Origin: Candidatus Eiseniibacteriota bacterium
Lineage (GTDB): Bacteria > Orphanbacterota > Orphanbacteria > Orphanbacterales > Orphanbacteraceae
NCBI GenBank assembly: GCA_029262235.1
Contig: JAJCZU010000008.1
Coordinates: 195,621-259,620 of the forward strand
Length of the DNA stretch: 64,000 nt
Direction of reading: 5' to 3'
Part shown: positions 1 to 64,000 of the stretch, piece after piece
How positions within the stretch are numbered: position 1 is the first letter of the stretch
Layout of the letters: each line of letters begins with the position of its first letter
Notes under the pieces: generated by a model
Databases searched by the model: none
Told to the model about the DNA's origin: nothing
Seen by the model: only the letters and a program-made list of their open reading frames with translations
Position numbers and translations under genes: made by a program

Positions 1-312
1 GTGACCTCGTTCACGGTCGAAGACGCCCGCGCGCTCCGCGAGAGCGTCGTCGCAATCGTGAGCACCGTAAAAAACATGACGCAGCCGGAAATGCTGGCTG
101 CGATGAACAACGCCGTCAGCTTTTACGGGCAGATGGGCGTCGATGTCGACGAGAAGGTCTCGACATGGGACCTGCTGAAGGAGCTGAATTCTCCCGAGGC
201 TCGTCGCGGCATGGCGTTCATGGTCCGTTTCATGAAGAACGTAGCAGCAGCCCAATACGCGTCACCGCCAGCTTCGGGCAACGGACGCGAAAGTGAAGGA
301 GGATCCCGATGA
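1..312 (+). CDS. partial CDS (5' end outside window), DUF1641-like C-terminal fragment
   Basis: The ORF is open to the window edge. The motif WDLLKELNSPEARRGMAFMVRFMKNV resembles the C-terminal signature I recall for DUF1641 proteins. The stop overlaps the next start (ATGA at 309-312), implying an operon with the sulfur-relay genes. Confidence 0.45.
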   Translation: MTSFTVEDARALRESVVAIVSTVKNMTQPEMLAAMNNAVSFYGQMGVDVDEKVSTWDLLKELNSPEARRGMAFMVRFMKNVAAAQYASPPASGNGRESEGGSR

Positions 313-626
313 CCACCATGACCCTGAACGATCGCTCGATCGAAGTAAATGAAGAGGGCTTCCTCGTGAACCCCGACGACTGGACCGAAGAAATCGCGCA
401 GGACATCGCCTTCAAGGAAGACATCGGCGAACTGAACGACGAGCACTGGAAAGTGATCCGGTTCATGCGCGGCGACTTCAAAGCGAACGGCAAGGTACCG
501 ACAATTCGCCGGATGAAAACGGCGGGCGGCGTGCCAGTGAAAGACATCTACCGTCTGTTCCCGAAAGGCCCCGCCAAGAAAGCGGCGAAGATCGCCGGGC
601 TCTCGAAACCGGAAGGGTGTGTATAG
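309..626 (+). CDS. TusE/DsrC-family sulfur relay protein (single C-terminal Cys, ends ...KPEGCV)
   Basis: 105 aa with the typical DsrC/TusE length and the C-terminal GCV penultimate-Cys arm. The second Cys about 10 residues upstream that is typical of bona fide DsrC is absent. GGAGGA RBS 6 nt upstream. Confidence 0.85.
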   Translation: MTTMTLNDRSIEVNEEGFLVNPDDWTEEIAQDIAFKEDIGELNDEHWKVIRFMRGDFKANGKVPTIRRMKTAGGVPVKDIYRLFPKGPAKKAAKIAGLSKPEGCV

Positions 627-656
627 CGCCGGCGGTAACGCCAGGAGGTTATTCAA

Positions 657-1133
657 ATGTCGTACGACAACGGCAAAATCGAAAAAGTATCCATCGTGAT
701 CTCGCGTGGTTCTCTCGACGGGGTGTACCCGGGCCTGATCATGGCGAACGGAGCGCGGATGGAGGGGATCGAAGCGAACCTCTTCTTCACGTTCTTCGGG
801 CTCGAATCGATCATGACGAAGCACATGGACAAACTGAAAGTCGCCACGGTGGGCAACCCGGCAATGCATATGCCGAGCGTAGTCGGCATGCTCCCGGGCA
901 TGTCCTCACTCGCGACGAAAATGATGGGCAGGGAGATGGAGAAGATCGACATTCCGCCTGTTCCTGAATTCATCGAGATGGTGCACGACGCGGGCGTGGA
1001 ACTGTACGCATGCAAAGCCACCGTCGACATGTTCCATCTGAAGAAAGAAGACTTCTGCCCGCAGGTGGAAGACATCATCAACGTTGGACAGTTTTACGAA
1101 ATGGCCCACGGCGGCCAGATCATCTTTACGTAA
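657..1133 (+). CDS. DsrE/DsrF-like (DsrE3 / COG2210-type) sulfur-carrier protein
   Basis: 158 aa. KVSIVISRGSLDGVYPGLIMANGA...FFTFFGL and the conserved LYACKATVDM Cys motif are typical of the DsrE-like fold. AGGAGG RBS. Confidence 0.75.
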   Translation: MSYDNGKIEKVSIVISRGSLDGVYPGLIMANGARMEGIEANLFFTFFGLESIMTKHMDKLKVATVGNPAMHMPSVVGMLPGMSSLATKMMGREMEKIDIPPVPEFIEMVHDAGVELYACKATVDMFHLKKEDFCPQVEDIINVGQFYEMAHGGQIIFT

Positions 1134-1143
1134 GGAGGCTGTT

Positions 1144-2412
1144 ATGTGTAATGCAAGGCGAAACGCGGGCGGCCTGATCGCTCTGGTTGTCGCACTGGCG
1201 TTCCTGGCCGGCACGGCTCAAGCCACCACCGGGTATTTCTCGCACGGCTGCGGTGTCGACTACAAAGGGATGGCGGGGGCGGGATCCGCACTCGCGCTGA
1301 ACTCGTTCGCCGGCGCCCACAACCCGGCGGCCCTGTCGTTCGTCGGTCAGCGCTTCGACGTCGACGTGGCGCTCTTCAGCCCGCAGCGCTCGTACACGGT
1401 TACGAACAATCCCTCGATGATGCAGGGAACGTTCGGACTCGCGCCCGGCAAGTTCGACAGTGAGAACGAAGGCTTCTTCATTCCATCGCTGGCAGGGAAC
1501 TGGCGGCTGCGGGAAGGGTTGACTCTCGGAGTTGCCGTCTATGGCAATGGAGGCATGAACACGCAGTGGCCGACCAACACGTTCGGCGGGACATCGCCGG
1601 TCGGCGTCGATCTGTCGCAGGCGTTTCTCGCTCCGTCGCTGTCCTGGCGCGTGAATGACATGCACGGCGTCGGTGTTACGCCGATCTTCGCGTACCAGTG
1701 GTTCGAAGCAACGGGCCTCGAAGCGTTCGGGGGATTCTCCGGCGACGCCCCGAATCTCACGAACAACGGGTACGACCAGTCTTACGGCGGCGGATTCCGC
1801 GTCGGGTACCTCGGACAGTTCACGCCCGTATTCTCACTCGGCGCGAGCTTCCAGAGCCGCATGTGGATGACGGAGTTCGACGAATACGCGGGACTCTTCG
1901 CGGAAAGCGGCGGCTTCGATATTCCGCCGACGTGGGTCGTCGGTCTCGGCGTACAGCCGAACAACGACCTGCGCCTCGCATTCGACGTGTCGCAGATTCT
2001 CTATGAAGAAGTGGCGGCCGTTTCGAACTCGATGCTCCCCGGCCTGGAGACGAACATGCTCGGCAGCGAAAACGGAGCCGGGTTCGGATGGCAGAACATC
2101 TACGTCTTCAAAGGCGGCGCCGAATATGACCTGAACCACAAATGGACGGTGCGCGGAGGCTACTCGTACAACGATCAGCCGATTCCGGACACCGAAGTCA
2201 TGTTCAACATCCTCGCACCCGGCGTGCAGCAGCATCACATCACCGGCGGGACCTCGTTCCTCATGAACGACCGGAACGAAGTCGGGCTCGCCGTGATGTA
2301 TTCGCCGACAAGCACGGTCAAGGGCGCGAATCCGCTCGAAGTACCGGACCAGCAGACGATCGAACTGGAAATGAGCCAGTGGGAGATCGCCCTCGGATTC
2401 ACGTACTTCTAG
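1144..2412 (+). CDS. FadL/OmpP1/TodX-family outer-membrane channel for hydrophobic compounds
   Basis: AAGGAGG RBS 6 nt before the ATG at 1144. Signal peptide ...LAGTAQA. The N-terminal GYFSHGxG...GMAGAGSA motif and the beta-strand-rich sequence ending in ...GFTYF (terminal aromatic) fit an OM beta-barrel of the FadL family. Confidence 0.7.
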   Translation: MCNARRNAGGLIALVVALAFLAGTAQATTGYFSHGCGVDYKGMAGAGSALALNSFAGAHNPAALSFVGQRFDVDVALFSPQRSYTVTNNPSMMQGTFGLAPGKFDSENEGFFIPSLAGNWRLREGLTLGVAVYGNGGMNTQWPTNTFGGTSPVGVDLSQAFLAPSLSWRVNDMHGVGVTPIFAYQWFEATGLEAFGGFSGDAPNLTNNGYDQSYGGGFRVGYLGQFTPVFSLGASFQSRMWMTEFDEYAGLFAESGGFDIPPTWVVGLGVQPNNDLRLAFDVSQILYEEVAAVSNSMLPGLETNMLGSENGAGFGWQNIYVFKGGAEYDLNHKWTVRGGYSYNDQPIPDTEVMFNILAPGVQQHHITGGTSFLMNDRNEVGLAVMYSPTSTVKGANPLEVPDQQTIELEMSQWEIALGFTYF

Positions 2413-2811
2413 GGAAGTCAAAGTGTCGGCTTTGGCCGGCCGGCCTCGGTGCCGGCAGGCACGATCGGGAAAAACGGCGCGCTTCGTACACGGAGCGCGC
2501 CGCTCCTTCATGCCGGGGGCCGTGACTGCAGTGACGTTTCAAGCAGGCTGAAACCGATCCGGCCTGAATTGTTCCGCATTTCGTTCGATGTCCGCTCCCC
2601 GCCCCTCCCGGGGGCGCGAGTCCCCGCCAGGGTGACAGCGGTCAAAAGCAAACCCAATCCATCTTGTTCCTGAGAAGAATCGAGTCGATAGAAAAGGAAA
2701 GAGCCTTACCAGCAAGGTTCGGGGGCGATCTCATTCGATCTTCCGCGAACGAAACGAAATCGTTTCAGAACTAAACTAATGGGGTCGATCCCCGCAACCG
2801 GAGCAGATGCC

Positions 2812-3342
2812 ATGTTTTCCATGAAGAAGATCGTTCCCCTCGCAGCACTCGTACTGGTAGTCACGGCTGGTAGCGTCTACGCTGCGACCACGGGTACCTC
2901 GGATGTCATTCTCGAGGCCAGCGCGACTGCGCAGCTCAACATCATCGACGCGAGCATCACGCTGACGCCGAACCAGACCGACTACGAAACGGGTTACGTT
3001 TCAGCCGAAGGCGCGGCCGGTATCGCCGTCGATATCCGGACGAACAGCTCCACCGGCGCGATCCTCCGTGTGAACTGCGGCGACGGGTCGCCCGAGATCA
3101 CGCTGACCGACCTGTTGTTCAAGACGGCGACGGCAGCGGGAGGCGCCGGCAGCACGCAGGCTTCCTACACGGCGATAACCGCCGCGGATCAGGACCTCTG
3201 GAGCACGACGACCACTTCGCCTTCGTACACGACCATCGATACCGACATCCGGGTCCAGAATCTCTGGAACTACTCCGATCCGGGCGGTGCGGGAACCACA
3301 AGCTACACGAATACATTAACTTACACCGTCGTCGTTCAGTAA
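2812..3342 (+). CDS. secreted fibre-subunit-like protein, paralogue 1 (SCPU/Csu-like, putative pilin)
   Basis: Signal peptide MFSMKKIVPLAALVLVVTAGSVYA. About 50 percent identical to the next gene product. The C-terminal ...TTSYTNTLTYTVVVQ resembles the G-Y-(T/D)-T-(I/L)-T-V-T-V C-terminal strand of SCPU/Csu/type-1 fimbrial subunits. Start could also be 2821 or 2779. Confidence 0.6.
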   Translation: MFSMKKIVPLAALVLVVTAGSVYAATTGTSDVILEASATAQLNIIDASITLTPNQTDYETGYVSAEGAAGIAVDIRTNSSTGAILRVNCGDGSPEITLTDLLFKTATAAGGAGSTQASYTAITAADQDLWSTTTTSPSYTTIDTDIRVQNLWNYSDPGGAGTTSYTNTLTYTVVVQ

Positions 3343-3348
3343 GGGACC

Positions 3349-3383
3349 GGTCCACCTCTCGTCGCATCTGCGAGAGGTGGACC
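3349..3383 (+). terminator. perfect 13-bp stem-loop directly after subunit gene 1 (partial terminator / attenuator candidate)
   Basis: GGTCCACCTCTCG (3349-3361), 9-nt loop, CGAGAGGTGGACC (3371-3383), starting 7 nt after the TAA stop at 3340-3342. No U-tract follows. Confidence 0.5.
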
Positions 3384-3561
3384 GAACCTCTGCCCCCGAC
3401 TTGCCCGTTTCTGGTCGATTCTTCCCCGATCCTGCTCAATCTTTCCATTCCGCAGCCGAAAAGCATAAATAGTGGAGATCTTTCCTGCTCTTGTACCTGC
3501 CCGGGCAAGGGATTTCCTGAAAATCGTGCAGAGATGAACTCTTTCGGGAAGGGAAAGCCGC

Positions 3562-4044
3562 ATGCCGGCTACGCGCACACTAGTACGCGCTCTGTTCGTG
3601 GTGACGATGCTGCTTGCGACGACGTCGACGCGGGCCCTGGCTCAGCTGAGCATCACGATCGTGAGTGCCAGCACTTCGCTGTCGCCGACTCAGCCGGACT
3701 ACGAGGCAGGTTACGTGGAAGTGACCGGAACGGGGGGCATTCACGTGAGAGTTACCACGCCCAACAGTGCGGGCCTGATCCTCTACGTCCGCTGCGACGA
3801 CGGCACACCCGAGATCGGTCTCTCTGACCTTCTCGTGAAATCCGCGACCACGGGAACACTCCTTCCTTCTTACACGGCGATCACGGGAACGGATCAATCA
3901 CTCTGGTCTGTGGCCGGTGCCGTTACGGACGAGGATGTCTATACGGACATTCGCATTCAGGGACTCTGGAGTTACCCGGACGCGGCGGGAGGCGGCACGA
4001 CATCCTATACCAATACGCTCACTTACACGGTGGTGGACCAATGA
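3562..4044 (+). CDS. secreted fibre-subunit-like protein, paralogue 2
   Basis: Signal peptide ...TSTRALAQ. Colinear similarity to paralogue 1: PxQxDYExGYV, V(N/R)C(G/D)DG(S/T)PEI, SYTAIT, TDIR(V/I)Q(N/G)LW, TTSYTNTLTYTVV. GGGAAGGGAAAG RBS. Confidence 0.6.
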   Translation: MPATRTLVRALFVVTMLLATTSTRALAQLSITIVSASTSLSPTQPDYEAGYVEVTGTGGIHVRVTTPNSAGLILYVRCDDGTPEIGLSDLLVKSATTGTLLPSYTAITGTDQSLWSVAGAVTDEDVYTDIRIQGLWSYPDAAGGGTTSYTNTLTYTVVDQ

Positions 4045-5186
4045 TGAACCGAAGAAATCGCATGACAGAAAAAGCGTGGCTGGCAGGAGTCGTGCTGCTG
4101 ATCCTGTTCATGCCCGCAGCCTCGAGCGCCGGCCTCGGCATGGGGATCACGCCGACGAAGCTGCATCTCTCCCTCGAACCGGGCGTCACGCATACGACAA
4201 CCGTCGAGGTCAGCAATACGGGTACCGACCCGGTTCGCGTCGTGACCTACGTCGTCGACTGGACAACACCACGCGAAGGGGGCATGAGTTTCCTTCCGCA
4301 GGGCGAAGTCGCAAGATCCGCATCTCAATGGGTGGACGTCGACCTTTCCGAGTTCGTACTCCCTCCCGGGGAATCGCAGATCGTGCGCGTTACCGCCGCA
4401 CTTCCCGATACCGCGCGCGGCTCCTACTGGTCGCTGATTTTCTTCGAAGGCGAAGGCGCCACGAGTCGCCGCGGAATCGGCATCGGAGCGAAGGCGCGTA
4501 TGGGAACAACGGTGTATCTCTCCGCTTCGGGAACGGAGGAGCGAAGCGACGCTTTGACCGAAATGGAGATCGTGCGCGATGCCGGCTCGGACACGCTGCG
4601 CCTCGTGACATCGCTCGCGAATCGCGGCAACGTTTACTATTACCCGGAAGGGTGGTTCCAGGTCATCGACGACGAAGGAGCCGTGGTCTTCGAAGAGAAG
4701 ATCCCGCTGCGCGTCCTGCTCCCCGGCAGGGAGACGCAGTACAACATTCCCTGGAAACCGACATCGAACGGCAGGAATCGTTTCGTGGCAACGTTCGATT
4801 CCGGTCTCGAAAGCCTCATGCAGGGCGTGAAGAAGTTCGACGTCGAGGAGAAGCTGCCCGAAACGCAGGTACCGGCGATTGCGCATCCCCCCTCGCCGAT
4901 GACGAATCCCGCGCCGAACTACGAGCCACCGGCGGCGGCCGGATCCACTCGCTACGGCGTGCATGTCGAATCGCTTGCACAACGCCACGAGGCAGAGGCC
5001 GCGGCCGCGCGCTACGCCTCGCAGTATCCCGTTGCGATCCGCGCAATCGACCTCGGTACGAAAGGGACGTGGCACCGCATCGTTGTCGGAGAGTTCGCCG
5101 GGAAGAGCGAAGCGAAGGCGTTCGCGAGAAAGCTCGCCGACAGTTTCCATCTGGACTACACCATGGTAGTCCCGCTCGACTCCTGA
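4041..5186 (+). CDS. PapD-like periplasmic chaperone-like protein with C-terminal SPOR (peptidoglycan-binding) domain
   Basis: The ATG overlaps the upstream stop (ATGA). Signal/TM segment. The N-terminal ITPTKLHLSLEPGVTHTTTVEVSNTGTDPVRVV...W resembles the PapD_N Ig-fold signature. The C-terminal YGVHVESLAQRHEAEAAAARYASQYPVAIRAIDLGTKGTWHRIVVGEFAGKSEAKAFARKL matches the SPOR pattern. Confidence 0.6.
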   Translation: MMNRRNRMTEKAWLAGVVLLILFMPAASSAGLGMGITPTKLHLSLEPGVTHTTTVEVSNTGTDPVRVVTYVVDWTTPREGGMSFLPQGEVARSASQWVDVDLSEFVLPPGESQIVRVTAALPDTARGSYWSLIFFEGEGATSRRGIGIGAKARMGTTVYLSASGTEERSDALTEMEIVRDAGSDTLRLVTSLANRGNVYYYPEGWFQVIDDEGAVVFEEKIPLRVLLPGRETQYNIPWKPTSNGRNRFVATFDSGLESLMQGVKKFDVEEKLPETQVPAIAHPPSPMTNPAPNYEPPAAAGSTRYGVHVESLAQRHEAEAAAARYASQYPVAIRAIDLGTKGTWHRIVVGEFAGKSEAKAFARKLADSFHLDYTMVVPLDS

Positions 5187-5220
5187 TCGAAACGCAGGGA
5201 AGCCGGAAGGTCAGGGCAGG

Positions 5221-8200
5221 ATGCCTATGATTCGAAAACGATACATCCTCGCTGCCATCGTGCTGTTATTGCTCGCGATCGGCCTCCGTATCGCGCGCTC
5301 CCCCGGGGAAAGCCCGGGAGAGCAGGTGATAAGAGAAGATGAGCACGGTTCCTCTGTTGAATCGGCAAGGTGGAGAGCTCCCGGCAATCGCGTCGACTCC
5401 GATCTCTCAACGCGAAGTGCGGAGGAAAACACGCCCGGGGGTTTTGTGATCCGGCGGATTCCTCGATCGGAGTTCCAGGTCGCAGAGACCGCGGAGCGCG
5501 AAGAGCATAATCCGGAACGCGAAGCGACCTCTACGACGACGCCTGTGTCCGCACCGGCGCACCGGTCCGACGCCGCGCAAGCGAACGCAGGCACGAGCCA
5601 CGCGAATACGATCGTGCGAACAAACCAGGGAGAAGCGTCGAGCGGAAAGGCAGTCGTTACGCGCGACGCGGACGCGAACACGAGCGCGAACACGAGCACG
5701 AATACGAGCACGAATACGAGCACGAACGTTGTCGAGAATGGCGCCGCAGGACAAAAAAAAGTCGCGCCCCTCGTTCTCGCGCCGCGAATCGAACCGACGC
5801 ATCGCGCGCCGGTTCCCGACGAGGCCGAGTCTCTCGAAGAATCCGAGCCGTTCGTGGTAAGCCGCGTCGAGCGCCAGAACCGGGACGCGGGCAAGACTGT
5901 CGCGCCATCCGGCGTTGTCACCCAATCTCACGATCAGTCGAACGGGGAAGCGATCGCCGCGCGCGACACGAACACGAGCACGAACACGAACACGAGCACG
6001 AGCACGAACGTTGTCGAGAATGGCACGGCAATACAAGAGCAAGCCGCTCCCCTCGTTCTCGCGCCGCGAATCGAACCGACGCATCGCGCGCCGGTTCCCG
6101 CCGAGGCCGAGTCTCTCGAAGAATTCGAGCCGTTCGTGGTAAGCCGCGTCGAGCGGGAAGACCGAAACGACAACACGCCCGAAACGCGGCGTGAAAACCT
6201 TACTGCCGCAACAGAAGTTCCGTCTCGACCGGCGACCGGGCCCGCGACCGCGCCAACGACGGCGCCAATGACCGCGCCAACGACCGCGCCAACGACGGCG
6301 AAAACGTTGTCGCAAACGAACGAGATCAAGACGTCGAGAAGCAAGGCCGCAGTCATGCGCGACGCGAACACCAACACCGACGTCGTCGAAAACGGCGCCC
6401 TGGTACAAGAGGAAAGTGCGCCTCTGGTTCTCGCGCCGGAAACGGGCGTTGCAGCGCAGGAGAACGTTGCGGAGTCGCAGGAATCGGTCGAATTCCCTTC
6501 GGTCGAACCGCAGGAAGATTTCGAAGTGCGACTCGTCAAACGCGGCGAAAGCGACGGCACCCCCCCTGCCTTGCACGAATATTCGCAGTACGAAGAGAGC
6601 GATCTCGAAACGTTCGAATCCAGGCAGATTCCCGTGTCCGAGTTTCCGCTCGTCGAAACGCTGCATCGCCGTATCCGCATGCGCAAGAACCAGGCGGCTG
6701 AACCGGCACCGCTCATGTCCCGCGTTCCGCAGCAGAACAACTCCGTCTTTCGCCTCTGGGACCAGATCGCGCTTCGCTTCTCGAGTGTTCTGAACCGGCC
6801 CCAGGTCGGGGAGGCAACGCGGGAGGGACGCTATGACGTAAATCTCGTACGGATGCAGTCGGCGGGGCGGTTTGATCTCGAAAGCCGGATCGGCGATCGC
6901 GACGGGGACTATTATCTCGCGCGGGGATACGCGGGGTTTGCCACGCGGAGCGGCTGGGCCGCGGGGGTCGGCGATCAGACGATCGGATACGGCGGCGCGG
7001 GGCTGCATGGCGCTACCGCGCGCGGAATCCAGATTCGGCACACACGCCGTGCCGGCAGTTCCTCCGCAACGTGGTCCGGAGGGGCCATGGTCGGCGGAGC
7101 GGCTTTGCAGCACGCGAATCTCGAAGACGGAAAGTTTCCGCGCCGCGTCGAAGCCGCCTATCTGCGTGTGGAAAAGCCGCGCCGACAGGGAATCGAGGGA
7201 GTGGTGTATCACCTGGCCGAGCGCGAAGCGGGAAGCGTCATCTCACCGGACGGAATCCGCGGCGGTGCGGGCGTCGGTCTCTCCGGCTCTTTCATCCGGA
7301 GCGGCCTCGACTTGCGCGCAGAGTATACGGGTTCGGCTCCGCAGTTCGAAAACGGGAGCACGGAGCGGGGGCAGGCGCTCGATCTCCGGAGTACGGGTAC
7401 CCGCGGCCCTGTGAATCTTTCCGGCCGGCTTCGTACGAGCCGCGGCGCGGCGTATGAAATGGGACCCTTCGGCATCATGGAGCGCATCCCGCGATTGATT
7501 CAGGACGCGAATCTCTCCCTGAGACCGGGGCGCGGTTCGAGCGTCAGCGTCTTCGGCGGACGCTGGGAATACCCGCCCGACATCTTCCCGGACACATTGG
7601 AATCGGCTTCCACGAGAAGATCGATCGAAGGGAATCGCCGCGGCGCCAGACTGACATGGAGAAGCGGGCGGAGCGGTACGGGGCTTTCCGCGTCGCGCGA
7701 ATATCGAGAACGCGTACTGGAGTCGGGATCCGAACGCGTCGCGACCCTCGCTGCTTCGGTTTCGCAGAGGATTCGCAGGCTTCTGAACGCGTCGCTCTCC
7801 TGGAACCGGCTCGACTACGATCACCGCGCTTCGAACAACTACCTCACCGGCTCCATGAGCCTCGACATGGGGCGCAGGGGAACATTGACCCTGCAACAGC
7901 GGAGCTTCTGGCAGGAGCCGTTCGGGCCGCGGCTCGAGTCGATCGTCGACCTCTCTTCGTTCCGACTCCTGAACAACAGGCTGTCACTTTCGGGCCAGGT
8001 CGCACTGACTTACGAGCAGCGTGACGACGGACGATTCTACCGCGATCAGACACGCGGACAGGTGGCGGGTGACTATCGCATCGGTCGGTTCGATCGGCTG
8101 TCCGGTCGTTACCAGCTGAGTCACTCACCAGTCGGACACGTCCATACGGCTTACGTCGGCCTCACACACTCGCTCGATTCGCGAAGCGATATTTCCTCCG

Positions 8201-8808
8201 GCTTCGGAACGGATCCGGTTCTGTTCGATCGTCAGATCGTAACCGGCCGCGTCTTCGAAGACCGCAACGGCGACGGCGTATGGCAGCAGGGCGAGCCGGG
8301 CATCGCCGGCATCGAAATCGCGATCGACGGCGACAGCCGGGAACCACTGGTGACTGATGTGCGCGGCGTATACCGCGGCCTGTTGCTTCCCGGCCGGCAC
8401 TTCCTGCAACTGCTGCCGGCGTCTGTATCGACCGACTTCACGATCGAAGATGCAGGCCGCGTCGACGTGGAAGTTGCGATCGATCACGTGACGGCCCATG
8501 ACTTTCCCCTTGCGCGCCGCGTCGGTTCGATCGAAGGGGTGGTTCTCGATACCCGCTCCGGATCCGGCATGGCCGACGTGAAGGTCTACCTGGACGACAG
8601 GACCTTCACCTATACGACCACCGAGGGCATTTTCCGATTCCGATCGATTGCGGCGGGTGAGTATCAGATTCGGCTTGCGAGCGAAAGCCTCCCGTTCGGA
8701 TACCGCAGCGAGAGTCCGGACGCGCTAACGGTACGGGTCGATGAGTCGGGCGGAGTGACGACCGGCACGTTCCGGGTCTTTCGCCCTGTCGTAGAGTACG
8801 AGTTCTAA
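5221..8808 (+). CDS. 1195-aa exported protein: repeat-rich low-complexity N-terminal half, putative beta-barrel middle, C-terminal SdrD-B-like and carboxypeptidase-regulatory-like Ig domains (usher-like candidate)
   Basis: N-terminal TM/signal MPMIRKRYILAAIVLLLLAIGL. Tandem repeats across aa ~150-410. The Gly/Arg/Tyr-rich alternating region (aa ~520-1000) is compatible with an OM barrel. RVFEDRNGDGVWQQGEPGIAGIEI is an SdrD B-like motif. GSIEGVVLD...VKVYLDD...TTTEGIFRFRSIAAGEYQIRL is CarboxypepD_reg-like. The protein ends ...VEYEF. Confidence 0.5.
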   Translation: MPMIRKRYILAAIVLLLLAIGLRIARSPGESPGEQVIREDEHGSSVESARWRAPGNRVDSDLSTRSAEENTPGGFVIRRIPRSEFQVAETAEREEHNPEREATSTTTPVSAPAHRSDAAQANAGTSHANTIVRTNQGEASSGKAVVTRDADANTSANTSTNTSTNTSTNVVENGAAGQKKVAPLVLAPRIEPTHRAPVPDEAESLEESEPFVVSRVERQNRDAGKTVAPSGVVTQSHDQSNGEAIAARDTNTSTNTNTSTSTNVVENGTAIQEQAAPLVLAPRIEPTHRAPVPAEAESLEEFEPFVVSRVEREDRNDNTPETRRENLTAATEVPSRPATGPATAPTTAPMTAPTTAPTTAKTLSQTNEIKTSRSKAAVMRDANTNTDVVENGALVQEESAPLVLAPETGVAAQENVAESQESVEFPSVEPQEDFEVRLVKRGESDGTPPALHEYSQYEESDLETFESRQIPVSEFPLVETLHRRIRMRKNQAAEPAPLMSRVPQQNNSVFRLWDQIALRFSSVLNRPQVGEATREGRYDVNLVRMQSAGRFDLESRIGDRDGDYYLARGYAGFATRSGWAAGVGDQTIGYGGAGLHGATARGIQIRHTRRAGSSSATWSGGAMVGGAALQHANLEDGKFPRRVEAAYLRVEKPRRQGIEGVVYHLAEREAGSVISPDGIRGGAGVGLSGSFIRSGLDLRAEYTGSAPQFENGSTERGQALDLRSTGTRGPVNLSGRLRTSRGAAYEMGPFGIMERIPRLIQDANLSLRPGRGSSVSVFGGRWEYPPDIFPDTLESASTRRSIEGNRRGARLTWRSGRSGTGLSASREYRERVLESGSERVATLAASVSQRIRRLLNASLSWNRLDYDHRASNNYLTGSMSLDMGRRGTLTLQQRSFWQEPFGPRLESIVDLSSFRLLNNRLSLSGQVALTYEQRDDGRFYRDQTRGQVAGDYRIGRFDRLSGRYQLSHSPVGHVHTAYVGLTHSLDSRSDISSGFGTDPVLFDRQIVTGRVFEDRNGDGVWQQGEPGIAGIEIAIDGDSREPLVTDVRGVYRGLLLPGRHFLQLLPASVSTDFTIEDAGRVDVEVAIDHVTAHDFPLARRVGSIEGVVLDTRSGSGMADVKVYLDDRTFTYTTTEGIFRFRSIAAGEYQIRLASESLPFGYRSESPDALTVRVDESGGVTTGTFRVFRPVVEYEF
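5661..6443 (+). repeat. in-frame tandem repeats inside the 1195-aa gene (about 282-300 nt unit, 2 full copies plus 1 partial; embedded ACG-AGC/AAC 9-nt microsatellite and Pro/Thr/Ala repeat)
   Basis: Copy 1 is ~5661-5885 and copy 2 is ~5961-6165. They share long identical stretches, e.g. CCCCTCGTTCTCGCGCCGCGAATCGAACCGACGCATCGCGCGCCGGTTCCC. A partial copy lies at 6357-6443. (AACACGAGC)n-like runs encode NTSTNTSTN. 6229-6300 encodes PATGPATAPTTAPMTAPTTAPTTA. An A8 run lies at 5753-5760. Confidence 0.9.
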
Positions 8809-8832
8809 GCGCGACCGCCGGGCGACCGCAAC

Positions 8833-9366
8833 TCATTCCAGACTGTCATCGATTTCCTGCAGCCACCTGATGCGGGCGCGGGTTACATGAAGCGCGCCGC
8901 GCGCCATCGTATATTGAAATTGATCGTGGCTCTTCTTCAGCTCCCGGCAATCCTTTTGTATCTCATTCCGCTTCCGTTCGAGCATCGTTCTCGCCTCTCC
9001 TAGAAACGTGCGCTGCTTTTCGACCGAAAGCGCGCCCAGGAACCGCACACGCGTCCGCAGTGGATCGATCGGCAGATCGCCCGCCCACTCGGACACGGGC
9101 GGGCCGATCCAGGATCGAAGCGCGCGCGTTCCGGCAGCGGTCGTCTGAAACGCGCGGCTCTCCCTCTTCCCCTGCTTCTGCGATTGCGATCGGACGAGAG
9201 CAGCCCGTTCCAGGCGCTGAAACACGGGATAGATGGCTCCTGCGCTTCCGCTCCAGTGCGGGGAAGGCGAACTCTTCATGATCTGCTGCACGCTGTAGGG
9301 CGTACACGGCCCCTGCGACCAGATCAGGCCCAGAACGCACGCTTCGAGCTCCGTCAGGTCGCTCAT
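8833..9366 (-). CDS. PadR-family transcriptional regulator
   Basis: 177 aa. The N-terminal winged helix LEACVLGLIWSQGPCTPYSVQQ...GAIYPVFQRLERAALV is typical of PadR, with a C-terminal helical extension. Confidence 0.8.
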   Translation of the reverse strand: MSDLTELEACVLGLIWSQGPCTPYSVQQIMKSSPSPHWSGSAGAIYPVFQRLERAALVRSQSQKQGKRESRAFQTTAAGTRALRSWIGPPVSEWAGDLPIDPLRTRVRFLGALSVEKQRTFLGEARTMLERKRNEIQKDCRELKKSHDQFQYTMARGALHVTRARIRWLQEIDDSLE

Positions 9367-9409
9367 TCGTTCTTTCCTCTCATTCCGTGAAACTTGACGA
9401 TACTACGAT

Positions 9410-9422
9410 TCGTAATATACGA
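9410..9422. promoter_or_regulatory. small palindrome TCGTA-ATA-TACGA in the AT-rich divergent padR / protease intergenic region (operator candidate)
   Basis: Perfect 5-3-5 inverted repeat, surrounded by five ACGAT(A/T) motifs within 9397-9447. TTGACG occurs at 9394-9399. No experimental or comparative support. Confidence 0.25.
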
Positions 9423-9472
9423 TACACGCAACGATAGCGAGGCCGCAAGCGCCGAAGAAGAAGGAGATCACC

Positions 9473-10702
9473 ATGCATCGGATTCAATCACGCTTTCCCC
9501 GAGCCCTCGCTCTGGGCGCAATGGCCGCCGCGGTCGTTCTGTCAGGATGCGTTGTCCAGAAGGGCGCGCCCCCCCAGGCTCAGGCAATGGCCGCAAGTTC
9601 CACGGAGGTTCCCGTCGCCACACTCCCGCTTACCACTTTCGGCGGGCGACCGGTCGTAGAGGTTTCCATCAACGGGACGCCTGCGAAGACGTTCATCCTC
9701 GATACCGGCGCTTCCTACACGGTGGTCGACGTCAGCGTTGCCGAGGAACTGCAGTTGCCCGTCACGCGACAAATGATGGTCAAGAGCCCGCTTGGTCCGA
9801 ACGAGATCGAATCGGACGTGGTTACCGTATCGAAACTGAGCGTAGCCGGCCTGACATTTGAAAATCAGGAGGCAACCACATTCGGGCTTCTGGCTTTCAT
9901 GCAGATGGAAGGCGCGCCGGTGGGGGTACTGAGCTACCGCATCTTCGACGGATACCGGCTTGTTCTCGATTACCCCGGTGAGCAGCTTCGCCTTTATGAA
10001 GGAGAACTGCCTGAGCCCGACGGCAGGAAAGTGTTCTCGTTCGACGACACGATCCCTGAAGTCACGGTCCGCGTCGCGGGTCACGACTGGCCGTTTCATC
10101 TCGACACGGGTTCGCCCGGCGGATTCGTATTCCCGCTCGCGGCCGCGGCCGATCTGCCGCTTCAGTCGCCGCCGACCGTGATGGGTCGCGCAAAAGTCGT
10201 AAACGCCGAGTTCGACATCTACGCATCTACACTCCAGGGAACGCTTGAACTGGGCGAAATGAGCTTCGAGAATCCGCCCCTCACCTTCATTGAAGGGGCG
10301 CCGTACGGGAACATCGGGAACGGGGTGTTGGGCCAGTGCGTTCTGACGATGGATCCACGCAACAACCGCTTGATGCTCGAGGAACAGCCGAACGCCACCG
10401 CCGCCGCACCCGGTCCGCAGAAAGTGCGTAGGCTCGTTTCGCCCGGAGGCGGCGGCAAGAAGGTGTACGGGATTCGACTGGCCGCGTTCGAAGAGAGCCC
10501 GATGCCCGTGGCGGGCGTCGAGCCCGGGTCACCCGCGGAGGCCGCCGGACTCGGAAGCGGCGACCTCATTACGAAGATCAACGGGACGGCGATCGAATCA
10601 ATGGGCCGCGACGACCGGATCGCGGCTCTCCGCGGAAGTCCGCTCACCGTGACCGTCAAACGAGGCGAAACCGTAACCGAAGTGCAGATGTCGCTTGACT
10701 GA
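9473..10702 (+). CDS. lipoprotein with two tandem retropepsin-like aspartic protease domains and a C-terminal PDZ domain
   Basis: Lipobox VLSGC. ILDTGASYTVV (D77, codon at 9701) and HLDTGSPGGFVF (D211, codon at 10103) each sit in a ~120-aa domain that ends with a G-rich flap plus hhhD...L motif. PDZ: VAGVEPGSPAEAAGLGSGDLITKINGTAI. AGGAGA RBS. Confidence 0.7.
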   Translation: MHRIQSRFPRALALGAMAAAVVLSGCVVQKGAPPQAQAMAASSTEVPVATLPLTTFGGRPVVEVSINGTPAKTFILDTGASYTVVDVSVAEELQLPVTRQMMVKSPLGPNEIESDVVTVSKLSVAGLTFENQEATTFGLLAFMQMEGAPVGVLSYRIFDGYRLVLDYPGEQLRLYEGELPEPDGRKVFSFDDTIPEVTVRVAGHDWPFHLDTGSPGGFVFPLAAAADLPLQSPPTVMGRAKVVNAEFDIYASTLQGTLELGEMSFENPPLTFIEGAPYGNIGNGVLGQCVLTMDPRNNRLMLEEQPNATAAAPGPQKVRRLVSPGGGGKKVYGIRLAAFEESPMPVAGVEPGSPAEAAGLGSGDLITKINGTAIESMGRDDRIAALRGSPLTVTVKRGETVTEVQMSLD

Positions 10703-10763
10703 GCCTGCATCGCAGTTGCGGCGGCCGGCAGCCAAGGGCGCATCGTGCGCCCGGTACCGCGAA

Positions 10764-10970
10764 CTATCCTTTCTTCGAACGCGCGGACAGCCCGATTCCG
10801 CCGAGCAGCAGGGCGCCGCCCAGTATCGCGAAAACGGGAGACGTCGACTGGGACACGGACACTTCGAGACCACCGATCCCGGCGGACTGGTGGTTCTCGC
10901 TGTACAGATAGCCCCAGTATCCGAGCAGAGCGACTCCGGCGATGATGAGAATGATCGGAAGCTTGTTCAC
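10764..10970 (-). CDS. small two-TM membrane protein (DUF3185-like)
   Basis: GTG start at 10970 preceded by AAGGAGAGGAA. 68 aa: VNKLPIILIIAGVALLGYWGY...PVFAILGGALLLGGIGLSARSKKG. The longer 126-aa ORF N-terminus has no RBS support. Confidence 0.55.
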   Translation of the reverse strand: MNKLPIILIIAGVALLGYWGYLYSENHQSAGIGGLEVSVSQSTSPVFAILGGALLLGGIGLSARSKKG

Positions 10971-11317
10971 TGGATTCCTCTCCTTTGCAATAAGTTGAAA
11001 GGTAACAGAGGTACGGGCAGATTGATCGTGGCATGCGGAGCGATGTCCGGTCAAGAGAAGCATGCGGAACACGCGCGGGCGAGGGTCCGCGACCTTGATC
11101 GGTACGTTCGCCGTGGCGCCGCCGCCCGTCAGGCGGGCATTCACGAACGAAGCCCTGTTCGGTGTTGATACGGCCGACAGTTTTCAGGATACTGGGAGAA
11201 TGAAAGATGCAACATCAATTACAATCACGGGGATCCACTCGCGCCGTTCGGGGGCAGGCAGTCCCTCGTAGATTGCGAACGTGCGTCCACATCCCAGGGC
11301 ACTACAGGAGGTGACCG

Positions 11318-13117
11318 ATGCCCGCCGCCACTTCCGCACGAGTCGCGAACGACTCTACGTTTTTTGAGCACAGGCACGCGTTTCTGCTTCACGTTTCCAC
11401 GCTCCTTCCATTCAAGCTCCTTGCAATTCTGCTCGTCATTCCCGTTTTTTCCTGCGGAAGCGAAACTCGCCGGAACGACGACATGGGCGCGCTTGTTCCC
11501 GAACTGCTGCTCGGGCGCGACGGAGTTTGGGAAGGCGAACTCGTAAACGGCGAGTACCGCATGCGAAACGAGTCCGAAGATCCCACGCTCTATTACTTCT
11601 CCGTCGACGGCAAACCGGGGAGCGAGGGGCGGCGCACCGCGCGTGTCGACGTTACGCTCGCAACCGAGTCGCCGACTTCGCACGCCGGTCTCGTCTACGG
11701 CGTAACGACCGAACCCGAGACGTTCTTCTACCTGTTCGCGCTCCGGCCCGGACCGCTCGCCACGATTTATCGCTGGGACTCAGAGGGAGTAAACGAGCTT
11801 TCGAGCGTGAGCGGTGACGATGTCCCCGCAGGGACGAACACGCTCGCGATCGAAGAGGACGGTGATCGCGTGCGCTTTTTCGTCGGCGATCGTGAGATCT
11901 CGTCCATTTCGGGACGTGGTGTCGGCGCCGGGCAGATCGGCGTCGCGGCCTGGGGCATCGGCGAGTTCGTGTTCGACCGGTTTGATCTGCTTCCGGCGCT
12001 GGACGGGCCGGGCTCATCCGGCGACGAGCCGGTTGTCGCGAACGCAGGAACGCAACTGCACCTGCGTGTCGTTGAAATCCTCGACGAAAGCGGTTTCGGG
12101 CAGCCCGTGGTCGCGCTTCGCTTCCTGGCTCCCGTCGACTGGAGGGTGCAGGGCGGCGTGACCTGGAACTGGCAGTTTTCATGCATCAACGAACTGGTAC
12201 AACTCGGGATCCAGGCAACGAGCCCCGACGGATCGCTTGCGTTCGAGATCTTCCCGACATGGTTCGCCGAGTGGGTCGAGGACGACTACGAACTTCAGGT
12301 CAAACAACAGGCGATGCAGCAGGGGCAACAGCAATGCCCGCTCGCGCCACCGTTCGACGCGCCGACGTTTCTGACCGAGTACTTCGTGCCCGGGTTTCGC
12401 GCAGGTGCAAACGTGCGTGCAGCCGAGCCGCATCCTGAAACTGCCCAGGCGCTCTCACAGAAAGTGCGGCGGCGTTTCGCGGAAGTCGGCATGAGCCAGT
12501 ACGACATCAACGCCGACGCCGCCAGTATCGTGATCTCGCATGGCAACGCGGACGAGCGCGTGCTCGCCTCGACCTACGTAATGCAGATGCAGGGGCTCTC
12601 GCTGTCCGCGCAGGCACAGGGACGTATGGCGATGCGGAACCAGTACTTCTCGATCGCGGAAAACGTGTACGGATTCCGTGCGCCGCGCGGCGAACTCGAC
12701 AGGAACGAAGCGCTCTTCGCGACGATTCTCGGTTCACTTCAGATCAACCCCGCATGGCAGACCGCGATCACGCTCGTACAGGGCAAGATCACGCAGAACA
12801 ACATCCGGCAGATCGCCGAGATGGGCAGGATCTGGAACGAAGCGGCCCGGCGCGAACAGGACATCCAGAACCGCGACTGGCAGCGAAGCCAGCGCGAACG
12901 TGACGCGCTTGCGGAGAGCTGGACACAGATGATGAAAGGGGTCGCTTCCTATCAGGATCCGGACGACGGCACGACCGTCGAACTCACCGACGGCTTCGAT
13001 GTGGTCTGGGCGAAGAACGGCAGCGAATTCCTGCTGTCCACCGACCCTTCGTTCGACCCGAATGTCGTGCTTCGCGATCAGTCGTGGAACCAGCTCAGGC
13101 GCGTCAGCCGGCCGTAA
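11318..13117 (+). CDS. hypothetical exported protein/lipoprotein (599 aa), N-terminal LamG/DUF1080-like jelly-roll?, C-terminal unknown
   Basis: Strong GGAGGTGA RBS. Hydrophobic segment ending VFSCGS (possible lipobox). No recognisable catalytic motif. Confidence 0.55.
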   Translation: MPAATSARVANDSTFFEHRHAFLLHVSTLLPFKLLAILLVIPVFSCGSETRRNDDMGALVPELLLGRDGVWEGELVNGEYRMRNESEDPTLYYFSVDGKPGSEGRRTARVDVTLATESPTSHAGLVYGVTTEPETFFYLFALRPGPLATIYRWDSEGVNELSSVSGDDVPAGTNTLAIEEDGDRVRFFVGDREISSISGRGVGAGQIGVAAWGIGEFVFDRFDLLPALDGPGSSGDEPVVANAGTQLHLRVVEILDESGFGQPVVALRFLAPVDWRVQGGVTWNWQFSCINELVQLGIQATSPDGSLAFEIFPTWFAEWVEDDYELQVKQQAMQQGQQQCPLAPPFDAPTFLTEYFVPGFRAGANVRAAEPHPETAQALSQKVRRRFAEVGMSQYDINADAASIVISHGNADERVLASTYVMQMQGLSLSAQAQGRMAMRNQYFSIAENVYGFRAPRGELDRNEALFATILGSLQINPAWQTAITLVQGKITQNNIRQIAEMGRIWNEAARREQDIQNRDWQRSQRERDALAESWTQMMKGVASYQDPDDGTTVELTDGFDVVWAKNGSEFLLSTDPSFDPNVVLRDQSWNQLRRVSRP

Positions 13118-13164
13118 GGCAGATTCGACAAACGATCGCGCCGGAAATCCATTAATATGCGGCC

Positions 13165-14595
13165 ATGTCACGTCCCGCCGCAAAGAAGATGTCGATCACC
13201 ACGATCAGCATGCTCATCGTTGTCGCGACGTTCGGAATCCTGAACGTCATCGACAACATGGTCGCGCTCGGGCTTTCCGCGATCCCGTCGTGGTTCCTGG
13301 TCGGCTTTCTGTACTTTCTGCCTCTCGCGCTCATCCTCGCCGAATTCGCAAGCGACTCCACCGAAGAGAGCGGCGGCATTTACAGCTATATGGAGCGCGG
13401 CCTCGGCCCGACCTGGGCCTTCGTCGGCACATGGTCGTACTTCGTGGCGAACGTCGTGTATCTGCAGCGGTCGTTCAGCCTGCTGCCCGTTCGCGCTTCG
13501 GTCGCCGTGAGCGGCGTCGACGTCTTCGAAAGCGCCGCCTGGGCACTCCCGCCCCTCGGCATCGTAATCTGTATCGTGCTTACCCTCGTCAGCACGCGCG
13601 GCGTGAAGCTGTTCTCGCATCTTGCCGACTGGGTCGGCCGCGGAACGCTGCTTCTGGTGGGGCTTTTGATCGTGGTGCCGATCGGATTCGCGCTGTTTAC
13701 GAAGGGCGTCTCGTTCGCCGGTTATTCGCGCGAGGCGCTTACGCCCACACTGAACCTCGAGTATTTCTCGACGTTCGCCTGGCTTCTGTTCGCCGTGGCG
13801 GGCGCGGAAGTCGCCGCTCCCTACGTGAAAGAGACGCGCGATCCGAAGCGCAGCTTTCCGCGCGCGATTCTGCTCAGCACCGTGCTGATCGGGGCGCTCT
13901 ACGTTCTGGCCACGATCGCCGTGAGCGTGCTCGTTCCGGTCGCGTCGCTTACGAAATCAACAGGGCTCTACGACGTGTTCACGGGGCTCGGCGCGATGCT
14001 GCATCTCCCCGCGGAGCTTTTCGGGCGCGCCGCAACCAGCTTCATCATGATCGGAAGCGTGGCTGCTTACATTATATGGATGGAGTCCCCGATCCGGGCG
14101 ATGTTCGCCGAAGTGCCGAAGGGAACGTTCCCGTACTTTCTGACGAGGCGCGATGAAGAAGGCACGCATCATCAGGCTCTCTGGTCGCAGGCCCTCGTGG
14201 TGATCGCGATTACGCTGATACCGCTGCTCTCGATTCTGACGGGAACGTCCGGCTCCGAAGCGTTCATCGGGCTGTTGAACGACCTCACGTCGCTGTCGCT
14301 CGTCATTCCGTACGTGTTCATCGCACTCGCGTATATACGCGCGCGCCGGAAAGGGATGAAGGCGCCGTTTCAGATGGCGCGTTCCAACAGTGTTGCGATC
14401 GGAATCGGCATCGTGGTGCTTGTCGTCTCGGCGCTCGGCTATTTCGGCGCCGGACTCTTCGCGCTGCAGGCGGAAACGATCGACTGGTTCTACGTGGGCG
14501 TCGTTTACGCCGGGCCCGTCGCGCTGATCGGCCTGGGACTGATGCTCCGGGCGTGGTCACTGAAAGCGCACGGCAAGTTACAGCCAGAGGCATAG
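13165..14595 (+). CDS. APC-superfamily amino acid permease (YjeM/GadC-like)
   Basis: 476 aa with ~12 hydrophobic segments. The N-terminal ...ISMLIVVATFGILN...FLYFLPLALILAEF pattern is typical of APC transporters. Confidence 0.85.
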   Translation: MSRPAAKKMSITTISMLIVVATFGILNVIDNMVALGLSAIPSWFLVGFLYFLPLALILAEFASDSTEESGGIYSYMERGLGPTWAFVGTWSYFVANVVYLQRSFSLLPVRASVAVSGVDVFESAAWALPPLGIVICIVLTLVSTRGVKLFSHLADWVGRGTLLLVGLLIVVPIGFALFTKGVSFAGYSREALTPTLNLEYFSTFAWLLFAVAGAEVAAPYVKETRDPKRSFPRAILLSTVLIGALYVLATIAVSVLVPVASLTKSTGLYDVFTGLGAMLHLPAELFGRAATSFIMIGSVAAYIIWMESPIRAMFAEVPKGTFPYFLTRRDEEGTHHQALWSQALVVIAITLIPLLSILTGTSGSEAFIGLLNDLTSLSLVIPYVFIALAYIRARRKGMKAPFQMARSNSVAIGIGIVVLVVSALGYFGAGLFALQAETIDWFYVGVVYAGPVALIGLGLMLRAWSLKAHGKLQPEA

Positions 14596-14616
14596 CCAGA
14601 GGCATGGCCAGAGGCA

Positions 14617-16107
14617 TCACCCCTGGCGCCCCGATGCCCCCTGCATCGCTACCGGAGGCGGGCCGAACATTGCATCCGCGATCGCACGCCGGGCAGACGT
14701 GGCATCCTCGCGCGGAGCGATGTAGAACTCGTCGACCATCGTTGTGAGCTGAAGCCCGATCGCGTCGATCGACGGACCGATGTCGAGGTATTCCGTACCG
14801 TCGACGTAGCGTGAGAAGAAATCCGCCTGACTCCGGCCGCTCACTTCGCCTGCGATCCGAACGATATCGTCGAACGTGTACTCTTTCCCATCGCCTGAGA
14901 ACTCGCGATACATCGCCCGCATGAAGTCGGGCAACCCTCGCTCGTTGCCGGTCGCCTCGCGGATCGAAACGTCGAGCGCGAATGCGACGAGCGTCCCGCC
15001 GCCATAGACCAGCATGCGATTCTTATGCTTCTCCGCGCCTGCTGCGCGCATCGATTCCTGCGACCCCATGAGCAACCTGGCGATCGCGTAGCGTCGAGCG
15101 GTATTCTCGAGCTTGCGAAACGTGATCTCGCGCGAATCGAGTCCGAGCCGGGCCAGTTCGGTGATCGTCAGATAATCCGTGAACCCCTCCCGGAACCACT
15201 CTTCGTCGCTGCCTGCCGGAACGATCGAGTGTCCGTTCCAGAAATGGAGAACTTCGTGCGCGATGCCGTGCCCCCATACCGCGCGCGACGCTCTGTTGAC
15301 CGGACCACGAATCTGCATGCTGTAACTGTCGTTGAAGGCGCCGCCATCGGAGCGGTCCCCCGGGTTGATCACCGCGAGATAGCGCGATGCCCGCGGCATG
15401 CCGCCGAAAATCTCCTGGTAGCGCGCGGGGAGCGCTTCCATCGATTCGATGAACAGGTCCTTGTGCTCTTCGAGGCCGCCGCCGACCGCGAGAATGAAAG
15501 TGAAATCTCCGCGGGTGATCGTCTCTTCGAAGTGCGTGCCGAGGAAGAGGCAGTTCCGCCCCAGAGCGTAAGCGCTCGGAGCACGAAACGTGGGCAGGTC
15601 CCCCTCGGCCACGATCCACGGAGTGGAAGCGCGCCAGCCGCTCGGAAGATCGAATCGAACCGTTACAGGCTCGCTCGAATCGAGGCCCGGGAACAGAAAC
15701 AGAGAAAACCCCGTAAAGAAGAGGCCGTCGTTCTGCTTGTACGCCACCTCCTCGATGCCCGGCCCCCAGGAGTATTGTGCGTGCTCGAGCGCGACATCAT
15801 AGGCGACCGTTACCGCCGTTCCGGGCTGAGCGCCGACCACGCGCCAGTCGCCCGCCCCTTCGTACGTGTATTCGATCTTGGTCCCGTTCTCATGCGCAAT
15901 GGCGAGATTGCGTACCAGATCCGCCTGCCCTCCCTCGAGCTGCGGCGAATTCGTGATGTACATGCCGATTGCGTCTCCCTCCAGAAGGAACCGCCCTTCG
16001 ACATGAACGAGGGAAGGATTGTTTTCCGGCACCGTGACCGTGTATTCGAAAGCGGGCGAGGCGGCGGGCAGAAGCAGGGCGGCCAGCCCGATGCAGGCGA
16101 GTCTCAT
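14617..16107 (-). CDS. secreted zinc metallopeptidase, M61 (glycyl aminopeptidase)-like gluzincin
   Basis: Signal peptide MRLACIGLAALLLPAASPA. HEVLHFWNG (HExxH) followed by EGFTDY, as in the M61/M1-type HExxH...E arrangement. Confidence 0.7.
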   Translation of the reverse strand: MRLACIGLAALLLPAASPAFEYTVTVPENNPSLVHVEGRFLLEGDAIGMYITNSPQLEGGQADLVRNLAIAHENGTKIEYTYEGAGDWRVVGAQPGTAVTVAYDVALEHAQYSWGPGIEEVAYKQNDGLFFTGFSLFLFPGLDSSEPVTVRFDLPSGWRASTPWIVAEGDLPTFRAPSAYALGRNCLFLGTHFEETITRGDFTFILAVGGGLEEHKDLFIESMEALPARYQEIFGGMPRASRYLAVINPGDRSDGGAFNDSYSMQIRGPVNRASRAVWGHGIAHEVLHFWNGHSIVPAGSDEEWFREGFTDYLTITELARLGLDSREITFRKLENTARRYAIARLLMGSQESMRAAGAEKHKNRMLVYGGGTLVAFALDVSIREATGNERGLPDFMRAMYREFSGDGKEYTFDDIVRIAGEVSGRSQADFFSRYVDGTEYLDIGPSIDAIGLQLTTMVDEFYIAPREDATSARRAIADAMFGPPPVAMQGASGRQG

Positions 16108-16201
16108 GATTTCTCCTCAGATCAGTGAGCAGGGGAATGAACACTTGTCTGATCAGACGAGTCGGGAAGCGATTAGGTTTCCGGCGCCCGATTGCGGGCA
16201 C

Positions 16202-16232
16202 AAAAAAAGCGGGGGCGACTGGCACCCCCGCT
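16202..16232 (-). terminator. rho-independent terminator downstream of the CHRD gene
   Basis: On the minus strand: GCGGGGG-TGCCAGTC-GCCCCCGC followed by TTTTTTT, 29 nt after the stop. Confidence 0.7.
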
Positions 16233-16260
16233 TCTCAATCAATCCCTGAAATCAAAAGCT

Positions 16261-16755
16261 CTACCGGAAGAGCTGTTTGATCGCGCCCCAGCTCGATTCC
16301 TCGGTGCCGGTCACCGGCGTGCACGTGATCTGGCCGCGGATTTCGCCGCCCGGGAAGTTCTGGCTGTGGACATTGACGTACGTCAGGCCGCTCGAGATCC
16401 GCGAAAGATCCGTCGCGCTGATCGACGACCAGGTGCCGATTTTCGGACTGCCCGTTCCGAGGCCGAAGAGCACACCTGCATTCACGCCGACCGCCGCCGG
16501 GCCGTGAATGTGCGCTGCCGTCTGTGCGGACGAAAGTCCGCTGAATGAGATGTTGTAATCGAGCGTGGCCGCCACATCATCCAGCACGAACGTCCCCGTA
16601 CCGGTCGCCGTCGATCCGGTCGGCGGGTTTTCCTGCGAACCTTCGAGCGTGCAATCGCAGTCCCAGATGGTGGCCGAAGCCGTGCCGACCGCTCCGAAGA
16701 CGAAGATCGTGGCCGCCAAAGCGCCCATCGTTGCGAATGTTAGCGTTTTTTTCAT
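16261..16755 (-). CDS. secreted CHRD domain protein
   Basis: Start at MKKTLTF (AAGGAGAAAG RBS). GTGTFVLD...LDYNISFSGLSS..TAAHIHGPA...VNVHSQNFPGGEIRGQI is the CHRD signature. Confidence 0.8.
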   Translation of the reverse strand: MKKTLTFATMGALAATIFVFGAVGTASATIWDCDCTLEGSQENPPTGSTATGTGTFVLDDVAATLDYNISFSGLSSAQTAAHIHGPAAVGVNAGVLFGLGTGSPKIGTWSSISATDLSRISSGLTYVNVHSQNFPGGEIRGQITCTPVTGTEESSWGAIKQLFR

Positions 16756-17025
16756 TACTTTCTCCTTTGCGCGAGTGTTTCGCGCACATTGTGTATCAGT
16801 AGTCTTGATCACGGGTTCCCTGAGCTATAGCCAGGAACTATACAACAAGTACCTGCAAATTTCAACTTATCTTGAAAGAGGGGCCCAGCTGGGGGCTCGA
16901 TGCGCAAGGGCCATCCGCATCGTACTGAGCGAAGCCCCTCATCGGAGCCGTGCTAGAATCCGCTTCATGCCCACTTCAGCGCCCTTGTCGCCTGTTTCGC
17001 TTCGACACGAAACAGCGGAGAGTTC

Positions 17026-18081
17026 ATGAAACGTTCGATTGCAGCAATGTGTTTTCTCGGCGTTCTGGCGACAGCCGCCGGCGCGACGGCGGGTGATCTC
17101 GACCCGCGCACGATCCACGTCTTCTATCAGAATTCCATTCACTTCACACCCGACGAACCCGCGCGATACGACACGCCGGCAGTGACCGCGTCGGAGAACG
17201 GACGCGAGATCTCGCGTGTCGTGGATTTCGGCGGAACCAACGGCGACCGCGCGCGGCCGCAGAAGATCACGGCCCGGGTCACGATTCATCCGGTTCCGAA
17301 CGACGTCGCGGCTGTTTACGACAAATGGGATCGCGCGGGGAACGTGCAGCTCGTGCCGGCAAGCGGGCCGCCTGTCGAGCTCATCAAGTTCGTGACCGCA
17401 TATGGCGGCCGTACGGATCACGAAGTCGACGTCTCGCATCTCGCGCCACTGCTGCGCGGCGAGTGCACGTTTCGTGCGTTCATCGACACCTGGGTCACGC
17501 CCGCCTGGAGGGTCGACTTCTCGCTCACGTTCGCCCCGATCATGGAAGAAGAGACGCCCGCATGGATGGAGGCGTGGCTCGACGGGTACGAGAACCGGCC
17601 CCCGAGCTGGGTGATGCCCGTGTTTTACGAGCAGAACATGACGGCCGAGCTGCTGGCAGGCGGGCCGCGCGCGGCGATTGTGAACATCCCGGGCCGGAAC
17701 GATCGCGTGCTGCTCTACTATTTAGTGAGCGGGCATTGCACCGACGGCAGCGGCGCCGACGAGTTCGTCTCGAAGGACAACGTGATCCGAATCGACGGCG
17801 AAGAAGTGCACCGGTACAAACCGTGGCGCGCCGACTGCAGGAACTTCCGCGACGTGAACCCGTACTGCAGGCGCTGGTTCGAAGGGAGCTGGAGCGCGGA
17901 CTTCGATCGCAGTGGATGGTGCCCCGGCGACCGGATTGAGCCGGTTACCGTTAACGTTACCGAGGCGCTCGGTGCGGGTGAACATGCGCTGACGTTCGAT
18001 ATCGAGAACGTGCGTCCGCGCGAGGGCGAGCACTACGGCTACTGGCGTGTGTCGGCGTATCTTGTCGGGTGGAGCGAGTAG
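17026..18081 (+). CDS. peptide-N-glycosidase F (PNGase F)-like protein
   Basis: Colinear with my recollection of Elizabethkingia PNGase F. DKWDRAGNVQL matches DEWDRYANVYV. FVTAYGG matches FITPY. VDVSHLAPLLRGECTFRAFIDTWVTPAWRVDFSLTF matches IDVTDFKSLLSGNTELKIYTETWLAKGREYSVDFDIVY. SGHCTDGSGADEF matches SGWGH..GCAEW. FDRSGWCPGDRIEP matches PDRAGWCPGMAVP. Confidence 0.7.
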   Translation: MKRSIAAMCFLGVLATAAGATAGDLDPRTIHVFYQNSIHFTPDEPARYDTPAVTASENGREISRVVDFGGTNGDRARPQKITARVTIHPVPNDVAAVYDKWDRAGNVQLVPASGPPVELIKFVTAYGGRTDHEVDVSHLAPLLRGECTFRAFIDTWVTPAWRVDFSLTFAPIMEEETPAWMEAWLDGYENRPPSWVMPVFYEQNMTAELLAGGPRAAIVNIPGRNDRVLLYYLVSGHCTDGSGADEFVSKDNVIRIDGEEVHRYKPWRADCRNFRDVNPYCRRWFEGSWSADFDRSGWCPGDRIEPVTVNVTEALGAGEHALTFDIENVRPREGEHYGYWRVSAYLVGWSE

Positions 18082-18182
18082 ATCAGCAACACCGGGCGAA
18101 AGGATTGCGTGGACGCTCCTGGTACTCTAAGCTTCCAATAGTAAACGTCCAAAGTACCCAAAGCTCTGACCGGGGGGATGAC

Positions 18183-18710
18183 GTGAATCAGGACACGCGA
18201 GACCCGCATCGCCTGGATGATCTCTACGCCAACTGCTATCAGACATTGCAGAACCTCGCCCATCACATCATGAGAAGCCAGAATCCGGCTCACACTCTGC
18301 GCCCCACAGCGCTGGTCAACGAGGCTTACCTGAAACTGAACAAGGGCATGGTCTCGCAGATCGAAGAATCCCACTTTCTCGCATTGTCAGCCCGCGCCAT
18401 GAGACAGGTCCTGGTCGACCATGCGCGCAAAAAGTCGTCGGATCGACGAGGCGGCGGGTGGGAAAAGGTCGAACTCGACGAGCGAATCGACGGCAAGTCC
18501 GATGTCACCATGCAGATCAACATGCTGACGCTCGACACCGGACTCAAACGCCTGGCAGAGTCCGACGAGCGCCTTGCCCAGGTCGCGGAGCTTCGGTTGT
18601 TCGGCGGCTTGACGAGTTCTCAGATTGCGGAGGAGCTCGGAATCTCCCGGCGCACGGTTACGACCGACTGGAAACTCGCCCGGCACATGCTCCAGAAAGA
18701 ACTGGCATAG
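18183..18710 (+). CDS. ECF sigma factor of the Ser/Thr-kinase-associated type (TIGR02999 / ECF43-like)
   Basis: LRPTALVNEAYLKL, ...RQVLVDHARKK.. and the C-terminal region-4 HTH LFGGLTSSQIAEELGISRRTVTTDWKLAR. GTG start at 18183 after GGGGGA; start uncertain, as the ORF is open from 18069. Confidence 0.85.
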   Translation: MNQDTRDPHRLDDLYANCYQTLQNLAHHIMRSQNPAHTLRPTALVNEAYLKLNKGMVSQIEESHFLALSARAMRQVLVDHARKKSSDRRGGGWEKVELDERIDGKSDVTMQINMLTLDTGLKRLAESDERLAQVAELRLFGGLTSSQIAEELGISRRTVTTDWKLARHMLQKELA

Positions 18711-18732
18711 CCGGCCCGAGAAAGTAACGTTC

Positions 18733-21288
18733 ATGGATAAAGAATCGATCGATCGACTTCGGAAAATCCTCGAACAGGCCGAAGGACTCGAGGGCGAGGA
18801 ACTCGCGCAGTTTGCTGATGATGCCGTCCGCGAGAACCCGGAACTTCGCAACGATATCGAGAATCTTCTGCTTCAGGATCCCGATCTGCTCACCGGACTC
18901 AAGACCGGAGCCATGCTGGACCCTGACGACAGCGAAGGCGACACGCCGGCCGACATCGGTCCCTACCATATACTCGGCAAGATTGGCGAAGGCGGCTTCG
19001 GCGTCGTGTACGAAGCGGAACAGCGCAAGCCCGTTCATCGGAGAGTGGCGCTGAAAGTCTTGAAGGCCGGGATGGACACCGCCGCCGTCTTGAAGCGGTT
19101 TCGTGCGGAGCATCAGGCGCTCGCTCTCATGGAGCACCCTCACATCGCGCACGTGTACGGAGCCGGCAAGACCGACTCGGGACTCCCCTACTTTGTCATG
19201 GAGCTCGTAAAGGGAGAGCCGATTGATGTCTACGCGGACTCCCACGAACTCTCGATTCGCGAGCGCCTCGAGCTGTTCGTACCCGTCTGTCAGGCGGTGC
19301 AGCATGCTCACCTGAAGGGCGTGATCCACCGCGATATCAAGCCGAGCAACATACTTGTTACGACCGCGGATGGCCTGGCAACGCCCAAGGTAATCGACTT
19401 CGGCATTGCGAAAGCCACCAGCCTTTCGCTCACGCAGGAGACGATTTTCACTTCGACAGGCATGCTCCTAGGTACTCCCGAGTACATGAGCCCGGAACAG
19501 TTCGACATGAGCGGCCTCGACGTCGACATGAGAACGGACGTGTACTCGCTGGGCGTCGTTCTCTATCACTTGCTGACCGGCCTGCTTCCTTTCGATTTCG
19601 CGGCTCTCCGCAGGAGGGGCTTGTCGGAGATCCAAAGACACGTCGTATCGGAAGATCCCCAGCCGATCGCGACACGCATCGCACAATCCGAAAACAACGA
19701 CGCGATCGCGCGCATGCGAAAAACGCAAAGCGCCAATCTCATTCGCTCGCTCCGCGGAGAACTCGACTGGATCACGCGCCGGGCAATCGAGAAGGATCGA
19801 ACGAAGCGCTATCAAACGGCGAACGCGCTGGCACTCGACGTCGAGCGCCACTTGAGAAACGAACCCGTTATGGCAAGGCCGCAAACGGCTCTCTATTCGC
19901 TCCGCAAGCTCGCGAGCCGGAACCGCGCCGCGCTTGCCGTCGCCGGTTCGATCGTTCTGGGACTGGTGGTCGCATCCGTTGGGCTCGGACTTGCTTTCAC
20001 GAAATCAAATGAGCAGCGAAAGATTGCCGTCGAGGCGCTTGCCGAGGCCGAGGCGATCGCGTCCTACTTCCAGAGCATGCTCGAGGCGGTGAATCCATTC
20101 TCGAACAAGGGCGACGTCTCCATGCTGGAAGTGATCCGCCAGACATCCGAAACGCTGACCGATGACTTCGAAGATCGCCCTTTGATCGAGTCGCGCCTGC
20201 GGCACACGATCGGCGTGGCTTACCGAAAGCTCAACGATAACGACGCCGCCCTCATGAATCTCGAGCGATCCTACGCCCAGCGGTTGCAGTCACTCGAGGA
20301 AGGCGACCCGAGACTGCTTGCCACGATGAACGAGCTGGGGATTCTCTACGGTGAGCGCGGGGAACTGGCGAAGTGTGAGTCGCTTCTCACAAAAACTCTG
20401 GATCTCAAGCGGCGCTATCTCCCTCCCCATCATCCCGATCTCTATTCGACGACCGGCAAGCTGGCCAACCTCTACCGGGAGCAGGGCCGCTGGGCTTTGG
20501 CTGAGCCGCTGATGCTGGAAACTCTGGAGCAGGGCGGCCTGGCGAGAGGGGCGCGCGATCCCGAGACGATCAAGGCCATTCACAATCTCGGCGTCGTCTA
20601 TCACATGCAATCGAAACTCGACAAGGCGCGCGAGCAATACTACAGAGCGCTGCAGCTCGAAGAAGAAGTCCTTGGCGACGACGACTACCTCTGGCTCTCT
20701 ACCTCCGGCGCGCTCGCGAGCCTCGACTTGCGCGAAGGTCATTACGAGGAGGCGAAAGAGCGCTGCGTGAAAGTGATCGAGAAAGCAAACAGGAATCTGG
20801 GAGAAGAACACGCCACCACGATCACCTTCTATGGATACATGGCAGGAATCGAAGAGGGCCTCGGCAATATCGAAGCTGCCGACTCGCTCTACCGCTCAAA
20901 CTGGCTCACCCGCATTCGCATCAGCGGGGAGAATCACTCCAGAACGCTCTCCTCGCAAACGAACCGTGCGAAGTTTCTGATCCGCCAGGGTCGTTTCGCA
21001 GAAGCCGAACCACTGATCCGGGACGCACTGGAGAAGACTCGCATTCATAACCCGAACCACGTCAGGAACATCGCGGATCTCCTGCATCAATACGGTGTCG
21101 TGCTGCGCGAAACGAACCGCTACCCCGCCGCCGAGCAGAAGTTCACCGAGGCACTCGCGCTTCTCGAGGATCAAGGCGACGCCCAGGCCAGTCTCAGATC
21201 TGCGGTTTCAGACGACCTTGCCATTCTTCACGAGCGAACGGATGGCGGGAATCCCGCGTCCACGGCTTCTGCCACCACCGAAAGATAG
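18733..21288 (+). CDS. Ser/Thr protein kinase with one TM segment and extracytoplasmic/C-terminal TPR repeats
   Basis: Hanks motifs GEGGFGVVY, VALK, HRDIKPSNIL, DFGIAK, GTPEYMSPEQ. TM segment AALAVAGSIVLGLVVASVGLGLAF. About 400 aa of TPR-like repeats. Starts 23 nt after the sigma gene. Confidence 0.9.
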   Translation: MDKESIDRLRKILEQAEGLEGEELAQFADDAVRENPELRNDIENLLLQDPDLLTGLKTGAMLDPDDSEGDTPADIGPYHILGKIGEGGFGVVYEAEQRKPVHRRVALKVLKAGMDTAAVLKRFRAEHQALALMEHPHIAHVYGAGKTDSGLPYFVMELVKGEPIDVYADSHELSIRERLELFVPVCQAVQHAHLKGVIHRDIKPSNILVTTADGLATPKVIDFGIAKATSLSLTQETIFTSTGMLLGTPEYMSPEQFDMSGLDVDMRTDVYSLGVVLYHLLTGLLPFDFAALRRRGLSEIQRHVVSEDPQPIATRIAQSENNDAIARMRKTQSANLIRSLRGELDWITRRAIEKDRTKRYQTANALALDVERHLRNEPVMARPQTALYSLRKLASRNRAALAVAGSIVLGLVVASVGLGLAFTKSNEQRKIAVEALAEAEAIASYFQSMLEAVNPFSNKGDVSMLEVIRQTSETLTDDFEDRPLIESRLRHTIGVAYRKLNDNDAALMNLERSYAQRLQSLEEGDPRLLATMNELGILYGERGELAKCESLLTKTLDLKRRYLPPHHPDLYSTTGKLANLYREQGRWALAEPLMLETLEQGGLARGARDPETIKAIHNLGVVYHMQSKLDKAREQYYRALQLEEEVLGDDDYLWLSTSGALASLDLREGHYEEAKERCVKVIEKANRNLGEEHATTITFYGYMAGIEEGLGNIEAADSLYRSNWLTRIRISGENHSRTLSSQTNRAKFLIRQGRFAEAEPLIRDALEKTRIHNPNHVRNIADLLHQYGVVLRETNRYPAAEQKFTEALALLEDQGDAQASLRSAVSDDLAILHERTDGGNPASTASATTER

Positions 21289-21388
21289 CGGCGGCGCGCC
21301 CTGGCCAGTCGGGAGGGAGCATTTCCAGCGCCCGCACCGTGCATTTCACGAGCCCGCCCCTACCATCAGCCCCGTCGGCTCCGTACGT

Positions 21389-21413
21389 TGAACCAGACTC
21401 GATACTAACGTAA
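21389..21413 (+). promoter_or_regulatory. ECF-type promoter candidate (TGAACC-N14-CGTAA)
   Basis: TGAACC at 21389-21394 and CGTAA at 21409-21413 resemble the GAAC...CGT architecture of many ECF promoters. It lies between the sigma/kinase operon and the small secreted-protein gene. The spacing is 1-2 nt shorter than classic examples. Confidence 0.25.
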
Positions 21414-21568
21414 GGCACTGCAGACAAAATACTTAGACCCTGGCAGACCTCTCATGCACCCTCTTTCTCGTTTTTTCTTTTCCCAATCACTGCGGTTTCC
21501 TCGTTCTCCCATGCAGACGGACAAGAGACAGACGACCGATCGAAACCACAAACGAAAGAGGAAACGAA

Positions 21569-21805
21569 ATGAAAACCACGATCACCGCCATCGCACTGAC
21601 CGCTCTTCTCAGCACGCCGGCTTTCGCAACGATCGAAAACGGAGTCGAAGGGGAAAATCGCGAGCACACGACCTGGAGCAACAGCGAAGAACCCGGCACG
21701 CTGATCGAGAACGGAGTTCAGGGAGAGAATCGCGAAGATACGCAGCATCCCGATTTCAACTTCGGGACGATCATCGAAGGACTGCTCTGGGTGCTCAGAG
21801 TCTGA
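21569..21805 (+). CDS. small secreted protein (78 aa) with internal duplicated IENGV(E/Q)GENRE(H/D)T motif
   Basis: AGAGGAAA RBS 6 nt upstream. Signal peptide MKTTITAIALTALLSTPAFA. Two 13-aa repeats and a hydrophobic C-terminus GTIIEGLLWVLRV. Followed by a strong hairpin. Confidence 0.55.
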   Translation: MKTTITAIALTALLSTPAFATIENGVEGENREHTTWSNSEEPGTLIENGVQGENREDTQHPDFNFGTIIEGLLWVLRV

Positions 21806-21842
21806 TCAGCAGCCACCCGTGAGATCGCCCTTCCCATCACGA

Positions 21843-21870
21843 GCAGCCGGCTTCGCAAGGAGCCGGCTGC
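21843..21870 (+). terminator. 10-bp GC-rich stem-loop after the small gene (terminator candidate, no U-tract)
   Basis: GCAGCCGGCT-TCGCAAGG-AGCCGGCTGC, 37 nt after the TGA at 21803-21805. Confidence 0.45.
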
Positions 21871-22036
21871 ACTCGTTGATAGACCGGATCATGAGAGAAT
21901 CGCAGGGGGCCGGGAGAGGCTGAGGCATTGCCTCCGTTCCGCCCACGCCAGATTGCTTAGACAGATCGTCCCCCGAAAACGTCTGGTAAGTAAGGACATT
22001 GCCGTCCCCCGCTGACCCGACCCAGGGAGGATCCTC

Positions 22037-23614
22037 GTGACGCTCATACCGGTAGCGCGCCGCACGCTTGCGACGCTCTTTCTCGCCAGCAGGCTCGCCT
22101 TTCCCGCGGCCGCTCTCGCAGAGAGCGCAACGGCAGGCGCCCCGCATGCGAGCCAGGTTCTTGTGGAAGCCGACGCTCGACTGCAAACCGTGCGAGGGCA
22201 AATCGTCTCCCTGATGGACGAAGGCGAAATTCCGTCCCTTTCGATCGCCGTGGCGAAGAGCGGCCGGATACTCTGGGAAGAGTCGTTCGGATGGGCGGAC
22301 CGGGAGGCGAAAACGCCGGCGACGCCGCACACGATCTATCCGCTCGCGTCCCTCTCGAAATCGATCACGGCTACCGGCGTCATGGTGCTCGTCGAGCGCG
22401 GCCTCGTGGATCTCGAAGCTCCGGCCGCGCACTATCTCGGCGGCGCGCGCATGGCCGTTCACGAAGGCGATCCGGACAAGCTCACCGTGCGAACCGTGCT
22501 CAACATGACGGCAGGCATCCCGCACGGGTCGCGCAGCACGTTCGATGCCGGCGAAGCCCGGCCGCTTGCAACGAAGGACTTTCTCGAGCGCCATGCGTTC
22601 TCCGCGTTTCCGCCCGGCGAAGTCCCGCACTACTCGAACATCTCGATGGCGGTTGCCGACGTCATCATGGAAACGGTTTCCCGCAAAGACATCGGTTCCT
22701 TCATGGAAGCAGACGTATTCGCGCCGCTCGGCATGAAGAACACTTCCGCGCACATCGGACCGGCCCGGCTCCCGCGTGCCGCCACGAAATACTCCGCCGG
22801 CGGAACGCGGCTCCCGCACTCGTACTTCCAGCCGGTCGGTGGCGGCGGGTACTACAGCTCTGCCCACGACCTGCTCCTCTACGGCATGTTTCATCTGAAG
22901 AATCGGGCGCACGGCCAGAAGCGCATTCTCTCGGACGAGTCGCTCGACATCATGCACACAGACGTAACGCAGGGAGAAGGCGCGATCTTCGCCCTCGGAT
23001 GGGGGTCGAACCGCTTGCCCGACGGGCGCCTCTGGCTGGTCACGAACGGCGGGATCCAGGGAGCGTGTACGACGCTTTCGCTTCTCGAAGGCGACGATGT
23101 GGCGGTCGTCGTGCTCACCAGCGTGAGCAGCGACTCGCGCGTCACCGACGAGATCGCCACGCAGATTACCGACGCGCTCGCCCCCGGTTTCGCAGCAACG
23201 TTCGAAACGCTGAAAGCGAAGTGGGAAACGATATACGAGCCGGCCGGCGCATTCCTCCCGGGCAATGATCTCGTCGGGATCTGGCAGGGAGAACTCGTCA
23301 GCGGAGAGCAGCGCATGGGGATTCGGTTCGTCATCAAGCCCGACGGGGACGTTCATGTCGAGCCCGATCGCCAGCTTCATTGCCTCGGCAACGACGTCTC
23401 GTTTCACAACGACTGGTTTCAGGGAGTGTACGTCGGCTGGATCCCCACCGATGACGAGATGCAGGGCGACAACGCCATCCGTTTTCGTTTTCACGTCAAC
23501 GACGGTCGTATGACCGGATTCTTGAGCCCGACATTCCCGTTCGACGGCGGCCGTTACTCATTGCCCGTCTACTGCAGTCTGGTGAAGGCGGAGGCGGACC
23601 TGAAAACGCGCTGA
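22037..23614 (+). CDS. beta-lactamase-family serine hydrolase (class C / PBP4*-like) with extra C-terminal domain
   Basis: GTG start and signal peptide. SxxK motif in YPLASLSKSITATGVMVL, with a downstream YSN motif (HYSNISMA). Confidence 0.85.
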   Translation: MTLIPVARRTLATLFLASRLAFPAAALAESATAGAPHASQVLVEADARLQTVRGQIVSLMDEGEIPSLSIAVAKSGRILWEESFGWADREAKTPATPHTIYPLASLSKSITATGVMVLVERGLVDLEAPAAHYLGGARMAVHEGDPDKLTVRTVLNMTAGIPHGSRSTFDAGEARPLATKDFLERHAFSAFPPGEVPHYSNISMAVADVIMETVSRKDIGSFMEADVFAPLGMKNTSAHIGPARLPRAATKYSAGGTRLPHSYFQPVGGGGYYSSAHDLLLYGMFHLKNRAHGQKRILSDESLDIMHTDVTQGEGAIFALGWGSNRLPDGRLWLVTNGGIQGACTTLSLLEGDDVAVVVLTSVSSDSRVTDEIATQITDALAPGFAATFETLKAKWETIYEPAGAFLPGNDLVGIWQGELVSGEQRMGIRFVIKPDGDVHVEPDRQLHCLGNDVSFHNDWFQGVYVGWIPTDDEMQGDNAIRFRFHVNDGRMTGFLSPTFPFDGGRYSLPVYCSLVKAEADLKTR

Positions 23615-23719
23615 GGCGGGGCGGGGTACGGTGGGGGCATCGATCATGTGCAGCCCGGTCTGGAACGCCCATTCGAAATCGGGGTTTCGATGCAAGTATA
23701 ATGTCGACCGGGCTCCTGC

Positions 23720-24373
23720 CTATTCGTGCGCGGAGATCAACTCGGCTTTCTGCAGTTCGCTTGCCACGAGTTCCGCAACAGCTTTTCTTACCTGCTCGCG
23801 AGAGGTCGGGTCGATCATTTCGCTCGTCCCCGACCAGACGAGTTTTCCCCCCTCCTGCGCCAGGAGAAGATCGGTCTGGACTCGTATGGCCAGTGTGGTC
23901 TCCGTGTACCCCTCATGCTCAACCGTCTCTTTTCGGGTCACGAAATTCCTCCAGCGACGATCATAGACAGTGACATCCTCGCGCGTTGTGTAGCCGGGCA
24001 CATAGGTTTCGGTCTGCTCGCGTTCGGCCCTGACGAGTACGAGAACAGCGTCGTAGCTCTCCTTCTCGATCGTCTGCCGCAGGGCGGTCGTGTCCGGAAT
24101 GGCCTCGGGGAAGAACTTGTAAGACGGCACTGCGACGGTGTTCCGCTTCTGGAGTGCTTCGACGAACGCATCTTCCGATATCCGGCGATGCGTCGGATCC
24201 GGCCGGAAAGAGATGACCAGAATCTTGTTCAGGGGACCGGCGGAATACGTGGGGTCGCGCCAAACCTCTACGAGTTGTGTGGTTCCGCAGCCCGCTGCGA
24301 GCAGGCCCACAAAGATAGACAGGAGCATGAATACAGCCAGGTATCTGCTCCGGTTGGTGCCATGACTTCGCAT
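23720..24373 (-). CDS. lipoprotein, DUF4136-like
   Basis: Start at MRSHG. Lipobox LLAAGCG. About 190-aa mature domain of mixed alpha/beta character. The family assignment is from memory only. Confidence 0.5.
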   Translation of the reverse strand: MRSHGTNRSRYLAVFMLLSIFVGLLAAGCGTTQLVEVWRDPTYSAGPLNKILVISFRPDPTHRRISEDAFVEALQKRNTVAVPSYKFFPEAIPDTTALRQTIEKESYDAVLVLVRAEREQTETYVPGYTTREDVTVYDRRWRNFVTRKETVEHEGYTETTLAIRVQTDLLLAQEGGKLVWSGTSEMIDPTSREQVRKAVAELVASELQKAELISAHE

Positions 24374-24708
24374 GAGAGCCTCCCAGTGGCGATGAACTCG
24401 TGGATGCACGACCCGATACCGACCGCATCGGAAAAGATTTCTTCATGCTAGCAGAGCTACGAGAGGCATTCACCTGTATTATTGTCTAGGTCATGCTCGT
24501 GGGTTCGCGAATCTTCGCAAGCTATTGATGACGCAGTGTATCGATTGAACCCTGTCGAGTAGACGAGCCTCCGTGTCGACGAGTGGCACCCCCGCACGCG
24601 CAGCTTCCGTTTGACGGAAGGAGTGGCAGTTCCATCGTGGCCGAAGACGCAGGAAAGACTCCGATTCCGTCAACCCGGCCAAAGGGCGGTTTGCTCGTGC
24701 CAAAGCAT

Positions 24709-26925
24709 ATGCTCGCGCTTGCGCCCAGGCATATGCTCGCGCTTGCGCTGGCAGCAGCCATGTTCGCGATCGGCATGGAGTCGTCGGCAGGCGAAATCCC
24801 GGACTCGAACAGGCCTCGGATCGGCCTCGCGCTCAGCGGAGGCACGGCGCGCGGGCTGGCACATATCGGCGTGCTGAGAGAGCTCGAGGAGATCGGGATC
24901 CGTCCCGACTTCATCGCGGGCACGAGCATGGGGGCCGTGGTCGGCGGACTCTATTCCCTGGGCCTGTCGGCGAACGAAGTCGAGGAGCTCATGCTCTCGC
25001 TCGACTGGGCCGACCTGTTCTCGGATCGACCGGTCCGAAGCCGGCGCTCGTTCCGGCGCAAAGAGGAAGATCGAGCCAGCCTGATCGATTTTGAGTTCGG
25101 GTTGCGTCACTGGACTCTTTCTCTGCCGCAGAGTTTTGTCGGGGGGCGGAAGCTCGCCGTCGCGTTCCCGCTCCCGACGCTCTATACCAGCCAGCCGGAC
25201 TTCGACCATCTCCCGATTCCGTTCCGCGCGGTTGCCACCGACATCGAGACGGGCGAGATGGTCATCATCTCCCGGGGAACCGTCGTGCAGGCCATGAGGG
25301 CAAGTATCGCCATTCCGGGAGTGTTCTCCCCCGCGTCCGTCGACGGACGGCTGCTTGTGGACGGCGGCATTGTGCGCAACCTGCCTGTGGACGTCGTGCG
25401 GGACATGGGCGCCGACATCGTGATTGCCGTGAACGTGAGCATGCCCGTCAGGCCCGAGGAGTCGGATCCGTTCGGTTCCGTTTCCGGGATCCTGGCCCAG
25501 AGCGTGACACTGGCCACGCAGGACAACATCGCAGAGCAGAAGGCCCTGGCCGACCTCGTGATCGAACCGGATCTCAGGAAGATCGGCAGGCTCCGTTTCG
25601 ACCGTGCCGGGGAGATTGTGCAGCGGGGACGTGACGCAACCTCCGCGCTGGCGCCGGAACTGCGCCGGTACGCCGACGCTTCGGATTCGAATCGCGCGGC
25701 GCATGCCCCCCTGCCCGCTTCCGGGACGATCGACTCCGTCGAAATCGTCAATCATTCGAAGATCGCAACGCAGGTAATCCGGCGGTCACTCCATATTCGG
25801 CTCGGCGAGGAACTCGACTGGGAAGCGCTGCGAGTCGATCTCAGCCGGGTCCATGAGTTCGGACTTACCGAGCGGGTCGATCTCGAGTTCGTTAAGGACG
25901 GTCCGCTGACGATTCTTCGTCTCGAGGCGCAAAAGAAGACCCAGCCTACAGTGGTGCGGTTCGGATTCACATTCTCCGACGATGTCGAACAGAACACTCG
26001 CTTCGACCTGCACGCGCGCGTGACGAGCCGCGAGCTGAATCGTCTCGGCGCTGAGTCGCGCAACGACCTGGCGCTCGGTACGAACCGCCTGGTTCGGTCG
26101 GAATGGTACCAGCCTCTCGAATACTCACGAACGCTCTTCGTGGTGCCGAGCGCACGCTATGAGAAATCACCTGATGACTTCTATCGAGGGGATCGTCGCA
26201 TCGCTCAGTACGAAACGGAAATTCAATCCGCGAGACTCGAAGCAGGATTACAGATCGGACGATTCGGCGAGGTGCGGACCGGCTTTGAGCTCGGCCACGT
26301 GAAGTCCACGATCGCCACCGGATCAGATTCGCTGCCGCAGTGGGACACGGCTCGCTCGATGCTGACCGCCGGGGCCACGATCGACATGCTCGACGACGCG
26401 TCATTTCCCACGTCCGGCGGCATCGGAACGTGGACGTGGCGCGGCGCGCGCAAGATCGCGGGCGGGGATCTCGTCTATGAGCGCACGGAAGCAATCCTCG
26501 CTCTCTTCAGATCGAGCGGTCGAACGACCGTCTTCTGGACAGGCAGGGCCGGAACCGATCTCGACAGCAACGCCCCGGTGTTCGAACAGTTTTCGCTCGG
26601 AGGGCTGCGATCCATGTCCGGCTATCACGAGGACGAGCTGCGTGGACCGGTTCTGACAACGGCGCGCCTGGGAGCGTTTCGTTCCATCTACTCGATTTCG
26701 CAGGTATTTCGCTCACAGGTCTATCTGGGCGCCTGGCTCGACGCGGGAAACGTATGGGCCACGGCAGACAAGGCTCGCCTGGATGAACTTCGCTACTCCG
26801 GCTCCGTATTCGTGGGAATCGACGCCCCGGTCGGCCCCGTTTATCTGACGTATGGTCGAACGGACGATGGTCGTGACGCGGCATACTTGACGATCGGGCT
26901 CAAACTCACCGATGGAGAAAGCTAG
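24709..26925 (+). CDS. patatin-like phospholipase fused to POTRA and Omp85/BamA-type beta-barrel (PlpD-like, type Vd secretion architecture)
   Basis: GLALSGGTARGLAHIGVL (oxyanion GGxR), GTSMGA (GxSxG), VDGGIVRNLP (catalytic DGG). The C-terminal ~300 aa are barrel-like and end ...YLTIGLKL. Start is ambiguous (24583, 24709 or 24733) because of a 24-nt in-frame duplication at 24705-24752. Confidence 0.85.
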   Translation: MLALAPRHMLALALAAAMFAIGMESSAGEIPDSNRPRIGLALSGGTARGLAHIGVLRELEEIGIRPDFIAGTSMGAVVGGLYSLGLSANEVEELMLSLDWADLFSDRPVRSRRSFRRKEEDRASLIDFEFGLRHWTLSLPQSFVGGRKLAVAFPLPTLYTSQPDFDHLPIPFRAVATDIETGEMVIISRGTVVQAMRASIAIPGVFSPASVDGRLLVDGGIVRNLPVDVVRDMGADIVIAVNVSMPVRPEESDPFGSVSGILAQSVTLATQDNIAEQKALADLVIEPDLRKIGRLRFDRAGEIVQRGRDATSALAPELRRYADASDSNRAAHAPLPASGTIDSVEIVNHSKIATQVIRRSLHIRLGEELDWEALRVDLSRVHEFGLTERVDLEFVKDGPLTILRLEAQKKTQPTVVRFGFTFSDDVEQNTRFDLHARVTSRELNRLGAESRNDLALGTNRLVRSEWYQPLEYSRTLFVVPSARYEKSPDDFYRGDRRIAQYETEIQSARLEAGLQIGRFGEVRTGFELGHVKSTIATGSDSLPQWDTARSMLTAGATIDMLDDASFPTSGGIGTWTWRGARKIAGGDLVYERTEAILALFRSSGRTTVFWTGRAGTDLDSNAPVFEQFSLGGLRSMSGYHEDELRGPVLTTARLGAFRSIYSISQVFRSQVYLGAWLDAGNVWATADKARLDELRYSGSVFVGIDAPVGPVYLTYGRTDDGRDAAYLTIGLKLTDGES

Positions 26926-27093
26926 GGTGCCATGACGAGAACATCCCTGGCGCCGGGATTCATATGCTCCGGCACACCTTTTGAACTTACCTTCCCATGA
27001 AGGGCGCTCCGGCCCGGGCCAATCTCAATGCTATCGCGGTCGGTCTGAAAGCGAGGCAGTTCTGAATCGGGGGTAGTTCGAATACAGGGGGCG

Positions 27094-27167
27094 TGGCTGG
27101 GATGCAGGGATTCGAACCCCGATTTTTCGGTCCAGAGCCGAACGTCCTACCATTGGACGACATCCCA
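27094..27167 (-). tRNA. tRNA-Gln (anticodon CUG), CCA encoded
   Basis: Folded by hand. Acceptor UGGGAUG/CAUCCCA (U1-A72). D arm GUCC-AAUGGUA-GGAC. Anticodon arm UUCGG-CUCUGGA-CCGAA. T arm CGGGG-UUCGAAU-CCCUG. Discriminator G plus CCA. 74 nt. Confidence 0.9.
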
Positions 27168-27290
27168 TCCAGAACTGATGAGGATAGAAAAAGGACCCCG
27201 ATGTGTCAAGATGCCGCGGGGCCGTAAAAGCCGAATTCGTCGACTTTTAGCGGAGCCTGGAACGTGCGCCTGCCCGCCGGGGGGGCGCCG

Positions 27291-28796
27291 TTACGGGGTC
27301 GCCGCGAGCGCAGTTGCTGCCCGGAGCCGCCGGGCGCACTTTTCACGCCCGAGAAGCGGGATCGCGTGGAACATGCTGGGCCCTACGCCGGTGCCGGTCA
27401 TCGCCGTGCGGGCGCCGTTCATGATGAGCCCGAGCTTGGCGCCGGTCTCTTCGCTGAACGCGCGGACAGCGGCTTCGACATGCTCGAGGTCGAACGGATC
27501 GACGGCTTCGAGCGCGGTGGCGAGCCCGGTGAGCAGATCGCCCATCCCCTCTTTCTGCAGATTCTTCTTCACGGCTTTCTCGTCCATTTCAAAATCGTCA
27601 GCAAAGAACGCGCGGCCGGACTCTTCGAAGTCGTGCAGGGTGCGATAGCGCTCGCGAATGAGATCGAGCACGGTCAGAAACCAGGCGCGGCCCCGCGGTG
27701 CGCCGCCGGCACTCCCGCCTTCTTCCGCCCACTCGTCTTTCCACAGCCCGATTTCGCGAAAGCGCGCTTCGACGAGCGGCGCGAGATCTTCGATCGGCAT
27801 CTCCTGCAGATACTGGGCATTGATCGCGATCGCCTTCGGGTCCGTGTAGAGCCGCTCGTCGCCGGGGTTGTAGTTGAAGATCGCGTTCGACTTGTTCACT
27901 TTCGCGAGATCGAACTTCTCGATCAGCGCGGCGTGCGTCAGCTTTTCGTCTTCGGCGCCGGGCGACCATCCCAGGAGCGCCATGAAGTTCGCAAACGCGT
28001 CGGGGAGAAAGCCGCGGTCGCGATAAAAGTTGAGGCTCACGATTTCGCCGTGTTTGCGCTTCGAGAGCTTCGCCTTGTTCGGCGCAAGAATCAGCGGCAG
28101 ATGCCCGAACTGCGGCACGTCTTTTCCGAGCGCGCGATAGAGGAGAATCTGCTTCGGCGTGTTCGAAAGATGATCCTGGCCGCGAATGACGTGCGAAATC
28201 TTCATGTCGGCGTCGTCGACTACAACGCTCAGATTGTAGAGCGGCGATCCGTCCGACCGAAGAAGCACGAAGTCGTCGATGTTTTCGCTCGATTTCCTGT
28301 TCTCGCCGAATACGAGATCGTCGAAGACAACGGTCTCTCCTTCCGGTACGCGAAAGCGCACGACGAACGGATTCCCGTCGGCCGCAAGCGCGTCGGAATC
28401 TTCGCGGGACCGCGCGCGTTCGTTCGCATCGAAACGCCATGTCTCCTTCGCCGCCTGCGCCGCTTCCTTCTGCGCCGTGAGCGCCTCGGGCGTCAGGAAG
28501 TCGCGATACGCGTGCCCAGAAGAAAGCAATGCATCGACCGCGGCCTTGTGCGCTTCGCTCCGCTCGCCCTGGAAGTACGGGCCTTCGTCGGGATCGAGCC
28601 CGAGCCACTTGAGCCCTTCGATGAAGTAGCCGACCGACTCCCTGGTCGAACGCTCGCGGTCGGTGTCTTCGATACGAAGTATGAACACGCCGTCATGCTG
28701 GCGCGCGTAGATCCAGTTGAAGAGCGCGGTGCGTGCGCCGCCCACATGAAAGTAGCCGGTGGGGCTCGGCGCGAATCGTACGCGTACCTGGCTCAA
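27291..28796 (-). CDS. gltX: glutamate--tRNA ligase
   Basis: VRFAPSPTGYFHVGGARTALFNW (HIGH-type motif), ILRIEDTD, KLSKRK (KMSKS). 501 aa. Confidence 0.95.
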   Translation of the reverse strand: MSQVRVRFAPSPTGYFHVGGARTALFNWIYARQHDGVFILRIEDTDRERSTRESVGYFIEGLKWLGLDPDEGPYFQGERSEAHKAAVDALLSSGHAYRDFLTPEALTAQKEAAQAAKETWRFDANERARSREDSDALAADGNPFVVRFRVPEGETVVFDDLVFGENRKSSENIDDFVLLRSDGSPLYNLSVVVDDADMKISHVIRGQDHLSNTPKQILLYRALGKDVPQFGHLPLILAPNKAKLSKRKHGEIVSLNFYRDRGFLPDAFANFMALLGWSPGAEDEKLTHAALIEKFDLAKVNKSNAIFNYNPGDERLYTDPKAIAINAQYLQEMPIEDLAPLVEARFREIGLWKDEWAEEGGSAGGAPRGRAWFLTVLDLIRERYRTLHDFEESGRAFFADDFEMDEKAVKKNLQKEGMGDLLTGLATALEAVDPFDLEHVEAAVRAFSEETGAKLGLIMNGARTAMTGTGVGPSMFHAIPLLGREKCARRLRAATALAATP

Positions 28797-28838
28797 AGCG
28801 ATTCTCCTGACGGCGCGCTGGCGCGGTTCGTTAACAAA

Positions 28839-29654
28839 TCATTCTCCATAATAGTCCGCGACGTTCCTGTCTGTTTCGTGCAGTCGCACGCGGTGCAGCG
28901 CGGCGCCGCCGGGAGTCGGCCCGAGCCGGTCCCAGATCACGCGCGCGATGTTTTCGGCGGTCGGATTCATCGACGCGAACTCGGCGATGTCGCAGTTGAG
29001 ATGCGTGTGATCGAGATAGTCGATCACTTTCTCGTCCACGAGCCTGTCGATATCGGTGATGTTGCAGATGGTCCCGGTGCGCGCGTCGACTTCGCCTTTC
29101 ACGGTGACTTCAACGCGATAGTTGTGCCCGTGCCCGCTCGGGTTCGTGCACTTCCCGAAGAGCGCGCGGTTCTCGGCCTCGCTGAGCGAAGCCTGGTGCA
29201 GGCGATGCGCCGCGCAAAAATGATAGCCGCGCGTCAGAAACATGTCGTCACTCCCTGCCTTCTTGTCGAGATAGAGTTCGGGTTCTTCCGTAATGCGAAT
29301 TGCGTGCAATGTGCCGTTCGGGTACGCCGGCTCGAGTCGCTCCCAGATGAAATGCGCGAGGTTTTCGAGCGTCGGCGACTTCTCTTTGAAGTACGCGACG
29401 TCGTCGTTCAGAAACTTGCGGTCGAGTTCGGTGATCACGCGATCAACGATGACCGACTTGATCGTCTTCAGATTCTCGACCATGCCGTGTTCGGCGCTGA
29501 TCTCGCCGCGGATCGTCACCTGCAGCACGTAGTTGTGCCCGTGAATGTTCAGCGGGCCGAAAAGGCGCGCGGCCTCGTCTTCATCGAGCCACGGCAGCCT
29601 GTAATGATGTGCGGCGGAAAACGTCTGTTCGCGCCGCAGATATCCGATCGTCAT
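28839..29654 (-). CDS. tandem-domain 6-carboxytetrahydropterin / 6-pyruvoyl-tetrahydropterin synthase family protein (QueD-like x2)
   Basis: Two PTPS-like halves, each with FSAAHxxL...HGHNY..EV motifs: FSAAHHYRL..HGHNYVLQV and FCAAHRLH..GHGHNYRVEV. Confidence 0.8.
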   Translation of the reverse strand: MTIGYLRREQTFSAAHHYRLPWLDEDEAARLFGPLNIHGHNYVLQVTIRGEISAEHGMVENLKTIKSVIVDRVITELDRKFLNDDVAYFKEKSPTLENLAHFIWERLEPAYPNGTLHAIRITEEPELYLDKKAGSDDMFLTRGYHFCAAHRLHQASLSEAENRALFGKCTNPSGHGHNYRVEVTVKGEVDARTGTICNITDIDRLVDEKVIDYLDHTHLNCDIAEFASMNPTAENIARVIWDRLGPTPGGAALHRVRLHETDRNVADYYGE

Positions 29655-29704
29655 CGCGTTCCCCTTTGCGAAAACGGTATCATGGGGTCATAGGGGGGTC
29701 AAAC

Positions 29705-30370
29705 ATGGCCGATGAGACAAGCGACACGGGCACGGCGCTCCGACCACGCGTTGAAGCGCGATCCACCGCCGCGATCATCCTGGCCGCCGGGCGCTCTTCG
29801 CGCATGGGGGCTTCCAAGGCGCTGCTCGACGTCGCCGGATGTCCCTTTCTCGTGCGCGTGATCCGGTCGTTCCGGGCGGCCGGGTGCGATCCCGTTCACG
29901 TCGTATCCGGTCACGAACCCGAACTGCTTGAGCAGGTCGCGGAGGCCGAGTTCGCGCGCGGGGTCCGGAACGCGCGCCACGCCGAAGGCCAGATCACGTC
30001 GCTCACCGCCGGCATTCGCTCCCTCCCCCATACTATAGAAGGCTTTCTGATGACCCCGGTCGATCATCCGCTGTTCGACCCGGCTCCGGTGCGTGCGTTT
30101 CTGGGTGCGGCGCTGGCCGGCGGGAAGCCGCTCGCGGTCCCCGTGAGCGAGAGCGGGCGGCGCGGGCATCCGCTATTCGTGCATCGTTCGCTGTTTCCCG
30201 AGTTTCTGGCGATCGAGGACGACCCCGAATCCGGGCTGACCGCGCGCGACGTGATCCGCCGCGATCCGGCCCGCGTGCTCGAAGTCCCGGGCGCGAGCCC
30301 CGCGTTCTATACGAATCTGAACGAGCCGGCCGATCTGGGACGCCTCGAAGAATTCCTGCCCGACTACTAA
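29705..30370 (+). CDS. MobA-like NTP transferase (MocA / molybdenum cofactor cytidylyltransferase-like)
   Basis: AAIILAAGRSSRMGASKALL is the N-terminal nucleotide-binding signature of the NTP_transf_3 family. ~220 aa. Confidence 0.75.
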   Translation: MADETSDTGTALRPRVEARSTAAIILAAGRSSRMGASKALLDVAGCPFLVRVIRSFRAAGCDPVHVVSGHEPELLEQVAEAEFARGVRNARHAEGQITSLTAGIRSLPHTIEGFLMTPVDHPLFDPAPVRAFLGAALAGGKPLAVPVSESGRRGHPLFVHRSLFPEFLAIEDDPESGLTARDVIRRDPARVLEVPGASPAFYTNLNEPADLGRLEEFLPDY

Positions 30371-30411
30371 CCGAACACACTCTAACGACTTGTACTACCT
30401 CTTCAGCTAAA

Positions 30412-30453
30412 TCACCCGCTAGTAAGTAAATGTTTACTTACTAACGCGGGTGA
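30412..30453. promoter_or_regulatory. AT-rich perfect palindrome TAGTAAGTAAA-TG-TTTACTTACTA flanked by GC arms (operator or bidirectional hairpin)
   Basis: Core 11-2-11 perfect inverted repeat at 30420-30443. The arms extend to TCACCCGC / (A)CGCGGGTGA at 30412-30453 with one extra base. It lies 42 nt after the MobA-like stop and 163 nt before the next start. Confidence 0.4.
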
Positions 30454-30615
30454 GAACATGAAGGGCACCTCGATGCCGCCCCCCCCGACAATGGACATTT
30501 TTCTTCCTTCCCCATGGCGGGTTCCTTCCCGGTTTCGCGTAGCTCCCTTTGAAGGCAGGACTCGACAGTGCGAGTCATCACAACCCGAACCTCTTTTGAA
30601 AGGGAGGAACGAAAA

Positions 30616-31350
30616 ATGAGAACGAAAGAAGCAGACCGGACGAAGATCATCACGCTGAACATCGCGGTGGCAGCAGCCCTCTTCTGCCTCGCGACGGCCA
30701 CGCTGGCGTTCGCCGACGAGCCGGTCTCGATCGACCTCGCGTTCATCACGCATCTCGACGCGAACATGGCGGAACAGGACGTCTACATCGAACGCATCAA
30801 GGGAAGCGGCGAAGTCTGGCGGGTCACGGCGGGCGATCACAACATGAACGCGCCGCTCTACAAGACGGCGGTCGAAGTGCAGCACGACCCGTTCAACGCT
30901 GACGCCGTCGGCCCGTATCCGAAAGGCGAGCCGCTCGGCATGACGCTCGGCGACTGGCTGAAGCATTCGGGCACAGGCCGGTACACGTGCAACGGCAGCG
31001 AAGGGCGCATCGAAATGGACTTCAAGGGCCTGGTGCCGAACGGGGTCTACACGGTATGGCACGCGTTCATCACGATTCCGCCGCCGGTCCCGTTCACGGG
31101 CACGCTCGACATTCCGCTCGGCGCCCGCGACGGCTCCGAATCGGTGTTCAAGGCCGACCGGAACGGCAACGCGAAGTTCGTCCACGACTTCGTCCCGTGC
31201 CTGCAGATGTCGGACATCTGGACGACGTCGATGGTCGCCATCAACTACCACAGCGACGGCCGCACCTACGGCGGGCACCCGGGATCGTTCGGCAACCGCT
31301 CCCACATCCCGCTCTTCTCGATGCTCCCGAAGCGGGCCGGCCTCGAGTAG
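30616..31350 (+). CDS. secreted hypothetical protein, partner of the downstream di-haem peroxidase (MbnP-like candidate)
   Basis: GGGAGGA RBS. Signal peptide ...LATATLAFA. 245 aa with no motif I recognise. The stop is 39 nt before the peroxidase gene. Confidence 0.5.
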   Translation: MRTKEADRTKIITLNIAVAAALFCLATATLAFADEPVSIDLAFITHLDANMAEQDVYIERIKGSGEVWRVTAGDHNMNAPLYKTAVEVQHDPFNADAVGPYPKGEPLGMTLGDWLKHSGTGRYTCNGSEGRIEMDFKGLVPNGVYTVWHAFITIPPPVPFTGTLDIPLGARDGSESVFKADRNGNAKFVHDFVPCLQMSDIWTTSMVAINYHSDGRTYGGHPGSFGNRSHIPLFSMLPKRAGLE

Positions 31351-31389
31351 ACCAGAACGAAACGAAAGCGACAGAGGAACGGAACAATC

Positions 31390-32961
31390 ATGAAAACGCG
31401 ACGGAACATACTGGCGCAGGCGATTCTCGCGGTTCACGCGATCGCGATCCTGGCCGGCGGCGCTTCGGGCATTGCCCCGAAGGCGCCGCCGGTAGAGGCC
31501 TGGTCACTCGCCCTTCTCGACTCCCCGCTCCAGAGCACGCCGCACGAAGACGCGGCCCGCCGGCACCGCCTCCCGGCGCCGGTCACGGACGACGACTTCA
31601 TCGATGGCGGCGCGCCGGCAAGAGACAAAGTCGAACTCGGGCGCATGCTCTTCTTCGACAAAGTCATATCGGGCAATCAGAACGTGTCGTGCGCGACGTG
31701 CCATCATCCGAAGTTCGCGACGTCCGACGGCGTTTCCCTCGCGTTCGGCGAAGGGGCGAGCGGACTCGGGCCGGATCGCGCGCCGGGCGCGTCCCTCGAC
31801 GAGACGATTCACGAGCGTGTGCCGCGCAATTCCCCCGCTCTCTTCAATTTAGGGGCGAAGGAATTCGAAGTGCTGTTTCACGACGGGCGCGTCGAGGCGG
31901 ACGAGCACGGCTGGTACGAAGGCGGGTTCATTACACCCGCGAAATGGAAGCTGCCGCAGGGCCTCGAGAACGTGCTGGCCGCGCAGGCGATGTTCCCCGT
32001 GACGTCGCCGGCCGAAATGGCCGGGCAGAAGTCGGAGAACACGATTGCCGACGCGCGATCGCTGAACAACGCCGCGGGCAAGGGCGGCGTCTGGGAGCAG
32101 ATCGCGGGGCGCCTGCGGGCGATTCCCGAGTACGTGACGCTGTTCGAACGCGCGTTCCCGGGCGAGGTGAACGCGCCGGAGGACATCACGTTCGTCCGCG
32201 CCGCCAACGCGATCGCGGCTTTCGAAGCCGAGGCGTTCCGCGCGGACAACAGCCCGTTCGACCGCTATCTGCGCGGCGACGACAAAAGCATGACGGCGCA
32301 GCAGAAGCGCGGCATGGAACTCTTCTACGGCACGGCCGACTGCGCAAGCTGCCATGTCGGCAAGTTCCAGACCGACCATGACTTTCACGCAATCGCGATG
32401 CCGCAGGTCGGCCCTGGCAAGAACGACGGCAGCGATGACGATTACTGGAACGCCACCGGACATTCCGCATTCGTGGAAGACTTCGGTCGCGGCCGCGTCA
32501 CCGTGCGCCCCGAAGACAACTACAAGTTTCGTACGCTTCCGCTTCGGAACGTGGAGCTGACGGGGCCGTGGGGACACGCGGGCGCGTACCCGACTCTCGA
32601 GGACGTCGTGCGCCACCACATCGATCCCGTAAAGTGCCTGGAGGAGTACGAGCCGGCGAAGGCGAATCTGCCGCCTGTCGAGCAGGTGGCCGAACTCACG
32701 GCGACCGGCTCGAAACTGGAGCACAGCTATCTGGGCCCGAACAGGCTTGCCGGATTCCTGGAGCGCGATACCTGGGTGCAGCGAAACGACGATCTGCGAA
32801 GCCGCATTGCCGCCGCCAACGAACTGAAGCCGGCCGCCGTCGACGAACGCGCAATCGACGACCTCGTGGCTTTTCTGAAGAGTCTGACGGATCCCGCGAG
32901 CCGCGACCTGACGCACCTGATTCCCGATCGCGTGCCGAGCGGGCTCCCTGTGGACCGCTAA
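31390..32961 (+). CDS. di-haem cytochrome c peroxidase family protein (MauG/MbnH-like)
   Basis: Two CxxCH haem motifs (CATCHH, CASCHV). LGRMLFFDKVISGNQNVSCATCHHP is typical of the CCP/MauG N-terminus. Signal peptide. Confidence 0.85.
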   Translation: MKTRRNILAQAILAVHAIAILAGGASGIAPKAPPVEAWSLALLDSPLQSTPHEDAARRHRLPAPVTDDDFIDGGAPARDKVELGRMLFFDKVISGNQNVSCATCHHPKFATSDGVSLAFGEGASGLGPDRAPGASLDETIHERVPRNSPALFNLGAKEFEVLFHDGRVEADEHGWYEGGFITPAKWKLPQGLENVLAAQAMFPVTSPAEMAGQKSENTIADARSLNNAAGKGGVWEQIAGRLRAIPEYVTLFERAFPGEVNAPEDITFVRAANAIAAFEAEAFRADNSPFDRYLRGDDKSMTAQQKRGMELFYGTADCASCHVGKFQTDHDFHAIAMPQVGPGKNDGSDDDYWNATGHSAFVEDFGRGRVTVRPEDNYKFRTLPLRNVELTGPWGHAGAYPTLEDVVRHHIDPVKCLEEYEPAKANLPPVEQVAELTATGSKLEHSYLGPNRLAGFLERDTWVQRNDDLRSRIAAANELKPAAVDERAIDDLVAFLKSLTDPASRDLTHLIPDRVPSGLPVDR

Positions 32962-35033
32962 GGGCTTCCCTGCCGCGCGCCGAGCCGCGCGCGAATCGCC
33001 GCGTTCTCGGGGAATCGCGCCGCATAGTCGCGATAAAGAACGAGCGCCTCTTCGCCGCGGTCCGTCCGTTCCAGCACGGAGCCGTAGTCGAGAGCGATGT
33101 CGGCGCGATCGGGGTCGGCCGTGATCGCGCGCTCGAACGAACGCACGGCGCGATCGGGATCGTTCGCCTCGAAATAGAGACGGCCGAGCGCGGCGAACGC
33201 GCCCGCGTCCTTCTCCATCGCAATCGATCGTTCGAGATCCGCCACTGCGCCCTTGCTGTCACCGGCCCGACCGCGCACGTAGCCGCGGTTTCGCACGATG
33301 TCCGCGCGCCAGGGCTCGAGTGCCTGTGCCTGCGTCAGCAGCGCTTCCGCCTGTCCGTAGCGCCGGTCGTCCGACGCGAATGACGCCGCCAGAAGCCGCG
33401 CAGTCACGGAACCGGGGGCCTCGATGAGGGCGCGCGCGAATTCGTTCGCAATCTCCGCGCGTTCCGGTGCAAGACGCGTTTCGGGCACGCCGGTCACGGG
33501 ATGAATGTGCTTGTAGTGCGGCAGTTCCCGCGCCAGCGCTTCGCCCCGCGACACGTAGAGCAGCGAACTGTCGTCGAACCAGACGAGCGCCATCTGCTCA
33601 GGATCGGGAAGTCGCGGCGCCGCCCAGCGGTAGTCCATCAGGATGTGCCCGATTCCGTACTGCTCGATAATCGCGTCCCATTCATGCGAGCCGATATACG
33701 TGAGCGTCGGTTCGTGCAGCTGGCTGCGCCCGTCCGTGAACACGGGGCGCTCTCCCTGAAACCGCCAGATCAAATAGCCGCCGTAGAGATTCGAGTTGAA
33801 CAGGTTGCCCGCCGGGTCGATGCGTTCGAGCGCGTCCGCGCCCGCCACCGGGGCAAGGCGCTCGTTGATGCCCGCACCCCATACGTAAAGCCCGCGCGAG
33901 GCTTCGGTCGGCGCGGCCCGCACGATGAAGAACGCGAGAACCGCCGCCGCCAGCCCCGCGACAGCGCGCGCCGGAAGCGACGCGAACCAGGGCGCGAGGG
34001 AACGCGCCGCATACGGCAGCGAGAGCACGAGAAAGAGCGGAAAGAGGCGCGCCGTTCGCAGCGTGATGAGCGCGATCGGCGCAAGAACGACAACGGCGAC
34101 AGGATCCGCGCGCCGCGCGAGCGCGAGTGCGGCAATGCCCGCGATCCAGATCATGCGCCAGCGATCGAGTTCCCACGACATCGGCCGCAGTTCCACGATC
34201 GCGAACTTCGCGTAGTCCTGCACGTGTCCGATCGCAAACGAAACATAGCGCAAGTGATTCGGATTCACGAAACTCGCGAGAAGCGCGATCGCGGTCCAGA
34301 GCGCGAGCTGCCTGCGACGCCCCGCGTCGAGCGAACTCCAGGCGGGCCGGTACATCGCCGCAAGCGTTTCGCCGACCAGGATGCCCGCGAGCGTCAGCAG
34401 CCCGAACAGCACGCCGCTGTGAAACTGCACCCAGATGAACGTGACTACGGGAAGCCGGCGGAGCGAACGAGTGCTCGCGGGAGCGAGCTCTTCACTGTCG
34501 CGGCTCGGCCCTCCTGCGCGGAATCGAAGCACGATCGACCAGACGATCGCGAGGCCGAGATACGTGACGAGGTCGGGCCGGATGACGAAGCGAAAGCGCG
34601 CGAGAAGCAGCCCCGCAAAAAGAAGAGCGAGTGTGAGCGGCACGGACGCGCCGAACCGAAGCATCAGCGCGCCCAGAATCGAGAACGTGGCCCCCAGAAT
34701 CGCGAGCTTGAGTGCGATGGTGCCCGTGGGACCCGCGGCGTCGTGCACGAGGTATGTCACCACCTCCCACGCCCACTGTGTCGGGGGGTAGCTTCGCCCC
34801 TCGCTCGTGAACGAAAACGGATCGGCGAAATGAAGCGACTTCGTTTCGAGCGTGTGCTTCCCGTTCGCGAGATGCCACCAGTAGTCGGGCGCGTTGACAT
34901 GAAACCAGGCCAGACAGACGAGCGCGAGCAGCAGCGCGAGAGACACGAACACCACCGCGCCGACACTGCTCCGGTCGCCGCCGCGGGCGCCGTTTGTGCC
35001 GCCGCCACTCACATTCACGGGTTCGCGCGTCAT
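32958..35033 (-). CDS. polytopic membrane protein (GT-C-like fold?) with C-terminal TPR repeats
   Basis: About 11 hydrophobic segments in the first ~400 aa. The C-terminal 200 aa are TPR-like (YGQAEALLTQAQALEPW..., GAFAALGRLYFEAND...). The start overlaps the maf stop (ATGA). Confidence 0.6.
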   Translation of the reverse strand: MTREPVNVSGGGTNGARGGDRSSVGAVVFVSLALLLALVCLAWFHVNAPDYWWHLANGKHTLETKSLHFADPFSFTSEGRSYPPTQWAWEVVTYLVHDAAGPTGTIALKLAILGATFSILGALMLRFGASVPLTLALLFAGLLLARFRFVIRPDLVTYLGLAIVWSIVLRFRAGGPSRDSEELAPASTRSLRRLPVVTFIWVQFHSGVLFGLLTLAGILVGETLAAMYRPAWSSLDAGRRRQLALWTAIALLASFVNPNHLRYVSFAIGHVQDYAKFAIVELRPMSWELDRWRMIWIAGIAALALARRADPVAVVVLAPIALITLRTARLFPLFLVLSLPYAARSLAPWFASLPARAVAGLAAAVLAFFIVRAAPTEASRGLYVWGAGINERLAPVAGADALERIDPAGNLFNSNLYGGYLIWRFQGERPVFTDGRSQLHEPTLTYIGSHEWDAIIEQYGIGHILMDYRWAAPRLPDPEQMALVWFDDSSLLYVSRGEALARELPHYKHIHPVTGVPETRLAPERAEIANEFARALIEAPGSVTARLLAASFASDDRRYGQAEALLTQAQALEPWRADIVRNRGYVRGRAGDSKGAVADLERSIAMEKDAGAFAALGRLYFEANDPDRAVRSFERAITADPDRADIALDYGSVLERTDRGEEALVLYRDYAARFPENAAIRARLGARQGSP

Positions 35034-35611
35034 GGGAGCACCGTCACGCCCGCGCGCTGCAGCAGTTTTGCAAGCTTGATGAGCGGCAGCCCGATCCCGG
35101 AAGTCGGGTCGATCGAACGAATCTCTTCGAAAAGCGCGATCCCGAGCCCCTCGGTCTTGAAGGCGCCGGCGCAGTCGAGCACGTCCTCCCTGTCGACGTA
35201 CGCTTCGATCTCCTCACGCGCAAGCGGCCGCATGCGGAGCTCGACAATATCGACATCGCTCTCGACCCGCCCGTCCGCGACTACCGCCACGCCGGTCACG
35301 AGTCGATGGGTGCGTCCGGCGAGCAGCATCAACGACTCGACGGCCCGCGCCCGCGTGCCCGGCTTCTCGAGCGCAACGCCGCTCACTTCGGGAATCTGGT
35401 CCGAGCCGATCACGACGGCGCCGGCATGAAGAGCGGCGACGGACTGCGCCTTCTCGATCGCGAGCATGACAACACGCTCCTCGACCGGCAAGTGATCGAA
35501 CGCATGCTCGTCGCACACGGGCGGGATCGTTTCGTACTGCAGTTGAAGTCGGTCCAGAAGGGCGCGTCGGTAGCGTGATGTCGAGGCCAGAATGAGCGGG
35601 CGTTTGCTCAC
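35030..35611 (-). CDS. maf: Maf-like nucleoside triphosphate pyrophosphatase
   Basis: LILASTSRYRRALLDRL..., GSDQI.., LEKPG..A...L..L.GR.H.L.TGV. The GTG start at 35611 overlaps the upstream stop (GTGA). Confidence 0.85.
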   Translation of the reverse strand: MSKRPLILASTSRYRRALLDRLQLQYETIPPVCDEHAFDHLPVEERVVMLAIEKAQSVAALHAGAVVIGSDQIPEVSGVALEKPGTRARAVESLMLLAGRTHRLVTGVAVVADGRVESDVDIVELRMRPLAREEIEAYVDREDVLDCAGAFKTEGLGIALFEEIRSIDPTSGIGLPLIKLAKLLQRAGVTVLP

Positions 35612-36615
35612 GAATCGGCTTTCCTGCGCGGAGCAAGGCTCGTTTGTATCGTGCGGCGGATCCACCCGCCGAGCTTCTCGGAGTCGTCCCCGCCACCCGC
35701 GGCTTCGGGCAGTTCGCTGATCTTGATCTCGGCGCGCGCGGCGCTCTTGTGTCCACCCGCGCTTCCGATGTCACCGAACGCGTCCCGCACGGCTTTGCCC
35801 ACATCAGTGCGCGATCCCTTGCCGCGCAGAATCACGATCACGCGATTCCGGTACGTGCTCGCCACGGCGACCACCTGCACGTCTTCGACGCCGATAAAAG
35901 TGTCTGCAAGGATCACGAGGCTGTCGCCCTGCACCGGACCTTCGAGAAATACGAACAAGAACTTCTTTCGCACCTGAATGAGCGGGACCGCGCGACCGAT
36001 CAGATCGAGATCCGTGCGGGCAATTCTTTCATACTCGATCTGGCGAAGGCTTCGCATGTTCGCGAGCGGAAGCAGATGCGCATACGCGCTCACGTCTTTC
36101 CGCGAGGTCGAGCGCGTCAGCCCGTTCGTGTCTGTCTTGATGCCGAAGCAAAGAGCGGTGGCGAGCGGCGAAGGAATCTTGATCTTCCCGCGCACGAGGT
36201 ACTCGGTCATCATTGTGGCCGTCGCGCCGATCTTCGGGCGTATGTCCGTGTACGCGGCCACCGACGGGGTAAGCAGCGGATGATGATCGATCACGATGTC
36301 GACCTTCGGAAGCGTGACACCGTCGAAGTGATCGGGCTGCCCGTCCACAATGGCGACCTTCGAATAGCTCGACATATCAATCTTGTCGAGGCGCTCGCTT
36401 TTTATCTTGAGGATGCGAACCATGGCCCGGTTGTCGAGACGCTGGACCTCGCCGACATGAGCCACCTGGCTCGACTGCACCTTCCCCGTCACGATGCGCT
36501 TCAGCGCCCATGCGGAAGAAAGCGCGTCGGGGTCCGGCTTCATGATGATGAGAAGACGATCCGATGGCGAAAGGACCGCGTAAAGGTCCTTGAGGTGTTT
36601 AGGGGTGTGCGCCAT
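35608..36615 (-). CDS. DHH/DHHA1 phosphoesterase (NrnA-like)
   Basis: Start at MAHTPK. Motifs IIMKPDPDALSS, VDIVIDHHP (DHH), GGHKSAA (DHHA1 GGH). Confidence 0.8.
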   Translation of the reverse strand: MAHTPKHLKDLYAVLSPSDRLLIIMKPDPDALSSAWALKRIVTGKVQSSQVAHVGEVQRLDNRAMVRILKIKSERLDKIDMSSYSKVAIVDGQPDHFDGVTLPKVDIVIDHHPLLTPSVAAYTDIRPKIGATATMMTEYLVRGKIKIPSPLATALCFGIKTDTNGLTRSTSRKDVSAYAHLLPLANMRSLRQIEYERIARTDLDLIGRAVPLIQVRKKFLFVFLEGPVQGDSLVILADTFIGVEDVQVVAVASTYRNRVIVILRGKGSRTDVGKAVRDAFGDIGSAGGHKSAARAEIKISELPEAAGGGDDSEKLGGWIRRTIQTSLAPRRKADS

Positions 36616-36637
36616 GCGATCCGATCGTTCGTACGCT

Positions 36638-37765
36638 CTAGAGATTGCCCGGATTGAGGCCGTCGAGCTCGGGGAGCACGAAGATACCGTCTTTCCGGAT
36701 GAGGCGGTCGTCGAAGTAGATCTCGCCGCCGCCATACTCGGGCGTTTGAATCAGGACCATGTCCCAGTGAACTGTCGAGCGGTTCGAGTTGTCCGCGTCG
36801 TCATAAGCACTGCCGACCGCCATATGAAGCGAGCCGCCGATTTTCTCGTCGAACAGAATGTCGCACATGGGGTTCTTGATCTTCGGGTTGAAACCGAGCG
36901 AGAACTCCCCGACATAACGCGAGCCGTCATCCGAGTCGAGAATCTTCGCGAGAGCTTCGTTGTTCGATGACGAGAAGTCGACGATCTTGCCGTCTTTGTA
37001 AACCAGCTTGATGTTTTCGAACTTCGTCCCGTGATAAATCGTCTGCGAGTTGAACGCGATCACACCCTGAATGCTGTCTTTGACCGGCGCCGTAAAACAT
37101 TCGCCGTCGGGAATGTTGCGGAGCCCGGAACACGGAACCGTCGGAATCCCCTTGATCGAAAACTGCAGATTCGTTTCGCCGGGCCCTTTGATGTGCACTT
37201 TGTCAGTGGCATCCATCAGCTTGACGAGCGGCTTCACGGCTTCGCCCATCCGCGCGTAATCGACCAGCACGACATCGAAATAGAAATCTTCGAACTTGTC
37301 CGTACTCATGCCGGCCTGCTGCGCCATCGACGGCGTCGGCCACCGGAGCACGACCCACTTCGTGTTCGGCACGCGCACTTTGCCGTGCACGTTCGCGAAC
37401 ACGTTCTTCTGATAGCTCTGCATCTTCTCGGAGGGAATGTCGGCGAACTCCGTGGTATTCCACGATCCACGGATCCCGATGTACGCCTGTACCTGCTCCA
37501 TCTGGAAACGCTCGATCTTCCCGATCAGCTTCATGCGTTCTTCGATTTGCGCCGGGCTCCCGATATTGTAGAGGTCGCGCTGCACCTGGTTGTCTTTCCA
37601 GTGCACGATCGGAATCCCGCCGGCGTCGGATGCGGCCCGAATCAGGGCGGTCACCATCGAGCGCGGAATGTCGAAGGCTTCGATCAGAACGACCTCGCCC
37701 TTCTTGAGCTCGACCGAATGCTCGATCAGCAGCTCCGCAAGCTTTGTTTCTCTCGGGTCTGTCAT
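36638..37765 (-). CDS. M29-family aminopeptidase (AmpS/PepS-like)
   Basis: 375 aa. The N-terminal KLAELLIEHSVELKKGEVVLIE and the overall colinearity are typical of the thermophilic metalloprotease family M29. Confidence 0.8.
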   Translation of the reverse strand: MTDPRETKLAELLIEHSVELKKGEVVLIEAFDIPRSMVTALIRAASDAGGIPIVHWKDNQVQRDLYNIGSPAQIEERMKLIGKIERFQMEQVQAYIGIRGSWNTTEFADIPSEKMQSYQKNVFANVHGKVRVPNTKWVVLRWPTPSMAQQAGMSTDKFEDFYFDVVLVDYARMGEAVKPLVKLMDATDKVHIKGPGETNLQFSIKGIPTVPCSGLRNIPDGECFTAPVKDSIQGVIAFNSQTIYHGTKFENIKLVYKDGKIVDFSSSNNEALAKILDSDDGSRYVGEFSLGFNPKIKNPMCDILFDEKIGGSLHMAVGSAYDDADNSNRSTVHWDMVLIQTPEYGGGEIYFDDRLIRKDGIFVLPELDGLNPGNL

Positions 37766-37792
37766 GATTCCTCCAGAGGCGGGTACGGCAGC

Positions 37793-38470
37793 CTACTCGC
37801 TCGGATCCGGGTCCTCGTCGTAATAGTCGATCTGATCGATCGGAAGCACGACGGTCGTGGCGATGTTCGTAAGGTGGCCGGCAATTCGTTTGTAGTAGCG
37901 GAAGATCAGCGCGAACGCCACGATGTTCCGGAACGGCTTCTCGGTCGCCATGTATCCGTCGACATACTTGTCGCAACGCTTCGCGAGAGGTCCGTTGATT
38001 TCGATGATCTTGCGGGCGCGCCCCTCGTCCTGTACGCGGAAACTGTCGACCGCGAGATTCATCATTTCGAGGATCTCTTCGCGCATGACCCGCAGCTGCT
38101 TCTGGTCTTCTTCCGGACCTTCGCCCGGCACGAGCAACTCGATGGCTTCAAACATGTTCTTACAGTAGTCGCCGATCCGCTCCGCATCCTTCACAACGCT
38201 CATCAGAATCAGCGACGCCGTAATGTCGCTCTTCGGATTCACCGTGAGATGCTCGACGATCCGACGCCGAATACGCTGCTGCTGCAGATTGATATTGTGA
38301 TCGACGTCGTAAAATTTCTGCTTCGTCGAGCTGATTTCCTCGCCGGCCATCCAGCGGTCCGTCAGCTCCTGAAACATGAAGCGCCCGTCAACGAGCATGC
38401 CGAGAAAGTCGTCGCTCATCTGGGAGAGCAGCGATTTCCCGGACCAGATTTTCATTAGTTGCTTGAACAT
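37793..38470 (-). CDS. PhoU-domain regulatory protein
   Basis: Two PhoU-like helical repeats with the DxxxERIGD motif (KDAERIGDYCKN; YKRIAGHLTNIA). Adjacent to the Na/Pi cotransporter. Confidence 0.7.
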   Translation of the reverse strand: MFKQLMKIWSGKSLLSQMSDDFLGMLVDGRFMFQELTDRWMAGEEISSTKQKFYDVDHNINLQQQRIRRRIVEHLTVNPKSDITASLILMSVVKDAERIGDYCKNMFEAIELLVPGEGPEEDQKQLRVMREEILEMMNLAVDSFRVQDEGRARKIIEINGPLAKRCDKYVDGYMATEKPFRNIVAFALIFRYYKRIAGHLTNIATTVVLPIDQIDYYDEDPDPSE

Positions 38471-38488
38471 CGTCGTAGCTTTCCCGGC

Positions 38489-39628
38489 CTAAATGCCTTT
38501 GATCATATTGTATACGAGAACCATCACGAGTGGGAGTCCAAAGAAAATGCCCAGAACGTAAACAAGCGCGTACCGCTTGGACTTGACCGCCATCGAGGCG
38601 AACCGCGTGGCCATGCGGGGCGGCAGTACGCGCAGGGCGGGCACTGCCAGGAAGATGACCATTCCCGAAACGTTGAACAGGAAGTGAACGAGCGCGATGG
38701 TCAGCGCCTCGGGGCGGTCGGCCGCGAGCGACGCCAGGATCGAAGTGAAAGTGGTGCCGATATTGGCGCCCATCGTGATGTAGAAGACCTGCTGAAGCTG
38801 CACGAGGTTGGCCGCGATCAGCGGGATCATGAACGAGGTCGTGATGCTCGAGGATTGCACGAGAAACGTGACCGCGAAGCCGAGCAGAATTCCGAACAGC
38901 GGGCTTCTCGTGACGAAACGGTCGATCACGTTTTCCACCGTGGAAGTCAAAGTCGCCCGCAGCACTTTGACGAGTCCGCTGAGACAGAGAAAGAGAAGAC
39001 CGAGCGAAACCACGATCAGCACGATCGCCGCAATCTGCGGCGAGAGCTGCATGATGCTGGTATCACCTGTCAGAAAATGCTCGCACCATTTCACGACCGG
39101 CTTCGTGATGACTTTCACCGGGCTCGTGAATTCCGCGCCGGATGAACTTCCGTGCAGAAGCTGCGTCGCCCACGTCGCCGTCTTTCTCAAGAATCCGGTC
39201 GCAATTTCGAGCGGAAGAAAAAAGAGCACGAGCATGAAGTTGAAGAAATCGTGAACGGTGGCGCCGGCAAAAGCGCGTTCGAACTCTTCGTCACGGGTCA
39301 GGTGCCCCATCGAAACGAGTGTGTTCGTGACAGTGGTCCCGATATTCGCGCCCATGATGAGCGGAACGGCCGCCTGCACTCCAAGGGTCCCCGCAGACAC
39401 GAGGCCGACCACGAGCGAAGTCGTAAACGATGACGACTGCACGAGCGCGGTGGCGAGAATCCCGACGAAAAGGCCGACAAACGGATTCTCGGTATGAGCG
39501 AACAGCGATTCCGCAAACTCTTTACCAAGCAGCTTGAAAGCCCCGCTCAGCAGCGAGATGCTGAGCAGGAATCCATATAATAGAAGGACAATGGAAAGTA
39601 CGTTCGTGAATTGCTGTGGTTTTCGCAT
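38489..39628 (-). CDS. Na+/phosphate cotransporter family protein (NptA-like)
   Basis: Duplicated SSSxTTS / GANIGTTxT motifs: QSSSFTTSLVVGL...GANIGTTVTN and QSSSITTSFMIPL...GANIGTTFTS. Confidence 0.85.
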   Translation of the reverse strand: MRKPQQFTNVLSIVLLLYGFLLSISLLSGAFKLLGKEFAESLFAHTENPFVGLFVGILATALVQSSSFTTSLVVGLVSAGTLGVQAAVPLIMGANIGTTVTNTLVSMGHLTRDEEFERAFAGATVHDFFNFMLVLFFLPLEIATGFLRKTATWATQLLHGSSSGAEFTSPVKVITKPVVKWCEHFLTGDTSIMQLSPQIAAIVLIVVSLGLLFLCLSGLVKVLRATLTSTVENVIDRFVTRSPLFGILLGFAVTFLVQSSSITTSFMIPLIAANLVQLQQVFYITMGANIGTTFTSILASLAADRPEALTIALVHFLFNVSGMVIFLAVPALRVLPPRMATRFASMAVKSKRYALVYVLGIFFGLPLVMVLVYNMIKGI

Positions 39629-39794
39629 GGTTCTCGCAGCGATCTTTCGTTTTCAGAGTCGACTCTGAATGGGTCGCGATTGTTTTCAGCTTACGAGGTG
39701 AACCCGAAACCGGTCCTGGCTGCCGGGAGGCGAGTCATCGATGTGTAGACAGTCCGCAAACGGTATCAAATTACGCGGCGGGAGGAATAGTACT

Positions 39795-41324
39795 TTATCC
39801 GCGCTCGGGGAGTGACCGCCAGACCGGCCCGTTGCGCCCGGCACGGTTCCTCTTTTCGAGCCGGAAGAGATGCGCGAGAACCGATCGCTCCGCGAGCGCC
39901 TGCAGATCCGGTGATACGTCCGTATATGCCTTTTCTACAATCGCTTGAGTCGTTGCCGGGCCTTCGTTCAGAACGGCCAGTATCGCCGCCTCACGCGCCA
40001 TTCTGTGATCCACATACCGCCCGATCAGGCCCGCGGGATCACCGACAACGGCGCCATGCCCCCCGATCAGAATCCACGCGTCCAGCGCGCGCAGTTTCTC
40101 GAGAGAGGCGAGATAGTCGTCCATGTCGCCGTTCGGCGGATTCACGAGCACGGAACCGTGCCCGAGTACATGATCTCCCGCGATCAGAACGCGGGTCGAC
40201 TCTTCGAAAAACGCCAGATGCCCCGGCGCGTGACCGGGCGTGTGCACCGCCAGCAGTGTCCGCTCCCGCGGGCCGGCCAGGCGGATTCGCTCGCTGTCCT
40301 CGATCGCACGATCGAACGTGAAGTCAGGGAGCAGGTCGATCGTGGCCTGATGGGCCTCGACAGGGATGCCGTACCTTTCGCGTGCCGCCCGCACCGCCCC
40401 GATGTGATCCGGATGATGATGCGTCAGCAGAATTCGTGACGGCGTGCGCCCCTTCTCCGCCAGATCATCGATCATCGCGAACAGGACGCGCTGCTCGTCC
40501 CGGTCCTCAGGAGCGGGATCGATGAGGGCCATCTCCCCTTCGCCGAACAGAATCGTGTTCGTATGCGTCGCCGGGGGGAGCGTCCGCGTCTGCAGCGGGA
40601 CGAGCACGACGCCCGCGAGAATCTCGATCCGTCGCGTCGGCTCCCCGTGCGCTCCCCCGTGCGCGAGCGCGCGCTCCGCCACCTCACCGAGACTCCCCCC
40701 CGGCTCGATCGCTTCGAGCGTCGCCCTCGTGGGCGGCACGAGCAGAATCTCCAGCGAGCGCCATCTCGCGAGCGCCTCCCCCGCCGGCATCCAGTCCCAG
40801 CCCGCGATTTCCGGCGAGCGAAGGGAGATCTCCCTCTTCTCGCTCACGTCGACCAGAAAGAAATGCGTGTCGAACCGCCGAAACGAGAACGGGGGTGTCA
40901 GCCAGTTTCCGGCGGAAACGAACCCGCGCGCGTCAAGAGAGAGCCCCGCCTCTTCGAGGAGAGTCGCAAGCGGCGTCCCGTCGCGCTCGTACCGGTCCCA
41001 GAGTGCGCGCTGCTCCGCGGGCGGAATCGCCGGTTCCGCGAGCAGAATCGACGTTTCCTCGAAGAGCTCGCGGAGCGCCGCGGCCCGCAGGCCCCCGGAA
41101 TCACCGCCCAGGACCGGGAGATCCACGTCCGCGCGGTCGACCACGCCGCCGGGAAAACCGTGAAAGCCTCCCAGGAACGGCTGACTGGCCGAGCGACGAA
41201 CCAGGAGCACGTCTTTTCCGTCCCGCAGCACGACGGTGGCCGCGCGGCGCGGCTTGCGGGTTTTTTCGCTCGCGCTTCGGGTCAGATCACCCAAGGTGAT
41301 ACTCCGTGCCCCCCTGGGGGCCAA
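39795..41324 (-). CDS. NUDIX hydrolase - MBL-fold metallo-hydrolase fusion protein
   Basis: NUDIX box GGFHGFPGGVVD...ALRELFEETSI in the N-terminal 150 aa. HxHxDH motif (LLTHHHPDHIGA) and a downstream HTPGHAPGH in the C-terminal half. Confidence 0.8.
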   Translation of the reverse strand: MAPRGARSITLGDLTRSASEKTRKPRRAATVVLRDGKDVLLVRRSASQPFLGGFHGFPGGVVDRADVDLPVLGGDSGGLRAAALRELFEETSILLAEPAIPPAEQRALWDRYERDGTPLATLLEEAGLSLDARGFVSAGNWLTPPFSFRRFDTHFFLVDVSEKREISLRSPEIAGWDWMPAGEALARWRSLEILLVPPTRATLEAIEPGGSLGEVAERALAHGGAHGEPTRRIEILAGVVLVPLQTRTLPPATHTNTILFGEGEMALIDPAPEDRDEQRVLFAMIDDLAEKGRTPSRILLTHHHPDHIGAVRAARERYGIPVEAHQATIDLLPDFTFDRAIEDSERIRLAGPRERTLLAVHTPGHAPGHLAFFEESTRVLIAGDHVLGHGSVLVNPPNGDMDDYLASLEKLRALDAWILIGGHGAVVGDPAGLIGRYVDHRMAREAAILAVLNEGPATTQAIVEKAYTDVSPDLQALAERSVLAHLFRLEKRNRAGRNGPVWRSLPERG

Positions 41325-41601
41325 TTCCGTAAACTATGGTGCATGCAGTCAAAATATGACAACTCCTGTAGACAGTTCACGCCTTTTGCCCGCCTCCTGG
41401 GTTGACGCTCGAAGCGATTCATTTTGAAAGAGTTAGGGCAATTGCCGGGGATTCGGTCACCACTTGCTAACTTTGGTTGTCAGTTCAATCTTGATATGGA
41501 AGCGGCCTCTCGCTCTCATGCCGACATCCAATCCACGTTAAATACAACAAATCCATGTCGTTGTCCGTAAAAATTCTTTTATTCCTTTGTGACTGCAATG
41601 C

Positions 41602-41617
41602 TGGCACAACCGTTGCA
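41602..41617 (+). promoter_or_regulatory. sigma-54 (-24/-12) promoter, exact TGGCAC-N5-TTGCA
   Basis: cTGGCACaaccgTTGCAtt. The GG and GC dinucleotides have the canonical spacing. An AT-rich tract (41560-41595) lies immediately upstream. It sits in a 690-nt non-coding gap. Confidence 0.55.
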
Positions 41618-41627
41618 TTAACCAAGT

Positions 41628-41758
41628 GCATGGCCGAACGGGAGACCGGCCTGATCGAATACCTCGGCTTCGCATGTTGTTGCTTTCCTCAATGGGGGAG
41701 CGTGGGGAGGCAGTGACTTCGCCGAGGATTGAGAGGGAGCCTTCGGGCTCCCTTTTTT
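41628..41758 (+). ncRNA. candidate sigma-54-dependent small RNA (~130 nt)
   Basis: The predicted +1 is ~12 nt after the -12 GC. Hairpin GGCCG(41632-36)/CGGCC(41647-51). Long hairpin CCTCGGC(41662-68)/GCCGAGG(41721-27). Several GGA/GGGGA motifs. Ends at the GGGAGCC-TTCG-GGCTCCC hairpin plus T6 (41735-41758). No plausible CDS. Confidence 0.4.
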
Positions 41759-41927
41759 ATTGGTATTCAACCCCCGCGCGCTCACTTCAGGGAAGCCTTC
41801 GGGCTCCCTTTTTTATTGGTATTCAACCCCCGCGCGCTCACTCCAGGGAGCCTGCGGCTCCCTTTTTTATTGGTATTCAACCCCCGCGCGCTCACTTCAG
41901 GGAAGCCTTCGGGCTCCCTCCCTTTTT
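41735..41927 (+). repeat. tandem array (about 3.5 x 54-56 nt) in which every unit is a terminator-like hairpin + T5-6 followed by a conserved 31-nt spacer
   Basis: Hairpins at 41735-52, 41790-808, 41846-62 and 41900-18. T runs at 41753-58, 41809-14, 41863-68 and 41923-27. The spacer ATTGGTATTCAACCCCCGCGCGCTCACT(T/C)CA is repeated three times. Confidence 0.9.
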
Positions 41928-42012
41928 CGACCACACCCTTTCCCCTGTCCCGCCCGTCGATTATACTCTGCAGGAATCCCGGCATGAACCCCGAACGAAG
42001 CGAGTCCCTCAC

Positions 42013-43215
42013 TTGACGAGAAGTTTCAGCAAGGCGCCCTCCAAGGAAATCCGCGCTCAGGTAGGTGTCCAGATCGAGAGCGATTTCAGCTCGCGCCTGG
42101 TCGGCTATCTGCGTGAGAACGGGTACCAGCTCGAGGCGGGCGATACCACGATCAAGCTCGCGGCCGAATTCGGGTTCTGCTATGGGGTCGACCGGGCCAT
42201 CGAGTATGCGTTCGCGGCCCGCCACCGGTTCCCGAACCGCCGGATCTGGCTCACGGGCGAGATCATTCACAATCCGGGCGTCAACGAACGCCTTCGCGAA
42301 ATGAAGATCGATTTCCTGCCGAATACCGACGACAAGAGCGTGCGTTACGCCGACCTCGCGAAGGACGACGTGATCCTGATCCCGGCTTTCGGCGCGGACT
42401 CCGAGGAGATGACGTACTTCCTGAACGAGGGGTACGAGATCGTCGACACGACGTGCGGGTCCGTACTGAACGTCTGGAAACGAGTGCGGAAGTATGCGAA
42501 CGAAGGCTTCACGGCGCTCGTTCACGGGAAATTCGATCACGAAGAAACGATCGCCACCGTTTCGCAGGTGTGCGCGGAATCGCCCGACGGCCACTACCTC
42601 GTCGTTCTCGACCTCGAAGAAGCGAGGGAGCTTGCCGCGATGATCGTATCCGGCGACTGGAGTGACTTCGACCGGAAGTTCCCGGAGCACGCAAGAAGCA
42701 AAGGCTTCGACCCGGCCCGCGATTTGATGCGGATCGGCGTCGCGAACCAGACGACCATGCTGGAATCGGAGTCGCGCGAAATCGGCGAGATCGTGCGCGC
42801 CGCCATCGGCGAACGCTACGGCGCGGGCGAAACGGAATCGCACTTCCTGTCGTTCGACACGATCTGCAGCGCCACGGAGGATCGTCAGCGCGCGGTGAAG
42901 GAACTTCTCGCGGACGGTGTCGATCGCATGATCGTAATCGGCGGGTACAACAGTTCGAACACGGGCCACCTGCTCGAACTTTCGAGCGCCGTGATCCCGG
43001 CGTATCACATCGTCGACGCCGGCTGCCTGATCACGCCCGAACGCATCGTCGCCAAGCCGAACGGCCGCGAGCCTGTCGAGATGACGGGCTGGCTCCCCGA
43101 GGGACCGCAGGTGATCGGCGTGACCGGCGGCGCCTCGACGCCCGACTCGATCGTGGGCCTCGTGATCGAACGCATCCTGCAGCTGCGCGGCGTGCCGCTT
43201 CCCTCACTCACCTAG
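42013..43215 (+). CDS. ispH: 4-hydroxy-3-methylbut-2-enyl diphosphate reductase (long, cyanobacterial/plant-type form)
   Basis: AEFGFCYGVDRAIE, IIHNP, DTTCGSVLNVW, GVANQTTM, GGYNSSNT, GASTPD. No in-frame ATG lies upstream of the conserved core. TTG at 42013 is the best in-frame start; the ORF-track extension back to 41626 runs through the hairpin repeats. Confidence 0.85.
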   Translation: MTRSFSKAPSKEIRAQVGVQIESDFSSRLVGYLRENGYQLEAGDTTIKLAAEFGFCYGVDRAIEYAFAARHRFPNRRIWLTGEIIHNPGVNERLREMKIDFLPNTDDKSVRYADLAKDDVILIPAFGADSEEMTYFLNEGYEIVDTTCGSVLNVWKRVRKYANEGFTALVHGKFDHEETIATVSQVCAESPDGHYLVVLDLEEARELAAMIVSGDWSDFDRKFPEHARSKGFDPARDLMRIGVANQTTMLESESREIGEIVRAAIGERYGAGETESHFLSFDTICSATEDRQRAVKELLADGVDRMIVIGGYNSSNTGHLLELSSAVIPAYHIVDAGCLITPERIVAKPNGREPVEMTGWLPEGPQVIGVTGGASTPDSIVGLVIERILQLRGVPLPSLT

Positions 43216-43221
43216 AGCGCC

Positions 43222-46200
43222 TTAGAACGCTTTCAGCAATTCCTCGACAGCCTTTTCGAGCTGCGGATCCGCGCCCGAAACCCAGTCGTTGTAGCGATTC
43301 TCCACGTGGAAGTCGGGCTTGCGGCCGTTGTTCTCGAGGTTCTCGCCTTCGAGCGTGAACGCGCCCCACGACGGTTTGCGGAACGTAGACCCGTCCATCA
43401 GCCGCAGGTTGCTCGTGCCGATCACGGACCCTGCCGTCGGAATACCCACGATCGGGCCGAGACCGAGCTTCCGGAATCCTTCCGCGAGAATTTCCGCGTT
43501 CGAATAAGAATGATTATTGATGAGCAAAGCAGTCGGCTTCTCGTATCCGTACGATCGCATTTTGGTTTCTGACGTCAGCGGGAGCCCGCGGAAATTGCGC
43601 AGGAGAAACGGCTTCCGCTCGAGAATGCCGAGGATGTGGACCGCCGTGTACCCGCCCCCGTTGTAACGAACGTCGAGAATGGCGCCGTCCCTGCCGTCGG
43701 CCATCGTGACGAGCTCGCGATAGAACCGCCGCAGAGCGCCGGCGCCCATCGAACGAATGTGAAGATACGCGAGCTTCCCGTCGCTCCACTCGTCCACCAT
43801 GTCGCGGCGTTCCTGCACCCACTCCTCATACCGGAGCCCGATGATCGTATTGCGCGTGACGGGCTTGATGCGCACGACGCGCGACCCGCGGCCCGAAGCG
43901 TTTGCGGCCACTTCCACTTCCACACGCTTCCCGACCTTGCGCTCGAGGAGCGAGTAGAGATTCGTTCCGGGCACGAGCTTCACGCCGTCGATCGCGATCA
44001 GAAACTCACCGGCTTCGATCCGCGCGTCGTCCCGGTCGGCCGGGCTGTTCGGCACGACCGAAGCCACACGAAACGCCCCGTCGTCGACCATGCGCGGGAA
44101 ATCGAGTCGAACGCCGAGATCGCCCGTAAAGTCGTTCTGTGAAGAGGGGGACGAAAAATTGAGATGAGAAGCGCCGAGTTCACCGACCATGAGGAGCATG
44201 AGCTCCTGGTAGTCTTTCGTAGTCGTCGCGAAGGGCAGTAACGCTTCGTACTTGAGGCGCACTTTATCCCACGACGCCCCGTGATACTCCGGGTCGTAGA
44301 ACTGGTCGTCGAGCAGCGACCAGCCCTCGAGAAACATCTGTTTCCAGAGCGCAACCTGATCGACTTCCATCTCGGCATCGAAAGACACCGACTCGCGGCT
44401 CTTCGCCCCCTTCTCCACGTCGACGGAATGGATCTTCCCGCCTTCTTCATACCAGACAACATTCCCGTCCGCGTACACGCTCCCCTTCGACTTCTCGGAC
44501 GTCGTGAGCTGCACGAGCTCCTTGTCTTTCTCGTCGCCGGTCGGATACGCCCAGAGATCGTAGCCGTCAAGCACGTTCGCCGAAAAGACCATGTGCCCCG
44601 ACTCGGTGAACACCGGGTCGAATTCGTTCGCCGCGATCCCGGGATACGCGGCCATGCGGAGATCGATCCGGTTGAAATCGATCACGACCGGTTTGGCTTC
44701 CTCTTCTTTCTTCTTGTCCTTCTTCTTGTCCTTCGCGTCTTCCTCGTCATCCGCGGGCTCGTCGTAGAGGGAGTCGAGCACATCCTCGTCGAACGTGAGC
44801 TTTTCGTCTTTCAAACGAACGCGGTACGTATCGATGTCGTCGTCGAACGAAGACGTGAAGTAGATATACTCGCCGTCCGGCGACCACACGGGGCGCTGAT
44901 TCGATCGCGAAAGCCAGCTGATCGCTTCGTCGCGTCCCGAAGCGAGTTCGCGCACACGAATGTCGGTGTGGAAATCTTTCGCGTACTGCGTGTACGCAAT
45001 CCACTTGCCGTCGGGCGACCACGAAAAGTTGTCGTCCGACTGCAGGCGAAGATCGAGGAAGTCGCCCTTGATGCGCTCCTTCACGTTGCGACCGTCCGCG
45101 TCGATCGTCTTGATCGTGTTGTTGCCGTGATAGTAGGCAATCACGTCGTCCGTGGGCGAAGGGTTCGGCTTCGACTCGTTCTCGCTCGTTGCGATCAGCA
45201 CGGATTCCGTGCCCGTTTTCGTATCACACTTGAAGAGATCGAGATTGCCGCTCCTGTCGGACGAATAGACGATCGTGCGCGAATCCGAGAGCCAGCGCAC
45301 ATCGCGTTCGCGCCACGGAGTCATCGTCATGCGCCGCGCCTGCCCGCCGTCCTTCGCGGGCACGACGAAAATCTCGCCCTGCACGACGAGCGCGATCTTC
45401 TTTCCGTCGGGCGAAACGCGAAACTCCGAAACGTCCTTCCCGAACGTCTTGTAGGAGACGGTGTTCTCTTTGCTTTCGGTGGCGCAGTCGATCGTGATTT
45501 TTTTGCCCTCAGGCGCGCCGAGCGTGTGCACCCACACGTCGAAGAACGCGCTGTACACCATTACATTGCCGCGCTCGGCAACCGAAAGCCAGGTGACGTC
45601 ATCGTCGAAATTCGTAATCGCGCGCGATTCGCCGCCGGCGGCAGGCACCGAGAACACGTTGAGCCGGCCCGCGCGCCCCGACACGAAGTACACGGTCTTG
45701 CCGTCGGGCGAAAAATGCGGCCAGAGATCGTGGAAGTCTCCTTCGACGAGCGGCTGCGGGCGAATCCCCTTCAGCGAAAAATCGGCAATATGAATATCGG
45801 CCGCGTCACTCGATTCGAAGAACCGGCGGCGCCATCCCGAGACGCTCCGGTTATCGTTGTAGAGAAGTTTTTTCCCGTCGGGCGAAAGGTTCGCGAACGA
45901 CTCGCGCTCGTTGTACACGTAGGAAATCTGGATCGGCATGCCGCCGGTCGCGTCGATGACCCACAGATCTTCCGAGCCCCCGCGCCTCGTTTCAAACAGG
46001 ATGCGCCCGTCCGGAGTCCAGTCGCGCGGTGTGTCCGTATTCGAATGATGGGTCAACTGTTTCGGTTCGCCCCCACCCGCGCCGATCACGAAAACATCTC
46101 CGTTGCCGCGCCGGTCGGACGAAAACGCGATCATCGTGCCGTCGGGCGACCAGACCGGCGTCCCGTCGTAAGCGACATGATCCGTAATCCGGGTCGCCTT

Positions 46201-46374
46201 GCCGCCCGCAACGGGCACGGTCCAGATATCGCCGGCGTAGGAGAACGCGATCCGCGTCCCGTCCGGCGAAACTTCGGGAGTCTGCACGAAACGGACCGGT
46301 TCGGCCCCGGCCGGGGGAACGGTAACGAGCGCCGTGACCACAAGAAGCATGGCGCGCACCAGACGGTGGAACAT
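43222..46374 (-). CDS. tricorn-like protease (TolB-type beta-propellers + PDZ + S41 peptidase domain)
   Basis: 1050 aa with a signal peptide. Repeated SPDG..IAF/Y..... blades. The C-terminal third carries PDZ-like and S41-like regions (AILDVRYNGGG...). Confidence 0.8.
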   Translation of the reverse strand: MFHRLVRAMLLVVTALVTVPPAGAEPVRFVQTPEVSPDGTRIAFSYAGDIWTVPVAGGKATRITDHVAYDGTPVWSPDGTMIAFSSDRRGNGDVFVIGAGGGEPKQLTHHSNTDTPRDWTPDGRILFETRRGGSEDLWVIDATGGMPIQISYVYNERESFANLSPDGKKLLYNDNRSVSGWRRRFFESSDAADIHIADFSLKGIRPQPLVEGDFHDLWPHFSPDGKTVYFVSGRAGRLNVFSVPAAGGESRAITNFDDDVTWLSVAERGNVMVYSAFFDVWVHTLGAPEGKKITIDCATESKENTVSYKTFGKDVSEFRVSPDGKKIALVVQGEIFVVPAKDGGQARRMTMTPWRERDVRWLSDSRTIVYSSDRSGNLDLFKCDTKTGTESVLIATSENESKPNPSPTDDVIAYYHGNNTIKTIDADGRNVKERIKGDFLDLRLQSDDNFSWSPDGKWIAYTQYAKDFHTDIRVRELASGRDEAISWLSRSNQRPVWSPDGEYIYFTSSFDDDIDTYRVRLKDEKLTFDEDVLDSLYDEPADDEEDAKDKKKDKKKEEEAKPVVIDFNRIDLRMAAYPGIAANEFDPVFTESGHMVFSANVLDGYDLWAYPTGDEKDKELVQLTTSEKSKGSVYADGNVVWYEEGGKIHSVDVEKGAKSRESVSFDAEMEVDQVALWKQMFLEGWSLLDDQFYDPEYHGASWDKVRLKYEALLPFATTTKDYQELMLLMVGELGASHLNFSSPSSQNDFTGDLGVRLDFPRMVDDGAFRVASVVPNSPADRDDARIEAGEFLIAIDGVKLVPGTNLYSLLERKVGKRVEVEVAANASGRGSRVVRIKPVTRNTIIGLRYEEWVQERRDMVDEWSDGKLAYLHIRSMGAGALRRFYRELVTMADGRDGAILDVRYNGGGYTAVHILGILERKPFLLRNFRGLPLTSETKMRSYGYEKPTALLINNHSYSNAEILAEGFRKLGLGPIVGIPTAGSVIGTSNLRLMDGSTFRKPSWGAFTLEGENLENNGRKPDFHVENRYNDWVSGADPQLEKAVEELLKAF

Positions 46375-46460
46375 TGCGGATCCTTTCAGCAGCAGGAAGC
46401 AAGAGAATACAAATGGTTGAGGTATTTGCGAATGTTAGGAGATTCACGTCCGGAATTCAA

Positions 46461-47003
46461 ATGAGCTATGATAGAGCCATGAAAGTCGTGCAGCGTCTCA
46501 GAATCATGGAGAAAGCCGTGTTCCTGATGGGGACCGAGCTCTTTCGGGAAGTGGCCACCGACGAGGCGGCGCTGATTGCCGCGCGCACCACGGAAGTGGA
46601 ATTCGAGCCGGGCGAGACCATCAATCTGATCCCCGAATACGCCACGAGCTTCCTGCTGCTCGTGGCAGGCACTGCGGAGCACACCCGCGGGGACCGCGTG
46701 ATCCGCGAAGCCACGGAAGGAACCGCGATCGGAATCATGGGACTCGTGGGGATCGACGAGGCAGGACAATACCCGATCGTCGTGCGGGAGAAGATTCACG
46801 CGATCGCGCTCTCCCGCGAAGCCTTCTTCGAAGCGCTCACGGATTACCCCCGTTTCGGGCGGAGCATTCTGCGCGGACTCGCGGTCGTTCTCCAGAACAT
46901 GACCAGGCGAATCGAAGAGCTCGAGGCAAGAATCGGGGAAATCGACCCCGGCGCGGTCCCGCCCGTCGGCTCGGCGCCCGACTCCCTCCCGCGCGGGGAA
47001 TAG
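46461..47003 (+). CDS. cyclic-nucleotide-binding domain protein (no obvious output domain)
   Basis: A cNMP-binding beta-barrel pattern spans most of the protein, from FLMGTELFREVATDEAALIAARTTEVEFEPGETI through GDRVIREATEGTAIG to IALSREAFFEAL. Start uncertain (46461, 46479 or 46506). Confidence 0.7.
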   Translation: MSYDRAMKVVQRLRIMEKAVFLMGTELFREVATDEAALIAARTTEVEFEPGETINLIPEYATSFLLLVAGTAEHTRGDRVIREATEGTAIGIMGLVGIDEAGQYPIVVREKIHAIALSREAFFEALTDYPRFGRSILRGLAVVLQNMTRRIEELEARIGEIDPGAVPPVGSAPDSLPRGE

Positions 47004-47325
47004 CCGCTGCCCGGGGCACACCCGTCCCCACCTTGTCACTCCCCCGTTCCGTTCGTATAGTCGCTTTATCAAAGAAGATGCAGCCTTCGGGGCGTGTTCC
47101 GATTCACTCCGGCCCTTGCAACTTTCCGCATCTCGACCGAAAAGGAACACGCCCTTTCATTCCGCCTGCAATTCGACACCGCGCCGCCCAAACGCCCGGA
47201 TTGACCAAACCCCCTCATTCTGCTAAACTTAGCGGCCAGTTAGATCATTTCTACCAAAATTGCCGAATCCGCTTGTTCCTACATGGGCGGCAAAGAATTA
47301 ACCACAACCTAAGGGGGTCCCCTCT

Positions 47326-50300
47326 ATGTGCAAACGAGTATCCCCGGCTCTTGCACTTGCTTGCCTTGTTGCATTCCTTCTCCCGTCCGATCTTCTCGCA
47401 AAAAAACCGGCTGCCAACAGCGCCGCGATCGACAAGACCTCGATCGCAGAAAGAACGCCCGTTCCGATTCGCATCGAGTCGAACTGGCGTGTGCGCGACG
47501 ACCGTTCCGGTGACTTCGCGAGAAGAATGTATCGTCGAGACTTTCAGACCGTGATGCCGACGCGCCAGAGCGACGATCCGGTGGCGGTCGCGCTCGACTT
47601 TCTCGCGGACGAAGCGGAACGCCTGAACCTTCCCGTGCAGGCGGGACAGGCCGGCAAGGCTTCAACGCTCGGTCTCGGACTCGAGCGAGTGAAAGCAAGC
47701 GGCAGCGGCAACCACGTGACGTTCACGCAGCAGGTCGGCTCCGTGCCGGTCTGGCGGAGCGACGTTGTCGTGAACATGACGCACCAGAACGTCGTCTACT
47801 CGGTGTTCAACGAGTCGCGCGGCGAGCTGGATCTCGACGTTTCTCCCGCATTCGACGGGATCGAAGCGCGCAGGATCGCGGTGGAGACCATCAAGCCCAC
47901 GAGCATGATGGGCGAGGTGAAGAGCAAGCTGTACGTGATGGACGTCCACGAAGACGGCACGTACAGGCTGGTTCATCGCGTAACGGTTCCCGCGCAGGAG
48001 CCGATCGGCGACTGGGTCGTGGCGATCGACGCGAAAACGCGCGAGATACTGAGAATTCACGACCAGCGCGTATTCGACACGGGTACCGGCAAGGTCTTCA
48101 ACCCGGACCCGATCACGACCATGCAGGACGAGTCGATCCTCGACAACGGCGACTCGAACGCCCTGATTCCGGACGCGGCGTACGACACGCTGGCCCTCAC
48201 GGATCTCGATCCGCCGGTCGGCGGCCTCTACAGCCTCGACGGCGCGTGGGCGCGCATCACGGACCACGAAGCCCCGACGCACGCCGCGCCGCAACTCGCT
48301 GATCCGAATGCTTACATCTATGATCGCAGCAATCTGAACTTCGAAGATGTGAACGTCTACTATCACATCACGGCGTTCCAGAACTACATCCAGTCGATCG
48401 GCGTATTCGGCGCGAACCAGCGCGTGCAGGAACTCGACGCGCACGGACTCTCCGGCGCCGACAACTCGCACTACGTGCTTTCGACGACGCAGATCGCGTA
48501 CGGCGACGGCGGCGTCGACGACGCGGAAGACGCGGACGTGGTCATTCACGAATACGGCCATGCCATTCACCATAATATCGTGCCGAGCTGGGGCGGCGGC
48601 GACGCCGGCCGCATGGGCGAAGGCTTCGGCGATTACCTCGCCTGGTCGTGGTCAATGCAGCAGAGCACGTTCGGCGACGACAAGATCTTCAACTGGGACG
48701 GTCACAATTCGTTCTGGCCCGGACGCCTCGCGGTCGACTCGACCCTGCACTACCCGGAAGACAACTCGGGCGTGCACACACCGGGCGGAACGCTCTGGTG
48801 CTCGGCGACGACGAGCGTTTGGCGCGAAATCGGCGGCGCGACTGCCGATGAAGTGCTGCTCGACGCGCACTTCGCCGTGGGCTCCGGCGCCACGATGCCT
48901 GACGTCGCGAACGCGGCCGTCAACTCGGACGTCGCGATCAACGGCGGCGCCAACGTGCAGGGCATCGTCAACACGTTCGACTTCTGGGGCATCCTGGATG
49001 CTTCGAGCTTCCTGCCGTCGATCGGGCACACGGCCCTCACCGACACGGAAGACATGGTCGGCCCGTACACGATCGATGCCGTTGTAACCAGCGCGCAGGC
49101 GCTCGACACGTCGAGCATCCGCGTGATCTACGGCACGACCGGCACGTTCACGGACACGCTCACGATGGCCAATGCCGGCGGCAACAACTACACCGCCGAC
49201 ATTCCGGGCCCGCTCAACAACGTGACCGTGCAGTACTACATCACGGCTTCGGACTCGGGCGGCGGCACGTCGACGCATCCGTCCGGCGCACCGGGCAACT
49301 TCCATTCGTTCTTTATCGGAGCGGACGTCACGCCGCCGGTGATCTCGCATACGGCGCTGAACGACAAGCCGTACATCAAGTGGCCGGCTACGGTTTCCGC
49401 CACGATCACGGACAACCTCGGCGTGAACGACGACTCCGTACAGGTCACGTGGGCGCTGAACGCGGCGCCGCAGGCGACGTTCAACCTCGTACGCGTCGGC
49501 GCGACCGACCTCTTCAGCGGCGACTTCCCGAGCGACACGACCATGGTCTCGATCGGTGACCTGATCGACTACCAGATCTGCGCGAAGGACAACTCGTCGA
49601 ACGAAAACCAGTCGTGCGAACCGTCGGTCGGAACGAATGCGTTCAAGCTGATCGCAACGCTCGGCGTGATCCTCGTACTCGACGACGACGAAGTCGCCAA
49701 AGAGCGCGAAGCGAAAATCATCAAGGGCCAGGCCGTTCAGATTCCGCCCGTGCGTGACTTCTCGAAGGTCGGCAAAGTGGCGGACGACATGGTCGACATG
49801 CTGAACGAAATGGGCTACGTCGCGACGAAAGAAGCGGCAAACACGAGCGATCCCGGCACATGGTCCGGATACGATCTCGTCGTTTCGTCGTCCGGTAAAA
49901 ACGAAGGTCCGGTTGCCGATGCCGGTTATCGCACGGCACTCGAGAACTACGTGGCGGGCGGCGGAAAGCTTCTCGTCGAAGGGGGCGAAGTCGCTTACGA
50001 CGCGATCAGCAGCCCGGGATACCCGAGCTTCGCAGCGAACGTGATTCACGGAAGCGCCTGGACCGGCGACAACGTCGGCACGCTGAACCTGCTCGCCGGC
50101 CAGTCGTCGCATCCGATCGCCACGAACCCGAACGCACTCCCGTCAGCGCTGACGGTCGCGTATACGGGATTCGGCGATCAGGACGCGTACACGAACGCGG
50201 ACGCCAGCACCTACACGGTCTACGAAACGACCACCGACCCGGGTGACGGCGGAATCGTCGTGTACGACGACAATCCGGCGCCCCAGAGCGCGCAGATCGT

Positions 50301-51336
50301 CATCTACGCGTTCGACTTCTCGGTCGTGGCCGATTCATCGACCCGTTACCAGATGCTGGAAAACACCGCGGCGTTTCTGCTCGCGGCCGAAGGCGGAGCA
50401 ACCGGCTCCATTTCCGGCAACGTGAACCTCGTCGGTTCGGGTGACAACTCCGGCGCAATCGTAACGGCCGGCGGAGAGTCGGACACGACAGATGTCGCCG
50501 GTGACTACCTGATCACGGGACTCTACGCCGGCACGTACAGTGTGACAGCGACAAAGTCCGGATACGCCGCCGGCACGCAGCCCGGTGTCAACGTCACCGA
50601 CAATACGAACACGCCGAACATCGACTTCACGCTCGGCGCCATTGCCACGGACACGATCTGCATCACGCCGGGAACCGCGATCATCGACCTCGACTCGATC
50701 GCCGTTCCTCTGAACGTGACGCAGAGCATCACGATCAGTGAAATCGACATGTCGGTTCGCATTCTGCATACGTACATCGGTGATCTGGAGGTCGCACTCC
50801 ACTCGCCGCAGGGTACGACGGTGCGCGTGCACGACAACACCGGCACTTCGGCTGACAGCATCAGCACGACGTATGACGCCATCACGGCCCCGTCAGGCCC
50901 CGGCTCCATGAGCGACTTCAACGGTGAAGACGCCCAGGGCAACTGGTATCTGTCGGTCGTCGACGGCGGAAACGGCGACGTCGGTACGGTCGAAGAAGTC
51001 TGCCTGATCATCACGTACGGCCTCACGGCCACGGACGTGGCGGACGGAAGCGTTCCACGCAGGTTCGAACTGCACCCGAACCGCCCGAACCCGTTCAACC
51101 CGACCACGACGATCTCGTTCGATGTTCCGAAAGCGACACACGTTCGCCTCGGCATCTATAACACGAGCGGGCGACTCATTCGGACGGTCGTTGACGAAAC
51201 GATGCAGGCCGGTTCACGCCAGATCCTCTGGGACGGCAGAAACGATTCCGGCAAGTCGGTTTCTTCGGGTCTTTACTTCTACAAGATCGAAGCCGACGGC
51301 TTCACGGAGACGCGGAAGATGACGCTCATCCGATAA
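47326..51336 (+). CDS. 1336-aa secreted zinc metalloprotease (M36 fungalysin-like HEYGH...GEGFGDY) with Ig-like modules, CarboxypepD_reg domain, proprotein-convertase P-domain and Por/T9SS-type C-terminal sorting domain
   Basis: Signal peptide MCKRVSPALALACLVAFLL. VVIHEYGHAIHH plus MGEGFGDYLAWS. P-domain ...HTYIGDLEVALHSPQGTTVRVHD...EDAQGNWYLSVVD. CTD NRPNPFNPTTTISFDVPKATHVRLGIYNTSGRLIRTV...LWDGRNDSGKSVSSGLYFYKIEA...KMTLIR. Confidence 0.8.
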   Translation: MCKRVSPALALACLVAFLLPSDLLAKKPAANSAAIDKTSIAERTPVPIRIESNWRVRDDRSGDFARRMYRRDFQTVMPTRQSDDPVAVALDFLADEAERLNLPVQAGQAGKASTLGLGLERVKASGSGNHVTFTQQVGSVPVWRSDVVVNMTHQNVVYSVFNESRGELDLDVSPAFDGIEARRIAVETIKPTSMMGEVKSKLYVMDVHEDGTYRLVHRVTVPAQEPIGDWVVAIDAKTREILRIHDQRVFDTGTGKVFNPDPITTMQDESILDNGDSNALIPDAAYDTLALTDLDPPVGGLYSLDGAWARITDHEAPTHAAPQLADPNAYIYDRSNLNFEDVNVYYHITAFQNYIQSIGVFGANQRVQELDAHGLSGADNSHYVLSTTQIAYGDGGVDDAEDADVVIHEYGHAIHHNIVPSWGGGDAGRMGEGFGDYLAWSWSMQQSTFGDDKIFNWDGHNSFWPGRLAVDSTLHYPEDNSGVHTPGGTLWCSATTSVWREIGGATADEVLLDAHFAVGSGATMPDVANAAVNSDVAINGGANVQGIVNTFDFWGILDASSFLPSIGHTALTDTEDMVGPYTIDAVVTSAQALDTSSIRVIYGTTGTFTDTLTMANAGGNNYTADIPGPLNNVTVQYYITASDSGGGTSTHPSGAPGNFHSFFIGADVTPPVISHTALNDKPYIKWPATVSATITDNLGVNDDSVQVTWALNAAPQATFNLVRVGATDLFSGDFPSDTTMVSIGDLIDYQICAKDNSSNENQSCEPSVGTNAFKLIATLGVILVLDDDEVAKEREAKIIKGQAVQIPPVRDFSKVGKVADDMVDMLNEMGYVATKEAANTSDPGTWSGYDLVVSSSGKNEGPVADAGYRTALENYVAGGGKLLVEGGEVAYDAISSPGYPSFAANVIHGSAWTGDNVGTLNLLAGQSSHPIATNPNALPSALTVAYTGFGDQDAYTNADASTYTVYETTTDPGDGGIVVYDDNPAPQSAQIVIYAFDFSVVADSSTRYQMLENTAAFLLAAEGGATGSISGNVNLVGSGDNSGAIVTAGGESDTTDVAGDYLITGLYAGTYSVTATKSGYAAGTQPGVNVTDNTNTPNIDFTLGAIATDTICITPGTAIIDLDSIAVPLNVTQSITISEIDMSVRILHTYIGDLEVALHSPQGTTVRVHDNTGTSADSISTTYDAITAPSGPGSMSDFNGEDAQGNWYLSVVDGGNGDVGTVEEVCLIITYGLTATDVADGSVPRRFELHPNRPNPFNPTTTISFDVPKATHVRLGIYNTSGRLIRTVVDETMQAGSRQILWDGRNDSGKSVSSGLYFYKIEADGFTETRKMTLIR

Positions 51337-51348
51337 CTGTTCACTCTG

Positions 51349-51381
51349 CGGGGGCGGGGTCACGGGACTCCGCCCCTTTTT
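51349..51381 (+). terminator. rho-independent terminator after the metalloprotease gene
   Basis: GGGGCGG(51351-57) ... CCGCCCC(51370-76) followed by TTTTT, 13 nt after the TAA. Confidence 0.7.
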
Positions 51382-51418
51382 CATTTCGCCTCATTTCGAT
51401 ACAACAGGAGTCTTACGA

Positions 51419-53926
51419 ATGAACTTTCGGCGCATGGCATTGCTGGTCCTCGTTCTCGGGGCGGTCTTCTCCGCCGCTCCCGCGATTGCGCTCGATCGCG
51501 TCTGGGTGGCGACAATCCCTCCCGGCGAATCGATCGAAACGGCATGGACGCTGGGCGCTGAAGTATTCGACCGCACTCCCGAAATGTTCGTACTGGGCGA
51601 CGCGCACTCCGCAGCCACGCTCGCCGGCGCGGGCTGGACGGTGGACGGCCCGTACGACCTGGACACGGACAAACGTCACACGCTCGGTTACGAAAAGGGC
51701 ACCTCGTTCGGAATCGCCGACATCGACTTCAGCGTCGCCGCGCCCGGCGCGCGCATCCTCTGGGCGCGGGGCCGATCACTTCTCACGGAAACCACTGACG
51801 AGTTCCCGCACATCGATTACGGCGAACAGCACCGCCATATCAAACTGCAGAACCTGCGGAAGCGGGCGATTCGACGACCGATCGTGCAGGCTCCCGCGCG
51901 CGAGAAAGCCGCGGCCACCACGTTTCTTCCCATCATCTCGGACATCATGGCGCAGGTCGACTCGAACGCTCTCAAGACCTGGGTCGACAATCTTTCAGGC
52001 GAAAATTCCGTTCTGATTTCGGGGAATCCGTTTACGATCGCCACGCGCTGGACCGACAACGCGCAGTGCGACACGGCCGAACGCTATGTGCTCGAGCGCT
52101 TCCAGGCGATGGGCATTCCGGCGCAGTTCGACCCGTACTCGTTCTCGGGCACGGACGCACGCAATGTAGTCGCCACGATCACGGGCACCGAAACACCGAA
52201 CAACATCTACATCATCGGCGGGCATCTCGACTCACGCGCACAGAGCTCGCCGCACAATCCGGCCCCGGGCGCGAACGACAACGCTTCAGGGACGGCCGCC
52301 GTGCTTCACGCCGCCGAGATTCTGAAAGACTACGAATTCAAATCGACGATCAAGTTCATCGCGTTCACGGGGGAAGAGCAGGGGCTCTTCGGCAGCGAGC
52401 ACTACGCCGCGGCGGCCGCAACGGCGGGCGACAACATTCTGGGCGTCGTGAACTGCGACATGATCGCCTGGTACAACGCGCAGTATCAGATCGACATCGA
52501 AGGCGAAAACGCGTGGGCGGCGCTCATGCAGGTCATGGACGATGCGTGCACGGAATTCACGACGCTGAACACCGTGCAGACGTTCTTCAGCTTCGGCTCG
52601 GATCACGTGCCGTTCCAGAATGAAGGCTTCCCGGCGTTTCTCGCGATCGAATCCGAGTATGGTTCGTACCCCTGCTATCACGTGACGTGCGACACATCCG
52701 ACAACAACAAGTACACGTTCGGCTGGGAAGTCACGAAGGCGTGCATCGCCACGATCGCGCATCTCGCCGACCCGGTCGGCCTCTCGATTCAGCACACGCC
52801 GATCGCGAACACGCAGGACACGGTCGGCCCGTACACCGTGACGGCCGTGATCACTTCGCCCGACCCGATCATCGCCGACTCGCTCCGCATGCACTACGCG
52901 ATCGACGGCGGCGGCTTCACGAACGTGCTCATGACGCCGACTGGCGGCACCGACGAATACAGCGCCGACATTCCGGGGCAGAGTTCGAACACGACCATTA
53001 CCTATTATATTGCCGCCGCCGACTCGACCGGGCGAAGCGAAACGAGTCCGGCCGGCGCGCCCGGGTCGGTGCACCAGTTCTTCATCGGCAGCGTGCAGAC
53101 GTTCGCATTCGAAAATTTCGAGTCGGCCGTGATCGGATGGTCGCACGGCGGATCGAACGACGACTGGGAGCTCGACGCGCCGCAGGGACTCGCGGAGGAT
53201 CCGGCAACAGCATCCTCCGGTACCATGGCGTACGGAAACGACCTGACCGGGCTCGGAGCGAGCTCCGGCAAGTACGAGAACAACTCCGACAACTGGCTGC
53301 AGTCCCCTTCGATCGACTGCACGGACTACACCGACGTCAAACTGTCGTTCCAGCGCTGGCTCGCCGTCGAGCGGTCGAACAACCAGCAGTGGGACTGGGC
53401 GCGCGTTCTCGTGAACGGCAACATCATCTGGGAGAGCCCGTCGGGCGCGAATCTGATCGACGCGAGCTGGACGTTCCAGGAATTCGACATCAGCGCCTAC
53501 GCCGACAACAACCCGAGCGTCGTGGTGCGCTTCGAACTGCACTCGGACGTATCGCTCTCGTTCGGCGGATGGACGATCGACGACTTCAAATTCACGGGAA
53601 TCGGGCCGCCGACCGCGACCGACGTCGCGGGCTCGGACGCCGCCCCTCGTTCGATGCGCCTCTTTGCGAACACGCCGAACCCGTTCAACCCGACCACGAG
53701 CATCCGTTTCGCGCTTCCCGCGCCCGCGGAGATCGAGCTCGCGGTGTACGACATCTCCGGGCGCCGCGTGAAGACGCTGGCAGCGGGTCAGTTCCCGGCG
53801 GGCGAGCACGCCGCCACGTGGACCGGTATCGACGAATCGGGCCGCCCGGCCGCGTCAGGCATCTATTTCTACCGGCTTACGGGGGCGGACGAGACGAAGA
53901 TCCGCAAGATGCTCCTCGTCCGCTAG
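51419..53926 (+). CDS. secreted M28-family aminopeptidase with Ig-like module, MAM/LamG-like domain and Por/T9SS-type C-terminal sorting domain
   Basis: GGHLDSRA...APGANDNASGTAAVL...FIAFTGEEQGLFGSEHY (M28 metal ligands). CTD NTPNPFNPTTSIRFALPAPAEIELAVYDISGRRVKTL...WTGIDESGRPAASGIYFYRL...KMLLVR. Confidence 0.85.
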   Translation: MNFRRMALLVLVLGAVFSAAPAIALDRVWVATIPPGESIETAWTLGAEVFDRTPEMFVLGDAHSAATLAGAGWTVDGPYDLDTDKRHTLGYEKGTSFGIADIDFSVAAPGARILWARGRSLLTETTDEFPHIDYGEQHRHIKLQNLRKRAIRRPIVQAPAREKAAATTFLPIISDIMAQVDSNALKTWVDNLSGENSVLISGNPFTIATRWTDNAQCDTAERYVLERFQAMGIPAQFDPYSFSGTDARNVVATITGTETPNNIYIIGGHLDSRAQSSPHNPAPGANDNASGTAAVLHAAEILKDYEFKSTIKFIAFTGEEQGLFGSEHYAAAAATAGDNILGVVNCDMIAWYNAQYQIDIEGENAWAALMQVMDDACTEFTTLNTVQTFFSFGSDHVPFQNEGFPAFLAIESEYGSYPCYHVTCDTSDNNKYTFGWEVTKACIATIAHLADPVGLSIQHTPIANTQDTVGPYTVTAVITSPDPIIADSLRMHYAIDGGGFTNVLMTPTGGTDEYSADIPGQSSNTTITYYIAAADSTGRSETSPAGAPGSVHQFFIGSVQTFAFENFESAVIGWSHGGSNDDWELDAPQGLAEDPATASSGTMAYGNDLTGLGASSGKYENNSDNWLQSPSIDCTDYTDVKLSFQRWLAVERSNNQQWDWARVLVNGNIIWESPSGANLIDASWTFQEFDISAYADNNPSVVVRFELHSDVSLSFGGWTIDDFKFTGIGPPTATDVAGSDAAPRSMRLFANTPNPFNPTTSIRFALPAPAEIELAVYDISGRRVKTLAAGQFPAGEHAATWTGIDESGRPAASGIYFYRLTGADETKIRKMLLVR

Positions 53927-53994
53927 CGGATGTCTCGACTCGGGTCGAGCGGATGTCTCGACTCGGGTCGAGCGGATGCCTCGACCGATGTCGA
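53926..53994. repeat. 3 x 23-nt tandem repeat, each unit containing the palindrome TCGAC-N4-GTCGA
   Basis: GCGGATGTCTCGACTCGGGTCGA occurs at 53926-48 and 53949-71. A degenerate third unit GCGGATGCCTCGACCGATGTCGA lies at 53972-94, then GTGGATGTG. The array starts at the last base of the M28 stop codon. Confidence 0.85.
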
Positions 53995-54041
53995 GTGGAT
54001 GTGTGGCCAATGACCGGATCTGCTGATACAATCCCGGCGTT

Positions 54042-54821
54042 GTGAACAGCACGCACGATCAGATCCAGAATCGCCCGACCCGGGCCCGAACCTGCCATGG
54101 GAGACGATCCCTGCGGTTCGTGCCCGGCATCCTCTGCGCGCTTCTGTTCGCGGCCTTCGCGCCGGCCGCGCGCGCGGAGCCCCCGAGACTCACGGTGCGC
54201 GCCCCCCTGGGAGCCGAGATCCGTGTCGACGGCACGGTGATCGGGCAGGCGCCGATCCCCCCGATCACGCTGGCCGAAGGGGAACACGAAGTCGAAGCCC
54301 GCCTTCGCGGCTACATTTCACGCACCACAGGTTATTACGCGCGCCCGATCCGGGGCGAAACGCTCATCTTCTACCTGAATCGCAAAACGAAACGCGGCGC
54401 CCTGACGCGGAGCGCGCTGATCCCCGGATGGGGGTCGTACTACGGCGATCGTACGGCCACCGGGATCACGTGGTTCGTGGTCGAGGCCGGTATCATCGCC
54501 TACGCCTTTTCGCAGGACTCGCGGTTCAGCGACGATCTGCTCGCGTTTGAATCCGCCGTCGCAACGTACGAGGCCGCCGTGACCGACGTGGACATCGCGG
54601 CAGCACGCCGTGACCGTGACGCCGCGTACGACGAACTGAGTGCGACCGAAGATCGCCGGGACCGCGCGATCTGGGCGGCCGTGGGTGTGCATGTGCTTTC
54701 GATGGCCGACGCCTGGTTTCGCTTTCCGTTCGGCGATCTGCCCGCGCGTCCCGCCCTCGCTTCGCACGGCGCGAACGGGGAGTTCACGACCGAATTCGCC
54801 CTGCGCTGGGAGTTCCGCTGA
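54042..54821 (+). CDS. PEGA-domain membrane protein (DUF5683-like C-terminal half)
   Basis: LTVRAPLGAEIRVDGTVIGQAPI.PITLAEGEHEVEARLRGY is the PEGA pattern. IPGWGSYY plus two hydrophobic helices follow. GTG start is uncertain. Confidence 0.6.
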   Translation: MNSTHDQIQNRPTRARTCHGRRSLRFVPGILCALLFAAFAPAARAEPPRLTVRAPLGAEIRVDGTVIGQAPIPPITLAEGEHEVEARLRGYISRTTGYYARPIRGETLIFYLNRKTKRGALTRSALIPGWGSYYGDRTATGITWFVVEAGIIAYAFSQDSRFSDDLLAFESAVATYEAAVTDVDIAAARRDRDAAYDELSATEDRRDRAIWAAVGVHVLSMADAWFRFPFGDLPARPALASHGANGEFTTEFALRWEFR

Positions 54822-56344
54822 TGCGACGACGCCTGTCATTCACGATCGCCGCGATCCTGCTCGCGATGCCGGCCGGGCTCGCGTTCTTTTCGTGCGATTC
54901 GAAGCCCGACGCGCCGGCGATCACGAATCCGCTCGATCCTGACCACCCGGATACGGGGGGGAACGCGCTTGCACCCGCAGCCGTGTACGACAAGGCCGGA
55001 TTCGTGAATGTTTCGTGGAACGCGAACGCGAGCCCCGCTCTTGCGAGCGTCATCATCTATCGCAGGCCGGGCGCGAGCGGTACGTTCGCCGTGCTCGACA
55101 CGGTTCCGATCGGCAACGGCAGTCATCACGACGACGCCCCCTACTTCTTCGCAATGAGCCAGTATCGTGTGGCCGGCGTCACCGCGGCAGGTACGCGGAC
55201 CGATACAACAGGGCGCGCGATCCTGTCGGTCGACGCCCCCCCTTCCGTCAAGTTCGGCGACGGAACCGGAATCGCGAAAACGCGCCAGTTCACGATCACA
55301 TATCAGGCCGGTGACGCCGACTCCGTTCGATTCGCCGCAAACGGGCCTCTCGCGGGAGCGCCGTGGATGCCCGTAACCGGCAGCATCTCCTACGAACTGC
55401 CGGCAACGCGCGACACGACATTGTTCTCGCTCCAGTTCAGGCGCGACGACGGCGGCGCGGAGGTTCTCTCGGATTCGATCGGCGCGTCCGTACGTCCGGT
55501 GCGCACACGCGGAACGTTCGTGATCGCGGGCGGCGAGTCACGAATCGCGAGGCGGGACGTGGCGGTCTCGCTCACGGGCGCTTTCGTAAGGCAGATCGTC
55601 CTGTCCGAAGATGCGATCTTCGGAGACGCCGGCGACAGCGTCATCACGTTCGACTCGCTCGTGTCCGCCAATCCGGTCACGCTCACCTGGCGATTCGACA
55701 CGACTCCAGGATCCAAAACGCTTCAGGCGCAGTTCGCCAGCGATTTCCTGATCGACACGACAGCGGTCGATACGGTGATCGCCGATGACCTGACCGACGT
55801 CTCGGCCGTGCTCGCCAACTCCGACACCACATTTGACTGCGCGAACCCCGTGACCCTTTCGGCCGTTGCGACACAGATGAATCTGAAGAAGGGATTCCCG
55901 GCGAATGGCTGGCAGCCGTTCCGGGAAGACGCGGTATGGGTCATCGAGGACACGACCGCGGGGGTGAAAATCGTAGAAGTACAGTTTGCGAACGATTTTG
56001 TGAACCCCGCGCCCGTACCCGCGCGTGACACTACCGTTCTTACGCTGCGTCCATTCGGCGCCGTGATCGACGTCCCGGACGAAGCGGCCGCATTCGCTCC
56101 GGGCGACAGCGTAGCGATTCGCGGCTCGGTGATTGCCGCGTCGTGCGCCGCACCGCCCGACACCGTGTCCGTATACATCGACGACGCTCTGATCGGACGC
56201 CCCGCCGCTTCCCCGACCTGGAGCACGTTCGTATTTCTCGACACGCTGATCGCGGATACCACGGAAGTCACGATTCGCGTCGAGGCGATGGATGGCGCAG
56301 GCGGCACCGCGGCCGACACGGTCCGTGTAACCGTAATCCCCTGA
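54821..56344 (+). CDS. lipoprotein with FN3/Ig-like domains, function unknown
   Basis: The ATG overlaps the upstream TGA (TGATG). Lipobox LAFFSC. An FN3-like segment (VSWNANASPALASVIIYRR...YRVAGV) is followed by beta-rich repeats. Confidence 0.6.
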   Translation: MRRRLSFTIAAILLAMPAGLAFFSCDSKPDAPAITNPLDPDHPDTGGNALAPAAVYDKAGFVNVSWNANASPALASVIIYRRPGASGTFAVLDTVPIGNGSHHDDAPYFFAMSQYRVAGVTAAGTRTDTTGRAILSVDAPPSVKFGDGTGIAKTRQFTITYQAGDADSVRFAANGPLAGAPWMPVTGSISYELPATRDTTLFSLQFRRDDGGAEVLSDSIGASVRPVRTRGTFVIAGGESRIARRDVAVSLTGAFVRQIVLSEDAIFGDAGDSVITFDSLVSANPVTLTWRFDTTPGSKTLQAQFASDFLIDTTAVDTVIADDLTDVSAVLANSDTTFDCANPVTLSAVATQMNLKKGFPANGWQPFREDAVWVIEDTTAGVKIVEVQFANDFVNPAPVPARDTTVLTLRPFGAVIDVPDEAAAFAPGDSVAIRGSVIAASCAAPPDTVSVYIDDALIGRPAASPTWSTFVFLDTLIADTTEVTIRVEAMDGAGGTAADTVRVTVIP

Positions 56345-56583
56345 CATTCACTCACGGGAAATCCCGCACATAAGAAGGCCGGGCGCGACAGGGTAGCCGT
56401 ACACGCCCGGCAGCACCCGATCACGATGGAGGGCAGAGCTTCAAGTGACCGGGCCAGAACAGTATTCGATTGTCGTTTGGGAGAAGATGATGCGGCAAGG
56501 TGCGGGGGCTGCTCCCGCGGAATGGTGAACCGCAAATTACGCACTCTCATTGGCCATGTCAATAAAAAAGATCGGTAAATCCT

Positions 56584-56612
56584 CTGACTCGATCAGCAAA
56601 CCCATATATAAT
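56584..56612 (+). promoter_or_regulatory. sigma-70-type promoter candidate for the M1 aminopeptidase gene (CTGACT-N17-TATAAT)
   Basis: Exact TATAAT at 56607-56612 and CTGACT at 56584-56589, 31 nt before the ATG in an AT-rich stretch. Confidence 0.3.
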
Positions 56613-56642
56613 TGAGAGCAGTCACTGTTTCCCCCCCTTTCA

Positions 56643-58917
56643 ATGAAAAGCCGAAACATGCGCCACCTTCTGACGAGTTCGCTATTGATCGCCGCCCTCT
56701 GCGCCTCCGCATTCGCGTCTTCCGACGCGGACGAACTGCGGGACGAGTTCCGCCGGGCCGAAATGGAACGCCACGCGGCGTGGGCCGCGAGCGCCACGGC
56801 CCTGAAGCGCATCCCGGTGCATGAGCCTGTTTATGACGTCACGTCCTACGAAATCGACATCACTCCTGAACAGGCCGACTCGAGCATCACGGGCTCGGTG
56901 CTGGTACGCGCCCAATCGCTCGTCGATACACTTTCGTCCCTCCAGCTCGATCTCACGGATACACTGCAAGTCGACTCAATCACGGGCAGCGCTGCTTCGT
57001 ACGTTCATATGGCCGACCTGATCACGATCACGCTCGATCGCACATACACGACGGGCGAGGAAGTCGACCTCACGGTTTACTACTCGGGGAAGCCGCGGCC
57101 GTTTGCCCGGCGCTACGGATTAAACTGGGGCCACAACGGGCTACAACCCGTGATCCACAGCTACGTCGAACCGTTCTTTGCCAACTACTGGTGGCCATGC
57201 AAGGACGTTCCCTGGGACAAGGCGGACTCGTGCCGCGTTGCAATCACGGTTCCCGACTCGCTGTACGCGGTGTCGAACGGAGTGCTCGCAGACTCGTCGG
57301 CGGCCGGCCCCGGCCATACGAAATACGAATGGATCACGCGCCATCCCATTTCCACTTATCTCGTTTCAATCGCGATCTCGAACTACACGACGGTTCATGA
57401 CGAGTACGAGAGCATCGGGGGTGAAACGGTGCCTCTGCGAAACTACGTGTACCCGGAAGACGTGAGCATCGCCGAGGCTACCTTCGAAGGACTTCCCGAC
57501 TATATGGCGCACGCGGAGAGCCTGTTCGGGGCGTACCCGTTTCGCGACGAGAAGTACGGGCATGCGATCGTTCCCGGCCTCGGGGCGCTCGAGCACAATA
57601 CGGTTACGACGTGGGGCCATCGTCTGCTCGCCTTCAACGGCGGGTTCGACAACATCGTCGTGCATGAACTGGCGCACCAGTGGTGGGGCGATCTCGTGAC
57701 GTGCGCCGACTGGCACGATCTCTGGCTGAACGAAGGCTTCGCCAGTTACGTGGAGGCGCTCTACCGCGAGTCGCGATTCGGACCGGACGCGCTCGCCAGC
57801 TACATGATCGGGCACGAGTACCACGGCGGGCAGCCCGTTTACGTCTCCGACATTCCCGACGGCGGCGGCCTGTTTACCCCCGCCTACACGTCCGCAATCT
57901 ACGGAAAAGGGGCGTGGGCTCTTCACATGCTCCGCTACGAAATCGGCGACGATACTTTCTACGCCGGACTCTCCCGCCACAAGGACGAAGGCGTCGCACG
58001 CGGCGGCATCGCGACCACGGAGCAGTTCCAGGATGCGATGGAGACGGAGAGCGGGCAGGATCTCGACTGGTTCTTCGATCAGTGGGTCTACGGATCGGGA
58101 ACCCCGCGATTTCAGGCGTACCCGTTCATGACGATCGCGGGCGATTCCGTCAACATCCGGATCGCCCAGACCGGCGACCGGCTTTTCCGCCTCAAGTTTC
58201 CGATCATGGCGGGTGACACGACATTCGTAGTGGAGACGTCGGACTCGCTGCTGCAGTTCGCGTTCGCGGGATCAGGCATCGACGACATCGCGCTCGATTA
58301 CAGGAACTGGCTGCTCGACGAAAGTTTCGACTCGGAGAATGACGCGCGGCTCACGATCGACGAATCCGGCGCGCGGCCCAAACTCTTGTGGGAGATGAAG
58401 GACCCGTTCTTTTCGGGGGTCTATCTCTTTCGCGCCGACAGCGCGGACGGGCCGTGGAGGCAGATGACGCTCGAACCGATCATGGGACGCTCGGGAACGT
58501 ACACGATCGATCGCGTGACGAAGACAGAGTACTTTGCGATGCGTTCGATTTCGGACAATATGCCCGGCTTCTGGACGTCGCTTTCGCGAACCGTAACGAA
58601 TCGCGAGCCGTCTCACATCGATCTCGACAGCGGCGACGAGCCAGGCGCGCCGACCTCGAACCCGTATGTCGTGTCCGACAACGGCGAGTACAGGATTCGC
58701 TTCGACCTGCCCGAACCGACCGCGGTCACGATCCAGATCTACAATATTGCGGGAAGGCTGGTGCGGGAAGTGGCGTCGGGCCGGTCGTTCGGCGCCGGTT
58801 TCGACCGGGAAGTCGTATGGGACGGCAAAAACAATCTCAACTCCCCGGTCGTCCCCGGCGTCTATTTCGTGCGCTTCGAAGCGGGTGGTTTCGAGGCCAC
58901 GCGCAAGTTTGTCGCCA

Positions 58918-58925
<8 letters not shown>
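56643..58925 (+). CDS. secreted M1-family aminopeptidase with Por/T9SS-type C-terminal sorting domain
   Basis: GALEHN (GxMEN variant), [27 protein letters not shown] ...[28 protein letters not shown]...[23 protein letters not shown]...KFVAIK. Confidence 0.9.
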
Positions 58926-61626
<2,701 letters not shown>

Positions 61627-61675
61627 AGGTTTCCCCCTGTTCCCTCAAGTGCGTCAAACAGCCTGTCCGAGCCAT

Positions 61676-61704
61676 AAGATAAGTGGCTGTGTGGAAGGTC
61701 GCAA
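61676..61704 (-). promoter_or_regulatory. promoter candidate for clpB (TTGCGA-N17-TATCTT on minus strand)
   Basis: Minus-strand TTGCGA (61699-61704) and TATCTT (61676-61681), about 50 nt upstream of the clpB ATG. I found no clear sigma-32 CCCCAT element. Confidence 0.25.
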
Positions 61705-61820
61705 GGGGGGGCGCAACCGCCAACAGGATCGAAGGCGAACTAGCGACCCTTGGGGGGTATGCACTGGCGATCGTTGGAATCGTAGAAAGTCCGGGCAGCC
61801 CGCCCCCCGGTCGGACGAGC

Positions 61821-63263
61821 TCAGCGTACGAGGACAAGTCGGCGGGTGATCGTCTGCCCTCTCACGGATGCGCGAACCAGGTACACACCCGGGGCAACTT
61901 CTCGGCCGTGATCATCGAGCCTATCCCATGCGATTGGTCCCTGGCTGGCAAGCGCGCTCCTGAGCGTTCGCACGCGACGACCGGACACTTCGTAAATCCC
62001 AACAGAGAGCGGGAAGCCCGGGGCGCTGAAGAAGATCTGTGCCGTTCCGGCTGCGGGGTTTGGGTACATGCGGAAATCGGGCGCGAGGCCGGGACTCACG
62101 GAAACCCGGGTGACGGCCGGATCAGGCTCCTCCTCCCGAATGGGGGTCGCCAGGATCCTACTCCGCGCATACATCATGTTTTCCTGGTGGTTGAAGTCAT
62201 GAAAAGTAATGTTGACTGCCCCGTCGGAGCCGACGGCAATCCTCGTGCTTCCCGCGGCTCCGGTGGCAACGGCCGATACGGCCCATCCGTTTCCAGATCT
62301 GCGCGCGTAGCGCACTTCATAAAGGCTGGTAGCAGCATAGGTGATATGCGGTCGTCCCGCACTGTCGAGGGTGAACGCGTTTGCGAAGCCCCAGTTCGGC
62401 TCGACAGTTTCAACCGACCAGACACCATTGGTGGCATGCGCATAGCGAACACTTGGTTGATAGTCATGAATATAGCTTGCGTGCGGATCTCCACGCCGAT
62501 CAAGTCTAACAGTGATATTCCTCCCGCCCCCAGTTCCACTGTCGACGATCGCGTAAACCCAACCACCACCACCCCTTGTTAGGTGGGTCAATTCCGTAAT
62601 CCACTCCTCGCCGCTACCGACATATCGTGATTTCTGTTCAATGTAAAGAATGTGCGGTACGCCATCGGCTGTAACAGCGATCGAGGGGTTCCCCATATAG
62701 AACTCGCCCCATGCGTCTTCGGGCCCCCTTGGATCAATCGTGCGGATGCTCCATGCCCCCGTTCGGCGGAAGGCGTAACGGAGAAGGATGTTGGGCTGAG
62801 TCGGGCTCATGTAGGCCACATGAATACCACCCAAAGAGTCTAAGGCGATTGTCGGCCCTCCTCCGGGGGCGACGGTTTCAAGGAGCCAGGAGCCGCTCTC
62901 CCTCCATGCGTGCCGCACGACGTAGGAGCTGCCGTTGAAGTGTGTGTACGCGATATGCGGGACACCCTCAGGGTCCACGACGATAGACGATTGGTCGCCC
63001 CAGGGAGATGTTGGGTCGACAAGTTCAACCTCCCAACGTCCATCCACTCTCGTTGCATATTTTAGCTTTGCGCGCTCATTCGGGTTATGGGATTGCCGGC
63101 TGCTGAAACTGATATGCGGCGTGCCCGTGCCGTCGAGGTACATATCATGGTCATATCCGACCCGGCCGAGAGAGTCGACGGTCTCGACGTTGAAGAGCGG
63201 GGGCGTGGCACCCGGCGTCCCTAGTGGCATTAATGCGAGCGCTAGTCCGATCAGGGCTACCAT
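61821..63263 (-). CDS. secreted beta-propeller-like repeat protein with Por/T9SS-type C-terminal sorting domain
   Basis: Signal peptide MVALIGLALALMPLG. Six or seven repeats of ...G.PHI(A/S/T)Y... CTD MYPNPAAGTAQIFFSAPGFPLSVGIYEVSGRRVRTL...WDRLDDHGREVAPGVYLVRA...RLVLVR. Confidence 0.65.
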   Translation of the reverse strand: MVALIGLALALMPLGTPGATPPLFNVETVDSLGRVGYDHDMYLDGTGTPHISFSSRQSHNPNERAKLKYATRVDGRWEVELVDPTSPWGDQSSIVVDPEGVPHIAYTHFNGSSYVVRHAWRESGSWLLETVAPGGGPTIALDSLGGIHVAYMSPTQPNILLRYAFRRTGAWSIRTIDPRGPEDAWGEFYMGNPSIAVTADGVPHILYIEQKSRYVGSGEEWITELTHLTRGGGGWVYAIVDSGTGGGRNITVRLDRRGDPHASYIHDYQPSVRYAHATNGVWSVETVEPNWGFANAFTLDSAGRPHITYAATSLYEVRYARRSGNGWAVSAVATGAAGSTRIAVGSDGAVNITFHDFNHQENMMYARSRILATPIREEEPDPAVTRVSVSPGLAPDFRMYPNPAAGTAQIFFSAPGFPLSVGIYEVSGRRVRTLRSALASQGPIAWDRLDDHGREVAPGVYLVRASVRGQTITRRLVLVR

Positions 63264-63332
63264 GTCATTCTCCCTTCAACAGAGACGGATCCCCTCACTA
63301 CGAGTATCGGCAATCCCCTCCACCCCTTTAGA

Positions 63333-64000
63333 CTACCGGAGAAGAACGATCTTTCGATTCAGGCGATCATTCTCCACGTGCAAGGTCACAAAGTAAGTAC
63401 CGCTTCCGACGGGCTCTCCGTGGTCGTTTTTCCCGTCCCAGATAGCGCTGTGTGGGCCTGCCGGCCTTGGGCCGGCAATGAGCGAGGCCACGCGGCGACC
63501 GGCGATATCGAAGATCGCGAGATCGACCTTCGCGGTCTTCGTGAGAGTAAAGCGCACTGTCGTCGTTGGATTAAATGGAGTGGGCTGTACCCGAAGCGTA
63601 TTCGCCGGTCGCGGCGGGACTATCTGCTCGGGAGCTGCGTTTCCCACCGCCGTAGGTATCTGATCAACACTAAACGAGAGAACAATACCCTCGTCCCCCA
63701 CGACGATACTGTCCGGCACGCCAGCAGTGAACGGGAAGTTGATCGAGCGGGTATATCCCGCGACCACAACAAACCCCCAAGGGTCAACGGCAATCCCCTG
63801 CGCCCTCTCGCGGCCACCGCCCCCAATCAGCGTTGAGTAGTTCAGGGTGTTCGTGCTCGCATCCAGATCGCTAAAGAAGAAGTCTTCGTTCCCTTGGTTC
63901 ACCGTGTGTATGGGGTTCCCGGCGACGGGGAAGAAGCTATCTGTTTGGCTAAAACCTGCAAAGACGTAGTCCCCCAGCGTGCTCACAGCAACCGTTGTGA
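63333..64000 (-). CDS. partial CDS (N-terminus outside window): SBBP-like beta-propeller repeat protein with Por/T9SS-type C-terminal sorting domain
   Basis: The frame stays open to the window end. GFVVVAGYTRSINFPFT resembles SBBP repeats. CTD QPTPFNPTTTVRFTLTKTAKVDLAIFDIAGRRVASL...WDGKNDHGEPVGSGTYFVTLH...KIVLLR. Confidence 0.65.
   Translation of the reverse strand, partial: TTVAVSTLGDYVFAGFSQTDSFFPVAGNPIHTVNQGNEDFFFSDLDASTNTLNYSTLIGGGGRERAQGIAVDPWGFVVVAGYTRSINFPFTAGVPDSIVVGDEGIVLSFSVDQIPTAVGNAAPEQIVPPRPANTLRVQPTPFNPTTTVRFTLTKTAKVDLAIFDIAGRRVASLIAGPRPAGPHSAIWDGKNDHGEPVGSGTYFVTLHVENDRLNRKIVLLR

Follow-up and report, generated by a model that had tools for sequence, protein, structure and literature searches.

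The 688-nt intergenic gap (41325-42012) between ispH and a divergent gene for a NUDIX-metallo-beta-lactamase fusion (NUDIX-MBL), in the 64-kb stretch of DNA analysed here (the window), raises the question of whether a sigma-54-type promoter lying within it drives a small regulatory RNA (sRNA) of its own or belongs to the expression signals of ispH. To our knowledge, almost nothing has been established on how Candidatus Eisenbacteria regulate their genes; most knowledge of this phylum comes from metagenome-assembled genomes (MAGs). According to the original prediction, a structured and terminated non-coding transcript of ~130 nt, a candidate sRNA, is made from a sigma-54 promoter, and this reading is now strongly supported by homologues, by covariation and by a conserved upstream module. 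With good confidence we place here a free-standing gene for a ~130-nt trans-acting sRNA that founds an undescribed family in, as sampled, one Candidatus Eisenbacteria-like clade. From its sequence the locus reads as a complete regulatory unit, in which candidate enhancer sites and a sigma-54 promoter precede a structured RNA that has two invariant loops and ends in a terminator (Table 1). The sRNA, previously undescribed, adds a sound if unsurprising case to a regulator type that is already known.

Table 1. Features of the sRNA locus in window coordinates.
Feature	Position	Strand	Sequence or placement	Basis
NUDIX-MBL gene	39795..41324	-	divergent upstream neighbour	Pfam NUDIX, Lactamase_B, BLACT_WH
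Box A	41358..41373	+	GACAAC-N5-TAGAC; ~237 nt upstream of -24 GG	
Box B	41401..41415	+	GTTGAC-N5-(T/G/A)A(A/G)C; ~195 nt upstream of -24	
Box C (palindrome)	41465..41480	+	GCTAAC-TTTG-GTTGTC; centre ~130 nt upstream of -24 GG	
Sigma-54-type promoter	41602..41617	+	-24 TGGCAC, spacer AACCG, -12 TTGCA	exact consensus match
Predicted sRNA, ~131 nt	41628..41758	+	predicted start to end of T6	covariance model, fold, promoter, terminator
P1 hairpin	41632..41651	+	GGCCG/CGGCC; 10-nt loop AACGGGAGAC at 41637-41646	
Long arm P2-P3-P4	41662..41727	+	with 11-nt apical loop	fold and covariation
P2	41662-41668 / 41721-41727	+	CCTCGGC paired with GCCGAGG	
P4	41687-41691 (5' strand)	+	CCTCA paired with TGGGG/TGAGG	
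Apical loop, 11 nt	41692-41702	+	ATGGGGGAGCG	
Tandem array	41734..41919	+	56 nt x 3.4	TRF score 337, 93% matches
Intrinsic terminator	41735..41758	+	GGGAGCC-TTCG-GGCTCCC + T6; hairpin 41735-41752, T6 41753-41758	terminator scan match
Conserved -10-like box	41958..41967	+	CGATT-TATACT; ~45 nt before ispH TTG start	
ispH (LytB, 4-hydroxy-3-methylbut-2-enyl diphosphate reductase)	42013..43215	+		Pfam LYTB, E = 1.6e-64

A conserved -24/-12 promoter with an upstream module

The promoter of the original prediction, cTGGCAC-AACCG-TTGCAt with correct spacing, is present as described, and neither strand of the 64-kb window has another exact match to TGGCACNNNNNTTGCA; shuffles gave 0.03 expected matches, the very figure that had been estimated for chance occurrence in 64 kb. 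The GG of the -24 element falls at 41603-41604 and the GC of the -12 element at 41615-41616, and the usual distance from -12 to +1 would place the transcription start near 41628. All 14 homologues carry TGGCA(C/T)-N5-TTGC, which lies 14-18 nt ahead of their first hairpin (P1). Over 42 nt of promoter region, conservation among these sequences is limited to TGGCA(C) and (G)TTGC; the flanks and the 5-nt spacer are unconserved, apart from the G preceding TTGC, which at least 12 of the 14 retain. At the level of sequence, the alignment shows the -24/-12 promoter to be a conserved island amid variable DNA.

Three boxes accompany the promoter. Box C, whose invariant core is CAAC-N4-GTTG, and box B, 65-66 nt before it, are found in all 13 homologues with upstream DNA, box C being centred at -119 to -145. 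Of the 13 homologues with enough upstream DNA, 10 have box A, at -226 to -253 and always 42-43 nt before box B; it reads G(T/C)CAAC-N5/6-TTGCC in relatives, the version of the window lineage being degenerate and, in the window, overlapping the -35 element of a minus-strand sigma-70-like promoter site for the NUDIX-MBL gene (41362-41333). Spacing among the boxes is constant whichever gene lies upstream, and their distances from the promoter fall within the ~80-250 bp expected for sigma-54 enhancer sites. All three are probably activator sites, with box C as the candidate enhancer to which an enhancer-binding protein would bind. Box B could alternatively be a sigma-70 -35 element; on inspection, -10 hexamers 17 nt downstream of it are poor or inconsistent. 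A reading of box C as an RNA hairpin was rejected, since changes at the outer positions of one half-site are not compensated in the other, a pattern that suits a DNA-binding site instead.

An IHF site between enhancer and promoter is common, though not obligatory, at sigma-54 promoters. The tract ahead of the promoter, earlier described as AT-rich and IHF-site-like, is indeed AT-rich (GC 0.42-0.44) but lacks an IHF consensus: the 125 nt that precede the -24 element in the window contain no match to WATCAANNNNTTR with up to one mismatch. Among the homologues, a near match lies between box C and -24 in L001 alone, and L086 has a single consensus match at -117, beside box C.

A covarying fold with two near-invariant loops

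MAGs of Candidatus Eisenbacteria type, together with metagenome contigs, supplied 14 distinct homologues. Among the genomes with the RNA are the MAGs JABDJQ01, JALGYY01, JBDROZ01, JAJRWB01, JBDRFQ01, JAGUYC01 and JALGVM01, and it is likewise found in the ENA contig sets ERZ25039508 and ERZ24794656. Several of the homologues were recovered by protein searches that made no use of the RNA sequence. Their IspH proteins are mostly only 57-67% identical to that of the window, and their flanking intergenic DNA is not alignable. Every locus obtained through IspH or Tricorn in which IspH is at least 58% identical and upstream DNA is available carries the RNA, at 107-149 bits; it was not found in loci with IspH at 55% identity, and one locus with IspH at 52% (L126) had too little upstream DNA to score. 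A locus search based on NUDIX-MBL returned two loci only, both already known. A covariance-model search of the DNA ahead of ispH at 76 loci from other phyla, Gemmatimonadota, Acidobacteriota and Latescibacterota among them, yielded no homologue (best 17.9 bits, E = 0.09). Within the window, the model matches at 41624-41764 (127.2 bits, E about 1e-27), the only true copy there, and the sRNA is single-copy per genome.

The short hairpin, the long arm closed by CCTCGGC/GCCGAGG, the G-rich loops and the GC hairpin with T6 that had been proposed are all present, and a 133-nt stretch has a minimum free energy of -57.9 kcal/mol (z = -3.05 against dinucleotide shuffles). The P1 stem is invariant in 14 of 14 sequences and its loop, AACGGGAGAC, in 13, the exception being L122 with AGCGGGAGAC. 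P2 is nearly invariant, its only changes being to G-U wobble, and P3 is a variable helix of ~10 bp; in the combined P3/P4 helix seven pairs are altered on both sides in a compensatory manner. The apical loop keeps the core UGGGGGAGCG in 14 of 14, within an almost invariant consensus RUGGGGGAGCG, and GGGAG is displayed in both near-invariant apical loops. Three sequences (L087, L090 and L091) were retrieved solely by a metagenome pattern scan demanding both loops, which inflates the loop invariance as far as they are concerned. The terminator, directly preceded by an A/U-rich linker (ATTGAGA), also covaries, 7 of its 11 pairs being altered on both sides in relatives, and in the homologues its 5' arm always contains a G-rich GGGA, GGGGGA or GGAGGA element.

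Over the 14 distinct sequences, 98.3% of the cells of the consensus fold are paired. Double changes affect 14 pairs and 53 cells, as against 9.4 and 16.3 in shuffles, none of 500 of which reaches the observed values, and slid controls give at most 6 pairs with double changes. A region that was unconserved and lacked compensatory changes had been named beforehand as an outcome that would refute the original prediction; the region proved conserved and its fold covaries. The family also remains, as first supposed, without a counterpart in Rfam, where nothing was found at threshold or at a meaningful E-value (no match at E <= 10 in the window region, nor at E <= 5 in seven homologous loci); the only gathering-score match in the window is a tRNA. 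The covariance model of the sRNA, which has 137 positions, could join RNA family libraries.

Comparison with known sigma-54-dependent and CsrA-titrating RNAs

Known sigma-54-dependent sRNAs include Vibrio Qrr, Pseudomonas CrcZ and NrsZ, enterobacterial GlmY and Myxococcus Pxr. Qrr1-5, controlled by sigma-54 and LuxO, are likewise short, with a -24/-12 promoter, upstream enhancer-type sites, a terminator and a highly conserved functional segment, but they occur as several paralogous copies, each having four stem-loops and a conserved single-stranded pairing region, whereas the present RNA is single-copy and folds differently. GlmY/GlmZ and CrcZ/CrcY share the combination of sigma-54 with a dedicated activator (GlrR, CbrB) and act by sequestering a protein (RapZ; Hfq/Crc); they belong to other phyla, their folds and motifs are different (CrcZ carries A-rich ones), and the IHF site of GlmY has no consensus counterpart at our locus. 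Pxr and NrsZ are stem-loop sRNAs under sigma-54/NtrC-type control, with no similarity in sequence or structure to this one. The tandem modules of NrsZ loosely recall the repeat downstream of our sRNA (described below), in which only terminator and spacer, not the functional domains, are duplicated. Rfam models for Qrr, GlmY/GlmZ, CrcZ, Pxr and NrsZ, where they exist, matched neither the region nor the seven homologous loci.

RsmY and RsmZ of Pseudomonas resemble the sRNA in length (~110-130 nt), in GGA motifs placed in hairpin loops, in their intrinsic terminator and in a transcription that needs an activator at a conserved upstream palindrome, the activator being a presumed one in our case. 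They differ in having sigma-70 promoters and GacA rather than a sigma-54-type promoter, and ~4-7 GGA sites with ANGGA-type loops rather than three G-rich GGA motifs and invariant loops of 10-11 nt; CsrB/RsmY/RsmZ-type models, expected to be in Rfam, gave no match even at E <= 10.

Possible modes of action

The layout of the locus suggests that RNA polymerase with sigma-54 would bind 41602-41617 and that an enhancer-binding protein on the boxes at about -130, -195 and -237 would activate the promoter, so that the RNA would be made only upon a specific signal; transcription would then run from near 41628 to the T6 tract at 41753-41758. Searches for GAFTGA, Walker and RpoN-box motifs, and with Pfam over 37 window ORFs, brought up no rpoN and no gene for an enhancer-binding protein, whether in the 64-kb window or in the flanking DNA fetched, and a literature search on Eisenbacteria with sigma-54 or rpoN returned nothing relevant. 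CAAC-N4-GTTG and its companion boxes provide a defined motif for tracing the cognate activator. A Sigma54_activat match in ClpB was rejected as an enhancer-binding protein, being that of a generic AAA+ protein.

Once made, the RNA would present two loop GGGAG motifs and a third G-rich GGA in the 5' arm of the terminator, all of which may mimic Shine-Dalgarno/GGA sites. It probably acts through the loops that bear GGAG, on a CsrA-like protein or on other RNAs. By analogy with RsmY/RsmZ, it may titrate a CsrA-type or similar RNA-binding protein, a proposal to which we give a little less than an even chance; apart from this and from base pairing, the partner would be another protein or a ligand. 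CsrA titration is a plausible guess. Typical CsrA sponges have more GGA motifs than the three conserved here (two in loops, the third within the terminator stem, in its 5' arm), and the loop sequences CGGGAG and GGGGGAG depart from the CsrA SELEX consensus. Neither a simple GGA-site model nor a seed model explains why P1 and P2 are invariant on both strands. CsrA homologues have been reported in Eisenbacteria, few of them being predicted functional in the assay of that study (PMC13443453). The sRNA supplies a concrete RNA with which to ask whether the divergent CsrA homologues of the phylum have RNA antagonists.

Action by base pairing only is a somewhat less probable candidate. The invariant G-rich loops would then serve as seeds for CUCCC-type, C/U-rich mRNA segments, possibly freeing a sequestered ribosome-binding site (anti-antisense activation), and an Hfq-type chaperone would assist on the A/U linker, the terminator hairpin and the U-tail. 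Invariance over whole loops of 10-11 nt, beyond GGA itself, is as expected of seeds; a hairpin at the 5' end followed by an A/U-rich linker and then by a terminator with U-tail is the typical layout of Hfq-type sRNAs; and Qrr, the best-known sigma-54-dependent sRNAs, act through pairing. G-rich seeds are unusual, however, most seeds being C/U-rich and aimed at Shine-Dalgarno sequences, and the duplicated GGGAG resembles repeated protein sites more. Inspection of the ispH leader showed no conserved site complementary to the loops. An RNA-duplex scan of the two loops against the 37 translation-start regions of the window, in GC-rich DNA, gave top values of -15 to -19 kcal/mol and no clear outlier.

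Relationship to ispH

The gap that holds the sRNA had been called the largest non-coding gap of the window, a description that does not hold, as 16108-17025 and 2413-3916 are likewise without a supported gene. The sRNA adjoins ispH in every homologous locus that reaches the neighbouring gene (L081 stops at a contig end, the corresponding ispH being on its partner contig L004), and in these loci it is co-oriented with and directly upstream of ispH in all lineages except one, L122/L123, in which the entire module is inverted and points away from ispH. The other flank is inconstant: a co-oriented metallophosphoesterase gene replaces NUDIX-MBL in L002, L090 and L127, and in L122 the module lies beside a gene for a FlgD_ig protein. 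In L002, 730 nt full of repeats separate the sRNA from ispH.

The start codon of ispH is probably TTG. The comparison covered 10 loci (window, L086, L119, L001, L002, L003, L085, L090, L092 and L120), and in nine of them CGATT, TGATT or CGACT followed by TAT(A/T/C)(A/C/T)T precedes the start of ispH by a similar distance; the L087 stretch ended before this position. From its conserved sequence and placement, this -10-like box is likely part of ispH's own promoter.

Between the sRNA and ispH lies a tandem array that was absent from the original prediction. Each 56-nt unit comprises a terminator hairpin, a T-tract and a 30-nt spacer, and the terminator of the sRNA is the first unit. Homologous arrays occur at the corresponding position in L119 (55 nt x 5.4) and L086 (54 nt x 4.9), the two closest relatives; homologues farther removed lack them. 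The most likely role of the repeated terminators in the window lineage is to shield the ispH promoter against read-through.

A more ambitious proposal, which we regard as improbable, is that the RNA is a trans-acting sensor or regulator of the isoprenoid (MEP) pathway or, failing that, the first sigma-54-controlled CsrA-type sponge in the FCB superphylum. In its MEP version the RNA could bind, for instance, a MEP intermediate or an IspH-related protein. A tie to the pathway is suggested by the constant adjacency to ispH, which survives even the inversion, and by P1 and P2, neither strand of which varies, as would befit a ligand- or protein-binding core.

Very unlikely, by comparison, is a cis-acting role as a 5' leader of ispH (riboswitch or attenuator), through which sigma-54 transcripts would enter ispH once a ligand or protein overrode the terminator. 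The RNA does lie beside ispH in all loci that reach the neighbour, mostly co-oriented and directly upstream, its highly conserved stems and loops are aptamer-like, and we know of no riboswitch for MEP-pathway intermediates, so that the niche is open. This reading is nevertheless largely refuted by the inverted L122/L123 module, as far as genome organization can tell, and the -10-like box of ispH downstream of the terminator and the three to five consecutive terminator copies that precede the gene in the window, L119 and L086 likewise argue against a leader. The long, repeat-filled spacer of L002 also speaks against it, and an essential gene is unlikely to hang on an activator-gated promoter. 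Nor did inspection of the homologue alignment reveal a competing helix: covariation is free in the arms of the terminator, whereas the conserved domains do not change, which argues against a conserved antiterminator pairing. Taken at the level of these sequence comparisons, the sRNA gene is shown to be independent of ispH transcription.

Chance and coding readings

That a chance promoter-like string merely stands beside fortuitous hairpins and an ordinary terminator, with no functional RNA, is scarcely credible: GC-rich intergenic DNA does fold readily, but promoter, fold, loops and boxes are conserved in 14 distinct sequences, with compensatory changes, while the intergenic DNA around them cannot be aligned between homologues. 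Equally hard to credit is a small protein, such as one encoded by the 28-codon, ATG-initiated frame that exists at 41631 in the window, as this ATG is missing in relatives (which have CGAGG there), homologue indels are not multiples of three, and substitutions track base pairing rather than codon position; the frames across the region are unconserved, and their earlier dismissal as artefacts is borne out.

Annotation of the ispH start and assembly across the array

The array also bears on annotation. An exact-protein look-up found no record of the window IspH, probably because gene callers picked another start. Gene callers push the ispH start into the repeat array, giving proteins of 447 and 441 aa as against ~400 aa. 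For the same organism, Logan contigs built from short reads stop at the array, where short-read assemblies break; over-extension of ispH and assembly breaks at this site are thus a practical point for annotators of these genomes.

A conserved, structured RNA gene beside ispH

The sigma-54 promoter and structured non-coding RNA of the original prediction (a candidate sRNA) are a real finding, supported by 14 homologous sequences, covariation and a conserved promoter: the gene is conserved, structured and independently terminated, and carries a conserved -24/-12 promoter and an array of upstream sites (Table). The 688-nt gap that holds it, between the divergent NUDIX-metallo-beta-lactamase (NUDIX-MBL) gene and ispH/lytB, had been called the largest non-coding gap of the window, which is not demonstrable.

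The anatomy first proposed (a short hairpin, a CCTCGGC/GCCGAGG arm, G-rich loops and a GC hairpin with T6) is seen at 41632-41758. The minimum free energy of the 133-nt stretch is -57.9 kcal/mol (z = -3.05), and RNAalifold and explicit pair counting return the same layout of helices P1 to P4, linker and terminator. Across the 14 distinct sequences, standard pairs occupy 98.3% of cells; changes on both sides affect 14 pairs and 53 cells. Column shuffles give 9.4 pairs and 16.3 cells, none of the 500 attaining the observed values, and slid controls never exceed 6 pairs and 15 cells. Both conservation and compensatory base changes are thus found in relatives, and an alignment made with MAFFT only (10 sequences) gives the same covariation picture. 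Most of the covariation falls in P3 and in the terminator; little change is seen in P1, P2 or P4. Loop 1, which caps P1, is AACGGGAGAC, its sole variant being AGCGGGAGAC in the homologous locus L122; the core of loop 4, which caps P4, is an invariant UGGGGGAGCG; and a third G-rich, GGA-type element always lies in the 5' arm of the terminator. The ORFs of the region are artefacts, as had been proposed: the window ATG is not conserved in relatives, and indels do not come in multiples of three.

Coordinates and properties of features in the window and homologous loci
Feature	Position	Strand	Remarks
NUDIX-MBL gene	39795-41324	-	
Box A			G(T/C)CAAC-N5/6-TTGCC; degenerate in window lineage
Box B			GTTGAC-N5-TAAC
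Box C			Palindrome, invariant core CAAC-N4-GTTG; centre 119-145 nt upstream of -24 GG
Promoter	41602-41617	+	cTGGCAC-AACCG-TTGCAt; exact match to TGGCACNNNNNTTGCA
P1	41632-41651	+	GGCCG/CGGCC; 5-6 bp, 10-nt loop
P2	41662-41668 with 41721-41727	+	CCTCGGC/GCCGAGG; 7 bp, closes long arm
P3			~10 bp
P4			5 bp, 11-nt loop
Terminator	41735-41758	+	GC hairpin, then T6; preceded by short A/U-rich linker
Terminator arrays	41734-41919 (window); 2195-2498 (L119); 3006-3268 (L086)		Between sRNA and ispH
ispH/lytB	42013 (probable TTG start)	+	
Second sigma-54-type site	16650-16665	-	TGGGAC-N5-TTGCA; one mismatch
Peptidase genes	9473-10702, 14617-16107, 36638-37765, 43222-46374, 47326-53926, 56643-58925, 63333-63986		
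ECF sigma factor gene	18069-18710		
Ser/Thr protein kinase gene	18625-21288		TPR repeats
tRNA gene	27097-27167	-	66.2 bits; sole Rfam match in window at gathering score

The nearest relatives of the window IspH are proteins of Candidatus Eisenbacteria MAGs (64% identity). TGGCAC-N5-TTGC occurs upstream of ispH in three Eisenbacteria loci and in none of 76 loci of other phyla, and a conserved RNA-like sequence was apparent on reading the three. A pattern on the two loops retrieved six genomes in GTDB, plus three more distinct sequences from metagenomes; because such retrieval biases loop conservation, loci found by protein only were added. A Tricorn-protease profile recovered the same six genomes, identity then falling to 40% in Acidobacteriota, and IspH homologues from a large protein collection, traced to their contigs, yielded five more loci. 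A covariance model detects the RNA at 107-149 bits in all loci with upstream DNA and an IspH at least 58% identical (L119, 90%; L120/L121, 67%; L128, 65%; L127, 60%; L122/L123, 58%), and detects none in loci at 55% (L124/L125, L129) or upstream of ispH in the 76 loci of other phyla. Each genome has a single copy. The distinct sequences number 14 in total.

Promoter and upstream elements

The promoter is the single exact match to its consensus in the 64-kb window, and dinucleotide-preserving shuffles give 0.03 matches, the chance expectation originally calculated. Within 42 nt of the 14 promoter-aligned sequences, conservation is limited to TGGCA(C/T) and (G)TTGC, the remaining spacer and both flanks being free. 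The -12 element precedes the first hairpin by 14-18 nt in the homologues, which places the predicted start (~41628) a few nucleotides ahead of P1. Neither rpoN nor an enhancer-binding protein gene is present in the window or fetched flanks, and nothing on either in Eisenbacteria was found in the literature searched. The second, near-consensus site falls where no gene is supported; the gene for the M61 peptidase lies ~540 nt downstream of it.

Boxes A, B and C are present in every homologue with enough upstream DNA, at fixed spacing (A to B, 42-43 nt; B to C, 65-66 nt), and the outer positions of box C vary without compensation, like a protein-binding DNA site. They are retained irrespective of the upstream gene (NUDIX-MBL, divergent; metallophosphoesterase, co-oriented; in L122, ispH itself on the other side), and therefore belong to the RNA gene. 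An enhancer to which a sigma-54 activator would bind is expected to have such a layout. The upstream tract is AT-rich as described (GC ~0.42); its supposed likeness to an IHF site did not hold, the tract containing no match to the IHF consensus.

Family and possible modes of action

Qrr, GlmY, CrcZ, Pxr and NrsZ are established sigma-54-dependent sRNAs, which this RNA would resemble in its manner of production; in action it may resemble RsmY/RsmZ. Since its fold differs from all of these and no Rfam model matches in the region at the gathering score or at E <= 10, it falls outside these families and, judged by sequence, is a new family among a known sort of sigma-54-dependent sRNA: a clear-cut novel regulatory RNA, control region included, from a barely studied phylum, that overturns nothing. 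We infer that it would act in trans, being made only while a dedicated enhancer-binding protein is active.

It could plausibly titrate a protein, as an RsmY/RsmZ-like decoy for CsrA, a proposal we make tentatively. GGGAG elements, containing the Shine-Dalgarno core GGAG, are repeated in two similar loops and, together with the GGA element at the terminator, create the likeness to such decoys. CsrA homologues have been reported for Eisenbacteria, few of them predicted to be functional in a Bacillus-based assay (PMC13443453). Base pairing is a slightly less likely possibility, which full-loop invariance and an Hfq-like 3' module would fit equally well. G-rich seeds are unusual for pairing sRNAs, and a scan of the loops against 37 start regions of the window was uninformative on targets. 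Neither titration nor base pairing explains why P1 and P2 are invariant on both strands; this hints that the folded RNA is recognised by a protein or ligand.

Relation to ispH

Because ispH adjoins the RNA in every locus reaching the neighbouring gene, the RNA might be a cis-acting leader or riboswitch of ispH; against this, the entire module (boxes A-C, promoter, RNA and terminator) lies on the opposite strand in L122 (1920-2340) and L123, with transcription directed away from ispH, a conserved CGATT-TATNCT box belonging to ispH itself stands 40-60 nt ahead of the ispH start, 3.4 (window), 5.4 (L119) and 4.9 (L086) terminator-unit copies intervene, the spacer of L002 spans 730 nt filled with repeats, and the terminator sequences covary freely, so that no conserved antiterminator is apparent on inspection. 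The inversion also sets the candidate enhancer boxes between two divergent genes. As wider gene order is largely conserved in the clade (DHH, M29, (NaPi, NUDIX-MBL), RNA, ispH, Tricorn, M36), the adjacency may be largely inherited synteny; it is still worth noting for having outlasted an inversion. Just before the CGATT/TATTCT box, L085 (4150-4200) and equivalent positions of L090 and L092 carry CTGGC(A/G)C-N5-TCGCG or a similar string, weakly resembling -24/-12 elements and not conserved in other lineages, which probably belongs to the promoter region of ispH.

A tandem repeat that was absent from the original prediction, 56 nt x 3.4 and reaching 41919, has the terminator as its first unit; the copy number may not be exact, since the window organism's Logan contigs, assembled from short reads, end at the array. 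Such arrays (units of 54-56 nt, 3.4-5.4 copies, each with terminator hairpin, T-tract and spacer) occur in the window as well as in the two relatives closest to it; all share the hairpin and TTTTYTATTGGT, the spacers being diverged between genomes and homogeneous inside each array. In L002, the stretch from sRNA terminator to ispH (2268-2952) contains a direct repeat of 79 nt, whose copies are 81% identical and 186 nt apart, and two long inverted repeats (32-nt arms, 91% complementarity; 22-nt arms, 95%), which look like inserted miniature repeat elements. Gene callers push ispH upstream into the array (window, 41626-43215), with calls of 447 aa (protein P0002) and 441 aa (L097, 10740-12065); conservation points to an IspH of ~400 aa from the TTG. 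An exact-protein look-up of this 400-aa window form returned no record, probably because gene callers chose the longer one.

Other features of the window

The Tricorn protease gene (+) of L086 (MAG SS_bin_27) has an in-frame stop near position 300 (AAN*FDPVF; glutamate in the window), reflecting either a sequencing error, a pseudogene or codon recoding. Peptidases are unusually many in the window (aspartyl protease-PDZ, M61, M29, Tricorn/S41, M36, M28, M1), and several have C-terminal FlgD_ig or Por_Secre_tail domains, which suggests a proteolytic lifestyle together with secretion of type IX style. The ECF sigma factor gene is directly followed by, and overlaps, that of the Ser/Thr kinase, and the two may form a sigma/kinase signalling pair.

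Follow-up and report, generated by a model that had tools for sequence, protein, structure and literature searches.

The window, that is, the whole 64-kb stretch of DNA that was analysed, contains a small intergenic region in which a predicted sigma-54 promoter, a structured small RNA (sRNA) and a tandem array of GC-rich hairpins precede the gene ispH. The array begins with the terminator of the sRNA, and all features lie on the same strand:

41602..41617, + strand: sigma-54 promoter TGGCAC-aaccg-TTGCA (-24/-12 elements), read from the sequence and conserved in relatives
41628..41761, + strand: conserved structured sRNA in its shortest isoform, from an alignment of 11 distinct sequences, with a 5' end predicted from the promoter
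41734..41929, + strand: entire tandem array, with four hairpin-plus-U-tail units separated by three spacers, delimited by Tandem Repeats Finder (TRF), repeat family D4 and base-by-base coordinates
41962..41967, + strand: -10-like box TATACT, a putative ispH promoter conserved between the array and ispH
42013..43215, + strand: ispH, encoding 4-hydroxy-3-methylbut-2-enyl diphosphate reductase (400 aa from TTG 42013)

The IspH protein of the window shares 96% identity with the public sequence P0001 (400 aa, Pfam LYTB, NCBI name IspH). A second public entry, P0121, is a 507-aa version starting at ATG 41692, and this start is a mis-extension through the array that adds 107 aa to the N-terminus. The array is crossed by three open forward frames (ORFs from 41626, 41729 and 41760), and the earlier note on this DNA was right to regard three overlapping ORFs across it as phantoms. 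The feature is real and is misread by gene callers: besides yielding phantom ORFs, it has already led to the mis-annotation of ispH in the public record. Between the array and ispH, the motif TAT(A/C)(A/C/T)T could be aligned in nine loci, where it precedes the ispH start by about 30-45 nt and has invariant A-TAT columns, reading TATAAT, TATATT or TATCCT in other loci. Based on this conserved box, ispH appears to have its own promoter downstream of the array.

The array was placed by TRF at 41734-41919, with a period of 56, 3.4 copies, 93% matches and a score of 337. It comprises four GC-rich hairpins spaced by 54-56 nt, three of which are followed by U6AUU; TRF and the base-by-base coordinates thus agree with the earlier note, which had described four terminator-like hairpins with a 54-56 nt period between the sRNA and ispH. 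The four units are as follows:

41735..41761, + strand: unit 1, hairpin 1 (41735-41752) GGGAGCC-TTCG-GGCTCCC followed by UUUUUUAUU; the native terminator of the sRNA
41790..41817, + strand: unit 2, hairpin 2 (41790-41808) GGGAAGCC-TTCG-GGCTCCC, with a bulged A, followed by UUUUUUAUU
41846..41871, + strand: unit 3, hairpin 3 (41846-41862) GGGAGCC-TGC-GGCTCCC followed by UUUUUUAUU
41900..41929, + strand: unit 4, hairpin 4 (41900-41918) GGGAAGCC-TTCG-GGCTCCC, then UCCCUUUUUCG; the end of the array

These units have the make-up of intrinsic terminators, with GC-rich stems of 7-8 bp directly followed by a U-rich tract, and the energies of the hairpins in the array range from about -12.5 to -19 kcal/mol. 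Hairpin 1, whose stem can be extended to 11 bp from 41731, has a dG of -14.3 for its core and -19.0 in the extended form, while values of -10.5 to -12.5 were obtained for hairpin 2, -12.6 to -14.6 for hairpin 3, and about -12 for hairpin 4, which has the same sequence as hairpin 2. Hairpins 1 and 3 were terminator-like in a terminator scan, in which units 1 and 3 were each scored with 6 G-C pairs. The weakest U-tail of the four is that of hairpin 4 (TCCCTTTTTCG / UCCCUUUUU). Each of hairpins 1-3 is followed by TTTTTTATT and then by the 28-nt spacer GGTATTCAACCCCCGCGCGCTCACTTCA. The earlier note had called the spacers identical, which holds for spacers 1 and 3; spacer 2 departs from them by one base (T>C at 41843), so that one variant spacer (CACTCCA) precedes unit 3. 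The 22-nt core of the spacer occurs three times in the window against 0.00 expected from 100 shuffles. At a larger scale, the 64 nt of 41746-41809 recur with 100% identity at 41856-41919, 110 nt away (repeat family D4); this exact repeat confirms the higher-order unit of about 110 nt that had been suspected, made up of two units, and points to a recent block duplication.

The sRNA upstream of the array was studied by comparative analysis, with sequences gathered in two ways, using either ispH as an anchor or the invariant RNA core as a pattern in JGI metagenomes. They yielded 11 distinct sequences of this RNA, which in the window is about 125 nt long and ends in hairpin 1. The promoter motif TGGCAC-N5-TTGC is found at an equal distance from the RNA in 11 of 12 distinct loci; the exception, L092, is a divergent variant that was left out of the 11-sequence alignment. 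Across the 11 aligned sequences, P1 is an invariant hairpin, GGCCG[AACGGGAGAC]CGGCC, the P2 stem CCUCGGC/GCCGAGG is common to all, and P3 is a covarying stem with an invariant cap (CCUCAAUGGGGGAGCGUGGGG / CCUCARUGGGGGAGCGUGRGG). Two invariant loop motifs, ACGGGAGAC and GGGGGAGCG, also occur in the sRNA body. In this alignment, 96.5% of the cells are paired, and 13 pairs exhibit compensatory changes, a number reached in none of 500 shuffles, with 2-6 in slid controls. The terminator helix orthologous to hairpin 1 follows the same pattern, 6 of its 10 pairs being changed on both sides in relatives.

The association of this RNA with ispH is equally consistent. In all of the 11 distinct Eisenbacteria-like loci, the sRNA is located directly upstream of ispH and in the same orientation; three of these loci were found by the RNA pattern alone, ispH not being used, and are still ispH-adjacent, and the adjacency is kept even at a locus with a different upstream gene. 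Rfam returned no family for the window at gathering thresholds, nor for 41300-42100 at E<=10, and matches to sroE, mir-7383 and others were rejected as chance. Literature searches returned no account of an RNA motif associated with ispH or of sigma-54 in Eisenbacteria. On these comparative grounds, the sRNA is a new and strongly conserved RNA family, predicted to be sigma-54-dependent and tied to ispH in an uncultured phylum. This sigma-54 RNA linked to ispH is a more novel object than the array itself and probably the more valuable lead.

Comparing the ispH upstream regions of related genomes, as the earlier note had suggested, revealed arrays of variable copy number in one clade and their absence from distant relatives. 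In nine distinct distant loci, the sRNA ends in a single terminator with a stem of 9-12 bp and a dG of -18.6 to -22.6, followed in most cases by a run of 7-8 T. Arrays were found only in the clade of the window, at the same site in four independent assemblies, with 4, 6, 6 and 4 hairpins, respectively:

Window: 4 hairpins, period 54-56 nt, TTTTTTATT then a 28-nt spacer
L081 (NCBI MAG, IspH 96% protein identity): 6 hairpins, period 52-54 nt, TTTTCTATTGGTAC then about 20 nt of related, diverged spacer
L082 (ENA contig, IspH 90% protein identity): 6 hairpins, period 54-57 nt, TTTTCTATTGGTG then TAAAGCCCGCACGAGCTCATTGCA
L094 (36.7-kb Logan contig, ispH 84% DNA identity): 4 hairpins, period 31-34 nt, only 13-14 U-rich bases between hairpins

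L094 is the outgroup to the three others, among which ispH DNA identity is about 90-92%. The terminator scan recognises each of the four hairpins of L094, where 1.2 would be expected, and the 31-34-nt unit of this genome contains nothing beyond the stem and the U-rich tail, which leaves inter-hairpin intervals of 13-14 nt as compared with 37 nt for the array of the window. The two distal hairpins of L081 are degenerate, at -5.8 kcal/mol, and seem to be decaying. Compared with the single terminators of the distant relatives, the hairpins of the arrays have shorter stems (7 bp versus 9-12 bp) and are weaker (-12.5 to -14.6 versus -18.6 to -22.6 kcal/mol), and their U-tracts are often interrupted.

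Sequence conservation is unevenly distributed along the repeat unit. Between genomes, the stems are identical and the U-tail plus GGT is 92-100% identical, whereas the rest of the spacer reaches only 56-68%, against 72-78% for neutral-looking intergenic DNA nearby and 94-95% for the sRNA. Hairpin loops differ in both sequence and length (3-6 nt), a pattern that RNA hairpins would be expected to show, and the distal hairpin of L082 (h6) has gained a compensated extra base pair, GGGAGCCC/GGGCTCCC. Spacers that are homogeneous within a genome and different between genomes indicate concerted evolution. Only the 7-bp stem GGGAGCC/GGCTCCC and the U-rich tail are common to all arrays, and the conserved part thus corresponds exactly to the features of an intrinsic terminator and to nothing else.

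Expression data were obtained from a relative. The seawater metatranscriptome X11 yielded a 248-nt contig from an L081-like organism, at the low depth of 2.6x, whose start corresponds to 41636, about 8 nt past the predicted start site. This contig crosses hairpin 1 and ATTGGTA and then extends for 117 nt more; the 30 visible letters of this extension reach the start of the next hairpin (CCGAAACCCGTTGGCCGAGCCCCGGGAGCC...). It was the sole genuine match in the 6.7 kb around the locus, with ispH, the NUDIX gene and the Tricorn gene uncovered, and is therefore regarded as RNA and not as contaminating DNA; DNA contigs of other runs extend upstream of the promoter, unlike that of X11. Taken together, the start of the contig and its read-through show that the sRNA is expressed in this relative and suggest that termination is leaky at hairpin 1 at least.

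Hairpin 1 and the single terminator of the family are orthologous, and this stem covaries, so that the repeat unit can be identified as the sRNA's own terminator. The explanation that we favour, and consider probable, is that a weakened sRNA terminator was amplified in this lineage to a variable copy number, forming a series of leaky terminators that shield ispH. Slippage or unequal recombination would have duplicated the hairpin together with its U-tail and some 3' flank, and the copies would have been kept alike within each genome. As suggested by the anatomy of the array and by one RNA contig, a polymerase leaving the sigma-54 promoter would meet four to six individually modest terminators in succession. 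If a fraction of the polymerases stops at each predicted terminator, the sRNA would be made as a nested set, or ladder, of 3' isoforms and almost no sigma-54-driven transcription would reach ispH. The series as a whole may thus achieve near-complete termination, shielding both the ispH gene and its promoter from sigma-54-driven transcription, while ispH would be expressed from what appears to be its own promoter just downstream of the array. Among the four roles proposed in the earlier note, a fail-safe multi-terminator is the best supported, the hairpin and its U-tail being the sole feature common to the four arrays, with an ispH -10-like box lying downstream. Another of these roles, an amplified sRNA 3' module, holds as far as origin is concerned, the unit being the sRNA terminator and being transcribed by read-through in a relative. 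Whether the downstream copies are themselves selected is a separate matter: these hairpins could owe their conservation to homogenisation with a selected unit 1, and not to selection on each copy.

Several other readings of the array have to be weighed against serial leaky termination. One is that the array arose during assembly or belongs to a repeat family of the REP/BIME/MITE type scattered through the genome. This was addressed with read depth, using Logan contigs of runs X1 and X2, copy numbers being given as assembled:

Flanking contigs: depth 12.8 / 12.1 (X1) and 8.4 / 8.2 (X2); ratio 1, assembly-predicted 1
Repeat unitig: depth 34 (X1) and 23.8 (X2); 2.7-2.9x the flank versus 2.26x assembly-predicted
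Junction unitig: depth 18 (X1) and 10.5 (X2); 1.3-1.45x the flank versus 1.0x assembly-predicted

The contigs of both runs break at the array, a behaviour to be expected of repeats that exceed the 31-base word of the assembler; short-read assembly graphs are broken by the array. In favour of an artefact or a dispersed repeat are these breaks, the loss of the hairpin-3 variant and the unitig depths, which are 1.2-1.45x above the assembly prediction. The k-mers unique to hairpin 3 (41813-41855) are missing from the Logan contigs of X1 and X2, which makes unit 3 the least verified of the array; graph simplification would explain their absence. The depths leave room for one extra block in part of the population, a possibility that they only hint at. 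Against this reading, arrays at one site in four independent assemblies from different studies rule out an artefact, and that of L094 is carried by an uninterrupted 36.7-kb contig, its repeats being shorter than the word size of the assembler. A repeat unitig at 2.7-2.9x the flank implies about three copies of the unit genome-wide, and hence a local rather than dispersed unit. Consistent with this local copy number, no further copy turned up elsewhere in the 64-kb window or among the 94 fetched loci, and all copies are in direct orientation, without terminal inverted repeats or target duplications. The REP/MITE-like element put forward in the earlier note is contradicted by these data, and an artefact or a dispersed repeat is extremely improbable.

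A neutral minisatellite is possible but not probable. In such a case, a slippage-prone terminator hairpin would have produced extra copies with no selected role, which terminate leakage, drift, expand and decay. The array does behave as a VNTR or minisatellite in consisting of direct repeats present in different numbers in related genomes (4/6/6/4 hairpins), with units of 52-57 nt in three genomes and 31-34 nt in the fourth, and the recent 110-nt block duplication in the window and the degenerate distal units of L081 fit this view; homogenisation with a selected unit 1 could also account for the conserved stems. However, arrays are kept in all four sampled members of the clade, across ispH sequences that have diverged to 84% DNA identity, and no sampled member has gone back to one copy. 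Conservation is much higher in stems and tails than in spacers, and the compensated extra pair of L082 h6 also speaks against neutrality. An alternative placing the function at the RNA level, which we regard as doubtful, is that the three to five extra modules of read-through isoforms serve as a multivalent platform or sponge (for an RNA-binding protein resembling Hfq, ProQ, Csp or CsrA), or mask the G-rich invariant loop. Hfq classically binds a hairpin with a U-rich tract behind it, and read-through RNA with array units is present in a relative. Moreover, the window spacer CCCCCGCGCGCUC pairs at 11 of 12 positions with the invariant loop GGGAGCGUGGGG (dG -22 to -25, shuffle p 0.01-0.04), and TTTTYTATTGGT is conserved in three genomes. 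Yet this pairing is only marginal in L082 and is not seen in L081, L094 lacks both a spacer of this kind and the ATTGGT motif, and the GGA motifs of the array units lie inside strong stems and not in loops.

Given its position, the RNA could also be taken for a cis-acting ispH leader, be it a riboswitch, an attenuator or a processive antiterminator, of which the array would be the multiplied expression platform, ispH then depending on regulated read-through. This reading draws on the location of the RNA directly upstream of ispH and in the same orientation in 11/11 distinct loci, including the three found by the RNA search alone, and on an adjacency that persists where the upstream gene differs. 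Invariant loops followed by a terminator also form a riboswitch-like layout, and the architecture of a riboswitch or attenuator (a structured, terminator-ended leader directly upstream of ispH) was indeed found in each of the 11 loci; in addition, at least one terminator is read through in RNA. A cis-acting leader is nonetheless very unlikely. The conserved -10-like box is located between the terminator and ispH, about 700 nt are inserted between the sRNA and ispH in L002, and a single antiterminator helix cannot open four to six serial terminators. No ispH coverage was seen beside the X11 RNA contig, a conserved alternative helix was not found, and the sRNA loop does not pair significantly with the translation start region of ispH in any of 11 loci (p 0.12-0.71); a sigma-54 promoter would, besides, be unusual for an essential housekeeping gene. 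The regulated attenuators of the earlier note, which would make ispH expression dependent on antitermination, are for their part conceivable but not supported. A bolder proposal, in which the sigma-54 RNA is a cis-acting sensor or processive antiterminator for ispH, an essential gene of isoprenoid synthesis, and the number of terminators sets the regulated read-through, or, in a second version, in which the repeats turn the sRNA into a multivalent protein sponge, is a long shot.

Serial leaky termination, the preferred reading, finds its closest counterpart among tandem ('U-shaped') terminators, which the WebGeSTer DB defines as two or more hairpins separated by under 50 nt (PMC3013805). Two hairpins in tandem are reported to be more effective at termination than a single one (PMC8355165). 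With intervals of 37 nt in the window and 13-14 nt in L094, and with canonical hairpin-plus-U-tail units, the arrays fall within this definition, and cumulative termination would be expected. Known tandem terminators, such as the fail-safe double terminators downstream of M. smegmatis gyrA, are usually composed of two unrelated hairpins, whereas the arrays described here consist of four to six direct repeats of one terminator, homogenised, variable in copy number between close relatives and kept across the whole clade. No description of tandemly repeated identical terminators was found in the literature, nor of any such arrangement upstream of ispH, in line with what the earlier note had stated. 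Should the preferred reading be right, the array would represent a natural case in which terminator strength is tuned by copy number, and not by the quality of the stem or U-tract, and would illustrate that sRNA 3' ends can evolve fast.

Other repeated elements share some of these properties. In Nostoc, the 60-nt sRNA NsiR1 is encoded by a tandem array of 12 direct repeats that precedes hetF (PMC9045159). As in the ispH array, the copies in the centre are identical while those at the periphery have diverged, but every NsiR1 repeat forms a full gene, promoter included, whereas only the first unit of the ispH array has a promoter; with only the terminator repeated and the other units devoid of a promoter, the array is not NsiR1-like. 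Intergenic VNTRs and minisatellites resemble the array in their head-to-tail repeats of tens of bases, variable copy number, homogenisation and recent block duplication, and differ from it in that the array is built from a unit with an identifiable function, a terminator, in which the working part is conserved while the rest diverges. REP/BIME and MITE elements also form clusters of GC-rich palindromic units in intergenic regions, and some REP clusters attenuate transcription. In contrast, the array unit is not dispersed, as judged from the window, the fetched loci and the unitig depth, carries a U-tail on each copy and is in direct orientation throughout, with no alternation. The array is reminiscent of CRISPR in its regularly spaced short palindromic repeats, but differs in their length of 17-19 nt and their period of 54-56 nt. 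Where CRISPR loci combine identical repeats with unique spacers, those of the array are identical or one base apart in the window, near-identical within a genome and homologous between genomes, and the earlier view that the array is not CRISPR-like was correct. Finally, sponges of the CsrB/RsmZ type expose many GGA motifs in hairpin loops; the sRNA body has the two invariant loop motifs ACGGGAGAC and GGGGGAGCG, and the GGA of the array units is found inside the stem.

A few further ideas were examined and set aside. The spacers were considered as an anti-seed or decoy for the invariant loop of the sRNA, with strong pairing in the window only and no conservation in L081 and L094. An origin of the 3' half of the spacer from the 3' body of the sRNA gave p = 0.07 in L082 and was not significant elsewhere. 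A palindromic protein-binding DNA site is unlikely, as loops vary from 3 to 6 nt and the hairpin, but not the symmetry, is preserved in the bulged-A variants. A promoter in each unit, following the NsiR1 model, was also rejected: no sigma-70-like site was found in the units of the window, L081 and L082, the sigma-54 GG-N10-GC spacing is, as judged by eye, not kept in the array units, and the 31-34-nt units of L094 are too short for a promoter. The one promoter-like match in L094 overlaps hairpin 1 only. Regarding the host lineage, the nearest named relatives are MAGs labelled Candidatus Eisenbacteria, with 64% IspH identity, and a 96%-identical IspH protein originates from a MAG labelled Gemmatimonadetes.

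Upstream of ispH lies a structured RNA driven by a sigma-54 promoter, recorded in the window and in the fetched loci of relatives L001, L002, L003, L083-L088 and L093, as well as in three other members of the window's own clade (L081, L082 and L094). No entry for this RNA was found in Rfam. The elements around it in the window are as follows.

37793-41324, minus strand: PhoU-like gene, Na/Pi cotransporter and NUDIX-metallo-beta-lactamase fusion, divergent from the sRNA
41445-41483: block CCGGGGATTCGGTCACCACTTGCTAACTTTGGTTGTCAG, located 120-155 nt ahead of the sigma-54 promoter
41602-41761, promoter included: structured RNA, ~125 nt long and sigma-54-driven, whose two G-rich loops, AACGGGAGAC and AAUGGGGGAGCGUG, are invariant
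41962-41967: -10-like box TATACT, conserved across 9 aligned loci at a distance of 30-45 nt before the ispH start

In all distinct Eisenbacteria-like loci (11/11), ispH directly follows the RNA, and this adjacency is kept even when a different gene lies upstream of the RNA. The order of the three divergent genes is the same in L081, L082 and L094, and the relative L084 has a different plus-strand ORF directly upstream in place of the NUDIX-metallo-beta-lactamase fusion. The RNA may act in trans as an sRNA, in cis as a regulator of ispH, or in both ways. The CCGGGGATTCGGTCACCACTTGCTAACTTTGGTTGTCAG block recurs unchanged in L081 and can still be recognised in L082 and L094; it is a candidate binding site (enhancer) for a sigma-54 activator.

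The public ispH record P0121 (507 aa, NCBI, on a 411,502-nt contig) is mis-extended to an ATG at 41692, its extension (41692-42012) covering the 3' half of the sRNA and the entire array of terminator hairpins, and the L082 record P0002 (447 aa) has the same kind of extension. The true start of ispH is likely TTG 42013, giving a protein of 400 aa. The -10-like box, which reads TATAAT, TATATT or TATCCT in relatives, probably represents a promoter of ispH's own.

Over positions 41738-41823 of the array, Logan unitig depths in the sequencing runs X1 and X2 were 1.2-1.45x above those predicted from the four-hairpin assembly, and words of the hairpin-3 variant (the TGC-loop unit) were missing from the Logan contigs of both runs. 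A population that is mixed in copy number may explain these observations, as may simplification of the assembly graph.

In L002, another Eisenbacteria MAG, an insert of ~700 nt (L002 3270-3990) separates the sRNA terminator from ispH and contains a 79-nt direct repeat in two copies (3688-3766 and 3874-3952; 81% identical), a related motif being present in L091 (1-100). The sRNA-ispH intergenic slot thus gathers repeats that vary from one lineage to another.

Elsewhere in the window, region 5675-6300 comprises runs of tandem repeats with units of 6 and 12 nt (CGAACACGAGCA, ACACGA and CGACCGCGCCAA) and a 201-nt repeat in two copies (starts 282 nt apart, 90% identical), and a 23-nt tandem repeat, AGCGGATGTCTCGACTCGGGTCG, occupies 53925-54002 (3.4 copies, 89% matches).
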